A DNA stretch of 63,847 nt, the filler included, from Reticulomyxa filosa (lineage: Eukaryota; Protista; Foraminifera), in the NCBI GenBank assembly GCA_000512085.1. It is 17 parts of 17 records of this genome, joined end to end, with 100 filler letters (N's around TTAATTAATTAA, not from the genome) between each part and the next. Parts side by side here need not be neighbours in the genome. Positions count along the whole stretch, not along the records: positions 23,018 to 44,092 come from ASPP01028422.1; 16 more parts are not named here. One strand, given 5' to 3'. This document shows, in pieces, positions 1 to 63,847 of the stretch; positions within the stretch are counted from its first letter, which is position 1; every line of letters starts with the position of its first letter. The notes below the pieces were generated by a model. The model saw nothing but the letters and a program-made list of their open reading frames with translations. It was not told where the DNA came from and made no database searches. The translations under genes were made by a program, and so were the position numbers.

Positions 1-90
1 AAAAGCGCTTAGTTTTTTTTAGTCTTTCTACAAGTCGACAAAAAAAAGACACAACGACGGGGGCATGTCTCATGGAATTTTTCGATAGCA

Positions 91-1324
91 ATGTCTCCAC
101 CAACGACATTATCAGCCAAGCTTGCTGGCATTTTCAAAGCAATTGTCATATGTGAAGCGATCCTAGTGTTCTTTTTTGGGAATAGATTGTATCAAAGATA
201 TAGAGGTAGCAGCATTGATCACGAGCATGTGAAGGAAGATAACACGAACAGGGAATTAATGAGATTACCCAATCCGGAGAAAACGAGTAAGCCGTTAGAG
301 CCATCTTCCTTTCAAGAAGATTATTACTACTACGACCTGCGACATGGACAAAAAAAAGATAATAAAGAAGGGGATCAGTCACGTAAATCAGTCTCTAATG
401 TGATATATGTACGCATATGTATTGCATGCACTTTCGTCCATGCATGTAGGTACGTTTGAATGGCGCTTTCCATTTATCGATAAGCTAACATTATTCGTCC
501 CTGAATATGTGGATATGAAAGAGATAAAAGAGATGGAGTGGCAGCGACATGTGAAGCATGCACAAGCCAACAAAGTGGAGTGATCGAAATGGAGCCCAAA
601 GGACGTGGAGATAGATGTGCGTGTATCGCCACTAGCGAACGTAGCGAAAGAGTATTGGATTGTGCCATTGGATGAGTGGATGAACATAAACGTGTATTAC
701 GAAAGGAGAGCGAAAAGCCGATGCCGACGTGAGATAAAATGGTCGGGGCCTATTTGTACATGTATCGATATTACGAGGACATATGCGATTGGTACATTAA
801 AGTGGAAACGGATGCATATTTGTTTGTGCCTTACATTCGCGAGTTTTTATCTTTTTATAACCCAGCGATCCCTCATTATTTGGGCTATTCTCTTGGAGGC
901 AATGACTTTACTCGTAACTTGAATTTGGTGTATCATTGCGGAGGGTACTTGTTCCTGAGCAAAGGGGCAATGGAGAGATTAGTGATCCCCCTCGCGAATC
1001 TTACGTACGATTCCACCACATTCCCGGTCCAAGGCTTTCCTAAGATATTGACTTGCGTTCGAGGCAACGAATGAGTGTCCGAAGTATCGGTGTGCTGGCT
1101 GGGAATACTCAAGAATATTCGCAACATATGTGGAGGGAAGTTGTCCTATGTTTATCAATCCTTCTGTCCTTCTCGGCCTGTCCAAACCTTTTCCTCCTTC
1201 CTTAAGTCGATACTTGCTGGGACTCCATCCTTTGAAAGTAGAGCGCTACCAACTTCAGGGACTGTTCCCATCAAAACTGTTCACAAGAGATTGGAGAAGA
1301 AATGTAAATTTAAAAAATTTATAA
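91..1324 (+). pseudogene. GT31-family (C1GALT1/Fringe-like) beta-1,3-galactosyltransferase, frame-disrupted
   Basis: N-terminal TM segment (IFKAIVICEAILVFFFG), then YLYMYRYYEDICDWYIKVETDAYLFVPYIREFLSFYNPAIPHYLG...YHCGGYLFLSKGAMERL, which matches the C1GALT1-type WFLKADDDTY...YDP...YxSGGAGYVLS motifs. Homology is split across several frames with in-frame stops, and the DxD motif reads ETD. Confidence 0.6.
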
Positions 1325-2203
1325 TTTTTATTGAGAATAGGATTTTTTAAAAATTTATTTTATGTTTTATAAAGCAAATTGGAAAGTGTAATTTTGAAAA
1401 CGGTAAGTAGGTGGTTTAAATTGTTTATATTTTTTTTTTAAAAAAATAGATCAGAAAGTTCTATAATTTTTTTCCTTTTTTTGACTTTTGCAACAAAAAA
1501 TAGTATGACGAAGTTAAGCAAAAAATTCCGTTCTTGAAGCTTTCAAAAATCAGACAAATCTTTTTGGATTGGAAAAACGCCAGTTTTTCAGTTCAAAAGG
1601 TAGTTAAATCCGAAAGGCTACTTGTGTTTATTAAACGTCTGTGTACGTGATTCTTCAAAACAGAAGAAATGCAGTCGTTGCCAGAGTCACAAATCATTTT
1701 GAAGGGATTTGGCTTGAACATGGCGTCTTTATACTCGCAAAATATATAAACTCAACTTCTCTCTGGTCCCCAAAACAAACTAATATTGCTAAAAAAACTC
1801 CTTTGGATTTGACAGAGTTTTATCATTATTTATTTCATCAAATGTATCCAAGTCATTTGCCAAGCCAGAAAAAGCTGTAAAACAAAAAGAGAAAGGTTTT
1901 TACAACACCCTTGACGGAATTTTCAAATCACAGAATCCACTTCTTTGCAAATCCTTTTTTTGTTGAAATCTAACTTACATTTATCATTAATGGAAAAAAG
2001 TTGTTTAGCATTCACTTAATCAGAAATACTAAAACAAACCAACAAATTAAAAAAAAAGCAAAAAAAAAGATTGAAAAATTTGCGAAAATGGCATTTGCAA
2101 GAATGCTGAAAAAGTTGTGATTTTGTTTGGCTAAAGAAATAAGTCAAAAATAAAATTAAAACAAGATGAAGTAATTGAAAAACAGAACAAAACAAAAATA
2201 GGT

Positions 2204-3393
2204 TTAAAGCTCTTCTTCCTCTTCTTTAGCAATGAATCTTTTTTCAATCTGTTGAACAGTATTTTGAAAGCTATCATCCATTTGATAAACGCAGACCTGC
2301 CCTTGCTCATAGCCTAGGGCAAAGATATTGCCATCAGGAGAGAAAGACATGGCATTTAAAGGAGAAAAGACCTCCTTTTCAACACAAGGAATTAGACCGA
2401 TTCGTTCTTCAAAAATCAGATGGTGAAACAAGCATTCGTACAACCCCTCTCGGTCACTTAAAGCGGCTTTTTGCGCTTGTTGACCTCCTCCCAAAGCAAC
2501 CACATTTGCAGTTGGATGAACCGCCACTGTATTTAATGGTCGATCTGTTGAATATCCCATTTTTCAATATCAAATACCTATTTGTTCGTTTATTTGTCCA
2601 TCCGTTTATTTATTCATTCATTTCATTCGTCCGTTTTGTTTAGCAAAAGTAATAATAATAATACATATACATATATATTATTAACTTTGGACAGCGCAAT
2701 GATTATTGACGCACTTCATGTCGGTAAGACTTGGGGAAATTTCATCGGCGAGTTTGGACTTTTCGATGAACTTGGAGTCGAACACGACGCTCTTGATTTC
2801 CTTATGTTTCGTCACGTCGAACACGCGAATGGTGCGAATGATGCGAATGGTGCGAATGGTGCCATCGGTGCAACAAGTGAACACCTGTTCGTCCAATGGA
2901 GACCAAAACACACCAAATTAAATCAATGAATAAATAAATAAGTACATATATATTTATTTATTTAACCTCCTTCATCGACTTTGTAAGCTCCTTCCAAAAT
3001 AGGATTTTCTTCGATATGTATTTGAGCGCAGCTGTGACAAAGAAGCGCATGTCGCTGCTCCACGAGACAATGCGACATTGCGATGTGAAATTGAAGGTGT
3101 ACAACTCCTTGCCGTTGTTCAAGTCCCAAATCTTCATCATCGAGTCGTTGCTCGAACTAATCAAATACTGACTATTCAAATCCACGTCCAAGTCAGTCAC
3201 TGCACCACTGTGCCCTTCAAACGAACCCAACCAATCTCCTGACAATGAGTCCCATACTGTTAAACAATGGCTCAGTCGCACCACATGCTCTCAAACTCGA
3301 CACAAACAACAGGTCTCCATCTTGGTTGTGTTTCAGTTGACTTGTTGTTTCGTTTATGTCGTCCATTTTTTTACTTGCTATGAGGGAATGCAT
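2204..3393 (-). CDS. EIF3I: Divergent eIF3 subunit I (TIF34)-like WD40 protein, multi-exon, with a frame break near 3290
   Basis: N-terminal QLKHNQDGDLLFV (cf. QIKYNREGDLLF), WLGSFEGHSGAVTDLDV, and C-terminal TDRPLNTVAVHP...LGGGQQA...FHHLIFEERIG...FSPLNAMSFSPDG...GYEQGQV, matching the eIF3i signatures LGGGQEA, FEEEIG and FGPINT. Confidence 0.75.
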
Positions 3394-3574
3394 GAAAAAA
3401 GATATAGATTGTTTTGGGTAAGTTTACTATGATTTGTGATCTATTTGATGTTTGATATTATATTATCTCAAAAACAAAATTTCTCCCTGGAACGTTTTGT
3501 TCCATTATTTGAATTGTTGAATAATGTAAACTTGAAACATTATACTCATTTTAATAATTTTTGACAATGTTTAA

Positions 3575-3640
3575 TGCAATCTCCTGGATTCGAACCAAGC
3601 ACTCTTCCTTACGGAATAAGCTCTCCAAAGCATAGATTGC
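3575..3640 (-). ncRNA. tRNA-like element (non-canonical; possibly tRNA-Thr derived)
   Basis: Minus strand reads GCAATCT AT GCTT TGGA GAGC TTA TTCC GTAA GGAA GAGTG CTTGG TTCGAAT CCAGG AGATTGC A. It has a perfect 7-bp acceptor stem plus discriminator, a canonical T arm/B-box, a 4-bp D stem with a 4-nt loop, and no canonical anticodon arm. Confidence 0.65.
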
Positions 3641-3873
3641 CCTATTCTTGTTTTTTTTGTTGTTATAAAATAAAAAAAATAAAAAAAATACAACTAAACT
3701 TTCAAAATTATTTGCACAACTTGGTCAATAATAGGAGGTGCCAATAGGATTGTATCCCTGAGGCGTTTCTGTCTTATAACAGAAGTTAAACTCTCAGTTC
3801 TTCACTTCCAGTCCTCCACATATTCCTGTAAAAAAGAAAACTGATAATGATGTATTGTACATCATATAGCTTA

Positions 3874-3973
3874 NNNNNNNNNNNNNNNNNNNNNNNNNNN
3901 NNNNNNNNNNNNNNNNNTTAATTAATTAANNNNNNNNNNNNNNNNNNNNNNNNNNNNNNNNNNNNNNNNNNNN
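3874..3973. other. Artificial contig spacer (first of 16)
   Basis: 44 N + TTAATTAATTAA (stops in all six frames) + 44 N. Identical spacers start at 3874, 5461, 11484, 12724, 15779, 17297, 20723, 22918, 44093, 46186, 49494, 51862, 53827, 56281, 59773 and 62162. Confidence 0.98.
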
Positions 3974-4387
3974 AGTTTGATTTCCATAGATTAATGAATA
4001 ATCTAATGAATTTATCCATTTTCCGTTTTCTTCTTTAATTTTTCCTTTTTCTTGATTGTTGACCATTTTATCTTTTTGTTGTTGGAATTGTTGTTGGGTC
4101 AAAAGAGCCAATCGAATGTAGCAAGTATCAATGGATTGTTCAGGATCATCGAATAATGGAGCTAACTTGTCTTGTGATTGGTAATGTCGCTTTAATTTTT
4201 CTTTTGTTGCATTCAACGCTTCTGAAGTTTTGTTTGTATAAATCTTTTCATTTGTTTGTTTGTTTTTTTCTTTTGGTCTCGAAGTTTCATTTACTAGAAC
4301 CTTTTCATTTGTTTTTTGTTTTGCTCTTCGAGCCTCAGCAATACATTTCATTATTTCTCTGCCCATGTTTTGCCTTTTTTGTGACAA
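3974..4387 (-). CDS. 5' part of a probable NACHT-NTPase-type protein (truncated by contig end)
   Basis: KEKLKRHYQSQDKLAPLFDDPEQSIDTCYIRLALL resembles the segment that precedes NACHT domains (LxxxY...xDxxYIxLxL). The P-loop itself is not in the contig. Confidence 0.5.
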
Positions 4388-5665
4388 AATTAAGATGTAG
4401 GGGTGTTTAAAATTTTAGAGTTTTTTTGACTAAAAATTTTGTTAAGTCGGATTTTTACACGATTTTGTTATTTTTGAATTGATGTTTCCACCTGAAAGCT
4501 TATTTCAATTTACGTCTATAAACAATAGGCTATTTGAAGAAAAATATGAGAAAAGTTGTATTTTGCATTGAAGTACATTTTTTTTTGTCAAGATCGTGCT
4601 TCTAGCTGAAAAGAATAACTTTTTGTTCAAGCTGAGACCTAAGTCCGTGTTTGCACCTTTTTTTTTGTAACTGAGATTCGAAACGAGACTTACAGCAAGA
4701 TTGGAAGCTTGTAAGAAAAAACCAGTTGAATGGAATGAAGTGATGGATAATATTTTTTTCTTTTTGGCAAACAATTGGTTGAGCAACTTTTCCTTTAAAA
4801 AAAAAAAGAGGACCAACATTTTTTCTTTTGTCAGTGTGGCGTTATAGTTCGTCATCAGATAAAGAAAAGATGACCTAAAGAGATTTTTGGCAAATTTTTC
4901 ATTGAATTTTGAAATAATATATCATAGCACACAGAAAAAACTCAAAATAAAAACGGAGTGTTTGCTTATATAAAATGCATATAATTTCAGAGATTCAAAC
5001 GCATTATCATTTTCATATATCCAATATAAAATCTTCAATTGTTATGAAACAGCAGCATTCATTTCTTTTCTTTTTTTATTTTGGTCATCTCTTTTACCAC
5101 ATTTCAGATTTGAGTACAAATCAAGAAAATTTATACTACATGACCAATAAAATGGCGTGTTTAATAAATTGATATTGATCTAATTGAAATACATCAACAT
5201 TGCTAATAGGAGAAGTGATAAATGACAAATGATTATTGCTTCCACTTACTTAATATTTCATTGTCAATGTGTGATTTTTTTTTGACAGATCAAATTTAAT
5301 TTGTTCGATATTCACTTCAAACAAAGTTATTATTTACCTTGAGTAATTGCATCGATCTTATATCTGATAATGACATAACTCCAATTCCCAATAATTTTGA
5401 GCAAAAGATAATATTGTTGTTAAAAAAACAAAATAAGTTATTTTAATTTTGTCTGAATTTNNNNNNNNNNNNNNNNNNNNNNNNNNNNNNNNNNNNNNNN
5501 NNNNTTAATTAATTAANNNNNNNNNNNNNNNNNNNNNNNNNNNNNNNNNNNNNNNNNNNNAAAAAAAAATCCTTTTTTTTTAGAAGCTACTCAGTGATGA
5601 GGTTGCAAAAAAAAAAGATTAAATAAAGGAAAGGTAAGAAGAAGGGGTCAAAAAAATAAACTTAC

Positions 5666-5852
5666 AGTCTTTGGAAAGCTTCCATTGGGCTGCTGCTTTC
5701 GTAAATAAATCTGCCGCGTCTTCTTGGATTTTTTCTTTGTTTGCACCGAACCAGTCAAATTTTTTTGCTTTCTTTTCTGCGTCCGACTGAAGTTTTGCCG
5801 CTTTTGGATTTGAAGATTCTTGGGAATCATCCGTTTCTGTGGCTTGAGCCAT
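5666..5852 (-). CDS. NAPA: Alpha-SNAP (Sec17) first exon, partial
   Basis: KAAKLQSDAEKKAKKFDWFGANKEKIQEDAADLFTKAAAQWKLSKD matches the alpha-SNAP N-terminus (AEKK...FG...EEAADLYxRAANxFKLAK). It is followed by a GTAAG donor at 5665. Confidence 0.8.
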
Positions 5853-6477
5853 ATTCGCTTTCAGACAATTCAAGACAACACAATTCGTGTGAAAAGGGGT
5901 TTTTTTTAACTAAGACACTCTAAAGGCACTGTCGGAGCGAAAACAACGTGACGTGTGTCATAGGTTGTGTATTTGATGGCCATGTCTTATAAAAATTCCT
6001 TCTCCTATGATACGTATCCTCAATGTAATGGTACAAAAACTTTGGTCACAAGGTTCAGTGCAAATGTTTCTGAAAGATGCCGCTTTTTTTAAAAAAAATG
6101 AAAGCAATCATTCACAAAATTACTTTTGAACGTTTTTTAAATACCTTATCTTTAATTGAAAACAGTAACGTAAAAAAAGGGATAGAAGATAGAAAAATAA
6201 GGGAAAAAATCCGTTTTACAGGAAAGAAAAACGGACATTCCAAAAAAAAAAAGTAACTATTTTTTTTGAAAAAGTCGCGTGCCCGGATAATGCCCAGATT
6301 TGATTCTTTCAGAATTCCTTTTGTTCACAAACTGGAAAGATTTAAATAGTGGATAAGAGAATATAAACATGAACACTTTCAATAAATAACAAAAAAACGA
6401 CAATTGTTAAATAAACAAACAAAGCAGAACAAAAGAACGACAGTGACAGTGGGAAGGAGGAAAAAAAAAAGAAAGAA

Positions 6478-7480
6478 TTACGAAGATTTGTGAAATTGTT
6501 TAAACAAAAGCTTGGTATACTCGATTCTTTTTTCCAAGTCTTGTCGTTGAGTATTGGTAACTTGATCCAAAGGGGATGACATGTTTGTCTTGATGTTTGT
6601 CAGTGAAAACGACAACTTTCTCGGGAGACAAAAACAGGAGTTGTGTGTGATCCAAGAAAATGATTTGAATGGTCTTTGTGTTCAAACGAAAGACCGTGGC
6701 GTGTTTGGTCTTGGCCCATTTGCGAACAAAGAAGATTTTGTCCAAAGTGAGCTTGTCCCAACAGATATTGGGATCGTATTTGGGCGGATGGTTTTCGTTA
6801 TTGCATTTCTTGGCCAAGTGGTTATGGAAGTGGCCCAGCAGCGTGACTTTTTTGGAGAGATGGGCGGGACAGTTGCGAACTGAAAACACCGTGGTGCAAA
6901 GGGGGTCGAGTGTGTCCACGGTGGGGTTCACTTTGTCCGCATAAAACGCCGTGCATTGATCGGGACACAATACCATCACAGACGTGTCATTGAAATACAC
7001 GCCAGTGAACCCATTCGAAAGGGTGTACCCAACTCCGTATTTGTCATAGTTGATCCAATCGGAGATACAAATCACGTTATTCGTATTTATATTTTTCTTC
7101 GTGTTTGTGTTCGTGTTCGTGTTCGTATTTGTGTTTGTGTTTGTATTTGTATTTGTGTTCCTGAAGACCCCTCCTCCTCCTCCAACAACATCTTTGACTT
7201 TGTTCCTAGCCATGTTGTCACCATAAGCACGCTGCGTTGCAAAAAGGAGAATTGGAATTGGAATTACAATTTGTGTTTGTGTTGGTATTCGTATTAGTAT
7301 TGGTATTGGTGTTGATGTTGATGTTAATGTCCGGTCCATGGCAGGGGTATAGTCCCGGTCTGACAGTGTTCACAGGTGTTTTTTGAGGTAAGGCTTGTTC
7401 GATGGACCGCAAGTCGAGTTTCGTTCCCAGACAATTCCATGGTCGACGTCCAATGCCAATATTAAAGCCAAGACTATTGC

Positions 7481-7526
<46 letters not shown>

Positions 7527-8597
7527 GTCATCATTATCATTATCATTGTTATTATTGTTATAACGATTGCCAAACAATTCTTCCAAAGTGGGCACGCGTT
7601 CCAAGCACACCAAAGGCAAGTGCGTCGGTATCTCGAAGCTGCCGCGGTGTGTGAAAAAAGAATGGGACTGCAGATTCTGAATCGACGGCCTCTCTTCGGC
7701 TCGGATGACCAAGATCTTTGCAATCATATCCTTCGCTTCCAAGCTCACGGACACGTCTTTGGGCCACTCGTAGCTGACCTTTCGGATTTTCGCATACGTG
7801 GCTTCGACGTTTTTTGTTTCGAAAGGGGGCCTCCCCGTCAGCAGCGTGAACATGATCACCCCAATGGACCACACATCCACTTCAAAGCTATGTCCGTACG
7901 TGCGTCGAAAAAACGGATATCCCCCTCTTCCTCCTCCTCCTCCTATGCCACCTATGCCACCTATGCCTGCTATCCCTCCTATGCCTATTCCACGTACGTC
8001 ATGACCGTCCAAAATCTCGGGTGCAATATAATTGGGCGTCCCACAAATGGTCGTCTTGCGTTCCTCTGAATCGGTCAGCTGCGTGGCCAGGCCAAAGTCG
8101 CACAGCTTCACATGCAACGACTCGTCCAACAACACATTGCCCAACTTTAGGTCGCGATGAATTATCTTTTGCGCGTGCAGGTACTGCACGCCACACAACA
8201 ACTCTTTCATCAAGTACCGGATCTCGTGCTCACTCAAACGCTTTCGCACTTCCATCCATTGCGACAACGACTTGTTGCGACAATACTCCAACAGGATGTA
8301 CACGTTCTCACTGTCTTCAAAGTGACGCTCAAACTTCACTATGTTCGCGTGGTTTAGTCGCCGGTGCAAACTTATCTCGCTCAACAACTTACGCTTGTAC
8401 TCTGGCTTACGCAACCCTTCTTTACTTATCACTTTGCACGCGTATCTTCTCCCACTGTCCACACTTCGCACCTCGTACACCTGTGCAAACCCACCTTCAC
8501 CCAAATACTTCACGCGCTCATAACGCTTCACATGACCTTCATACGCTGTCCGATCTTCTATCACCTTGGGAGGAGAATATTGATGTCTACTCTTCAT
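6478..8597 (-). CDS. PLK1: Polo-like kinase (kinase domain plus two polo boxes), two homopolymer frameshifts
   Basis: Kinase motifs GEGGFA, HRDLKLGN, DFGLA, TICGTPNYIAPE and GHSFEVDVWS. Polo boxes: WINYDKYGVGYTLSNGFTGVYFND and RKWAKTKHATVFRLNTKTIQIIFLDHTQL. Removing one base from the A-runs at ~7241-7245 and ~6569-6571 gives a single ORF ending DLEKRIEYTKLLFKQFHKSS*. Confidence 0.93.
7482..7560. repeat. (ATT)n microsatellite encoding poly-Asn in the PLK linker
   Basis: Run of attattatt; translates as NNNNNDNDNDDNNNN on the minus strand. Confidence 0.9.
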
Positions 8598-10016
8598 TAC
8601 TTCAGCTATTACACCGAATATTATTTTTCTTTCAATTTTTTTTTTTCTGTGTAGTTTCCCCTACTCGTTTTTATCTCCGAAAAAAACTCGTAGAACATTA
8701 TTGCGAAATCATTTTATCTTTTGTCTGCAAAAAACATTTTAAGTAAAGGAAAAAAGAATTTGTTTATTACTTTAGTGTTTTTACAAATAGTAACTTTATT
8801 TCATTTTGAGTGTTTAAGTAATTTAAGAAAAAAACATCAAGTTGCTGGACATTCACAAAAATAATGACAAATCTTTTATATTCAAATCAAGTTCCAATTC
8901 GTTTTGAAAAAATATAGTTAACTTATTGAATTTTTCACATATTGATAACAATAACATAATCGAAAATTGCAAAGCAGTTTTATCAATTGGTATATATAGT
9001 GTAACTTGATATTGATAAATCTACATGGAATTGTAATCATAATTATCATTGTAACATCATCATAAGATTTTGTTAAATTTGTATTTCTGTTTCTGTTCCT
9101 GTTATAAATACTAAATTTTTTTTTTTTTTAAATATTCATTTTTAAAATAATATATAATATTTTATTATTATATTATTTACATTTTTATCTTTTTCAAGTT
9201 TATACTAAATACTTCCAATTAATACAAATGTTGTTAATGTATAATTAATAAAATTCAGAATGTATAAACGATCATATAATACAAATTTTGAATTACAATA
9301 TTTCTAAATTGATAGCAATCCAACAAATGTTTTAATATCAATTGAAATAAGCATCTTGTAATATGTATTTATAGTGTAATACAGTCAAGATATTACAGCT
9401 TATGGCATAATCACAAAAATAAAACTTAATCCAATGAAATATATATTCTTCAAATAACTTACAATACAAAAAAGTATTTACAGTACATTAAAACTTTTGT
9501 TCAAACTTTTTTTAGTTCCAAAAAAGTTTTGTTTAACAAACAAATTTTCGTAGAAACTGAATTAAATACATTTTGATTGATTCAATTTGAAATGTGTAAA
9601 TTCAATAAAAAATTTAATTATTGTTTTACTGGTTCTATATTGTTTGTTAATGTACTCTTTCATCTAACACAACAGAGATCATATAACTAACGTCAAATTT
9701 TGTTAATTTGTATTGAATAAGGCTCACCAAATGTCACTAACTTTTTCTTTGATAAGACAATAAACTTTCATTGCAAAAGCCAATCTTTTTCTAATTTATT
9801 TGTGTTTTTTAGGGTCTTTCGACAGAATGAAAGATTGAAAGAACTGATCTGAAGAAAATTTGTTGGTGAGCATTACTTTCTCAAATAGGAACACCATAAA
9901 TTTAAAAAAAGTAAATTGTTTGCCATGATATGTCCCAATACAATGTGTGTTTGTTTGCAAGATGTCAAATCAAACCAAGCGATTTGAATTTTGAAACAAA
10001 AAATTGTTTCAGTGTT

Positions 10017-10283
10017 TTACAACTTGGATTTTTGTGAATTTTCGACATCACCAATGTAAAGTTCTTTCATGATCTCAGAAGCTGCTTGAGAGTGAATTAC
10101 TTGCTTGAAAGCTTCAGTGCACTCTGTGCCGGCATATGCTAACAATGGTCCCTCTCCACCTGGATGTTCTTCAATAAATTTGGTCACATCATACACTTTT
10201 CCGTCTATCACTATCCATGCCTCTTTTGTTGGACCTTGAGCGTTGCGTTTCGCTACTTCTGACATTGGAATTTTGCGAGACAT
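10017..10283 (-). CDS. Cytochrome b5 (soluble, no C-terminal anchor)
   Basis: AWIVIDGKVYDVTKFIEEHPGG...AGTECTEAF...HS...LYIGDV; both heme-ligating His are present; 88 aa. Confidence 0.95.
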   Translation of the reverse strand: MSRKIPMSEVAKRNAQGPTKEAWIVIDGKVYDVTKFIEEHPGGEGPLLAYAGTECTEAFKQVIHSQAASEIMKELYIGDVENSQKSKL

Positions 10284-10684
10284 CTTTGCAACAAAAAAAA
10301 GAGAATTGATGAACTGAAATTTCTTTATTTAAGAAATCAAACCTGGCACTTCAATTTCTTTTTTCAAAGAACCGACGCCTGTTGACTAAAAAAACTTAAA
10401 CCAAAGCAACATTTTACAATTCCTGGACTTGGCACTATTCGGAACAAAGCTAAAATGATGTCTAGAAGTAAAACAATTACAGAGATTGAGAGTAAACAAA
10501 AAGTATAAATTTTCATCATTGTCACGAACAATGCATATTAATCAGAGAAACCTTAAAACAAACAATTTTGATGTACTGCGGAACAAAGCACAATCACACA
10601 TAGTTTTTGGCATTGTGTGTACTGTATTAAAAAAAATATCAGCTTGGGTAATCCTTATTTATCACGAGGATTGCTTCGATAGAG

Positions 10685-11483
10685 ATGTCAGATAATAATA
10701 ACCTTGAGATCCAATCGGATGAGGAGAAATTGTATTGTTACTGCCGCCAACCTTTCGATGGAGAGAGTATAATGATAGGATGTGACAGTTGCAGCGAATG
10801 GTATCACATCCAATGCGTGGGTCTGACATCAGATGAAGTGAGTGCGATTGGGAATTGGTATTGCCCGACGTGTGTTTCAGTGGAAGACGCAAAGCCGACA
10901 AAAGCCACTCGTATCAACACCAAACCATCAGAGTACATTACTATTTCGGACGACAGTCTTTTGGAACCCGACGCTGAAGCAAATCCGTACTTGCTTCCAC
11001 ATGAGCCAACGAAAACGATCAGTGCTACTGCCATGAACAGCAGTCCAACCGAAGCCATGTTATTATTTTTTTTTAAGGAGCCCCCCCCCCCAAAAAAAAA
11101 GGGGGAGGGGCAGTGAAATTTTGTTCAAAACCTAATCTTAAAAAAAAAAACACCAAAAAAACACCCAAAAAAAAGTGAAATAAAAGAAGAACAACCACCT
11201 GAAGCATCAATAAAACAACAAAACGTAAAAGTGGAAATGGATCAGTTATTCTTTTTTGGAATTTCCTCATTCTGTTCAAAAAAGTTTGATATGTGATATT
11301 TGAAACCCCCTTTTTTTTTTGTGTGTGTGTGCGGAACGAACACAGAACCAAAGAACAACCAACACCAACACTGGGCAGTGTACAGAATGCAGAACAACAG
11401 GTTGCACTCGATGAAGAGCCCACTGTCATCCCACATTTAGAGCAAGACTTTGAGTTTAACAAAAAAAAAAAAAAAAAAAGAAA
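10685..11483 (+). CDS. PHD-finger protein, 5' part (multi-exon, truncated)
   Basis: LYCYCRQPFDGESIMIGCDSCSEWYHIQCVGL...WYCPTC is a C4HC3 PHD finger with aromatic residues typical of H3K4me readers. Confidence 0.85.
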
Positions 11484-12448
11484 NNNNNNNNNNNNNNNNN
11501 NNNNNNNNNNNNNNNNNNNNNNNNNNNTTAATTAATTAANNNNNNNNNNNNNNNNNNNNNNNNNNNNNNNNNNNNNNNNNNNNTTAATTTACTTTAGTTA
11601 TTTTGTGTTTGATAAGATTTTAGTTGTATTTGACGAGGAAAAATGTTGAGTTGATAATTAGGCAGTATTGCTTGTTTGAATTGAGTACTTGTCAAATACA
11701 TTTGTAAAGCTTCCATCATTTTGGTGTTTCTGTCGTTACTTCATTTGCTTTTGTTTGAGTTATTATATTTGCCTAATCTCCACTGTCAGTATCATCTTTA
11801 GTTTTAGTGGTCATGAACAAAAATTTTGTTTGACGAGAATTGCATTGGAGTTAAATATCCTTTTTTTTTGTCATTTATGTACTTATAATTATTATCATGC
11901 TTTTCAATGGGATTGGAAGCAGCGACAACATATGCGTCATGTGCATTTGTACGTTGAAATTAACCCTTTACAAATGATACTCGCAGACTGCGGAGGTACA
12001 AACGTTACAAATGTTGTACCTCAATTTGAGCCGTCTGCTCGCGACTAGTCTGTATGTTTGCGAGACAAGTGTTTCTGCGGTCTTTCTTTGAACATTTCTT
12101 TTTATTGTTTTTTTGTTGAATAAATAGATGTTGACTATGACTGGATTTTCGCTAAACTGTTGGTTTGATACGATTTGTTAATTATTTGAGCTTGAGTCAA
12201 CTGTAACATTGGGAGTCATTTGCAGCAACTTTATCACTACAGTGTAGCATCTGTGTATGATCCGCACTGGTCAGCGTATCAACTGTCAATAGACTTTGGT
12301 TCCAGTCGTGCTACTCTCTACTATATGTGCTGCATAAACGTAAAATCCCATAACTATAAAAGAAATTGCTATTTTTATCATAAAACCAAAAACGGACAAT
12401 TTAGTACGTGCAAACAAACCAAAAAACACACTGTGCATGTGTAAAATA

Positions 12449-12723
12449 CAGTAGATTGCAGAAAAAACTGCAATACCTAAATGGCATTATATGAAGAGAA
12501 TCGATTTTCTCCATGAAAAATAAAGATTTAAACATAATTTTTTAAAAAAATATCTACTAATCTTGTAGTTTTTAAATATGAAATTGGTTTTATGATAAGT
12601 TTTTCCTAGGTTGATCAAAAATATGATTTTTTTAAATGGTTTTTAAAAATTTCGAAGGTGTTCATATAAATTGAACCTTTATTGAAAATAAGAAATTTTA
12701 AAATCTTTTTGTTTTCATTTTAG
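12449..12723 (+). mobile_element. Diverged copy of a Tc1/mariner-type MITE (runs into contig end)
   Basis: TA|CAGTAGATTGCAGAAAAAACTGCAATACCTAAATGGCA, followed by GATTTTCTCCATGA, which is shared with the subterminal region of the 24088-24258 element. The contig ends in CATTTTAG, matching the inner edge of the opposite TIR. Confidence 0.5.
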
Positions 12724-12901
12724 NNNNNNNNNNNNNNNNNNNNNNNNNNNNNNNNNNNNNNNNNNNNTTAATTAATTAANNNNNNNNNNNNNNNNNNNNN
12801 NNNNNNNNNNNNNNNNNNNNNNNTTTTTTTTTTTTTTTTGGTTCCCTTTTTTTTTTTTTTTTTTAATTGATAAAACAAAAAAAAAAAAAGGAAAAGAGTT
12901 C

Positions 12902-14428
12902 ATGTTGGAGGAAGTGTACCAAATGAAATTATTAACAAATCACTTGCGCAATTATGGTCGATTGCAGATCGCATTGTGGACATTCAACTTATTGGTGTTG
13001 TTGAACATAATAACGATAAGGAGACACATGCCCCACGACAACAGCACGTATAATAATACCAACTACGACGGGACGCTACCTCCACTTGTACATATCCAAT
13101 CGTACATAATGGTTTTGTTGCTTTTGGAAGTAATTGCATCGTTTTTCATTCTCTTGCAAATCTGCGTTTCGCATATACTGTCACGTGGCCGACAAACATG
13201 CAAGTTGTATTATCGTCGCATGATCGTCGTTTATGGCTTGTTTTGGTTACATGTGTTGGGCGTCAACTACGTTGCTGCCAAAACGTATCGCTTGTTCGGC
13301 AGATTCATCGCAAACATTTTTTACGTTTTGTCTTTCCGCGTTTTTCCGTTCCGCTTTTTCGAAATAACAATTTCCTCCATTGTTTTGGCCGTATTAGTCA
13401 ATCATGATCTTATCGCTTTCAATTCCAGTTATATATATATATGTGTGTAATTTATTTATTTGTTTTCATTTGCTTGTTTGTGCTCGTGTTTCTATTGCAT
13501 GGATATATAGTGGACATTCCCATGTTTGCCATTGACGCCTTGGTACTATTAACCAGTATGATGATTGCATACAAGCATGAAAAAGAAAGTCGAAGAAATA
13601 CTGTGTACGAGGCGGCAATTGAAAATCGAGAAAGGAGAGAGAACAGTCCACATCGATGCTGTTGCCATTGTTTGTTGCTCAACAACTGTTGCGCAAATCC
13701 ATGTCCGAGCGAAACAGACGTTTGCTAAAACAACAATTCCGATCTGCCACTGTCTTCCAGTCTGATCTCATGGGCTTTACTCAACTGTCCTCCACATTAG
13801 ATCCCTCCTTTATTGTGTCCTTGTTACATCATTTATATGCAAAATATGATCAGTTTGCTACTCAGTTCAATGTTGAAAAGATTGAAACTATTGGGTTAGT
13901 TGCTTTTTTTTTTTTTTTAGTTTTTTTATACGTACATTCATACGTTCATATATATATATATATATATAAAGGGATGCATACATTTGTGTATCATTTGGGG
14001 GACATCCCGAACATATAATCGAATTTGCTTTGAATGTGGTAAACATGCACATCCAATTGAAAGATTACCGAATTCCGAACATTTTTCAACATGAAAGTGT
14101 ATCGAATCCGATTAATATCAATATTCGGATTGGCATTGCACATGGACATGTGTTAGGCTGTATTCTAGGTCGTTCTTGTTTGAGATTTCATATCTTTGGA
14201 AATGCTTTGGACCGTGCAATTCAATTGGAAGGGAAATGTCTTCCAAATTCCATTTTAGGTATTTATACACATATATTCATTAATTATCATACGCTTTTTT
14301 ATCACTTTACGTTTGGTTTGGCTCCAACAGCTTGTCCACAAACTAAAGCAAAATGTGAAGATGTCCTTGTCAATTTCATAAAACATGACACCTTGGATGC
14401 CTATTGGGTCAGTCGCAAGGAATCATAG
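12902..14428 (+). CDS. Membrane-bound class III nucleotidyl (guanylate/adenylate) cyclase, 3' part, multi-exon
   Basis: Several hydrophobic helices, then ATVFQSDLMGFTQLSSTLDP...VEKIETIG|DAYICVS (intron ~13896-13971)...IRIGIAHGHVLGCILGRSCLRFHIFGNALDRAIQLEG. Confidence 0.88.
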
Positions 14429-14929
14429 AATAGAAACATTGTCCTGAATTAAAATAATAGTATTAACAAAATGTTAATTCAAAATTATTTTTTGTTTCTA
14501 CTTAAGAGTTGTATTTTTAAAAAATAGTTCATTGTAAAGCTTAATGTTTTAATTGCTTTTTTTTTGCCAATGAAAACAAATCCTCATTTTTTCGATTTCA
14601 AATTACTAAAGATAAATAAATGAAATTTCAATATACTTTGCCCAATTCACTAAAACAAGCTGTTGCAATATTAATTGAAGATAATAATTTTATACATATG
14701 TAGGACAAGCCCTTATCACGCATGGCTGAACGCTTATGGAACTGAGGAGCTCCCTTTGGATTAAACCTCCTCAACAAACTACCTCTTACTTACTTGCTTT
14801 CTTTTGTCCTTTGATTTATTCTTTAATTTACTTTTGTTTACTGAAAGTCACTCTCATTTCGAGTAACACTCTTTCGTATTACATTTAGTGAAGCTCTTCA
14901 CCGTAGACTCCCCACACATATCATTGGAG

Positions 14930-15529
14930 GAATTGATAATACACGATGGTGTATCAACACATATGAAAACGAATGTAAATCAATGGATGAAAAAAAAAAG
15001 AATTGGAAAGGCAATGGACCATATTTGAGAAAAAGATATTGAAACGACAATTAAACATTGGTGTTGTCCATCACCTATAATACTGGATGGACTCATGATT
15101 TAACAAAATAATATTGTATCATCTGCTGTTAATTGTATTAGTATATGGGATACAAAATTAGATGAAGCAATTAAAAATTTTATTCAAATTCAGAATTTAT
15201 ACAAAATGCACATTTTTCATCAGATGGTAATATGGTTATTTGTTGTTCAGGCGATTTTTTAATTGAATTATGGGATTGGAAATTAGGAAAAAAGATTTAA
15301 AAATTAAATGGATATACAAATACTTTAAAAATTGCTACATTTTCACCACAAGGACATACTATTGTACCAACATCAATAGATCATACAATTCGATTATGGG
15401 ATGAAAAGTTAGGAATTGAATTACAAAATTTGGAAGGACATAGTTTTGCTGTTACTGGAATAATATTTAACAAGATGGTAATACAATTGTATCTTCTTCA
15501 AATGATATTCGATTATGAGGTGCTTTGTA
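14930..15529 (+). pseudogene. Degraded WD40-repeat gene
   Basis: Fragments FSSDGNMVICCSGDFLIELWD, FSPQGHTIVPTSIDHTIRLWD and LEGHSFAVTGI..., interrupted by stops and frameshifts. Confidence 0.75.
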
Positions 15530-15674
15530 AAACAAAATATATATGTAATATTATTAATAATAAAAATAAACATTTTTTAAAACATTATTAAATAAATAAT
15601 ATATTTGATAACAAGGTTATTTGGATATATTAGAAAGGGTTTTTCACAGTCTTTTTCAAAAAAAGACTTCTAAT

Positions 15675-15778
15675 ATGGGTAATCAAAATAAAACTCACTT
15701 TCAAAGTTTGAAAGATTTACCCTTACCATTTTATCTTCCTCAATGTATATCACATCAACATGAACTCCTCATTTGTGG
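15675..15778 (+). CDS. Kelch-like beta-propeller family protein, N-terminus (truncated)
   Basis: MGNQNKTHFQSLKDLPLPFYLPQCISHQHELLICG fits the Kelch-type LPxP...CVxxxxxLLIxGG pattern; probably the same family as 61202-62161. Confidence 0.6.
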
Positions 15779-15878
15779 NNNNNNNNNNNNNNNNNNNNNN
15801 NNNNNNNNNNNNNNNNNNNNNNTTAATTAATTAANNNNNNNNNNNNNNNNNNNNNNNNNNNNNNNNNNNNNNNNNNNN

Positions 15879-17296
15879 AATAATAATAATAATAATAATA
15901 ACAATCCAACGATGATGTTTGCACATCGAAATTCGAATGAATATGGTGCATACAAAAGATATAAATATGCACAATACGCTAATACAAATAATAACAATAC
16001 CAATAATAATAATAATAATAACAATAATAATAATAACAATAATAATAATAATAATCCTCCAATTCCAGAAACCCCTTTGACAACATGGATTCGACCACAA
16101 TCGCGTGATTCGCAAATCCAAGTGTTGAATCTGCACCAGCACGCATTTGGTGGAGCGAATATAATTCCAGAAGGGAGCCGCGACGAGATGACGGAGATGG
16201 GCAGCCTCGATTTGACAAGCAATAATCAGTACATGGACTCGCACATGGTGCAAACGCCAGTGACACAGATGATCGACGTGCTGGGCCGTCCCCGCAAGGA
16301 CAGCCGTCCGTACGCGTTCATGCAGACCCAACCGGGGCATATTGCGACGAGCAACGGTATGGAAAGCGACACGGAGTGGCAGCGCAAGCCCATGTACAAG
16401 GGCGTTCAGCACGTGTTGGAAGAAGACTTTGACGACGACGACGACGGTCATCATAACTTTGAAAGGGTTGAAAAGCAGGTCAACCGTACCAAGCGGTCGA
16501 GCAAGAGAGTATCCTTTCGCGATCAACAAGGCGGACAATTGGTTGACCAAAATGGACTACATCATCACGACGACGTCACGACGCCTGCAGAGACGGAGCC
16601 AATGGGAGTTGGGATCACTGCCGCTACGACAACTAGTGGAGGAGGAGAAAGAGAAGGACAGACAGCGGCAACAACAACAACAACGACAGCGACAACGAAA
16701 AAAACAGGTCCAAACCTTCGTTAATTCCAATGGAAGAAGCCGAGCGTGCCAAATCAGTTGGCAATGAGAAAATCATCGAGTTCAATGCGAAGACTCACAA
16801 GCTCTCGCATGAATTTGTCAATCCGGATCAAGAACAGATTTTTGTCAACTATGTCCATGTCATCTTCGGTGATGGCATTCGCTCGAGTATTCTTGTATTG
16901 GTTAAGTCTAGCATTTTGTTACTTTAGCTTTGTTATGTTGTATCTCGATTTTTTCATTTTTAATTTTTTTTTTTTTTTTTCTCGCTACCCCCCTTTCCCC
17001 ATTTTTTTTTTTTTTTGATGTGTGTGTACATAAATTGTTACACAATGTACACATACACATAATCTCCATTGTGGGACATTAGATTTTGTATCACATCATA
17101 TCCTGTGTCACCAATCTCAACTTCATTCGCCATCGCAGTGAACTAGTGCCCAGCGTCGTCGCTCTATCACTCGAAATCCTTTGCTTTGTTGTCACAATCA
17201 AACTTATTGAAAATCGAATTGTCACTTGTATTTTTTTTTTTTTCCCCCCTCGTTTGTTGACTCATTTTTGTCATAATGTAATGTGGTTATGCTATG
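15879..17296 (+). CDS. Hypothetical protein fragment: poly-Asn/Thr low-complexity region followed by TM helices
   Basis: GC-richer coding-like ORF 15912-16724 joins ORF 16730-16927 if one A is added to the run at ~16698-16704. Hydrophobic segments follow (IRSSILVL; VPSVVALSLEILCFVVTIKL). Confidence 0.55.
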
Positions 17297-17396
17297 NNNN
17301 NNNNNNNNNNNNNNNNNNNNNNNNNNNNNNNNNNNNNNNNTTAATTAATTAANNNNNNNNNNNNNNNNNNNNNNNNNNNNNNNNNNNNNNNNNNNN

Positions 17397-17582
17397 ACAA
17401 CCACAACCACGACTTCAATTACAACCGATGTTGTGTTTACCTCTTCCACCACAGGAACAGAGTTAGAAAGTATTTCGTCGAACATTACTTCTTCAGACAC
17501 TTTATTGATACTTTCACTATTATGTACAGGAATTATTATTCTTTTGTTGTTTCGACCAGTTTTGACCAGCAGCAAAAGATAG
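17397..17582 (+). CDS. C-terminus of a membrane-anchored protein with a Thr/Ser-rich stalk (absent from the ORF track)
   Basis: The frame from 17397 reads TTTTTTSITTDVVFTSSTTGTELESISSNITSSDTLLILSLLCTGIIILLLFRPVLTSSKR*, i.e. mucin-like stalk, TM helix and short basic tail. Confidence 0.65.
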   Translation, partial: TTTTTTSITTDVVFTSSTTGTELESISSNITSSDTLLILSLLCTGIIILLLFRPVLTSSKR

Positions 17583-17879
17583 TAAAAAAAAAAAAAAATT
17601 GTGAAAATTTTGTGACGATAAGCTTTCTTAATTAATTAATTAATTATACGCAAAACCCCGTTAATTAGCCTTTGTGTCATTTTGAATCGAAGATAAAACT
17701 TATTATCGACAAAAAAACCTAATACAACACACATTTGTTATTTAACATTTGTTTCTTAATTATCACTACTATTTATTTATTCAATTTTTTTTTGACGTTT
17801 TGTTTTCAAACAATGTATTGATGGTGCCACCATCTGACCGTCGAAAGCAAAAAAGTAAAACATTGAAGGGACAGGGTAA

Positions 17880-19689
17880 TCACGGATGTTCGCTGAAAGA
17901 AATTTCTGTTTGGCTCTGGGTGAAAGTTTGTGAGACTTGGGCAATGCTTTGTGTTTCACTCTCTTCAGGCAATGGAACACTTTTATGCACGTGCTTGGCG
18001 TCATATTCAAGGAGAACTCTTCGCAAGGGACCAAATGCAATGGGAAAGCCACAACAAGTCAGTAGTACAGCAGCCAAATAAGGTGCTGTTTTGAGCCATC
18101 CGTAATTTTCAAATGCCTTGTATAGCGCACCCAATGAATACGGTGCGACGCAATAAGTGAGCCCTTGCACGGCGTGCAACACGCCAAAGCCCACGCCTTG
18201 CGTATTCGGGTCTAGTCTTCGTGACATTGCTCCGGAAGTAATTGGAACAGCAATAAAAGACAGGCCAAAGGCAAATCTCACCAAATACCTTTTATTTTAT
18301 TTTATTTACTTTCAAAAAAAAAAAGGTGGGAACATGGCGGTCAAATAAGGGTACGTTTTGAACCAAAAAAAAAAAAGAACCACAATTTCTTAAAAATTTA
18401 CATAAAAAATCGTATATACGTATTGTGTAAAATACCATACCCCATCCATTTGTAAGGCAAAAAATAGAGGAATACTCCAGAAAATCCAGAAATCAACATG
18501 ACAACAAGCAGAATGAAAATGAGGGTAAGGTCATGCAAACGAAGCTTGATAGTCAGAATGGGCATAACTATCAATTGACTTCCAAGCAACGCCAAACCTA
18601 AGAACACAGTTCCAATGGCATTGAACTGCGTTTGCTCATCGGTACTGCAGAGGTGCAGCAGGTCATTGGTATAATTGGCAAGGATGTCACTAATTCCACT
18701 CTCTGGCAATCCCACCACAATGCTAAGCATGGAAATCCAAAAAATGATTGGATTTTCACGTATACGTAGCAAAGGTAGCAATGGCTTTTTCAATTGATGG
18801 AGAAAGCTGGCCCAACAGCTATACCATTTGTTCCGTATCTTGCTTATTACTGTGTCTGTAGTGTTGGGTAAGATATACCCTTGCAATGACAGCTCGTCTT
18901 CCTTGGCGTACTTGGCTTTGTTTTCCAAGCGCATTTGCACGGATAGGGTCTCTTCGTACACAAATATTAACCATAAAAATGACACAAAAAAGATGATATC
19001 ATACGCAATAAACACTCCACGAATATGGAATATTGGTTGGATCACTGCTGTCAATATTGATGCAATGATCACCACAACTCCTGCAATTCCATACAATACT
19101 GCATACACAAATGTACGATAGTCTTCGGGGATCACATCAGCAAATGATGCTTGCAACACTGTTGGCATGCCATTAAACGTACCGCTTATTTCACCCACCG
19201 GAATCATTATCAAAAACCACCAAACGTTTTTCGTAAATGTCATTGGAAAGCTGCTCATAAATATACAAAACCACGAAATTATTAACATGTTCTTACGTCC
19301 ATAAATGTCAGACAATTTTCCTTTGATCAAATTATTATTATTATTATTTTTTTTTTTGGAATAATAACTGACCATTAGTTGTACAAAATACACAATATAT
19401 ATATTCTTTAACCAATGTAGCCTTGCATAAAAAATCCCACTAATCCGCCTAAAGAATTAAACACTCCCGACCAATACGAATATGTAGCATTGCCAGAAGT
19501 GTCACAAGACCCATCATCATTATTTTTGCCAAAGTACTTGTCACCTAACACAGGCGACACAATGTCCACAAATTGATAACCAAACGCTATAAACAACCCT
19601 GTTACTGTTGTCTTCCATAAAGGCCAAGAAGATAAGACTTTTTTCGCTGTCAGAGTATCTGCTTTTGCATGGATGAAAGGAGATTCCAT
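17880..19689 (-). CDS. MFS transporter, TetA/HIAT1 (MFSD14)-like, 3 exons
   Basis: MFS motif A GKLSDIYGRK, QASFADVIPEDYR, C-terminal PNTQGVGFGVLHAVQGLTYCVAPYSLGALY, and many TM helices across ORFs 19408-19689, 18398-19393 and 17880-18284. Confidence 0.88.
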
Positions 19690-20676
19690 CTTTGATATTG
19701 CCAGTTGAACACTTAAATTTTGAAAACTGGTAGCGAAGTGTTTTCCCTGTTACAAACAAAGGTTGAAAATACGGCACATCTATTGATTTATATGGGTCAG
19801 TAAAAGTTACGAGAGATCATATTATACACTTTGAAACCACAAAGTTTAAAATTAGTTTAAGGAATGACAGTTTTGCTTTATTTTTGTTCTGCAATTTCAA
19901 TTTTTTTAAATTCGTCGCTGGATACTTCCAAGAGCTTTCTTAAATAACAAATATGTGTTGTTATACATATCTATTTTTTTTGTTATTGGTGTAACAGTAT
20001 TTTCATTCAATTCAAAAGTAATTAAAAATTTCATTGTCTAAGTAATTCTAAATTATATTATTAGTATTGTAGAAATACATTTGAATTAAATTTAATAATG
20101 TAGTAATTTCCATTTGATGATCTAATAAAAATTGAAAAAATTTCTCAAATTGTTGCTAAATTGTACAGTTCAAGTGAATCTTGAAAATCCTTTTTTTAAA
20201 ATTTCTTTAATCAATCTTCTTTTTTTAAAAAATGTAGAACAAAATCGATTCTACAAATTATGATAAAATTGAAACTCTTTTTAAGGAAAATCATTTTATA
20301 GATATACAACAGTTAAAAAAAGTTTTATGCCAAGTCGGAGTTACTTTCAGTGATCTTATGATGTTTATAGAAGAAGACATCGATCGTATTTATATAGCTG
20401 AAAACATTGACTGGAAAATCAATAATGTAATAATTTTGACATTGAGAAACATTCTGTGATCAAACTCGTGACATGTGGTATTATTGTCAGCTATCTGTAT
20501 CGAGTCGACTATCGCGTGAGTAAAAAAAAATAAATAAAAACCAAAAAATTTATTTAATGTTCAAATTTTTTATGTTTATTTTGTTTGTTTTTACATTTTT
20601 ATATGATATTTACATCGCAGATAAATGTAATGTACAAATAAACTTGCAAAATGATAACTAATTTAATTGGACAATA

Positions 20677-20722
20677 CAGTAAGATAAAAAAGAAAGTTAG
20701 ACACCTAAAATGACCACCTTAT
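20677..20722 (+). mobile_element. Terminal inverted repeat of the MITE family, at contig end
   Basis: TA|CAGTAAGATAAAAAAGAAAGTTAGACACCTAAAATGAC is nearly identical to the reverse complement of 60835-60872. Confidence 0.7.
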
Positions 20723-20822
20723 NNNNNNNNNNNNNNNNNNNNNNNNNNNNNNNNNNNNNNNNNNNNTTAATTAATTAANNNNNNNNNNNNNNNNNNNNNN
20801 NNNNNNNNNNNNNNNNNNNNNN

Positions 20823-22521
20823 ATTTTTGGCAAGATTTGCACATTGTGTGTCATTCACAATATTAAGATTATCTTATGAATTTATGCAATCATATTGGGA
20901 TAAGCAACTATCACTTTTGCAAAATATGTTTGGATTCAATAAAGAAACTGCACAAAGATATTTTCAGACAACATCCCAAGAACAATTTAAATTATCATTG
21001 ATGCGATTATATGAAAAAGGAAAGCGTTTTATTAATTCAAAATTAAAAAAAGAAATTATTCAAGAAAATACATCTTTTGATTCAATTTATGAAACAATTG
21101 AAGAGAATAAAGAAGAAAATAAAATAAATGGAAACAAAGATAAATTAATTGAATCATGTTTACGAAGTATGTGGAGTTGTGTATTATCAAGACCTTCGTT
21201 TGAACCTTACCCTTTAATTTTCACTTCCAATCCTCAACTAAATGACGAAATTCAATCCAAAAATATTAACATTAAAAAAGAGAGATCAGGAAAAGATAAA
21301 GATTGTGAGCAGATTGGTTATATTACTTGGCCAACTTTAATTCGATGTGACACCAATGAAGTATTAAGTACTCCTATGTCTGTTTGTTGCGCAAGGCTAG
21401 ATCATATACCTACGGTGACTGAAGCCAGCAACAATAAAGGAGGAGATGGCAAGAAAGAAAAGGATAACCGGAAAGAAGTGGATAATTGTGGGACAAATAG
21501 TTCAGGAGCTAATAACTCTGAAGGTCGCATGAATGAAGTGAACAATTTTGGCTCTAACACGCTTGAACAAACGCACAACCAAAATGGGGGCAGCACACTT
21601 TCTTCAGTGGCTCCAGATGTGTCGAGGGATCGAGCACTCCTCAGCGATGCAGTAATAGCTAACAATATTTAAAAAATTACATCTGTGAATAAATATAACT
21701 ATATATTTATTTATTGAAGTATTAAAGTATGGCTTCATTGTAAATAAATAGATGAGTGAAGATGGGGTGGCGCTGTCAAATGGAAATGCTCACGAATCTG
21801 AGGAAAAGAAAGACACAAAAATTGATGAAACACAACAAACTGAAACATCAGCTTTATTGGATGATTGGATTAAAGAGTATGAGCAAATGCAAGATAAAAA
21901 ACACTCAGTTTTGTTTCTTTTTAATAAGATTGATTGCTATGATCTTTTTTTTTTGTTATTTTTTGGGACAGTCACTTGATCAAGTTCAGAGGGTTTTGCA
22001 GCAGTGCAAACGTGAGTGGAAAGACATCACTGAGTGGTCGAACCGTGTGGTATTTTGTATTGCACATTGCGCCTTTCAAATTGCGTTTGGTAAAGTCATC
22101 GATAAGAAAGTTGTCGATGAAAAGAATGTATCAAAATGTATTGTCAACTTGTTGTTGGAAAAAAACATAATTGTTGTACCAGAACTACAAGAAGAGTCCA
22201 AGTTTTGTAAAGAAACAAAATTTTTTCTATTTTGACAAGAGTATTTATTATTACTAAAAACAACGCAGCGCTCTTCAAGAGATAACCTCTTATGGCTGTA
22301 CTCTGTACAATTTATTCCAAAGAGGATTGCAAATCGAACCAAAGTTAGTGTTACGCCACAGAAGATTTTGTCCCATCGATGAAGATGATGTGGGGACAAT
22401 GGTTGAAAAAAAAGGAGAACCTGAAAAAAATATAGCTTATTTTATTTGGTGTGGTGTTGGTGTGTCATCCAATGATACTGTTATACCCTTGTCCAAATCC
22501 ATTGTTTACTGTTCTAGTTAG
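20823..22521 (+). CDS. Hypothetical multi-exon protein with two related domains (possibly MIEAP-C-like)
   Basis: Two segments share FxxAHCxxF, a W...P motif and IxYxxW...xxVxC (IGYITWPTLIRCDTNEVLSTPMSVCC; IAYFIWCGVGVSSNDTVIPLSKSIVYC). Confidence 0.5.
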
Positions 22522-23017
22522 AATTTTAATTTTTATTTATTTTATGTTTCCAACTCTTCTTTGAGTGAAGGAGTAAACATTAATTAATTGAAATATCTTT
22601 TTCCTGCTACAATTCAATGGCCATGTCCTTCTATGTTAACACTTAAACAAACTTTGCACTGCCATAGAGGCCTTAATCATCCAGCATTTTTTTTTAAACT
22701 CTGCGTCCATTTCCATTTGTTTTGTTCAGTTACCTCCACGATGTTAAAAACAAAAAAATCATTTGAAAAAACCGATGTAAAGTCATATGATTAGACATTG
22801 ACACTTACAAAAATCATTTTATTACTGATACATACAGATGTCCCACAATACTCATTTAAAGTATGTAATAAAAATAAAAAATATGCTCCTTCAGACTGTG
22901 GAAGAAGAAAGCATTGGNNNNNNNNNNNNNNNNNNNNNNNNNNNNNNNNNNNNNNNNNNNNTTAATTAATTAANNNNNNNNNNNNNNNNNNNNNNNNNNN
23001 NNNNNNNNNNNNNNNNN

Positions 23018-23704
23018 AAACAATACAGATGGGAAAATCGACAAGAATATGCGAAATTGCTTGAAGAGTATCATTTGAATGAGTTCAACTCCCAAATCGA
23101 TGCAATTCGACAAGGGCTGGCCACCGTTGTTCCTATTGCATTTCTGCCATTATTTTCATGGCGGGAATTGGAATTAATGGTTTGTAGCGAACATGACATT
23201 GACTTGGAGTTGCTGAAAGACAACACTACGTACAAGTCTGGTGTTAGTGCTTCCGATAGGCATGTTCAATATTTCTGGAGCATTTTGCAGGAATTTTCCA
23301 CACAACAACGCCATGATTTTTTACGGTTTGTCTGGGGACAAAGTCGACTTCCTGCTCGTGGTAAGGACTTTCTTCAGAAATTCGAGATCCAAACCGCAAT
23401 TAGGGATGGTGATAATGCTTTACCCGTCAGCCGTTATGTCCCTCTTTTTTCTCCATCTGTAACATCTTTTTACATCACAATAAATGTAAATTAAACCTAT
23501 TTTCAGCTCTCGATTTTTGATAAATCAATTACTACAACAACTATTTAAAAAAAATTTGTTATAGACACATGCTTCTTTTCTCTCGAGTTACCAAGATATT
23601 CATCCAAAGAAATCATGAAAAAAAAACTATTGTATGCGATATCGAATTGCCATGCAATTGACGCAGATTTCTTGGAACGAAATGTTAATTGGGAAGAAAA
23701 TTAA
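23018..23704 (+). CDS. HECT E3 ubiquitin ligase (HERC1/2-like), C-terminal part
   Basis: [11 protein letters not shown]...[12 protein letters not shown]...FWSILQEFS...[12 protein letters not shown]...LPVS|[36 protein letters not shown]. The catalytic Cys (HTCF) is restored by intron 23433-23564. Confidence 0.95.
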
Positions 23705-24087
23705 GGCGATAAGGGCTTATGCATTAGCAACTATGTTGGTATAGGTTTGTCTAATTGTACCTTAAACATTTTTGTTCATTTTGAGGTTGAAGTATTTTGG
23801 TTCGTTTCTTTTTGTCGATGTTTTTGTTCCTAAATACGAAGAAGTTCGTCTTTTAACAAAATTCTTTTGCGTTTATCGAGTGACTAGTTTAGTTTGTTTT
23901 TCTTTCAAATTTTAAAAAAACAAGAAATTCTCCACGTCAGCACTTAAACAACGCGTAGCATTAGTCATTCAAAAAAGCTTGAATTTTGCGTGACTAGTTG
24001 AGTCAAGTGAAAGAGTGAGATATCATTTGCAAATGCAATCCCATGTTTAGAAAATTACTTTTTATTTTATAGATAGCTAAGTTTTTA

Positions 24088-24258
24088 CAGTAGCATAAAA
24101 AGAATTAGCAAATTTGATGAATATGAGAAAAATACAACTCTTTTCAAAATTTCAATGAAAAATTCAAATTTTCGAAAAAAATTGATTACGTGTTGTCCTC
24201 ATGGAGAAAATCAATTATCTTTATGTTTTTTATGTCAGCTCTCTTTTTTATGCTACTG
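24088..24258. mobile_element. Tc1/mariner-type MITE, 171 bp, with TA target-site duplication
   Basis: TA|CAGTAGCATAAAAA...TTTTTATGCTACTG|TA: 14-bp perfect TIRs beginning CAGT, flanked by TA on both sides, with a non-coding interior. Confidence 0.8.
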
Positions 24259-25479
24259 TATGTCCTATTTACTCGCACTTCAAGACTGATCACGCCAAAA
24301 TTATATTAACTAAGTAGAAGGCCAAAGTGTAAGTTCTGCTGCCTTTGCAACTGTTACAAACGCGACTTATAAGCTTAGACAGTTCTTTATTGTAAGTCGG
24401 TCATATCAATTTCATATAAAAAACTCATCAAAATTTGACATAAGCACCATAATAATTAGAAGAAAAATTGAACTATGAAATTATCGATATTCTGTGTGAA
24501 AATCAACATTTTTAGAAAATTTTATAAAATATCTGCAAATCTTCAAACGTTTAAATGTATTTTTTTCTACAATTATGAGTATTTTGTTATCTTCCACATC
24601 ACCATAATTTTACTTTATTAATTTCTTAGTTTTATTTATTAGAATTTTTAAGATGTTAATTTTTTCATGCTATTAGACTGTATGAACTCGGCTTTATTCA
24701 AAATTTACAAAATCACCAAAAAACACACATTTTTGAAACAATTAGAAAAGATGAAATAAAAGAAAACATATTTAAAAGCTATACAATTTGCAGATTTTTT
24801 AGAAAATGTTGTTTCTTCATTGAGAACATCAGTAACTCTAAGTTGTCATTTTAAATCAATCTTTTTGCATTACACTATATTTCTGCTGTTATATACCATA
24901 AACATTGTTTAACAATAGATGTAACTGTTAATTGTTTGCAATCATGACAACTAAACGAAGTCTTGCCTGGGATAAGTGTCTTATTAATACATCAGCTTTA
25001 TATATGTCTGTAAAATTGTTTTAGAAAATTTACGATAAATCCAACAAAAACAAATGTTCAAAAAAATTGAAAAAATGTCTATTAAAAAAAATGGTACACT
25101 CAAAATAGTACAAATTTTACTAATTTAACAGCAAAAAAACTTGCAAGATATGAAGCTATTTAAAAATTGTAGTTTAAATGAATTAAACTAGTTACCTGAA
25201 TGACAAAAACGCAAATTTATAAAACCAATTTACATTGCAAATGTGCAACAGACTGCATTTAGAAAAAAATGCTATGCTAAAATTAAATTGAAAGAGAATA
25301 TTCTCACTTTCAAATAAATGAAATATAAACTCTGAAAAAATAAATAACTTGATTCCTCCTTTGTCTGTATGCAATTTGGCATATATTATGCAGATTTTGT
25401 AGAGGACCATAATAAAAAATATTGACCGCTCTTTTTTTTTCTTTGCTTTTCCATCCTTGTGTATGACTGTCCCTGTGCG

Positions 25480-28400
25480 ATGGCAGAAGAAGATGGAAGG
25501 AAAGAAATTAAAGATTTTTTACAAGTATTGAGAGAACACTTTAGGGAACAAGTCTTTACGTACTTGTTTGACAAGTTAGCCTGCGACGATATGGAAAGTG
25601 TTCTACATATATCGGCTGAAAGATGGAGGGAGCTATTCAAGGAAACACAATTGCCTGAAGGCCAACAGCCAAAACTATTAAAAAAATTGAACGAAAAGCG
25701 CAAAGAAAGTAGCCTGCCACCACTTGACATCAATACTGTTGGAGGAAACGCTGAGAAAGCAGAGTTAAACAATGTATAGAAAAAAAATGTCGAGTCATTT
25801 CCATTTCAAACTAAACAAAACAAAAAAAAATCAAAGTCCACTAAAATCTTCCGAAACAAATTCTGAACGCAGTGATATACTCACTGGACTAGATGCCAAA
25901 GATGACAAAGATATCAAAGAGTCCGTCCAAAAAAAAGCAGAAAATGAGAAAGAATCTGCCCCAAAAGATGTAGAAATGGAAAAACAGTCTACTCCAAAAA
26001 AAGATAAAATTAAGGACCAAGGCAATGTAGAAAACAAGAAAAACGCCATTCAAGAGGACTCTAAAAATGAAAACGAAACCATCGAAAAAGAGATTGAGTT
26101 TGTAAAAATAGTAAGTGTTGATCCGACATCAAATACGATCAGTTTTAGCTTAAAGGTGGGTTGACATAATTACGCTAATGTTTTTTAATTTGCAAATTGA
26201 AAATGGAGCACTTTTTTTGGGTATTGTTGCGAAAATACGTTTACAGCACAACTCAAACGTAATTGTATCTCGAAAAGATATACAATGGAAGTCTTTGTCA
26301 CTGAGACAAGGTGAAGAAATCAAGTGCACATATACGCTGAACGAAAAGAAAAATGTTATAGTAGAAAATATAGAGTGGCCTCCGATGTACCAAGAACAGA
26401 TCACATTTGCTGACAAAACATTTTTTGCTTTTATGAAGCCCTACACCGAAACAAAAAAAGTTTTGTTTTGCTTTATAATTGGATTTTTTATATTTACTTG
26501 TGCTCATTGTATGTTGATGTTGTGAAGATAAGAGTAATATTTCCAATTGATACCGTGTCTGGAGTGACCAAATTACGTGAAGGGGATATATTATCTTTTC
26601 GTCTCCAATTCACACCACAAAAATGGATGCCTGTTGATGTAAAAATAGTAGAAAGAGCTGCCATGTATGCATACATCTTTCTCTCCGCATATATTACTTT
26701 TTTTTACTATTGTCGTTGTTTAACTTGAGTAGTCGTAAAATCAAAGATATCCCAGCCCCTCCAGCAATTAAAGATAAAGCAACAAGCTATGACGATATAA
26801 AGAAGTGGCTCGAAAATCCATCGCAAGGTATACATGTTTGTTTTTTTTGCTTGTGTTAGTTGAGAGTTACATTAATTCGGAGCGTGCTACGTTGGTTTGC
26901 ACAGAACAACCATCGTGGGAAAAGTGGCAAAACAAAGAGTTGTTGAAAATGGGCTCAACCTTGTTGAATCTGTTACAAGAAAGTCAATATAATGATGACA
27001 ATGAAAGCAAAATCGAGCAAGTGATATGGCAAAAGACGGCTATTCAATTCGAATTGATCAAAGAAGTGATTGTAAAGTGTATTGATGAGCCATGCCAAGT
27101 GCCGGATACGTTGTTTCATGTGTTATCTTCCTCAGGACAGAGCCAAGATGCGAAAGAAGATGAAAATGCAAAAAGACAGACTCTACAAACTCAAGTGAAA
27201 AAATGAAGAAATGGTAAAGTTACGCAAGCTCGTGGAAGAATTTCATGAAATGACAGAAGAAGAAAATCGCCAGCATTTGTATCAAAAGTGTGCCGATATT
27301 GTCCTTGAAGAAGAAAGCACAGTGTGTGAGGTTCAATTGGATTTTCCCATAACTGATAGAATTGCGAGGATTTATATTTATTGTCCCGAAACCACAACGG
27401 GCAAAAAAAAGCCAATCATTTTATTCAACCAAAGTATTTTTTTTTTTTTGAGTAGTCCTCAATAGGAAAAAAAAGGAAATATAAAAAATTAACAAAAATA
27501 CAAAAAAATTTTTCAGAGAAATGGAAGGAAGCACAATTGGTAAGCGATGACTTCTTATCTTTATACGTGATTGATCTGCCAGCACTAAAATACACTATTC
27601 ACATTAAACATCGAAATCTACGTACAATCATTGATATTGACACTCAAAAGTATGCCTATTTTGTCGAAATGAAAAAGCAAGACTATTGGCAAAAGGCCCA
27701 AAGTATGTATAATTTCGTCAAGGATAGATGGGTAGAAAATAGCTCTCTATCTCTGAATAACGTTGTGGTTCGTCACGTGATAGAAAACATTGTTGATGAC
27801 AAGTCATTTCAATTTGCACAGCAAGCCTTGTGCGACATAACCAAGGAACTCCAGAATCTCTCCAAAGAACTCAAAGATTTGTTTCTAAAAATGAAAGGCC
27901 AGCTTAACAATATTGATGCAGCTATTAAATTAGTTAAAAATATATGTTGCATATATACATATATAATCTTGGTTTTGTACATTTCGCCATATAAAATTTT
28001 CTAAAAACAGATTTATCAAATTACATTTGCGAGCGAACAGCTCAAAGGACAAAGGGAGCGGCTAAATCCATTGGAATTATTTTATTTAGCGAAATGCGTA
28101 GTAGCAACACCGAAGTGCAATATAATTGAAACAATAAGAAAAGAGTTTTGGAGTGACTTAGAACATAATAAACGAGCAGAGGGCATTCAACAGTTCATGT
28201 TAATTCCTTGTTTTAATCTTTTGGCAAGTGATAATACCATGCGAATACATGAAGAACTTTTGGAATATTTCAACTTCAAACATGTCAATAAAACATCACA
28301 AATGGCCATACGGTGCATAGAAATTATCGAAACAGATCTACAAATTCGACGTAATTTCAATATCAAACCGATATTATTTTCTGAGATGCATTTGATGCAA

Positions 28401-31400
28401 ATATTGCATTCTCAAAAGGATAATATTATGTCGGAAGAAATATTGGAGTCCTTATTGTCCAAAAAAGAACTTGTGACGGTCGAAACGTGGATTAAGTTGT
28501 GCACAACTCCAGACTCCAAATTTTCTAATGTCATTTGTAATTTGTACAAGTGCCATTTTAAAAAGTTTAGTTTATTTGTGGAGAAACTTGAAGCTATTGG
28601 GGCATTGAAAAACGAGCGCCTTTGCAAACTGTTATTGAGTATAATCAATGAAAAAGATTTTCAAGATGCACTGATTCAATCCAAGCAAGATTTGATTTCT
28701 TTTATACAGAAATATGATACTAGTATTTGGCAAAATTATGAGGACGTATTGCAAACTTTATATTGTTATATTGACAAAACAGATAAAATCCATGATGTCA
28801 ATACGATAATGACTACGTTTGATATGCTTTGGAAACATTGTCCATCTGAATCGCAATCTATTGAAAGGCAAGTTAATAATATTACTCAGCGATTGCTAAA
28901 ACGACTTGTAGCCGAAGAGAAATCGATTGAATTGTGGCTGCAACTATTTACGTATCAAACACAAGGAAAAAGACAACACATTTTGAAAGAACTCTTGTTG
29001 CAAAGTTTGAATGAATGGATAGACAACAAGATGATAGGTACAAGTATTGATTCACTTCAACAACTTGCGCAGCTGTTGTTATGTCCAAACTTTTGGACTC
29101 TCCCCAATGAATATCAAACCGCATTTTTGATCGAAATTGAAAAGCAACAGGAGATACTATCTCTGAGTAGCAAAAAATGGAATGAAAAGTCTCTGCAATC
29201 GATGAAAAAACTTTTGGAACAAACATTCGTTGATTCGAAGGTGTTGGACAAAATAGTTGAAATTGTTATAGATATTCCTGTGCAAATGGACTCCGATGTG
29301 AGTAAAGGAGACATAGATAAAGATAAGAATGTAATTGAGGTAAAAGAAGAAAATAACGATGAACGAACAGAAGACAATGAAAAAAAAGAAGAAGTATTTG
29401 TAGAAGAACCGCTTGAAGGAGAAGTGTTTGCAAAAGCGCTTACAGAAGAAGTAGTCATAAAAGAAGCGCCCATAGAAGAAGCGCCCATAGGAGAAGAAAA
29501 TGATAGTGAAAAAGACCATGAAGAAACAAAAGAAAAAGAAAAAGAAAGAAAAAGTAAATGAGGATCAATCGCGGTTGTTAATACATCATTTGGAGTATTG
29601 TTTTTTGTGTATACCATGGTTGTCGTTGATCCAATGTGAATTAAAGAAAGTGCCAAGATTGAACCAGCTACAAGAATTTATAAAGACGACACTCAATACA
29701 TTGTTTGAAATGGCTGACAATAAATCAGTTGCATTTTGTGTATGTGAATTTCTTGCGTGTGATCGTAACGAGTATAACATCCAAAGCAGCTGCAGATCTT
29801 TGTCGGAATGGAAAGACGATAACATGATTCAAAGCAAAGTCAATGCATTATTAGCTATGTTAACAAAGTACAAAAAATTTGTGCATCTGAAACAGTTATT
29901 CATAGCAGTGTTGACCAGTTATATGACATTTGATGATCTTTCTACACAATTACAAGAATTCAGTCACTTTTGTAATAATTGTAATTCAGAGTCATTTCCG
30001 AAAGCGAGCCAAAAATATCAGGATGAACAAAAAATATTTCAAAAAATGGAAGAACCAATGAGACAGTTAGCGAATCTGAAGGACAGTTGTGCATTTAAAA
30101 AGCTGTGGAATCTGTATCGGAAAGAAATGAAAGAACAAAAAAAATTGACATTCGAAACGAGTATGGACGAACTTTATAACCAAGTAAACAAAAGATGGAG
30201 GGAGTTGAGACAAACAATGGAAAAAGAATCATCATCTATGGAAGATTTGAAATGGTTTGAAGCAAGTGAGTTAAGTTTGGAATTACAGTTTTTATTTCCA
30301 AACTGGCCCCCGGAAAGAAGAGAGTCTGTGGCAAAGAGTATCGACGAAAAACGTGAAAAGATTAAACGATTAGAAAAAATGATAGTTCCCTGGGCAAAGC
30401 TGAAAGAAGCCACAGAAACTTTGAAAAAATATCATAAATCAAACCATACAATAAAAAACGATAATAATTGGAATCGTTTTGTCAAATCATTGGAGAACAG
30501 CTCTAAGGTACTTAAAGAACAAGAACCATCGATTCAGCGCTTGTCTCAATGTTATGACGAGTGTGCAAGCTGTTTTGGAAATGAAGCTTTGCAATGTGTG
30601 GAATTGTTGGACTTGATTGTGAAATACGAAAAGACACTGATTGAACAATTGGCAACCAGCGACAACTTTGCAAACAAAGAGCATTTTGCAAACACCTTGG
30701 AGACATTAGACAATTGCAAGGACATTCGATTCCAGCAATTAGTAAGCGCACTGCGTGCAGTCAATGGAAATATTCAGGAATACATTTGGGATGCCAATTT
30801 ACAAGAGACAAGTCAAGTCGCAAGAGCGATTTTAGCAATTCATAGACGCGACAATGAATTCACTATCAGATTTAAAAAGTGCTGCGATGAGGATCTGGGT
30901 CGTATCTCTTTTCTCGTTGAAGAAGCAGGTCAAATGCAGGCTGTACAGAGCTTTAGTTTGTTAGAAAAAGCGCAGAAAATTGGCCAATGGAATTTTGCCG
31001 GATGTGATCAAGTATTACAAGTTAATTCGAATGTCATTGACAGCAATGAAGAGAAAAAACAGAGAAATGAATGGCTCGTCTTGCAAATTGGAGCAGATAA
31101 ACTCAATTATGATCAAATTGAACAAGCAATTGATCGTGTCTTGCTAGGATTTTCCAAAGAAAAGCAGTTAAAAGGAGTGGAGTCACTGATTAAGCAGTTT
31201 GGGACATGCAAAGATATTGAAACATTACGAGTGATGTTTTGGAGGAAAGGTGGTCGCCAAGCGACAGATAAATTGTACTTGTCCGTAAAAGAATCATTGG
31301 AAGTGTTTAAAAATCTACAAAGTGAATGGAAACAAAGATTAGAGGAGTGGCAAAGCGAATGCGTGAAATTGAGAGCTGAGTATCCAATATTGAATTACTT

Positions 31401-34400
31401 TACATTCAATGAAGTTCGTTTTCTTTCCAAGAAATTAAATGATATTGTAAGCTGTGATCCAAATCACCGAGAGATATTGTGTTCCAAGTTTATTTTACCG
31501 TTTTTACAACGTATTGACTCCCATCTCTCTAGCGCCTTGCCCTATGTGGAAAAATGGAAATTTGAAGCTGTGGAAGAGAATAAGATATTAATCCAGTTTG
31601 GGACTGTGTTTTCCGAAATTTGGATCAATTTGAAGAATCATAGTGATGTATATCGCAATACATCTTCATATGAGCTTGAATATAGTAAACCCAATTTAAT
31701 AATTCAGAATGCCAATACAATGCTCAGTGTTTTAGATTTGTTCAAATGTGTTGGAATCATTCCTCGTATCGAACATATTTTGATATGCAAAGAAAACACG
31801 ACGGAAGAGGAAATTGAATGTTTATTGTTTCGGGCAATCACTTCAGCCAACCGAATCCACGAGGAACGAGTAAACTTGCACTCTCCATTGTATTGTTTAA
31901 TGTGGCCAGAAATGTTGCCACTTGAAACATTAGAGCGAGTAACCAAATTGTTTCATACTCTGCTGCTGAGTGGAGAAGCATTGGATAAACTTAAAAAAAT
32001 TCCGTATCTATTGGTTGTTATGTCGACCTCGCCCAATAGCATGCTGTCTCAAAAATTGAACCGTTTTCGCTTGTCTCAACGTATTGGCATGAACGACCAG
32101 ACTCGAAATCTGTTAATTCAGCAATTGTATGGTAAGGATTTGGAAACATTTGCTTCACAAATCCCTCAGCCAATCGCAATAGCAACAACAAGCCATTTGT
32201 GCAATTGTACGTTTCTGATGAAATTGGCATGGGAAAGAGCTTCAAAATTGAACAAGATATTGCATCAATTCGAGAGGTCAATTCAAAGATACAAGCCGTG
32301 CGTGTTGCATTCAACAGCAGTGATATAGATTGGAAAAGTATAATGGAAGGATTTTGGAGATACCATCCTTGTACAAATGAAGAGCAAGTACAAGAGAATC
32401 TAATTGACATTGAAAAAAAAATGTACTAAACTAAATTATCAGGCCGATAACCTTGTCATATATCATTTGGATATTTCCTCTTGTGTTTTGACTTCGATGA
32501 ATACGTTTTTATTTGAGCTTCTTTTTTTGCAACATATCAACACGACATTGAATGTATGGGAATCACAATGTTTCCATGTCAATGCAAACATGGCCTTTTT
32601 AATTGAACTGCCTTTTAAATTGAACGGCATCAAAAATGACTACCAAGAAATATTGCATACGATATTCTCTTTGCCAAGTCTTCCCATTGTTAAAGTTTCC
32701 AAAGACACCAACCCATATGTATTTGGCCCAGAAGCACAGTTTGCTATCAAATGGATGAAGGAATTCTTTGACGGAAACTTAAAGTTTGCAAAAAATATAT
32801 ATGTTTATCACATGAATGAATAAACAAATGAAACAATAGGTATGGAGACCCCAATATGCAACAAATTAGTGATTTGGAGTCCACGGAAATGATTCAAATC
32901 ATGCAAATAAATTGTCCAAAAATGATGCAAGCTTCTCACTTGCATCAAACTGCTTTCTACAAATATCTGCATAACCAATTTTCTCCCTTGTCTACTTCTG
33001 TTTTTTTACGAAACGAAGATATAGAAAGCCAGCGATGGCCTATTCGATTTAAAAACGAAGTTACCAAGTCTGTTATTGAAATGAGCACGGATCTTTTCAG
33101 TCGATTCAACCAAAGAGGGCGCGTATACAGCAAAAAGAGTCTCGAAGAGAGTACAGGAAAGGATAAGTTTTACCTGTGCAAAAAATGGAAGCGCGCCAAC
33201 CATTTTTTATACTTGGTCAACCAAGATGATGTAGGTTTGTCAAATTTGTTGAATTTTTTTAAATGAAAAGCATATACGTAAATTTGTGTATGTACACTAG
33301 TTTTTTACTCAATCCTTTTGCAAAAGGCACGATTTCCATGCTCATCAACGACACAGCATCTATACCTCCACCTTGTTTGCAAGCACTTCGAGATTTGGAT
33401 TTTACACTCCTGAGCTGGAACGAAGAAATGAAACTTCGAAATGATGCGATTGGAACCGAATGGAAGGTCTTTCAATTTTTCTGTTTGTTTGTTATTTTAA
33501 ATAACAACTGAGGGGCTATATATATGTACAAATATATGTTTATATCACTTACATCTTAAAAAAAATGAATGCAACAAAAAAAAAAAAATAAATAAAGAAA
33601 AAAACGAAAGATATGCCGAAGATAGCTGCAGAAATTGAAGAAAAAGAAAAAAGAATCGAGTTATTGTTTCGCGTTGTTGGTACAAAAGAAACATTAAAAG
33701 CAAACATCAAAATGAAGCTCTGGGGAAAAGATTTCAAGCCAAGAGAACAAACTGAAACAAAGGAACAAATTGATGCAAACAAGCAAACTAAAACAAAAGA
33801 ACTGGAGGGAGAGTTCCAACATTATGTATTAACTTATGACAATATATTGAAAATGATTGCAATATATTTGAGGATACAATCCAATACGCCGATTATTTTA
33901 ATGGGAGAAACGGGCTGTGGAAAGACATCACTGATCAAGTATTTGGCCAAAGTAGCCAATGTTTCTTTGCAAGCTATTGATGTCCATGGCGGATTTGGAA
34001 GACATGATCTTCGGAACATTGTCAAAGCATGCGTAAATAAATGGGAGGAGGACGGAAAAAGGATTGCAATGGAAGAGGAAGAGGAAAGGAAAAAGAAAAT
34101 GATTGAGGAAGAAAAGAAAGAGAATGAGGAAAGAAATAGAAAAAAGAGGGAAGAAGAAGAGAACATGAATGAAAACGATAAGAAAAAAATGGAAAAAATG
34201 AAGAAAAATATTGAAGAAATGAAAAAGAGACAGAATGAGAGAGATCGGGAACAATGGATATTTTTAGATGAAATCAATACGTCTCCAGATATTGGTTGGT
34301 TGAACGAATTAGTGTGTAACCATACGTTGGATGGAGTGAAAATACCAGAAGGCATTAAAGTCATTGCTGCATGCAATCCATATCGAAAACGTAAATTGAG

Positions 34401-37400
34401 TGACGAAGAAGATGAATTGCTTGCAAACGATGCATTGAGCAAATACGTATACCGAGTACATCCATTGTGTGAAACCATGAAGGAGTATGTATGGTCATTT
34501 GGAAGATTGTCCAAGCCAGATGAAAAACAATATATTGAAGAAATGGTGAAACAAGTGAAACGTGAGCTTCCATCTACACTACATATAGAGTTTGAAGCGT
34601 GGAAAGATGAAATTTCAAAAAAGATTGCGACAGCTCAAAATTTTTTACTCGAAAATTTGAAAGATAAAGCCATTGTTTCATTACGAGATGTGTCAAGATG
34701 TTTGAAAATATTTGTATGGTTGATGAAACAGTGTTTTATATTGAATAATCATAACTCTATTCCTTGGATTTCTCGGAGTTTGAACATTGCCATTGGGTTA
34801 TGTTATTACTTTCGATTAAATATTGATGAAAGACAAAAATTGAGTAAAAATTTTTCCACAGATAATTTATTTTCCAAATCCTTGGAGCAAGAAGTGGACA
34901 GGTTGTGCAAATCGTTTTTAATTCCTGGAGGTGTTGCATTAAATCAAGGATTAAAAGAAAACTTGTTCATTTTATTCGTGTCGATTATCACAACCACTCC
35001 AATTGTTTTGGTGGGCAAACCAGGCACCTCAAAGACTCTATCTTTTCAAATTGTTCGTGACAACCTTTCTCACAATAAAACAGAGTTTGGAAAAAAATTA
35101 AGTCAAAATAATGTACCTTTCGCCGTTAAACCAATTCATACTATTGCATTCCAATGCACTCGTGATAGCAAACCACAGGGGATTAAAGAGCGATGGGATC
35201 AAGCAATGCGTCACAGTGAGAATAATCAAATCAAGCCAATATTGTTACTCGATGAAATTGGATTGGCTGAGCATTCAAAGCATTCCCCATTAAAGATATT
35301 ACATCAACTTTTGGAAGATCCAAAGATATCTTTTGTTGGGATTTCCAATTGGCCTTTAGATGCCGCGAAGATGAATCGAGTGGTTATGCATCAAATACCA
35401 TCAATGACACCACAAGAGTTAAAAAATACTGGCTTGGAAATGATAAGACACTATCGAGAGAATTTAAGGGTACATGGGGACGAGCTAAAAAACGAATGGT
35501 TAGAAGAGGAAATCGAAAATATTGCCAAAGTTTATGACCGAGTAATCAACACACCCAAAGCATTTGAACCAAAGAATAAAAAAAACTTTTTTGGAGCCCG
35601 TGACTTCTATTCTCTAATCCGATATCAACTCCAAAGTCCTTCTTACCGTGTATCGTTTGAAGGATTTATGAGAAACTTTGGAGGCATTCCAAGAGATGAC
35701 CTGCTCAAAAATTTAGGAGACATTTTCCACAATGTGTTAGGAATTAGCAAAGAAGATATTCTCAAAAAAATGAGTAAATTCACGCCAATGGATTGTGTCC
35801 AACAAAATCTTTTGGACATTCGAACGAATAGATCCAAATTACTCGGAGACAATTATATTGTAAGCCGTCATTGTATGGTTATCAGTGAATCAGAGCATTC
35901 TTGGCAAGTTTTGTTGGAAATGGAATCTTAAGATATGACGACGTGTTTTTATTTAAAAGCAGTTTTGCACATGACCAAAGTTCGAGCATTTCGGATTACG
36001 AACATTTGAACAAAGTCATTAACTGTATGGATACTGGAAAGAGAGTCATTTTGTACAAGTTGGATTCAATTTATGAAAGTTTATATGATATGCTTAACCA
36101 AAGATATCAAAAAAAGCCCTCTGGTAAAAACAGTTTAAAAAATGCCTTTTTCTCATCTTTTAATCATACTATACGCAGAGAACAAAAATATAAGATAAAA
36201 AATAAATAGGAAATGTATATTGCCGAGTTGCTCTGGGAAGTGAGAGTAAAGATTGTTATGTGAAAGATGAATTCAAATGCATAGTGATTGTGCACAAGGA
36301 CACAGCATACGCACCGGAAATGCCAGTTGCATTTTTAAACCGCTTTGAGAAACAGTTGATATCCTATCGCACATCACTACCCTCTGAAACGGAGTCGTGG
36401 ATATCAAAAATAGAAGAGCGGTTAACTCAAGCGTTTAAATTTTCCAAACGATTAGGGAAATTGTTTTGTGGATTCAATAACGATACCATACCTTCGGCAT
36501 TGTCTAGCATTTTAGTACAAAGAAAAGAAGAAGAGTTAAACAATATTGAACTTGATGAAACAACTATAAATGCAGTTATGAATTTATTTAAACCTTTGTG
36601 CTGTCCTGAGATCATCATCGAAATTGCCATTGATCAAAAGGAAAAATTTGACTACAAAAAAGTTGGGCAGGAAGAATTCCCTTCCTTTAGAAAGATTATT
36701 GACTTGCAACTTATGAAGTCGAACAAACAAATGGCAATAATACTTACTGGAGATTTTGAGTGTAATTTACCAGAAGAGTGGAATAACGCAACAAAAAAAG
36801 TAGAGTCCTTCAAAAAATCGAGTGACTTTGAACAAGTCATTCATCATTTCTTCAGTCCAAACAACACAAGCCAAGATCTATTGATTTTGCAGTACGTGCA
36901 CGACTCGAAAAATTTCGGCCACTTTATGCACATCAAACATACCCTGGAACATGCACATCATCGCTACTATTGTTACAAACAAGAAGAGGAAGAAAAAAAA
37001 GAAACAGAACAGAGATTGGTTGTTTTGCTCGTGCATATTAAACCACCAATTTTCAAAAACCCTTTCCCACTAATTTTCTCGAGAAAATGGAACTTTACAT
37101 ATGTTGATAACTTAAGTTCGATCGGGCTCACACAATTGAAAACGCTGCTTTCACAAACCATGCCAGATGTGCTTGAAAGTGATACATGTAATAATCGCTT
37201 AAATGACGCGATTCGGCGAGCATTTGCACGACTCCAGTTCCCTGTCCATAAAAATGAAGGTGGTGATATACAAAAACTATCTATTTTATTTAACGAATCG
37301 AATGAAACTAAGAAATGCCGAGAAGAAATCGTTTTAAAATTAAAGCAAATATTTCAAGAAAAAGGCGTAGTATCCGAACCCATTGTATGCATTTTAAATA

Positions 37401-40400
37401 AAGACGAAATCAAAAATCCCGGCAACGTGGATACGTTATCACTAGGCTGCTCTTTTTTTAAGAGATATGAAAATATTATCGGCAGATTGTTGGTCATGGC
37501 TTGTACGAATATTTTGTTGGTGTTTTATGAAAATTGTTATTTCCAAGTTAATTCACTTGTATTTTAATGCAATCATAAGTATAACGAAAATTTGTACAAT
37601 GTACTTTAAAAAAAGGTGTTTTTTGATGCCGTTAAAAAAAATGATGACCATTTGGCGCAATTGTTTGTGGAAGTCATAAAAGATGAATCAATACTATCAA
37701 TTCCTCGCTTAAGAGAGGTAATGCAAAGATTAATGGGCGTTGAACCAGATCTACATGCGGTCAGTGTCCAATACAAGGCCATGTTCCCATGGAGCCACAT
37801 ATTTCACAATTGGTGCCACTCCAAGTTGGTCAATATTGTTGCCCACAATGCCACAACCGAAAAATTCAATACAATTAACAATGAAAAGGAGAACAAAAAT
37901 GAAAATAAAGAAGAAAATGGATATGAATATGACCAGGAAAAAGAAACTAAGATACAATTAGAAAGCCACTGCAAAATAATCCGAACTTTCAAGTTATTGA
38001 GAGCATCAATGAGTGGAAGTAGAAAAGCGTTCAATCTTTTGAATCGATGCAATGCCGAACATTGTCGATTGTATTTTAAGGATATCATTGCAGCTAAATA
38101 CAATTTGAATGAACACGACAAAGCTGAAGTCATTACAGACGTTATGTTCTCTATGATTTCTATGTACGATTGCAATGTGTCCATAGCGGTGATTGAATCT
38201 ATTTTATATTTTTTGCCAGATTTTTTTGCTAAGTATGTAAACTTATTGAAGCTCTGCGAAGACAATAGTATCGTTTTGGAATTGCATACGTTATTGGACA
38301 ATAAGAGTGAGAGTTCCAGATTAAGTGATTCCATTTGCTTGTTGCTGAAATATTTTATTTCCTTTTCATCTGGTTCGATCTTTGCTTTGTTTTTTCCTCA
38401 TAAAGGCTCTTCGTAATCTTTACTCTTGTTTTTGAATACGTGTCAACTTTTTTTTTTGCAGAGAATAATTGGCATGACGTTATCAGAAATTTGAAAGCAG
38501 TAGAAAATGCAATTCCAATAGTTCTACAATTTGCAACAGATTGTTATGGCAATAGCAAAGAATATAAGAAAATATTATCCATGTGTCGTCGAGCACAAAT
38601 CCAAATCCTTGGAGTGAAACATTTTGGGAAGCAAGTGATTGACCAAACAGATCTGAATAACGTGTTGTCTCGTGCCATGTCGTTCAGCCAACCGTCGTCC
38701 GATAATGACAAGACCACTATACCTAAAATTTTGGCTTGTGTGCTCAAGGAAGGAAATCTTGCTATGAACAAACGTCCTCATTATATTCGGGATATGTTAG
38801 CGATAGTGAGACACATTGAAAAACTTGACACTCCAGACAAACAAGAAATATATCGTTCTGTACTACTCGAGTTTTTTGATAATTCACAAGACTTGGTGTC
38901 AGATGCAAAAAATGAAAGCAACCAGATCCGTTTGCAAATTCTTGAAGAGTTGGTTCAAAATCAATGGGAAAATAAGACATTTGAGTTAGCTTCTCATGAA
39001 GCTGTGTTATTAAATCGCGTATTGGAACGTATTTATATAGATGTGCCAAATCTCAAGTACAATGGCCCAAACCAAACTATTGACGATGTGTCAAATTTGA
39101 AGGCAAAGTTGTTTCAATGCATTAATTCCATTCTGTCGATTACTAAAACACTTATAATATCACAAATGAAGGACAATCAAGAGTTAAATGTGGTAATGTG
39201 GCAAGCGTCTCAACTGTTAACGCATTTTAACCAAACAAACGAACGTTACCAACATAGTTTGCATATATGGTTTTTGAAGGAATTTTATGTTGCCAAGGGC
39301 ATAAATTGGACAAAAACGTTCTTTACAAACGAGGCAATATGTGCAAAGTATCCAGTATTTTCTCATCCACAAATGAGTGATGTATTTTCTGTATTGAAAT
39401 ATCAATCGCCTGATATCCTTCCTGCAGATCTGTTTATTAATATTTACGGAGATAAGTACGTCAAATTTAGAAATGAACTTTTGCAGGGAATTAAATCGGG
39501 TGATATAGATCCACAGTATAATGGAAATAAAAGTGATTTCATTTTATTGTTAGCTGCTGCTCTCTCTTTGCCTAATCTCTGTGATACTTTCAGCCCAAAT
39601 TTTGAAAGTAAGAGACTCTACAGTTTTTTCTCTCTTCCAGTAGTATACGTTGCAAATTTTTGGCGCACACACTACAAAAATAGAAGTAAGAGATTATTTG
39701 ATGCGGTGCAACGTTTTAAAATCCGACGTTGAACAGAATTTTGTTAAAGTGTTACTTAGTGAGAAACTCCCTTCAACTGCCTCTAGTTTGAGGTTGACCT
39801 GGAACACTGCTTCTGACAGTTTCATTCCAAGATTGTGTTTCCATTTTCTGGGAGTACTCCAAATTATGAACAGTTACGTTCCTTTTCTTTTTGAAACGAT
39901 TTGCACAATAATCTATCAATATTTCTCCCCTCTCCTCAAAAAAAAGAAAACCCATTCCGAGCATTGATTATAAATCCCAAAATATATGTAAATGGTCATC
40001 TTCCAACAATGCCAGAAAATTTGTTGATAAGCATGATTCGTGTGATGAAAAGCTCAGGACAAGACGGAGATAGTTTTACGGTTCGCTATTGTCCAAACAT
40101 GCATCCGTTCATCATCAGCAAATGTGGACATCCAACAGAGAAGGTAATCTGTGCAATGGATGGATGCGGCCAGGAAATTGGCAACACAACTCATAGAAAA
40201 GCAAGTACTGGATTGAAGCAATTAGAAATACCCAAAGGATATGTCTTAGATGGATCAGATGAAGAGTTATCAATAGGTGATTCATTTTGGAGGTATGAAG
40301 AAATGATAGAAGTAAGGAAAATCAATGAAGTGGCCTGTACGTTGATGCGCTTGTTAATACACTTGTCACTATTGATCAGAAATGCGGCCGTTGTAGGGGG

Positions 40401-42374
40401 ATGCAAGCAACTCCAAGAATTGTTGCACAAAAAAGATGCAACAGAAGTGACCAAGTTTTTGCAGAAACAAGCAATTGGATATTTTCGATTGTTAGGAAAA
40501 ATCACTAGCCTAAACGATGAACTTTTATCTGTGGCATTGCACCAAATATTGGATGGCTTGCCACAAACATTCAATGAGTGGTATCCAAATGGATTAAATG
40601 GAACAGATCTTACCACCACATATGAATTTGAAAAGAAATTTAATAGGGAGTACAATGGATTTTTTGGACAAATCCAAAGATTCAATGAAGTGAACAGTCG
40701 TAATAAAATAACTGTGAACGAAGACAAGGCTCTGAAAATGATCTCTGAAATTGAGGAAATAAGACAAGTTGATGAACTCTATCAAAAATATATTCCACAT
40801 TTATTTTTGACCATCCATAACGTAACATTTGATGACTTAGCTCAAAGGTTTAAAACAGAACCTTCACTGCAAAGTAAATACCCACTACTGTATTACCTGA
40901 TGAGCGCCAAAGATGAAATTTGGTGTGTGAGATATTTGCCTGTTATTGGGCAATGGATGAAACACGTATATTTTCACTATTCAAAACGAATTACACAACA
41001 AGGATGCCAAAAAAAGACTATTTCTCAAGCGCTTGAAGAGTGGAAGCAAAATGGATATGGAAGTGAAGTGGAGTCCTACCAAAAATTATGGAGTGGCTTC
41101 AAAACCTGTTGGAACACATTGGCAAATCAAAAAGTGAACAATGGCTGTAAATCATTTGTTATTCCAAAATTACATGACGACAATACAACTAGTTTGGAGT
41201 TTTCCACTGCACGAAATAATGAAAATGGATTGATTATTGTAAAAATCATTGAACTGTTACAAGATACACACAATGCATTTTTAGAACGTGTATTGCTGGG
41301 GCCTGAAAAGTATGCAGATAATGAAGAAAAATATGGAAGAGATAACGAAGAGAAATATGATATAAAGAATGGTGACAATAAACAGGTACAAGAGATTATG
41401 GGCGAGAATAAGTCTCTGTTTCACATTCACGAAAATGATGTCATATGTTTGGACAAAGATCAAGTGACCGAAATTATTCGCCAGTGGAGCCTTCCCTCAT
41501 TAGAATATGGAGCCATTAATCAAACTCGAAACAACGTTTTGGATTTAAGTGCCATTGAAAATGAAATTTTTTATCGATTTATTAAAAACCGCCAAATCTT
41601 GGAAATTAGTATCCCTTCCCTTCAGTTTTCCAATCAATTAAACATTAAAAATTGTGTGGAAATTATCGAGGAAAACAACAAAGAGCTTAAAAAAGAGCCA
41701 AAAGATCAACCGTTATTGAAGAATGTTGTTTCTTCGTTGAAATCACAAAGTGAAATGCAAAGGGCTTTGGAAATATTGAATGAAGTCATTGTCTTTGTTT
41801 CTCAAAATATCAAGATCATTAACTTGTTAAGTCGCAAACAAATAAAATTGCTCTTATTTCTTAATGTTCAATGCTTTTTATACATAGAGATAATCGCTTC
41901 GTGGAATTGCTTGAACAAATGTCGTTTGATGAGAAAAATTGCAAACTGTTTATGGTGAATTCGGAAGAACAAAAAGATTTCATATTGTGCAGGCATATGT
42001 GTAATTTATGGAGACTTTTAAACAATGCCGTGCAATTAGAGTTTGTTAATCAAAGTACAATTGACAATTATGTTTTGGACATTTACAAAGTCCCCTTGAC
42101 AGAATCATTGAAACAAGAACTTGAAGTAATGGTAAAAAAGACACCTTTGGGAACAATAAAGGAAATTTTAGACGCTTGGAGAGAGGTTGTGCAAAGAGAA
42201 GGAGAAAACATGAGAGATTTGGACAAGAAAGAACCTTTCAGGAGCTGGTTGGATAATATCGTATTTTTTGACAACGAGTTGGAATTATTTCCAAAAGAAT
42301 CACTTACTTGGGAGTACTGTGCTGCTGGTTATGCCTTTCTCCACGAGCTATTCAAACGCACCTCAGGCAATTGA
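25480..42374 (+). CDS. Giant RNF213/mysterin-like AAA+ ATPase-E3 ligase with RZ finger (~5,000+ aa, many short introns)
   Basis: RNF213-type motifs in the expected order: SDEIGMGKSF, YHLDIS, YVLTYDNILKM, IILMGETGCGKT, VHGG, FLDEINT, IAACNPYR, YVYRVHPL, VSLRDVSR, LKENLF, LVGKPGTSKTLS, LLDEIGLAEHSKHSPLKILHQLLE, FVGISNWPLDAAKMNR, FFGARDFYSLI, LYDMLNQRY, YCRVALGS, FLNRFEKQ. RZ finger CPNMHPFIISKCGHPTEKVICAMDGCGQEIGNTTH at 40090-40194. ORF breaks coincide with GT..AG introns or homopolymer indels. Joining the 5'-most exons to the rest is inferred. Confidence 0.9.
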
Positions 42375-43362
42375 CATGTTATACTTTTGTTCAAGTAATT
42401 TTGTTCATTCCGCTTTTGTGGATAAAATGAGATTAGTTTTGTTAATAAGATTGATAAATTTTTTAATTCATCACGTTTTTTCTCAATGTATCGTTCATAT
42501 GTACGAACATATCCAAACTTATTCCATTTTTCTTATTCATTACTTAAAAGTATTTGTGCTTCATACTATCAGACTTCTCAAAAGAGTTTGAGATCCTTCA
42601 AGCCATAAAAAGTGAAGGCATAAATCGTCGAATGTATTGTTTATTTAAAAAGTTCTCATTTCGCTATCTTTTAATTGTAAAGGAAGTTGAGTTTTTGAAG
42701 CTGCATTTAGTGGCTTTGGTCGTACCTGTGGTAATATAAAAATATTAACAGAAACAATGCATTTTAAGGCAAAAGTATAAATAATTTAGCGAAAGTGATT
42801 GCAACGGCAATTAAGTTATTTGTTTTTGATTTTTTTCTAAATGATACATCCCATCTCTTTGACTTGCACAAAATGTAACACGAAAATGTTGCTCTATGAG
42901 CGGTTTTTCAATAAGAAACAAGTTAATTAAATCAAAGAATAAAATGAAAAAGACAACAAAACAAGAAGAAACGAGAGAAAGTGATAAGTTGGTAGAAAAA
43001 TTTTGGAAAAAAGGGATTTCAAGATGCACTTGAGCCTTGTCCTACAAAAGGCTAATTAGGGAAAATACTTATAAAGTAGTTTGATAGTGTTCTCACTTTT
43101 TAAATTACTCCAGATTAGTTGTTTTATAAAAAATTTGAAAACGTCCAAAAATTTTTACCATAAATTACTTTTAAATGAATAGCCGATGGTGTGAAAAAAG
43201 TATTGCTCTGTTCAAAAATGATATCACTTTGCCAAAGATGTGTTTTATTTAAGTTGTTTTGAATTTTTAATAGTTATCTATATCTTGAAAAAAAATTTTT
43301 CAGTATTAATAATGACGTATGCTGAAGATTTTAATTTAACGGCAAACCAAGTCTATCAAATG

Positions 43363-44050
43363 CTATTTTTTTTGTAAATTTTTATGGAAAAACTGAATGA
43401 GCCCTCTTTTGCCGTTATGCCTCCAATGTTCGTCTGTTTTGTCCAATTGAACAGCCGTTTCTTCAGGTACTCCAATGACAGCATCCTAACCAATTCATTA
43501 AAACAAATTTTTTGGAGTGTACAAGTAAAGAGATGGATAATAAACATAGCAAGACAAACCGATTTCATTGTCCTCAATAAGACAAAGCTGGTAGGAAAAT
43601 AATCGACAACATCTTTTAAAGGAGTAGATGGCTTCCATTTTCGGCACGAAACAACCTTAATTAGCATTTGATGATAAGATAGTTTTTGAAGGAGAAAAAT
43701 GAATAGATATATACACATATATATGTTATATAAGATGATGATAAAAGCAAACTCTTCGATAGTTGGCATCGCCTTTAATAAAGGTCAAAGCATCCTTTTG
43801 AAAGAGTTGATAGCAGAGAAGGCCAGTTTCGCAAGTAGTCATTTGATTGAACATGAGCGCAGTGTTCCAGAAATGTGACTCGACAACCTCAATCAAATGA
43901 GCACTCAAATAATGGCTAATTCGGTCATAAAACTCTTTCAGCTCCGAATGGCGGGAGGTTTGAATAAACAAATGACCGACATGAAGATCTACATCTTCCC
44001 TTGTCACATCTGAAACATAGGTTGGATACAACTTCACATGCAAGTATATC
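43363..44050 (-). CDS. ARMT1-like (DUF89) damage-control phosphatase, 3' part
   Basis: HVKLYPTYVSDVT, HFWNT, FIKGDANYRR, LLRTMKS|DAVIGV and HWRHNGKRGLIQF match the DUF89 motifs (FVSD, KGDxNYR, LRTLKS, WxxxGxxGxIQF). Confidence 0.88.
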
Positions 44051-45017
44051 TGTTATTATTATTATTATTATTAATTTTCATTTTTTTTTTTTNNNNNNNN
44101 NNNNNNNNNNNNNNNNNNNNNNNNNNNNNNNNNNNNTTAATTAATTAANNNNNNNNNNNNNNNNNNNNNNNNNNNNNNNNNNNNNNNNNNNNATCGAAAG
44201 GGCATACTAATTCTGATGTCATATTCACAAATAATGTGGAAAACAAAGTAAAGATGATATAATGAATAGCAAGTGCGTGGTTCAAAAGCTTTTGTTACTG
44301 ATTCGGCAAAATGTGAATAGTACATTGATATATCATTGTATGAAAAGGAAATACTATTGATTAAATGTTATATACAATAATAGTATTTATATATATTAAA
44401 TATTAAGTATGTAAATATATATTGTATGAACATTGCATATAAAAAAAATCATTTTTTGATTTATGACAAAAAAACACAAAGTGAGTCAATTGAACTATAA
44501 TATAAAACTTAAGTGACAAAGCAACTCCAGTTTCATGTAATGAGCTTATATTGAATTGTATTCATCTTAGAAGAATTTTGATTAAAGATTCAGATTCCCA
44601 ACGATCTCTAGTATATATAAATAAAAAAATCGTAATTGAATTTTATTGACTCTATGATGTCGAAAATGATATGTAAATTGCCAACAAAGATTTACTTTTT
44701 TGTTCGTTGAATTTTTTCCACTTGATTTATTACTTTCTTTATCTTCAGCAAAGCAAAAATATAAGACTTTACCAAGATAATTTGTTTTGTCTTAAAACAA
44801 GAGAAAATGCTGTCGTATACAAGAATTTACACTGATAGAAGACAAAAACGTTAAGTTTAAATGTGCACCAGCAAATGATCTGGATTAGACTATTCTGTGA
44901 CAAAGGTCAATGCAATGATCAATGCGATCTCGCTTGTTTCGACCGCTTTGTCATATCGAAAGTCGAGTTGCCATCAGTTCCCTTGTGAATGCAGTCATTA
45001 AGAGTTAAAATATCAGC

Positions 45018-46185
45018 TCAAACGTGATTGAACCACTTATTCTTATGAGTATAAAGACTCGATTCACAGTTGGTATTGAAAGCGACGCAATGATCAATAA
45101 ATGCGTATTGATTATAGCCTTTGACAACATCATTGAAGTACTTATTGTGGTCGATGATTTCGGCGAGATGATGTAAGCTCGGATTGATCCAGCCGAGACA
45201 TATTTTGCCATTGGCAATGCAAGCACCATTGATTAGTGCAAACATAGAAGTGACGACAGGACGTGCCGCCAGGTGGTATACATATTTCCGCGATTGACAA
45301 TCAAGTAGTTTTGCGCTTGCGCACTGAGATCAGGATACGCACGTCCTTGCGCATTGAAGCGATGAATGGCGAGCGTTTGGAGTTTTGTTCCAAGTATTGA
45401 CTGACGGCATGTTTCTGTTGGTCAAAGGAATCAAAGAATAAGCTGAAGCCACCTCCAGAGCTTCCCTACGCAGTCTCTTGAGTGGACAAAGCATTATTGG
45501 CAACAGTTTTGCCACCTGTGGTCCCACCAACGGCGGTGACATAAGGCGACATTGCTGGGAACGACGGTACTTATTTGCCCTCGTCATCCAATCGGTAGTC
45601 ACTGCTTAGCGTCCCTGAGTCTCCCAATCTTGCAAAGAACGTGACGCCAGTAGCGGTTACTTTGGCAAATTCGGTATTTGCACGATTGCAATACTCTTCA
45701 CCGACAGTCTGTTCGTCGCCTCCATACGATATGGACACTACACTATAAGTCCACGACGATGATGATGATCGAGTAGTGATAAAAAGTATGTATCGTCTTC
45801 CGTGTCCCATACGATCGTGTTTAATGATTGGATAATGGAGGTCATATATTGCACATCCAATGTCGCTTTTCCTTCGTACGAGTCTGGCTGAGTCTCGGGA
45901 TATCGTACCACGTTGGTCTTCTCTTCTTCACACCAAACTCGGTCCAAAAACTTTGCAAATATTTGTCGTCGTACCACTCTTCCAGAAACGAAGTAACTAT
46001 TTTTGTTGTTGTTGAGGGGTATAATATATGTTGACATTGCTATCCATCATGCGATAAAGCTTCCACAACACAACATCTCCGGATATACGTATACTTCATA
46101 ATTCCAATTTCTTTGAATGGCAGCCATTTGCACAAACTTGCCGTGTTTGGTCACTAGAAAACGCAATGTCGGCGACACAAAGTCG
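45018..46185 (-). pseudogene. Sedolisin/tripeptidyl-peptidase I (S53) pseudogene
   Basis: GKATLDVQY (catalytic Glu replaced by Lys), SISYGGDEQ, GVTFFARLGDSG, VTAVGGT, SGGGFS, GRAYPDLSA, GGTS, LGWINPSL and FNDVVKGYN are spread over several frames with stops. Confidence 0.85.
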
Positions 46186-46285
46186 NNNNNNNNNNNNNNN
46201 NNNNNNNNNNNNNNNNNNNNNNNNNNNNNTTAATTAATTAANNNNNNNNNNNNNNNNNNNNNNNNNNNNNNNNNNNNNNNNNNNN

Positions 46286-47734
46286 TTCCATCACTTGTCA
46301 CTAGAATATTTCTTTCCGTTCCACGTCCATAAATTATTATTATCATATTTGTTAGTATTTTTATGAAGTTTATGACTTACAACTAATTCAGCTAAGAATG
46401 ATTGCACGTCTGTTTTTGTCATTTGTGGAGATTTATTGCATTCAAATTCATAATTCAATTCTTTTTTAATTGTTTAAAATTTTTTACATCTTCTTCCACA
46501 TTTAGAAGATCAGGCCATTTTGTGCTATCATTATATTCACTAATTGCAATCATCATTACCAACGCATTTTTAATTGTTTTCGTTTTTGGTAGATATTGTA
46601 GCCAAGGTATTTTAAATGTTGATTTATTACTTTCAAATTCTAAAACTTCATCTGATTCAATAATATTTTCTTTTTGTTCTTCTTTATTGTCATTCATTTG
46701 TTTATTTTTTTCTTCAAATTTTTTTTGTTGTTCAATTATTTGTTTTTCTTTCACTTGCATTTCTTGTTTTATTTTTTGAATTTCATTATCTTTTGATTTA
46801 ATAATTTTTCCATCTCAATTAATGTTATTTTCTGTTTAATTATTATTTTCTTGTTTTTGATGTTTTCAATAGATACAAAATAAAAACAAAAACATAACAA
46901 ACCTGATCAGAGTTAAATTGTGGATTGTCTTCTTGATATCGATCCAATTTTTGTTTCAACTGTTCAATCTCTTCATCTTTTTTACCTTTCAATTACAACT
47001 CCACTTTGAGTCTTTTATTTTCCTCCTATTTATATTTTTTTCAAGATTGGCATACATTGTTTTTTGTTAAAATTATCAATAAATAATGGTACCTGATGTT
47101 GTTGAATAGTTTGTTGCAATGTATCAAATGAGCTTATAACTAAATCAAAGTGCAATTTTATATTTGATGTCAAATGGTCATGAATCGCAGATTTCAAACA
47201 TGAATGATTGCACCCAAATGACGCAAACCAACATTTGACCATTTGTAGACAACAAGAATGTTCCAAATGATCATTCACATGTCTCACTTTTCCTTTGAAA
47301 TTACAACTCACAAATCCAGGCATTTCTCCTTCTTTATCTCCTTGTTGTATTGTCATATGTGGCTGTTGTTCTTGTTCTTGTTGAAATTGTCGTGGACATA
47401 TCACATCCAATTCGCTAATGTATCGCTTTATCAATCGACTTTGAGAATACGAACAGCTGTCATGAGGTTCGACTGGACAAGAATTTGGGTTTTGACTAAG
47501 AAATTGCTTCAAGCAATTATCTCCAACAATCAATGATTCATCCATATTTTCGTGTTGAGTACAATTGATTTCCAATGGATTGTTGGAGACTTGCTTGCAA
47601 ATCAAACAAATAAAATCTTGAATGTCTTCCTGCTGGTTCGATCGTAAAACCCAATTTTTGTCAAAGCAAGACTGTTGAGGAGGAATTGACTTCAAGTTCA
47701 GTTTCATATTGTCTTTGCTTTTCTCTTCTTCCAT
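46286..47734 (-). CDS. RING-like/TRAF-type Zn-finger + coiled coil + degenerate caspase-like (C14) domain; possibly a pseudogene
   Basis: FICLICKQV...C..H...CL...CP, then [16 protein letters not shown]...[12 protein letters not shown]....HDHL, a coiled coil, and [12 protein letters not shown]...[14 protein letters not shown]...ELNYEF...KYD..IIIYGRG...LVTSDG (frameshifted). Confidence 0.7.
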
Positions 47735-49593
47735 CTTATTCAGTTCCTTTCTTTTGGTTCTTTGGTTTCTTGTAGATGAATTTATTATGGAGTTTTTTTT
47801 TGAAGTTTTCTTGAACTAGGGGAAGTTTTGTTGGGTCGACTCTAATTTTTTTTAAAAAAGAAAAATCGCACTACTTGAAAAAAATTTCATGTTACAAAGT
47901 TGTTTTTACTTTAAAAATTAGAAGGATAATATATTCTAAATGCTGAAACCATGTGAGAAGTAGATAAAACATTTATTGTTAAAGATGAGACTTTATTTGT
48001 AAAATTTCACACAAAAAACGAATGTAACATATTTGCCTTTATTTAAATGGTTTGTCTTTTTTACTTGGTTGTTCCCTACAAAAAGGGGAAGCTTTAGGAC
48101 TTTTCAATTCAAGTTCAATTGCAAAAAAAGGATTAAAAGTAAAAAAACTTGCTACCTTGAGAAATATATAAAAATTGATTTTGTGATTACAATAAACATT
48201 TATTTCATTAGAAAATTAAATGCATATAACTATTTAATATCTAAAGATGTTTTTAATGTTTTTTCAATATTTTAAAATAATAATAAACATAATATTCAAG
48301 TATTTCATGTAACTCAATAATACTCTGAAGTTAGATTGAAGATGAATGATTTAATTATTTTTTTTAGAAATAATGGTTTTGCAAAGTTGCACAAATAGAT
48401 TTAAAGGATATATTTTTCTTTTTTGTGGTTATCATATACATCACCAAACAATGGGCAAAATCCATGAATTATTTGATCAATGTAAATAAATAATGTTCAG
48501 AAATAAGCACATTCAAGACATATTTTTAAAGAGTTGAGTAACTAATTCTAAAAGAATTGTATGCAAAACTAATGTTAAAAAAAGATTTGAAGTTGTTATG
48601 AAATGATTTTAGTTGATTTATTTGAAATATTAACAAAGTGTTCTAAAAAGGGGTAGCTCCATTTATTTTCTTAAGTTAAAGGAGTAAAACGCTGCCTTTG
48701 CGCCAACTTAGACAAGTTAAAAGATAAGGTAATTTTTAGAACAAATTGAAGAATAATCCAAGCTGCGTTAAAAAAAACATTGACTTACAGAAGTGAAAGA
48801 GCACTAACGTTACCTTTGATATCATCTACAAGAGTAGCATAACGAGAACAACTTCACTAAATAAAATAAATATATTTTTTCCAAAAAATAAATCTAAGAA
48901 TGTGATGATAAGAAATTCAAATCAGAGATGCCAACAACATGTTGATCTGCTAGCAAACTGGGCTTTGTTGGTTGTGATTTGAAAGTTTTTTTCAGCATGT
49001 GTCGCTACGGTTGTAATTGTGATTATGAATTGTTTATAATTAATGAATGTAAAATAAAATTAAAGCCCATTAGACTGTGTAAAAACAGAAAACAAATAAT
49101 TATTACCTTTTACATTGATCATTACAAAAACATTGCATTACGATGGACAACACCATTTCTAACAAAGAAAGCAACCATATTTATGGAGATAACTGGACAT
49201 ATTTTTGTTTTTATTTTTTACATCGGTACACCTCATTATCTTGTGTTAACTGGAGAGTAACAATGTAAATGTAAGAATAAATAACTAATACAAAAGGTAT
49301 GATATACCAACATTTACTTTTCATCCATTTAAAAAATAAGCAAATATTTAATTCAAAAATCGAGGATAAAGAAAATGCTGTCATTAGCCCTTTCTTCACA
49401 GGATATTTTAAAACATAACTTAAGATAAACAAATAAAAATTTAACATTGAACATATTATTACTTTAACTCACATTCAAAGACTGTTTTTTTTTNNNNNNN
49501 NNNNNNNNNNNNNNNNNNNNNNNNNNNNNNNNNNNNNTTAATTAATTAANNNNNNNNNNNNNNNNNNNNNNNNNNNNNNNNNNNNNNNNNNNN

Positions 49594-50115
49594 AAATATT
49601 ATCAACACTAATTAATGCAATAGGTATTGCAAATCCTTTTATATTATAATTCATTTAACATCCTTGTGCTATTAAAAATGTTGGTAATGAACAAGTTACC
49701 ATATAATATGATATTTGATATAATGCAAATGGGAATACTTTATATATTTGTTTTGCTTCTTCTACTGTTTCATTATCAAATGTACCACCATTTTCTTTTT
49801 TTGATTTATCTAACAAATGTTTTATTGATTCTTTTTTTGCTATTTCTACATCATCATTACCATTATCTTCTTCTATTTGTACTGTGTCTACGATTCCAGC
49901 ATAAAATTGATTACGCCAAAATAAAAATAATGCTAATTATAATAAACAAATAAATAAATAATTATTTTAATTTTTAAAAATAAATAAATAAATATGTATA
50001 TAATAACCTGAAAAAACAAATAAAGTAAGTACTGTCCAATACCAAATGCAATATCTTGACATAAGTAAGCAATAAATGTATATAATGTTGGCAATAACTT
50101 TACGTTAGTATCATA
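49594..50115 (-). pseudogene. POT/PTR oligopeptide transporter fragment, pseudogene
   Basis: Minus strand: IAYLCQDIAFGIG...LLDKSKKENGGTFDNETVE.AKQIYKVFPF...FLIAQGC*MNYNIKGFAIPIAL, matching PTR2-type LDKA...VExVK...QGxxM...IP motifs, with a stop and frameshifts. Confidence 0.65.
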
Positions 50116-52534
50116 TGTAAATTTTTTCTATGATCTTCGTAGTCCACAATTAGCATGCTTTCAAAATTCTTCTTTTTATTTTTTTTTGTTAAGCGAAAAA
50201 CAATGACAATTTTTTAAAAACAAAACTAAATTATAAAAATATTGTATATTTTTTCAGTCATTTGTGGTTGTCGACTACGAAACTTTTGTAAACTTGAAAA
50301 AGGTTTTTCCCTTTTGAACCTTTTCTTACTAATCTTTCCTTTGTTTGAATCTCAGTGTGGTTACAATGTCTGACACAGTACCACCTCCCGGTGCTTACCA
50401 AGCATTTTCCCACAGGAGCTTATCGCTTTTGGCTTCAAAATGTTTTTGTAGCTGTGCAAACACACATACGATATTCTTTGCCTATTTATAGAGACATCAT
50501 TAAATAATCTTTTTCTTTTTTTTTTAATGGATGGACAACAAAAAAGTCTAAAAGACATTGTGGTCGTGCAGTAATTGCATTACTTTTACAAAATCACAAA
50601 TGTTATATCAATAGATCAAATGGATTTTTGAATGATGAAAAATTTAAAGTTGAAAGTGTAAAATACACATATGTATTATCTTCGTAACACGTTGTAATTG
50701 TTGCAATGACAGATATCGTAATTTTTTATTTAAAAAAAAAAAATAACGAGATACGCTTGGCGAGCCGTCACGCATCGCTTACTACCCGCTTCCTATCCGG
50801 AATAGGTGGTGTTTCACTTCCACAAGTACATGTCCCGATAGCCCCTGGACCATCAGAACATTGCGTAATCCGCACTGGACAAGCGCTACAAAGTACTATA
50901 AATCGTTACAATGGTTAAATCCAAAATTCTTTAATATCAACATATTTTTGTTAAAAATAAGTCCTGATTGAAATTTTGAATGATTAAAATCGAGATTGTA
51001 TTGATCAATAACTCAACAAAGCTTGAATATCGATAATGTGAAAAATTGAAGAAAATCATTTTTCACTTTCAAAAATTACAAAGTTTTTATTTGTCTACAC
51101 ACCATCAAAGCAATTAAACAAAGTCTTGCATCAAATTTTAAAGGACAAATAAAAAATTAAAAATGTGCGCAATCAATTGAAACAATATGGATAATTGAAA
51201 AATATATCAACTAAAGAATTGAATTAATACAATTTAATTAAATAATGCAAAAAGGAAAAGTTGCTATTTTCGGATTCAATAAAACATATATTCATTTGAT
51301 TTTTCTGCTTGACAAATAGATTAAATATAAAAATAATTTGAAAGTGACATTCACATATTGGAAGAATCATGGAGAATAGAGTCAGAAGAGCGGAATGAAG
51401 AAACACGAGCGCTCAAATTAAAGAATTGACTGCAAGTGTTAAATGAAGAAGAAAAATCATCCCTTTTCTTTGCATTGCAAAAACTTTTAAAAGTGATGTA
51501 ATTGAATAAAACGTTTTAGTCAAAGTCCTTTTTGTAAACAACAATTACGAGTCGAATTTTAATCTTGATGCGTTAAATTTTGACAAAAGTTCAGAGTACA
51601 CGATATTTGGATTACCCATTTTTTTTTTATTTTTAAATTAATCAAGAGAATTAAAAATTTGATTTTTTTTTTTTGCAATAATAATAAGTTATTTTAATTA
51701 GCTAGTTTCTTTTTTTTTTTTAATCACCTGGGAAACACTTTTAGAAAAAATAGAAAAAAATAATCAATAAATATTATTGAAAGCAAAAATATATCATTTC
51801 TGTGATTGAACAAAAAACATTTTTTAATAAGATTATATTTAAAAATCGAAGTTTTCGTTCANNNNNNNNNNNNNNNNNNNNNNNNNNNNNNNNNNNNNNN
51901 NNNNNTTAATTAATTAANNNNNNNNNNNNNNNNNNNNNNNNNNNNNNNNNNNNNNNNNNNNTTCATTACCAGAATTATTTTTTTGTAAAAATACTAACAT
52001 TTTTTCCATGTATTCGCTCATTGGTAATATATCCTGTTCATAAACATTACAAACAATGACTCTAATAATAATAAAAAACATTTCCAGTGTTAATGATCAC
52101 CTCAATCCACTTTGGAGGGCTACCAGATGTAGCATTAGTAGTTGATTTTGTCAGGCATTGTTAGATCTTTCGTTGCAAAAAGTGTCACTTTTGTTGAGAT
52201 TTTTTTTTATGAAGAGATTTAATTTTTAAAGAAAGTATTTACGAATTTTGTAGTTTTTAGATATGAATTTGTATCTTTTTTAATTATTTTAAAAATTAAA
52301 TTATTTTTAACAGATTTTTCGTTTTCATGAAGAAATATTTAATTTTAAGTTTTTTAAAAATTTTGTTATTTTGTTGTGCCATTACATTTTTTTACATTCA
52401 AAACTTTTGTTGAAGTTATTGTTTATGTTTTTTATTATTTTTTAATAGTTATAATAATCAAAATGATGTTTAATTTACGTTTCATAACTACAGTCTTTAT
52501 GTTATTAATCATATTTCAATATGTTTTTAATATT

Positions 52535-52712
52535 GTCTTTTTTGGTCGACAACTTCCAACCTTCATCTTATGCGTTCAACGAGATTCTGTTCGCTTTAAC
52601 ACATACCAAATGGCTTTGTGTTTGCGATATATCATACTTGCAATATCGCTAACGATCATGCTATATTTATTATATGAGAAAATTTTTCATATTTCAAATT
52701 GAGTTAAACCAC
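52535..52712 (-). mobile_element. Possible degenerate Tc1/IS630-like transposase N-terminal HTH remnant
   Basis: GLTQFEI*KIFSYNKYSMIVSDIASMIYRKHKAIWYVLKRTESR*THKMKVGSCRPKKT resembles the Tc1 paired-like HTH followed by the GRPxKT motif; it contains in-frame stops. Confidence 0.35.
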
Positions 52713-53926
52713 AAACTTTAATACACTATAACGTATCTGTAACATATTGACATATATTTTACTTTTAATAATTATATTTTTGTTTTATTTTTTATTTTAA
52801 TTTTTTTTTTCTTATTGTTACTATTGCTTGGTGTAAATGATATAAAGATCAAAACAGTTACACCTTGCCGAAACGACTATATTTCAATGATATTTTCTTT
52901 TGATTTCATTGTTATCAAGTATAGTTTTAGTAAATGAAAAATTAACAACTTTATTGAGAATAAAATTTTAATCATTGTTTGTTTTTTTCATTGAATGCAA
53001 CAGTTTTTTTATCTGATTCACATACTGACATAATAACAACATAAATTGAAGACTAATGTAGTTTTAGTTTGCTTTGGATGCTTTTGTGTGTCGATTATCG
53101 TATCATAGCTTGTTGGAATTTTGTTTTTTTTATACTTGACTTTTTTTTTTATGATGTTTTTGAAGTTTGTGAATAATTTTTTTCATTCATTTACTATATA
53201 TTGGTTTCTACTTGTACATTTTTCTTTTTGCATATTTACAAAATAATTTCTTTAATATTTTGTTGGCCATCCTTTTTGTTTTATAACTTACTTGTATCTC
53301 TTTGTCATTAATTGCACGATATCTTATAAATATATAATATTTAAGTTTGACAATTCTACTTTTATAGCTTGGAATAGCTCATCTTCGTCTTTAGACTTTT
53401 TTGAGCCAAACACAGACTTAGATCAGCACATAAGTTTTTAATTTAATTCAAAACTGTTGACATATCATGACATTACATGATGTTAAAATGACCGCCCAGA
53501 TATTAGCGATCGAGTCACTTTTTTGAATAGTGGAATTACATTGTCGAAAGATAAATATGTATTTAAAAATAGTTTATGTGCGATCTCAGATATGCACTTT
53601 TGATTAAATCTGTATCGTATTAATCATATGTTAGCCTATCATATATCACATATAAGTTTCCAACTTCTGTCACGGATGGACAATACAAAAATGAAACTTT
53701 TTTTGAGTTTTGCGATACTTTTAATAAATTTTTTGGTGAACATATATTGATATCGCGCCAAACCCGCTGCTGGCTCCCATTAGTATATATAATATAATTT
53801 TTGTGATTTTTTAATTCATTAAACAANNNNNNNNNNNNNNNNNNNNNNNNNNNNNNNNNNNNNNNNNNNNTTAATTAATTAANNNNNNNNNNNNNNNNNN
53901 NNNNNNNNNNNNNNNNNNNNNNNNNN

Positions 53927-54412
53927 CCTGATACATAATATTTGGAAAAGAAGTAATTGTATAAAGCTTGTTTGTTAATTTGACGATATTTGATATGTTT
54001 AGGATATTTCAAAATATTCCATAAAATATGCAGACACATTTCTTTCAATATTTTTTCTTCTTTCAACCTATTATTTTACAAATTATTTTTATTTTACACT
54101 ATATTCGTATTTTTTTATATTTAACTCATTCAAGTTGGAATGTCTGTGATATTGTTGCTTTTTCAAGTTGATTGCCAAAATTTTCAAATAATCGTGTCAA
54201 ATGCTGTTGTTGCTGTAAATTTGTGCTATATCAAAATATGGAATCAATGATTTGTTTGTTTAGTAAAAAATAAAAATGTATTATTGCGTGTTCTCAGTTA
54301 GCCAGGTTAAGGCACTTTTTGTCATTTCAGCATTTTGATTACAAATTTTCAATGCATCTGCGGTGCTCTCTCCATCTATCTTAGGGAACGTTTGTTGAAA
54401 TTGTGCGAGCAT
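53927..54412 (-). CDS. 5' part of a CUE/UBA-like + PUB-like domain protein (partial, possibly disrupted)
   Basis: MLAQFQQTFPKID...ALKICNQNAEMTKSALTWL is CUE-like (FP motif). CLHILWNILKYPKHIKYRQINKQAL is PUB-like (NIxxxPxxxKYRxI). Confidence 0.5.
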
Positions 54413-55657
54413 GATGAAATTAACTTCAAAACAAATCCTTTTTTTCTGTTGACGTTCAGAAACTGAGTTAAAGTGTTATTTAAAAAATTGAAGAAGGCAA
54501 AAACTTGAGCAAATGTTTTTACTCAAAGCACAAATAAATGAATTTGTTATAAATTGTAATATCGTCACTTGCTGATTTACTTGTGATGGTAATTTAGCAC
54601 AACTGTCTTCCAATGAATTTTTTGACTTAAAAGATTGCATGTATAATATTATCTTAAAAAATGAAGAAAAAGAGATAAAATTGGACAATGTTATTAACAG
54701 CATGTATTAGATATGAAATCATTTGCGCTTTAAATGTAGATTTAGTTTTTAATCAGCAATTTGCGTCAATATCTGTAAGTCTTTGGATTAATTTATTACA
54801 GTACAATAATCATCTTTTTCCTTATTTCAATCTGAATTTTTAAAAAAACAAGATTATGTGAATGTAAAATTACAGCTTTTTTCTTTAAAAAAAAACATTT
54901 CTTTTACCAAGTTGTATCTTATTGAAGAAGAAAATGACTAAAAAGAGGAAAGAGCACTTCGTTTTTATTTTTACTCTGTTAAAGTTGTGCAAGCATGACA
55001 GTCAAATTATATTGCAGTGATATATCGAATATACACAAAAAAGATCAAATCAAGATTTAGTAAATCTTGTCATAATTGAAAAGCAAGAATAAGTCTGTTT
55101 TGGCTTTTTTGTTTCAATTCATTTTAAATTTGGTTATTCGATTTTATGATATTTTATGTCTTTGGAGAAAGTAGAAATGTATGTTAATTACAAAAATGTG
55201 GAGGTTCGACAAATGAAACTCTTTTTGAAATATTAATACAACATTTTCAAATGACTATAAATATGAAAATTGCTTTTTGTGATAATGATAAATTGATTAA
55301 TTTGTTAGAAAGTATATTATATTATTATTTTGATTTTTATCTACTCCACAACATCTTTGAAATTTGTTTTTTTTAAAGAATATTGTATATGAATTAATAA
55401 ATGCATGTTATTTATGGAAGAAAGTTGTGACAAAGCAAGAAAAGAATTTATTGTGGCATCTTCAAATCAATTTTTTGCTTATTTAGTAACAGAATCATAA
55501 AAAGGGAATAAAATGAAAGATAATAACGACAACATTTGTACCGAGATTACAATAATTTTAGATGCACACGAAGTCAACGAATATCAATTATTTAAAGTGT
55601 TTAATTGTAAAATCAAAACTTATTCACAAAAATTATAATAAATTCAATTATTTATGT

Positions 55658-56280
55658 TCATCCCCAAACACAAATTTGGCCTTTACTCGAACCATAACAT
55701 AAATTAATACTATAATTATCATTTCCATTGTTTTCTATTTTCTTTTTCAATGATACAAATTTAATGCATAATATAGCATCATTATCATCATCACTACCTT
55801 TAATCACACATAATTCTTCCTTATTTGATCGAATATCCCAAAATCGAATTGTATTATCAAATGATCCAGAACATATCACGTTTGAATTACAACCATCATT
55901 ATTCCCCATTACAAATGGTGAATATTCAGCGGTATACACCCAATGTGTATGTCCATTGAATACTTTGAATTTGTTGATCAGATCGAATATCCCACAAACG
56001 AACACTTTTATCATATGATCCAGATAATATTATATTTCCTAATTCATGTGGTGCATATTTTACACTTTTCACATAATCTGTATGTCCTTTGAATACAATT
56101 AATTGCTTGGTTGTTTCAATATCCCATATACAAATGGTTTTATCATATGATCCAGAACAAATTGTATATCCATTACCACCAATCACACCAATGTTATTAC
56201 TTTTATCATTATCATTATCATTGTTTTGTAATGGTGAAATATCAACACACCAAATAACATCTTCATGTCCATCGAAAACA
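55658..56280 (-). CDS. WD40-repeat protein, C-terminal part (frameshift near 55960)
   Basis: TICSGSYDKTICIWD, FKGHTDYVKSVKY...SGSYDKSVRLWDIRS, FNGHTHWVYTAEYSP...SGSFDNTIRFWDIRS. Confidence 0.9.
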
Positions 56281-56380
56281 NNNNNNNNNNNNNNNNNNNN
56301 NNNNNNNNNNNNNNNNNNNNNNNNTTAATTAATTAANNNNNNNNNNNNNNNNNNNNNNNNNNNNNNNNNNNNNNNNNNNN

Positions 56381-56488
56381 TTTTTTCTTTTGTTCGTGAT
56401 ATCTTGTGGAATTCATTGTCAGTGTATGGCTGTTATTACCATTGGTATTATTTTCTCGATGGTGTAGCTTCAAATCCTTCCATTTTTC

Positions 56489-56519
<31 letters not shown>

Positions 56520-58538
56520 TTAAAAAATACAGAGTAAAAAAGTTTAGAGTGTGCAAATGACAGTTAAAAAAACGTACCGTCATCAAAGTTTTTTTGGTTC
56601 CATCTGTGAACAGAAGAGTTATTTATGTTACCATTGAAATGGTGATGTTTATTTTCTTTTCTTGGAATATTGTGCATTGATGGTAAGTCACCACTGTTGA
56701 TATTGGCAATGTTATTATTGCCATTACTATTGCGAGCGCAACTTGCCATAGGAAGTGGTGGACAATGTTTATGTGCAAATGATGAGGCATTAGTGTTACA
56801 AGTTTGCAATAAAGTTTCGTTATTGCTATTATTGTTGTTTTCAGTCACATTTGACACATCGTTGTTGTCATCATGTGCAATGACAGTCTTGTCTTTGTCA
56901 CGCTCATATTTACGTTTGTATCTTGCATTTTGCTTATCTACAATCACCATCAATTACACAATCCTTACTTCCAATTGTTTTAAAAAATACACGTATACAT
57001 TTTTTTTTTTTTTTTCAAAACGGTGAATATTTCTTGACTCTTTTGCAGCAGAAAAAATGTATTGTTTTCGTTTATCCTTCAATCCAAATCCAATGATTTC
57101 ATTGCCACCATTATTAATATTCTTGTCAACATTGAGAATAATCGGAGGTGTCATAGGAATTTTCGATGATGTGAAATCTTTTCGTGAATTCTATATTGAC
57201 CGGAGAAAAACATCAATTTATTGCTAATGGTGCAAGAGTGGCTCTCCATCGTACTTTGCGTAAAAAAAAAAAAAGTAAATAAATAAAATAAAATAAAATA
57301 AAAAATAAACTCTAACTTGTGGATGATCATCATTTGGATGTTTGAATGTGGAGTTGATGTCACCTTCATAAGAATGAGAGTGGTAAGGATGATGGTTTAT
57401 GAATGTACTCAAATGTTGAGAGATAGAGTCGGAGTGGTTTGAATAATGAGTTGTGCAAGGATTATCTTGGAAACATTTAAAGTAAGGATGTTGATGTGCT
57501 TGCTCAATAGTCAATCTTTGTGTTTCATCCATTTCAAGCAATCCTTTGAGTAAGCTTAATAATGAACTATGAAATGTTTTATGCCCTTGATATCGACGAG
57601 ACAGTGTCTGTGGGTTTGCAATTTCTGGAAGTGTTGCGCCCAGAAATCTTGGATTTTTGCTAAATAATTCTTTTTGTTGTTCTGTTAATGGACCCAATAC
57701 TTTACGAATAAGAAATCTTTTTTTTGTTTATACATTCTTATTTAATAATCTTTTTAAAAGTAAATATACTTAACAATTGATCCAAATCAGACTCTCCTGG
57801 AAATAAAGGCTGACTATCAATGAGCTCAGCAACAATACAACCAATAGCCCAAATATCAATAGGTTTATTGTAATTTTTAAAACCTAATAATAATTCTGGT
57901 GCTCGATACCATCTTGTAGCAACATAATCAGTTAATGATTGCTGCTGATGATTATTATTGTTATTGCCATTATTGTCATCATTATCATTATTGTCTATTA
58001 TTCTGGCAAAACCAAAGTCACACAATTTTAACAACGGTTGAGGAGACACATTAATAAGTAAGTTTTCTGGTTTGATATCTCGATGAATAATATTGAAATG
58101 ATGACAATATTTTACAGCTTGTATTAATTGATAACTATAAAGTTTTAAAAGTTCTGATTCTAAGCCGTTTTTTGTTTTTTCAAGCAATTCTAACATATTC
58201 CCTTGCATTAATTCAAATACCAAATATAATATTTTTTTGAGACTGTATATTTTATTTATTTCATTTATGTTTATTTTGCTTTTTTTTTTTAAATACCGAA
58301 ATGCATCTTTAAATGCAATAATATTTTCATGTTTCAACATTCTTAATATTTTAATTTCTCTCGTAATACATTTTTTAATATGTTCATCTTCTTCTGTATC
58401 TTTAAATTTTTTTATTGCAATATTTTCTTTTGTTTCCTTATTTTGACATTTAAGTACAATTCCATAAGCTCCTTCTCCTATTTTTGTTTCTATTATATAG
58501 ATACAGGATTTACTTCTTATTTCATTTTCTGAATTCAT
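56381..58538 (-). CDS. CDKL5-like (CDKL family) protein kinase, multi-exon, 3' end truncated
   Basis: [12 protein letters not shown]...[82 protein letters not shown], and [25 protein letters not shown] (a CDKL5/LF5-type segment). Confidence 0.9.
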
Positions 58539-60379
58539 TTTTTAAAAAAAAGCGCAACAGCAAAGAAAAAATGTAGCGTCATTCTCTTTTCATTATGAGT
58601 TTTGTTGTTCTCGGACTGAATTATAGTCATTTAACCTTGCCAAAAAGATTTTTCTAATGTACTGTCCGATTTTTTTTTAATAAACAAATGTGGATGGTAT
58701 TATTATGATGTGGCGCATGAATTCTAGGCCGGAAAAGAACGAATATTTGTCTATCTGATTTTTGTTTGAGCAATAACATCATTCGTTTTGTTTTCAAAAG
58801 CATAACTAAAAATTGTAACTATTGAAAGAGCTTGTGTTATTTTGCTAGTACACTTTTTTTCTCAATCAAAAAAAATATTTCCATTCTTTTGCAATTAGAT
58901 CACAAATTATTTATTTCAAATATAAAATGAATAAAAAATAAAATTATGACGAATTGAAGAGTTCTCTAAAAAGGGTCTAGTTCCAGATTTTTTATTTTTC
59001 GATGTTACATCATTTGTTTTAATTCTTGTTTTCAAAGTTTACAAGGATAAAATTTATCTTCCCGAATAGCTGAGAAAATTCCCTGTATGAAAGTAGTTGA
59101 AAGAGTTCAAAGAGCTTTTATGTCGTTTTTTTTTAATAAATATGTTCGATCTATATTATAAATACGTTCAAAACTAATTGAAAATTTATTTGTCCTATTG
59201 ACTAAAAAAAGGCAATGACATTTGACATTATAATTATGTCATGCTGAAATATTTTCATCTTAAAATGAATAATTTTTTGTAGTCGAAAAGTTTCCTTTAT
59301 TAACTACGAGAATAACTTTCTGGAACAACAAAGAGAAATTGTGGAAAAAAAAAATAACAAAAACGAAGAAGATGAGATGACTAATTGATATTATATCATT
59401 CAAATACATTTAGAAATTTTTGTGTTATTCAAACTCTCCCACCAACTTGAAGATAAAAAAATTGCAATATTCTTTTTTCACGCATACTTACGCATATTTT
59501 CATCTACTTCTGAATCTGGATCAGATTCGACTTCAATCATTAAATCAAGTTTAGATTTATCGGATTCATAACTAGATTCACTTTCATCTAAATCAGAATC
59601 AGATAAATTTAAATATTTTTTCTTTTTCCACACTTTCATATTTCATAATCCAAATATGTTTATATTCAGTTGGTCTTGTCCACCAAATGATAATAAAATT
59701 TTGATAATATTTGGATTTATATTGAATACGTTTATAAATAACACATTGCCCAAATAAGAATTGATTAAAATTNNNNNNNNNNNNNNNNNNNNNNNNNNNN
59801 NNNNNNNNNNNNNNNNTTAATTAATTAANNNNNNNNNNNNNNNNNNNNNNNNNNNNNNNNNNNNNNNNNNNNTTTTTTTTTTTTTCTTAAAATTGTTTTT
59901 GATGATGCAAAATGGAAGATATTGAGCAAAGGAGTTTTAAAATATTTTTGAAATGGAAAATGGATTTTAACAATGCATGTGATTTTCTTTTCAATGAAAA
60001 TTAAAAATTTTTTTATAAAGAACTTATTCAAAACTGAGCACGCACGTACGTTTTAAGTTTTTTTTAATATCTGACTTTGAAACATAAATTTCTTAAATTA
60101 CATAAATGATATGTCTTCATGAATTAATTTGAATACGTTTGTATATTTCTTTTTCAAATTATTTTATCGTAAAAGACATTTGATGCACAAAGTGTGGTAA
60201 CACAACTCTTGGAATGCGACAGTTTTGTCATTTAAATATGAAATAACTTTAGAATATCTAATGAAATTTGTATCTTTTTACAAAATGTGTACGTCCATTG
60301 TGAAGAGGATTTTTGTAACATTAATACAATTAAATATATAATATTTTATCAAATAAATACAAATAAAATTTCATTCATT

Positions 60380-60810
60380 ATAATGTTTTGGTAATGAGAT
60401 ATAAACAATTAAATTAATTGTTGATTTTTTTTACAATCAAGATGACTAAAAGATGTATTACTGAAATGAATGCAATATTACCAAACCAATATTCACACAT
60501 ACTGGTAATTTGATTTTTGATATCAAACAGGTTTCATTGCTGCAATACCCTTGTAGATTGATTCCTTCAATTTCTGCTTTCCTTTTGTACAATCTTCTTA
60601 TTGTTATTAGTTTCATTCACTGTATTTTCTTATTTGAATAGCTCTTTTTCAATTGACTGTTGGACAAGACCTTTAATTGTTGCTTCAATATTTTCACAAT
60701 GATGCTATATTTTTTCTTGCATTTCTTCTTCAGCGATGAATCCCCACATGACCAAATCAACGTTCTGATCTCTTTGACGCACCTTACCATGAAAAGACAA
60801 CATTGAATCA
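60380..60810 (-). pseudogene. Degraded copy of a lineage-specific Cys-containing protein family
   Basis: IEGINLQGYCSNETCLISKIKLPVCVNIG... interrupted by stops and frameshifts. Confidence 0.4.
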
Positions 60811-60834
60811 AAATTTTTTTTTTGTGGAAAACAT

Positions 60835-60870
60835 GTCATTTTAGGTGCAACTTTCTTTTTTATTCTACTG
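60835..60870 (-). mobile_element. Terminal inverted repeat of the MITE family
   Basis: Reverse complement reads TA|CAGTAGAATAAAAAAGAAAGTTGCACCTAAAATGAC, matching 20675-20715. Confidence 0.7.
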
Positions 60871-61201
60871 TATTTGAAAAGTGAAGAAGTTAAAAATTAG
60901 TTAAAATGCAGAATATAGAAGTATTTGAAACAAAAATAGGAAGAATTGGACAAAGAAAAAGAATAGAATTTGAAAAAGTATTTTGGTTTGATATTTAGAA
61001 TATGATAGTAAATTTAAGGAAATGAAAGAAAAAGTATTATCGCAACAATAATATAATGTCGAGTCAAGTCTTATCACAAATACAACTTATTTCGTTGGAA
61101 TCAAGCAATTTCTGCAAAGAAAAAACATTTGTAGCCATTTTTGTCTTTTTTATAATATCTTTTTGAACATAATCAAGTTAGTAAATTTTACAAAATCATA
61201 T

Positions 61202-62161
61202 TTAAAGATGACTTAATTTATAGATATTTCTTCCACTGTATTTTATAATAATTTTATCAAACTCATCGATCCATCCTAATTTTATTTTTGAAGTTCGAAT
61301 CCAATATTTAATAATAAACTTTATTTGCCTTTTTGACTGTTCATTATTTATTATTTATTATTTGTTAATCCGTTTTATTAACATAATTTATTTGTATTTC
61401 CTCAAAATAAATAAATAAACAAATCATTACCAACTGTGAAGGATCCCATACACGCACTTTAGTCTTCATGTGAATTGATAATTTTGTATCCATATCACCA
61501 ATTCCTCCAATGATATGTATATCATTGTCTTCTTCACTCAATATTGCAACACACCTACACAATGGACTGGTTAAAGTGTTTTGAAATGTCGTCCATTTGT
61601 TTTCTCGAATTGAATACTTGTATACTGATTTTGAAATCAAGTAACTACTATACCCACCAAAGAACAATATGATATCATTGATACACACAGATGCATATTG
61701 ATAAAATGGTGCAATATCATCACACACAGGAAGTTTCTGAAATTGAAAAGCGTTGTTATCTTCATCATATTCAATTGATAATCCTGTCTCTCTACCAAAC
61801 AACAGCATTTGATAATTTTGTTGATTTGTCTTAATCATTCCTTGTACTTGTCCATTTTCTGAATTTGATACAAAGCAATGATCCCATATTGAATTATTAG
61901 TTGGTAAAGTAGCATGTTTAATATATTGAAATGTATTTAAATCAAATACACTAATATTACTTTTAGGATAAGTGATAAATAACAAATGATTGTTGATTCC
62001 ACCAATCAATGCGCGTGCTCCTTGATAATCACCATGATCGCTTCCAATGATAACTGGATGATTGTGATTGTCTGTGAAAGGAAGCCATTCATTGTAATTG
62101 TTTGATTTGTTGAATTGATTAAATTTTTTTGATTTATTCGTTTCATTTTGATTTTGATTTT
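61202..62161 (-). CDS. Kelch-repeat beta-propeller protein, C-terminal part
   Basis: ARALIGGINNHLLFITY, ASVCINDIILFFGGY...VYKYSIRENKWT, IHIIGG; final exon IKYWIRTSKIKLGWIDEFDKIII. Confidence 0.8.
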
Positions 62162-62261
62162 NNNNNNNNNNNNNNNNNNNNNNNNNNNNNNNNNNNNNNN
62201 NNNNNTTAATTAATTAANNNNNNNNNNNNNNNNNNNNNNNNNNNNNNNNNNNNNNNNNNNN

Positions 62262-62665
62262 GATATTAAAAAAAAAACAAAGACCAAAAAAAATAAATAA
62301 TAATAATAACATGTATTTTGGCAGGATACTTGGCAATTTCAAATTGCATATGAAGAAAGGAAGACGGCAAAGATTTGGTGGTTTGCAAATGCTGCAATTG
62401 GCGAACAGTAGAGAGCATATCTTTTTCGGAAAGGAAAAAAAGCTGAACGCTGATGTCCTGCCTTTCATTTTCGTAGGAAATGATCTCTGGAGGATTGCGA
62501 ACGAATTTGAATACTTTGACTCGCAAAGCTTTGCACAATTGTTTGTCAGATATCTTTGCTTGCTCGATTATCCATTTTTTCAATCTTGTTTTGTTCATGT
62601 CATATGGCAATGTGTTGATCGACATTTCCCATCGTTTTGGCTGTTGGTGTTTCATTTGTTTTATT

Positions 62666-62707
<42 letters not shown>

Positions 62708-63847
62708 TTGCAAAATGCAATATTTGACAAGATTGATCCCTTTGCAATATACAAAAGTGTCTATGAATGAATAGAATGGACTTGTACAGTGCTGTAGCGA
62801 TTCTGAGAGCACTTGAGCGTGAGTCTGCAGGTAACCACTCGATTGCCGCAGTACGAATAATTGCACAAGTTGAAGAATTGGCACCACAAACTTGTTATTA
62901 CAGAACTGTGCATTGACTCCAAATAAGGGCATTCTTTCGCAAATGACAATTGGCCAGTCTTAAACACGTTTACATAAAACACGTCAATCACTGGAATATC
63001 TGAGCCAACAGTATATCACAAGCGTTGTGAGGAATAAATAGCATTTCCGAATAAATGTGGCAAACAAAAAGAAACATTTCTTTTTTAAAAAAAAAAATAA
63101 ATTAAAAACTGTGTGTACTCTTGATATTCCTCCAAAAATTCCAACAATCTTCATCATAAATGGGTGCATTGATTACGTTTATGACATATGGTGTAATGCC
63201 ATTTAGATTGGTGGCACTCTTTTTTTTTTTTTTTTTTATTGCAAATATGGAGGGAGATCAACAACAAAACAAACTGCTCGTTTGGTATGTAAATAATCCA
63301 TCCAAATCTCAAAACATGGATGAAATTTGGCACAATGGTGTCTTATGTCTGCGATCCAACAAACGTGATCCTTTTGGTGTATTGAGTCGGACGCTTCATA
63401 TCGTTTTCTTTCTTTTTATACTTTTGTTTTTTTTCTCTCTCTCTCTGTCTTCAAAGTGGTTGGAATGCAACAAACAAAAGAAAAACTGGTAATTGTTTTA
63501 AAAAATCTGGAGCTAGTTGATAGCGTCGCCGTTGTGAGTGAGAATTGGCATTACAAATTGATTGGACATGACGGGTGTGTGCTACTCTCGTTCGGGTATT
63601 AGGACATACGGGGAGGTGAACACTTCCATAATTTTTTTATAAATATCCGAATAGTACAATGCTCGAACGGTTTGTCCATTTTCAATCCAATCGCGGAGCA
63701 AGATGTTCAATACACAGTCGGACGTATTCTTTTTTTTTTTGCATACATGTGCATATATAATCGGTCGCAATTTCAAATGTGTGCACAATGAATAATAATC
63801 TTCTTTTTTTTTTTTTTTATTGTTGCGCAAATAAACGTACCCACATT
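62262..63847 (-). CDS. Hypothetical multi-exon protein fragment, function unknown (may be disrupted)
   Basis: Coding-like GC-richer blocks (62290-62660, 62720-63050, 63240-63400, 63500-63730) are separated by A/T-run intron-like stretches. No family recognised. Confidence 0.35.
62668..62704. repeat. (GT)n microsatellite
   Basis: Uninterrupted tgtgtgtg... run, probably intronic. Confidence 0.95.

Follow-up and report, generated by a model that had tools for sequence, protein, structure and literature searches.

The window, a 63,847-nucleotide stretch of Reticulomyxa filosa DNA made up of 17 parts joined with filler, includes at positions 23018–44092 the 21,075 bp contig part ASPP01028422.1, on which an RNF213/mysterin-like gene extends along the plus strand from a start codon (ATG) at 25480 to a last stop at 42374. 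A HECT E3 ligase gene, represented by its 3′ end (23018–23704, +), lies 1.8 kb upstream, and a convergent gene fragment encoding an ARMT1-like damage-control phosphatase domain is found at 43356–44043 (−). Public annotation cuts the RNF213-like locus into five models, with the 1200-aa model ETO05186.1, named ‘viral A-type inclusion protein’, covering 25480–29561 and matching exon 3 at 100% in an exhaustive sequence search. The intron at 26156–26246 is taken as coding in ETO05186.1, resulting in the loss from the public model of a hairpin that forms strands 1–2 of the first of two barrels described below.

Despite this division, the splice phases connect the 5′ exons to the body of the gene through short introns, and 25480–42374 is very probably one spliced gene, as a sequence-only reading of the window had proposed for the N-terminal exons; we infer co-transcription from conserved introns, purifying selection, and the collinearity of the N-terminal module with the ligase body in paralogs. 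The frame is broken near 27199, 29550, 32160, and 32420, with all four of the breaks examined lying in A-rich runs and none common to the paralogs L004 and L007, a distribution that fits homopolymer sequencing errors. It is possible that the window copy is a pseudogene. Searches of this gene were performed exon by exon or via database proteins.

The body of the gene (all features on the plus strand) bears out the AAA+/RZ chassis of the sequence-only reading. A presumed stalk, so named by position, and the first AAA modules occupy 28005–33263, within which 29491–32325 yields no PDB sequence match, and are followed by a dynein-like AAA+ core at 33592–37564 that is matched by RNF213 structures and by Pfam AAA (E = 3e-67 for the AAA exon against RNF213 structures, and 1.4e-3 for the next exon). 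Two Walker A motifs (33904–33927 and 35014–35037) and two Walker B motifs (34261–34278 and 35245–35262) are intact. In the first active AAA module, Walker A is separated from Walker B by a charged helical insertion of about 65 residues (34060–34260) that is shorter in L004. The E3 module and C-terminal domain (37610–42374, ending at the last stop) include an exon with similarity to the RNF213 E3 core over about 450 residues (E = 4e-9) and an RZ-type zinc finger at 40087–40210 (PF20173, 38.7 bits against a cut-off of 27). The zinc ligands of this finger are kept, with four residues instead of two separating the last two zinc cysteines, and a Cys and a His align to the RNF213 pair whose catalytic roles have been described (PMC11549300). 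Neither a Pfam RING nor a CxxC was found in 36206–42371, and for this reason we describe the gene as RNF213-like rather than as having the full orthologue architecture; the RING present in the E3 module of animal RNF213 is dispensable for microbe ubiquitylation (PMC11549300).

The N-terminal arm is predicted to comprise a SAM domain, a flexible linker, and two tandem five-stranded OB barrels. Exon 1 (25480–25763, +) carries the start codon and the SAM-fold domain, at about residues 5–80, and ends at a phase-2 donor (25764) kept in L007, L009, and L011 and also used by the public model. Exon 2 (25837–26155, +; acceptor 25836 or 25872) encodes a charged low-complexity linker followed by strands 1–2 of barrel 1 (about 26099–26155), a hairpin conserved in L008–L011. 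A 91-nt phase-0 intron (26156–26246, +), identical in position in the close paralogs L009, L010, and L011, then interrupts barrel 1; a stronger-looking donor at 26111 was rejected, with the paralogs keeping the hairpin coding and splicing at the 26156 position. Exon 3 (26247–26459, +) completes barrel 1 with strands 3–5, which end at about 26378, and opens barrel 2 with strands 1–2, which begin at 26385, whilst exon 4 (26528–26664, +) supplies the cold-shock-like strands 3–5 of barrel 2, in which the RNP2 motif is absent. Barrel 2 is thus formed from 26385–26459 and 26528–26664, divided by a 68-nt phase-0 intron. Exons 5–8 (26733–27935, +) encode a helical segment and, in exons 7–8 (27199–27935), a beta-rich domain at the position of the RNF213 CBM20, for which no Pfam, PDB-profile, or ESM Atlas match was obtained. 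This beta-rich domain is conserved in the paralogs, including one that has no barrels (L007), with exon 8 among the faster-evolving exons (dN/dS 0.40–0.62).

The SAM domain was modelled in a paralog (P0058:1–153), with the family alignment as input to AlphaFold, giving five helices and five strands at a pLDDT of 86.4. The helical part resembles solved SAM domains with an rmsd of 1.9–2.5 Å over 63–71 residues and Z-scores of 7.8–8.1, the highest of which is moderate by the calibration of the tool, the top matches being Sla1 SHD2 (Z 8.1), LEAFY SAM (8.0), EphA5/SAMD5 (7.9), and ASK3 (7.8). The window SAM is tied to this model by a gap-free 64-aa alignment with the SAM of P0058 (25% identity, E = 3e-7), and the SAM-like N-terminus suggested earlier thereby gains a five-helix fold. 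The same five-helix bundle is found in Sla1 SHD2, LEAFY, EphA5/SAMD5, ASK3, and tankyrase; unlike these known families, the R. filosa SAM has no Pfam SAM match, with Pfam and PDB sequence searches of single exons and paralogs returning no significant SAM family profile match and a word-based search of exon 1 returning none at all. The RNA-binding SAMs of Smaug and Vts1 are not among the best 50 structural matches listed. In a tree of the family, the SAM sequences fall into at least three divergent groups.

AlphaFold modelling of barrel 2 of the window copy (P0001:250–330, the start of which differs by two residues from the corrected exon start) gives a small beta barrel of five or six strands with a pLDDT of 86.1, and three structure comparisons place it with the cold-shock domains (CSDs), in agreement with the cold-shock-like fold that had been suggested and with the five-stranded OB barrel of about 70 aa typical of canonical CSDs. 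The best eight structural matches are cold-shock domains of UNR/CSDE1 or CRHSP-24, the first with a moderate Z-score of 7.6 and an rmsd of 3.7 Å over 76 residues; Foldseek ranks CspA first at E = 2.9e-3, no Foldseek match having reached E = 0.001; and five of the six ESM Atlas matches are CSD clusters (TM 0.60–0.63). Barrel 1, modelled in P0058, matches OB folds generally (S1, EF-P, and UNR CSDs, Z 6.7–6.9), and a feature search of the ESM Atlas with exon 3 gives a weak S1 lead (0.83). The ‘weaker copy’ noticed upstream by the sequence-only reading does prove to be a second OB barrel, although a full five-stranded one with strands 1–2 in exon 2, and not a partial copy. Both peptides that this reading had quoted are present where it placed them, the SAM-like one in exon 1. 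An internal duplication of the barrels was considered and gains no support, with profile–profile comparison aligning only the shared overlap of the two. Pfam and PDB sequence searches with single exons gave no significant CSD match, so that the resemblance to both SAM and CSD lies below sequence significance, and Pfam CSD (PF00313) did not exceed its cut-off, with only sub-threshold OB hints (CSDE1, WCOB, BOF, and SHLD2; E = 0.02–0.1) in paralogs. Given these moderate scores, the fold assignments draw on the agreement in family of the matches across methods.

Canonical CSDs use exposed aromatics in the RNP1 ([YF]-G-F-I) and RNP2 ([YF]-[YF]-H) motifs for binding (PMC7825780), and neither motif is present in any of the 21 R. 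filosa family proteins. In the motif register of the sequence-only reading, which derives from sequence alignment rather than residue-level superposition, the two RNP1 aromatic positions of barrel 2 are aromatic or His in 5/11 and 3/11 sequences, Gly is never found at the RNP1 glycine position (0/11), and the RNP2 stacking positions are aromatic or His in 0/10, 2/10, and 0/10, whilst core positions are near-invariant. The element-by-element alignment with CspA put forward in that reading therefore holds for the hydrophobic core but not for the binding face, the impression of likeness stemming from the window copy being the most CspA-like barrel 2 of the family, with Phe in each of the two aromatic RNP1 positions. 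The net charge of barrel 2, at +2 to +5 in four paralogs, is mildly basic, and that of barrel 1 ranges from +2 to −3. The non-canonical CSDs of Unr retain the CSD fold without the motifs and serve as scaffolds, showing no RNA binding on their own (PMC7383231), and from their sequences the R. filosa barrels show that pattern of a fold kept and motifs lost. With both motifs missing and the base-stacking aromatics unconserved, the suggestion of ssRNA or ssDNA sensing is left unsupported, and nucleic-acid binding by the barrels appears less likely. RNA binding could nonetheless occur, since other OB folds, many of S1 type, bind RNA without RNP motifs.

Exhaustive and profile searches recovered 21 R. 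filosa proteins or fragments carrying the SAM-OB-OB module or part of it, corresponding to about 20 paralogs, their origin being checked by name for ten in one search and for twelve in the other, and by contig look-up or alignment for the rest. No credible relative in another organism emerged from exhaustive sequence and profile searches, most multi-stretch matches of the former being dropped as summed repeat artefacts (SpaA-like repeats), and a metagenome scan with exon 3 found no relative. The SAM, linker, both barrels, and exons 5–8 occur in identical order in L009–L011, with the SAM and barrel-1 hairpin of L009 within a single open frame; L004 is continuous between barrel 2 and the AAA core, L007 between the SAM and that core, and in the distant paralogs L001, L003, and L012 the module also runs into the same helical exons. 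Pairwise dN/dS values, which are noisy counts on short exons, are 0.26–0.43 for the barrels, 0.15–0.58 for the SAM, and 0.17–0.24 for two body exons, indicating from these codon comparisons that the barrels are under purifying selection, somewhat more relaxed than that on the two body exons. In the AAA core, 34231–34707 differs from L004:7738–8214 by a dS of only 0.17, against about 0.8 elsewhere in the pair, which hints at gene conversion between paralogs or at chimeric assembly.

About 110 nt separate the SAM exon of L007 from the tail of exon 7 downstream of it, and the linker, both barrels, and exons 5–6 are absent. L008, which has the same upstream neighbour, retains the linker and the barrel-1 hairpin, and the loss in L007 thus looks derived. 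The splice phase across the gap does not appear to close cleanly, so an assembly artefact or a pseudogene is possible, and this close paralog with the SAM but no barrels (L007:7129–7700) may represent a natural deletion, a pseudogene, or a misassembly.

We regard it as roughly an even call that the gene encodes a RING-less, RNF213-type defence ligase with a variable recognition or adaptor tip. This interpretation builds on the predicted folds, the exon order, the purifying selection, and the Walker and RZ residues, and we infer its functional steps from animal RNF213 (PMC11549300) and from what is generally known of SAM and OB domains. The N-terminal arm of RNF213 evolves fast, and RNF213 forms coats, possibly by oligomerising (PMC11549300). 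In R. filosa, the arm would be a fast-varying tip, removable if the barrel-less L007 is a guide, in which the SAM could allow copies or paralogs to associate with one another and so coat the target. The barrel pair would not read naked single-stranded nucleic acid in the manner of CspA but bind another ligand, most likely a partner protein or a glycan on a microbial surface. ATP turnover and RZ-finger transthiolation would then lead to ubiquitylation of the target, in the way known for animal RNF213 and intracellular microbes.

Binding of ssRNA or ssDNA by the barrels, whether viral, bacterial, or from damaged cellular RNA or ribosomes, so as to switch on or target the ligase in functional parallel to ZNFX1, is a tentative alternative that we consider rather unlikely. 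The structures that barrel 2 matches best are nearly all CSD or S1 domains that bind nucleic acids, this barrel is basic and in the window copy bears both RNP1 phenylalanines, tandem barrels could form a composite site, and the RNP motifs are dispensable to many S1-type folds; the loss of both motifs across all 21 proteins and of the stacking aromatics, the neutral to acidic barrel 1, the lack of a canonical CSD partner in the protein, and the existence of L007 without barrels all argue the other way. A bolder version, in which the tandem cold-shock-like cassette is kept or lost as a direct nucleic-acid sensor joined to a polymerising SAM, giving an RNA- or DNA-triggered ubiquitin defence independent of ZNFX1, is unlikely.

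That L007 has kept its SAM and body without the barrels would also suit barrels that are degenerate structural spacers without a ligand, with recognition residing in the downstream beta-rich or stalk region and only the SAM mattering at the tip. The limitation of barrel conservation to core residues and the greater variability of exon 8 are consistent with such spacers, yet purifying selection has kept both barrels in subfamilies that share about 25% identity, and we consider this explanation decidedly unlikely. It is very unlikely that the 5′ exons form a separate small SAM-OB-OB gene or that the window copy is a pseudogene: the five public models and the frame breaks could be read in this way, but the splice phases join via short introns, at least five paralogs share the identical order, the breaks are placed as homopolymer errors would be, and dN/dS is well below 1.

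The R. filosa ligase resembles several known systems in part. RNF213/mysterin (PDB 8S24 and 6TAX; PMC11549300) shares its giant size, a dynein-like AAA+ core that bears two Walker A/B pairs of the active type, an RZ finger with zinc ligands and catalytic Cys/His, a similar E3 core, and a faster-evolving N-terminal arm. In contrast to RNF213, the R. filosa ligase has no detected RING, its SAM and two OB barrels are undescribed for animal RNF213, about 20 paralogs bear the module, and in place of the CBM20 of RNF213 it has the beta-rich domain, a candidate counterpart by position. UNR/CSDE1 (PDB 2YTV, 6Y6M, and 6Y6E; PMC7383231) provides the best structural matches of barrel 2, and likewise joins its tandem barrels by a very short linker and has non-canonical CSDs that, as in R. 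filosa, lack the RNP1 and RNP2 motifs. However, the sequence similarity is non-significant (E = 0.19), no canonical CSD adjoins the R. filosa barrels, and these are fused to a ubiquitin ligase, whereas UNR is a translation regulator. ZNFX1 (bioRxiv 10.1101/2025.10.14.682297) is an RZ-finger RNA helicase E3 that assembles into polymers, and resembles the R. filosa protein in coupling an RZ-finger ligase to an NTPase; it differs in being an SF1 helicase rather than an AAA+ ring, and in having demonstrated RNA binding, which is putative in R. filosa.

How one ligase, RNF213, can recognise widely differing pathogens is still an open question, with the N-terminal arm its suspected receptor (PMC11549300). 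About 20 folded, variable, removable N-terminal cassettes on an RNF213 chassis suggest that the arm position accepts modular tips, and as small, expressible domains these cassettes are suited to probing tip binding and SAM-driven coat formation. They also add a family of non-canonical cold-shock-like domains missed by Pfam and publicly labelled ‘viral A-type inclusion protein’. Whilst the chassis is known, no open-access paper was found on RNF213 with cold-shock or OB domains, in Reticulomyxa or in Rhizaria, and the SAM-OB-OB tip and its foraminiferan expansion are without match in the literature searched.

Other paralogs of the family adjoin TPR and WD40 repeat genes (L006:750–5634 and L011:461–1336), an adjacency that may be chance, as such repeat genes appear abundant in the R. 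filosa genome. Homologous NACHT/WD40 genes with 48–69% identity (L007:661–5857, −, and L008:2046–7175, −) are each arranged head-to-head with an RNF213-like paralog, facing its SAM exon, the L007 gene also showing a weak RelA_SpoT match. The NACHT/WD40 and RNF213-like genes are probably one duplicated two-gene unit, and could be a sensor–effector pair.

What the first reader, a model, noticed from the sequence alone, without database searches (positions are those of the whole stretch)
39990..40260. Intact RZ finger but no visible RING: a RING-less mysterin outside animals
Seen: C-x3-H-x6-C-x8-C-x4-C-x8-H (CPNMHPFIISKCGHPTEKVICAMDGCGQEIGNTTH). Established: the human RNF213 RZ finger (CPNGHPCSVGECGRPMEQSICIDCHAPIGGIDH, C-x3-H-x6-C-x8-C-x2-C-x8-H) supports RING-independent ubiquitylation, including of bacterial LPS, through a reactive Cys. 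All six positions are conserved here, including the Cys equivalent to the catalytic one. I find no C3HC4-type RING pattern in ORFs 36260-39732, where RNF213 carries it. Inference: the AAA+/RZ transthiolation machine is ancient, the RING is a later or dispensable addition, and a bacterivorous protist may use it against intracellular microbes.
Basis: partly seen in the sequence, partly recalled or inferred. Interest (0 to 1): 0.78.

Follow-up and report, generated by a model that had tools for sequence, protein, structure and literature searches.

The report
RING-less RNF213-like ligase gene, foraminiferan
A giant gene of the amoeboid protist Reticulomyxa filosa encodes a relative of the human immune ubiquitin ligase RNF213 that keeps the ATPase motifs and all six residues of the RZ finger but has nothing at the site where animal copies carry the RING finger and a brown-algal relative carries a U-box, so it likely tags its still unknown target through the RZ cysteine alone.

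Summary
Observation confirmed. The RZ finger is at 40090-40194 (Pfam 38.7 bits, cut-off 27) with all four zinc ligands, the nucleophile-position Cys and the general-base His. It lies in a ~17-kb RNF213-like gene of Reticulomyxa filosa (100% match to RFI_32211) with intact AAA3/AAA4 Walker motifs. The RING is truly absent: the spliced 2001-aa ligase half has no CxxC, its introns are 62-89 nt, and the two helices that flank the animal RING are joined by a short linker (38749-38766). This state is common: 28 of 40 sampled RZ-bearing relatives have an empty site, among them other protists, a fungus, a scallop and one Hydra form; the scan noted it before in other genomes. New here: the site is a slot. 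Animals fill it with a RING, Ectocarpus and two unnamed relatives with a U-box, one with a C8 finger; unrooted trees favour separate gains. 'Ancient' and 'dispensable' are supported, 'later addition' is likely, anti-bacterial use is untested. One homology-confirmed frame break in the AAA region (sequencing error or pseudogene) is unresolved; no reads were listed.

The parts
25480..42374 (+). RNF213-like gene (inferred full extent; about 5,000 aa if 25480-29559 belongs to it). 29560-42374 splices to 3,997 aa with 11 GT-AG introns and one frame break
   Evidence: lies wholly on one contig, 23018-44092. 3' half is 99% identical to database model RFI_32211, P0001. The link of 25480-29559 to the rest is inferred, not shown
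25480..25773 (+). Predicted SAM-like helical domain at the presumed N-terminus (weak)
   Evidence: single-sequence model pLDDT 74; best structural match EphA5 SAM Z 5.9, rmsd 2.7, 66 aligned, many SAM domains in the list but tied with recombinase domains; Foldseek E>1
29560..32131 (+). Stalk/linker-region exon
   Evidence: 23-27% identical to Nonionella P0009 residues 1135-2062
33904..33927 (+). AAA3 Walker A, intact
34258..34278 (+). AAA3 Walker B, intact (DE)
35014..35037 (+). AAA4 Walker A, intact
35242..35262 (+). AAA4 Walker B, intact (DE)
35915..35921 (+). One-base frame break in conserved AAA sequence, in a short base run; no intron fits
   Evidence: the Nonionella homologue runs straight across it
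35922..42374 (+). Ligase half: AAA5/6 end, E3 module, RZ, CTD; 2,001 aa, no internal stop; introns 36133-36209, 37547-37615, 38373-38461, 39608-39683, 39873-39946, 41826-41887
38749..38766 (+). Empty RING slot: short linker between the two helices that flank the RING in animal RNF213
   Evidence: profile alignment to 22 animal-type proteins, colinear with the RING-less scallop form; anchor-to-anchor span 60 aa against 133-149 aa when filled; model of exon 38464-39606 is all helix, helices 85-96 and 101-119
40000..40050 (+). LPxMPExLL motif and helix before the RZ finger (predicted ubiquitin-binding helix)
   Evidence: kept against human RNF213; role from 10.1101/2025.10.14.682297, passages; lost with the catalytic pair in pseudo-RZ relatives
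40090..40194 (+). RZ finger: zinc ligands at 40090, 40102, 40150, 40165; nucleophile-position Cys 40123-40125; general-base-position His 40192-40194
   Evidence: residue roles from PMC11549300, passages
41888..42374 (+). Last exon, C-terminal domain (E2-docking domain in mouse); E2-contact Trp not kept
   Evidence: alignment of C-termini; roles from PMC12075652, passages

Best explanation
The gene encodes an RNF213-family protein with intact AAA3/AAA4 ATPase motifs, a complete RZ finger and an empty RING site, and it likely works as an ATP-gated ubiquitin ligase that passes ubiquitin through the RZ cysteine to a target that is probably, but untested, an intracellular invader. Shown: family membership, the motifs, the absence of RING and U-box, several paralogues of the same build. 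Inferred from mammalian RNF213: ATP binds AAA3/AAA4, an E2~ubiquitin docks on the C-terminal domain, ubiquitin moves to the Cys at 40123 and, with the His at 40192 as base, on to the substrate. It is the natural form of the RING-deletion mutant, which keeps auto- and LPS-ubiquitylation in mammals. Inferred from unrooted trees: the empty site is the old state, and RING-fold modules were added to this loop at least twice (RING in one animal clade, U-box in a clade holding Ectocarpus) and lost again in places. The target is the weakest step (defence about 55%).
For: AAA exon hits human RNF213 at E 3.6e-67, RZ exon at E 4.5e-9. Four Walker motifs intact. RZ above Pfam cut-off with all six residues. 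No CxxC in 2,001 aa; slot span 60 aa. 4 of 4 other Reticulomyxa proteins found keep the full RZ, none has a RING hit; P0002 and P0004 start shortly before the slot. In 7 more distant relatives (one named Reticulomyxa, P0160) the nucleophile Cys, the last His and the LPxMP helix are lost together while the zinc ligands stay, so their joint retention here looks selected. RING-independence and residue roles: PMC7311170, PMC11549300, PMC12075652, 10.1101/2021.05.10.443411, passages. RING-bearing proteins form one clade (SH-aLRT 100 on AAA, 99 on E3 core) whose named rows are all animals; U-box rows sit in a separate clade nested among empty-slot proteins; forcing the two together is rejected at p-AU 0.022.
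Against: No activity or expression data. One frame break in the AAA region and two apparent ones at about 27200 and 29551 would, if real, cut the ligase half from the ATPase. The mouse E2-contact Trp5097 is not kept here or in the non-vertebrate rows, so E2 docking differs or is weaker. No CBM20 detected in the N-terminal ORFs. Relatives in a brown alga, a diatom cluster and a mycorrhizal fungus show the family is not tied to bacterivory. Trees are quick LG+G4, unrooted, with long-branch warnings; the AU group was named after seeing the tree; 2 of 40 slot calls were unclear. The window protein's nearest AAA relatives (Nonionella P0009, P0011) have no RZ at all, so catalytic ends swap easily in this lineage.
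Confidence: 0.7

Rival explanations
1. Same enzyme, but its job is housekeeping or stress-related (lipid droplets, organelle or protein quality control, ATP sensing), not defence.
For: Mammalian RNF213 also acts on lipid droplets and senses ATP/AMP (passages). No CBM20 detected; the presumed N-terminus is SAM-like. Family present in non-phagotrophs.
Against: Many divergent paralogues, pseudo-RZ copies and swapped catalytic tails in foraminifera are the pattern usually seen in defence gene families (general knowledge). CBM20 point mutants did not affect recruitment in human cells, so its absence says little.
Confidence: 0.35
2. The ancestral protein already had a RING-fold domain at this site; animals kept it as a RING, the Ectocarpus clade as a U-box, and Reticulomyxa and most protists lost it.
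For: Three kinds of RING-sized insert sit at the same site. Loss is easy: RING-less Hydra and scallop forms and empty-slot rows inside the U-box clade. In ZNFX1 an RZ pairs with a U-box/RING-like domain (passages). Trees are unrooted.
Against: 28 of 40 rows are empty and spread across the tree; filled clades are not sisters (p-AU 0.022, post hoc). The U-boxes are canonical (33-52 bits), as expected for capture from the U-box family rather than decay of this RING (inference).
Confidence: 0.25
3. This copy is a young pseudogene; the motifs are intact only because it broke recently, and paralogues do the work.
For: A homology-confirmed frame break at 35915-35921 and two apparent ones upstream; several paralogues exist; the database model starts after the break (P0001).
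Against: No in-frame stop in 3,997 codons and 11 intact GT-AG introns; all three breaks lie in short base runs, as in pyrosequencing errors (the sequencing method is recalled, not checked). Two other apparent breaks turned out to be introns.
Confidence: 0.15

Closest known systems
Mammalian RNF213 / mysterin (PDB 6TAX, 7OIK, 8S24, 9G08, 9JWG)
   Same: Size, order of modules, active AAA3/AAA4 motifs, E3-back/shell/core colinear by profile alignment, RZ finger with six conserved residues and the preceding helix.
   Different: No RING at the insertion site; no CBM20 detected, SAM-like head predicted instead; CTD E2-contact Trp not kept; C-x4-C instead of C-x2-C in RZ; about 20-30% identity.
RNF213 delta-RING mutants (PMC7311170, PMC11549300; passages)
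   Same: AAA + RZ + CTD without RING; in mammals this form keeps auto-ubiquitylation and bacterial ubiquitylation.
   Different: Natural, not engineered; activity of the Reticulomyxa protein is untested.
ZNFX1 (10.1101/2025.10.14.682297; passages)
   Same: RZ finger with the same catalytic pair; pairs RZ with a U-box/RING-like domain, as U-box-bearing RNF213 relatives appear to.
   Different: Helicase scaffold, not AAA; the window protein has no second ligase domain.
Unstudied database relatives: Diphylleia P0012, Epipyxis P0023, Cymbomonas P0110, Acaulospora P0210, Polykrikos P0288, Picozoa P0316, Mizuhopecten P0229, Hydra P0148
   Same: RZ finger without RING.
   Different: Some have variant RZ ligands; Ectocarpus P0306 has a U-box in the slot; Nonionella P0009 has an RCR/RBR-like tail and no RZ.

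Membership tests
RNF213/mysterin family | Dynein-like AAA core homologous to RNF213 | tested here: met
   E 3.6e-67 to human RNF213; spliced model aligns over AAA1-AAA6 region to P0008
RNF213/mysterin family | Walker A and B intact in AAA3 and AAA4 | tested here: met
RNF213/mysterin family | E3 scaffold (back, shell, core) and CTD after the AAA core | tested here: met
   hhalign probability 99.95, 624 columns, global mode; local mode 98.7 over 242 columns with a smaller profile; phmmer to human 4500-4935
RNF213/mysterin family | RZ finger: four zinc ligands, nucleophile Cys, general-base His | tested here: met
Canonical animal RNF213 (RING-bearing clade) | RING finger between the last two helices of E3-back | tested here: not met
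   the protein also falls outside that clade
Canonical animal RNF213 (RING-bearing clade) | N-terminal CBM20 | tested here: inconclusive
   no Pfam hit at E<=0.1 in N-terminal ORFs, but these are exon fragments and the human CBM20 was found by structure
Canonical animal RNF213 (RING-bearing clade) | CTD residues that bind UBE2L3 (mouse F5093, W5097, Y5106, E5108) | tested here: inconclusive
   Trp not kept in the alignment; low identity makes the register uncertain
RZ-type transthiolating E3 ligases | ATP-dependent ubiquitin transfer through the RZ Cys | not testable with these tools
   needs biochemistry
RNF213 as LPS ligase | Ubiquitylation of lipid A / coating of cytosolic bacteria | not testable with these tools
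   needs biochemistry and cell assays

The most novel reading that the evidence does not exclude
RNF213 began as a RING-less AAA+/RZ ligase in early eukaryotes, preserved in Reticulomyxa, and one loop of its E3-back is a plug-in slot into which E2-binding RING-fold modules were captured independently (a RING in animals, a U-box in a brown-algal clade, perhaps a C8 finger), while foraminifera also swapped the whole catalytic end for an RCR/RBR-like one. The human RING, which has no known substrate, would then be a convergently added helper that feeds E2~Ub to the RZ cysteine, as the Miz domain does in ZNFX1, on top of a pan-eukaryotic cytosolic defence ligase.
Probability: 0.4. Interest if true: 0.75.

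Novelty: new variant of a known kind. Interest (0 to 1): 0.5.

Why it matters
What the RING of RNF213 does is open: it has no bona fide substrate and can be deleted without loss of pathogen ubiquitylation, yet patient variants fall in it (PMC11549300, passages). Natural forms with an empty slot, a U-box or a RING give ready-made comparisons: if the U-box-bearing ligase half needs its U-box for full RZ charging and the empty form does not, the slot is a helper site. The finding also moves the family from 'likely conserved across vertebrates' (PMC3963067, passage) to most eukaryote groups sampled. As a single gene it is ordinary for its family: the RING-less build is common and the protein is already labelled RZ-type in UniRef.

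Tried and rejected
No sequencing run was listed for 32000-41900: no evidence either way on expression or the frame break. The model of exon 38464-39606 (pLDDT 61, pTM 0.42, 6 sequences) found no RNF213 match by Foldseek or VIA-align; only its secondary structure was used. A first profile alignment with a RING-bearing master laid the helix at 38560-38630 over the RING, suggesting a decayed RING (confidence 0-2); rejected because a deeper profile with a RING-less master, the multiple alignment and the predicted helices put that stretch on the helix before the slot. 'Hydra shows animals began RING-less' was rejected: other Hydra forms carry a degenerate RING at the site. Apparent frameshifts at about 32170 and 32415 were rejected: 38- and 55-nt GT-AG introns restore near gap-free alignment to Nonionella (one search's fourth intron was wrong and was corrected). 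The segment 26190-26459 looked OB-fold-like by eye; PDB and Atlas searches gave nothing usable. A per-protein hhalign survey timed out and was replaced by one multiple alignment. Paper searches for non-animal or RING-less RNF213 listed no paper on it; two searches were weak because the listed rows held no RNF213. Otten et al. 2021 is not held and its alignments may include non-animal sequences; the R. filosa genome paper was not listed. No supplements were read.

Full report
Source and layout. The window is a string of short contigs joined by N linkers; the gene lies wholly on the contig 23018-44092. The RZ exon matches database protein P0001, named RFI_32211 of Reticulomyxa filosa, at 100%; the species is a foraminiferan, Rhizaria.

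The observation. The RZ motif is at 40090-40194. Pfam PF20173 scores 38.7 bits against a cut-off of 27; the pattern occurs once in six frames and 0 times in 300 shuffles. It aligns position for position with the RZ of solved human RNF213, where C4505, H4509, C4525 and C4528 bind the metal and C4516 and H4537 are the predicted nucleophile and base (PMC11549300, passages); the nucleophile was mapped in mouse as Cys4462 (10.1101/2021.05.10.443411, passages). The LPxMPExLL motif before the finger is kept too; the helix there is predicted to bind ubiquitin (10.1101/2025.10.14.682297, passages).

The gene. The AAA exon hits human RNF213 at E 3.6e-67, and all four Walker motifs of AAA3 and AAA4 are intact. 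From 29560 to the stop at 42374 the gene splices with 11 GT-AG introns into 3,997 aa without an internal stop, apart from one frame break at 35915-35921 that a Nonionella homologue crosses without a gap. Two more apparent breaks, near 27200 and 29551, lie in A runs in the N-terminal 4 kb, which has no alignable homologue. The presumed N-terminus folds weakly like a SAM domain (Z 5.9, rmsd 2.7, 66 aligned); no CBM20 was detected. No reads were listed, so error and pseudogene cannot be told apart; the lack of stops and the position in base runs favour error.

The RING is absent. The 2,001-aa ligase half has no CxxC, and its six introns are 62-89 nt. Four ligase exons have no RING or U-box family at E<=1, while the primate control does. 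Because Pfam missed degenerate RINGs in Hydra and Astyanax, I tested the site itself. In mouse the RING is inserted between the last two helices of E3-back (PMC7311170, passages). A profile of the Reticulomyxa proteins aligns to a profile of 22 animal-type proteins over 624 columns (probability 99.95, global mode) and is colinear with the RING-less scallop form; the two flanking helices are joined at 38749-38766. The predicted model of that exon is all helix with a four-residue linker there (pLDDT 61, no fold match).

How common is this? Of 79 RZ-bearing proteins with at least 650 residues before the finger, 21 score 15 bits or more with my RING profile (built from 18 of them); the window scores -2.2. 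For the slot measurement I dropped 25 near-duplicates and 15 of 18 animal-type rows (13 RING-bearing, one partial, one RING-less), and added the window, leaving 40. The span between two anchors is bimodal: 42-96 aa in 28 rows (window 60), 133-149 aa in 10, and 2 unclear. Named empty-slot proteins come from Reticulomyxa, Diphylleia, Cymbomonas, Acaulospora, Polykrikos, Picozoa, an Odontella cluster, Mizuhopecten and Hydra. The sample comes from searches seeded with Reticulomyxa and Hydra, the word-index searches stopped at 5,000 aa, and most rows are unnamed, so these are not family frequencies. Atlas clusters agree as a lead only: top clusters carry RZ without RING families.

The site is a slot. 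Of the 10 filled rows, 6 hold a RING (5 of C3HC4 type or close, one degenerate in Hydra), 3 a canonical U-box (Ectocarpus P0306 33.4 bits; unnamed P0187 and P0226 52 bits; cut-off 21.4) and one (unnamed P0186) a C8 finger that neither Pfam nor my RING profile recognises. Hydra has forms with, without and with a part of the cassette between identical flanks. On both an AAA tree (33 rows; 2 of 35 left out as a gappy row and a third Nonionella paralogue) and an E3-core tree (44 rows), RING-bearing proteins form one clade (SH-aLRT 100, 99) whose named rows are all animals, with RING-less Hydra and scallop forms inside it; the U-box and C8 rows form a separate clade nested among empty-slot proteins. 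Holding the two clades together is rejected at p-AU 0.022, but the group was named after seeing the tree, the model was LG+G4 quick, long-branch warnings were raised and there is no root. At least 6 changes between filled and empty are needed. I read this as an old empty state with at least two gains and several losses (about 70%), against an ancestral RING fold often lost (about 25%).

Mechanism. By the conserved parts, the protein would work like mammalian RNF213 without its RING: ATP binding at AAA3/AAA4 activates, the CTD docks E2~Ub, the RZ Cys accepts ubiquitin (PMC12075652, passages); RING deletion leaves auto- and bacterial ubiquitylation intact. An internal control supports selection on the catalytic set: 7 more distant relatives, one a named Reticulomyxa protein, lose the Cys, the last His and the LPxMP helix together but keep the zinc ligands. 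Against a simple copy of the mammalian mechanism, the E2-contact Trp of the mouse CTD is not kept in any non-vertebrate row. The target is unknown. Defence is my preferred reading because of the mammalian role and the paralogue turnover in foraminifera, but relatives in a brown alga, a diatom cluster and a mycorrhizal fungus show that bacterivory is not required (their feeding modes are recalled).

Novelty. Nine searches of the paper library listed no paper on non-animal or naturally RING-less RNF213; Otten et al. 2021 is not held and no supplements were read, so this is weak. The protein is already labelled RZ-type in UniRef, and the scan's earlier notes report RING-less relatives in at least 7 other genomes. 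A word search of those notes for the U-box slot found none, but the index dropped the letter U. Verdict: observation confirmed; a real but common variant of a known family; the U-box at the RING site is the part a specialist would find new.

Noticed in passing
P0306 residues 3690-3749 (Ectocarpus fasciculatus); P0202, P0187, P0226: A canonical U-box sits exactly where animal RNF213 has its RING; P0306 also has a UBA domain at 1327-1360.
   Followed up: yes
P0009 residues 4495-4706, P0010, P0011 (Nonionella stella): The window protein's nearest AAA relatives have no RZ; P0009 ends in a MYCBP2 RCR-like region (E 1e-21) followed by an ARIH1-like IBR/RING2 domain, i.e. another cysteine-type ligase end on an RNF213 core.
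   Followed up: partly
P0013, P0014, P0040, P0081, P0133 and many ENA proteins: A second animal RNF213-like clade (corals, lancelets, sea star) has no RING hit and only a reduced zinc ribbon at the RZ site, without the catalytic Cys; it branches with fungal and protist proteins, not with canonical RNF213.
   Followed up: partly
P0147-P0151, P0006, P0007 (Hydra vulgaris): Database forms carry a full, partial or no degenerate RING cassette between identical flanks; exon skipping or paralogue differences not resolved.
   Followed up: partly
P0156, P0160, P0162-P0164, P0166, P0173: Pseudo-RZ relatives (P0160 is Reticulomyxa RFI_07773) keep zinc ligands but lack the nucleophile Cys, last His and preceding helix.
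   Followed up: partly
P0186 residues about 2850-2900 (unnamed JGI record): A C8 finger, unrecognised by Pfam, fills the RING slot in a protein of the U-box clade.
   Followed up: partly
P0179, P0190; P0284: PH and DEP domains inserted in the E3 module of two unnamed RZ-bearing relatives; a Pfam CBM20 at the N-terminus of EukProt protein P0284.
   Followed up: no
window 23018-23494 (+): A HECT-domain fragment (Pfam 122 bits) begins the same contig, about 2 kb upstream of the gene.
   Followed up: no
window 43356-44052 (-): ARMT1-like phosphatase fragment downstream on the opposite strand, cut by the contig end.
   Followed up: no
window 26190-26700 (+): Two beta-rich segments that look OB-fold-like by eye in the presumed N-terminus; no database support.
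   Followed up: partly
window 32132-32169: A 38-nt GT-AG intron, shorter than the gene's other introns (55-131 nt), supported by alignment to Nonionella.
   Followed up: yes
window 6503-8660, 10652-11113, 18401-19456, 57227-58541, 61368-62213: Other contigs hold a Polo-like kinase, a PHD finger, an MFS transporter, a protein kinase and a Kelch protein; unrelated to the finding.
   Followed up: no
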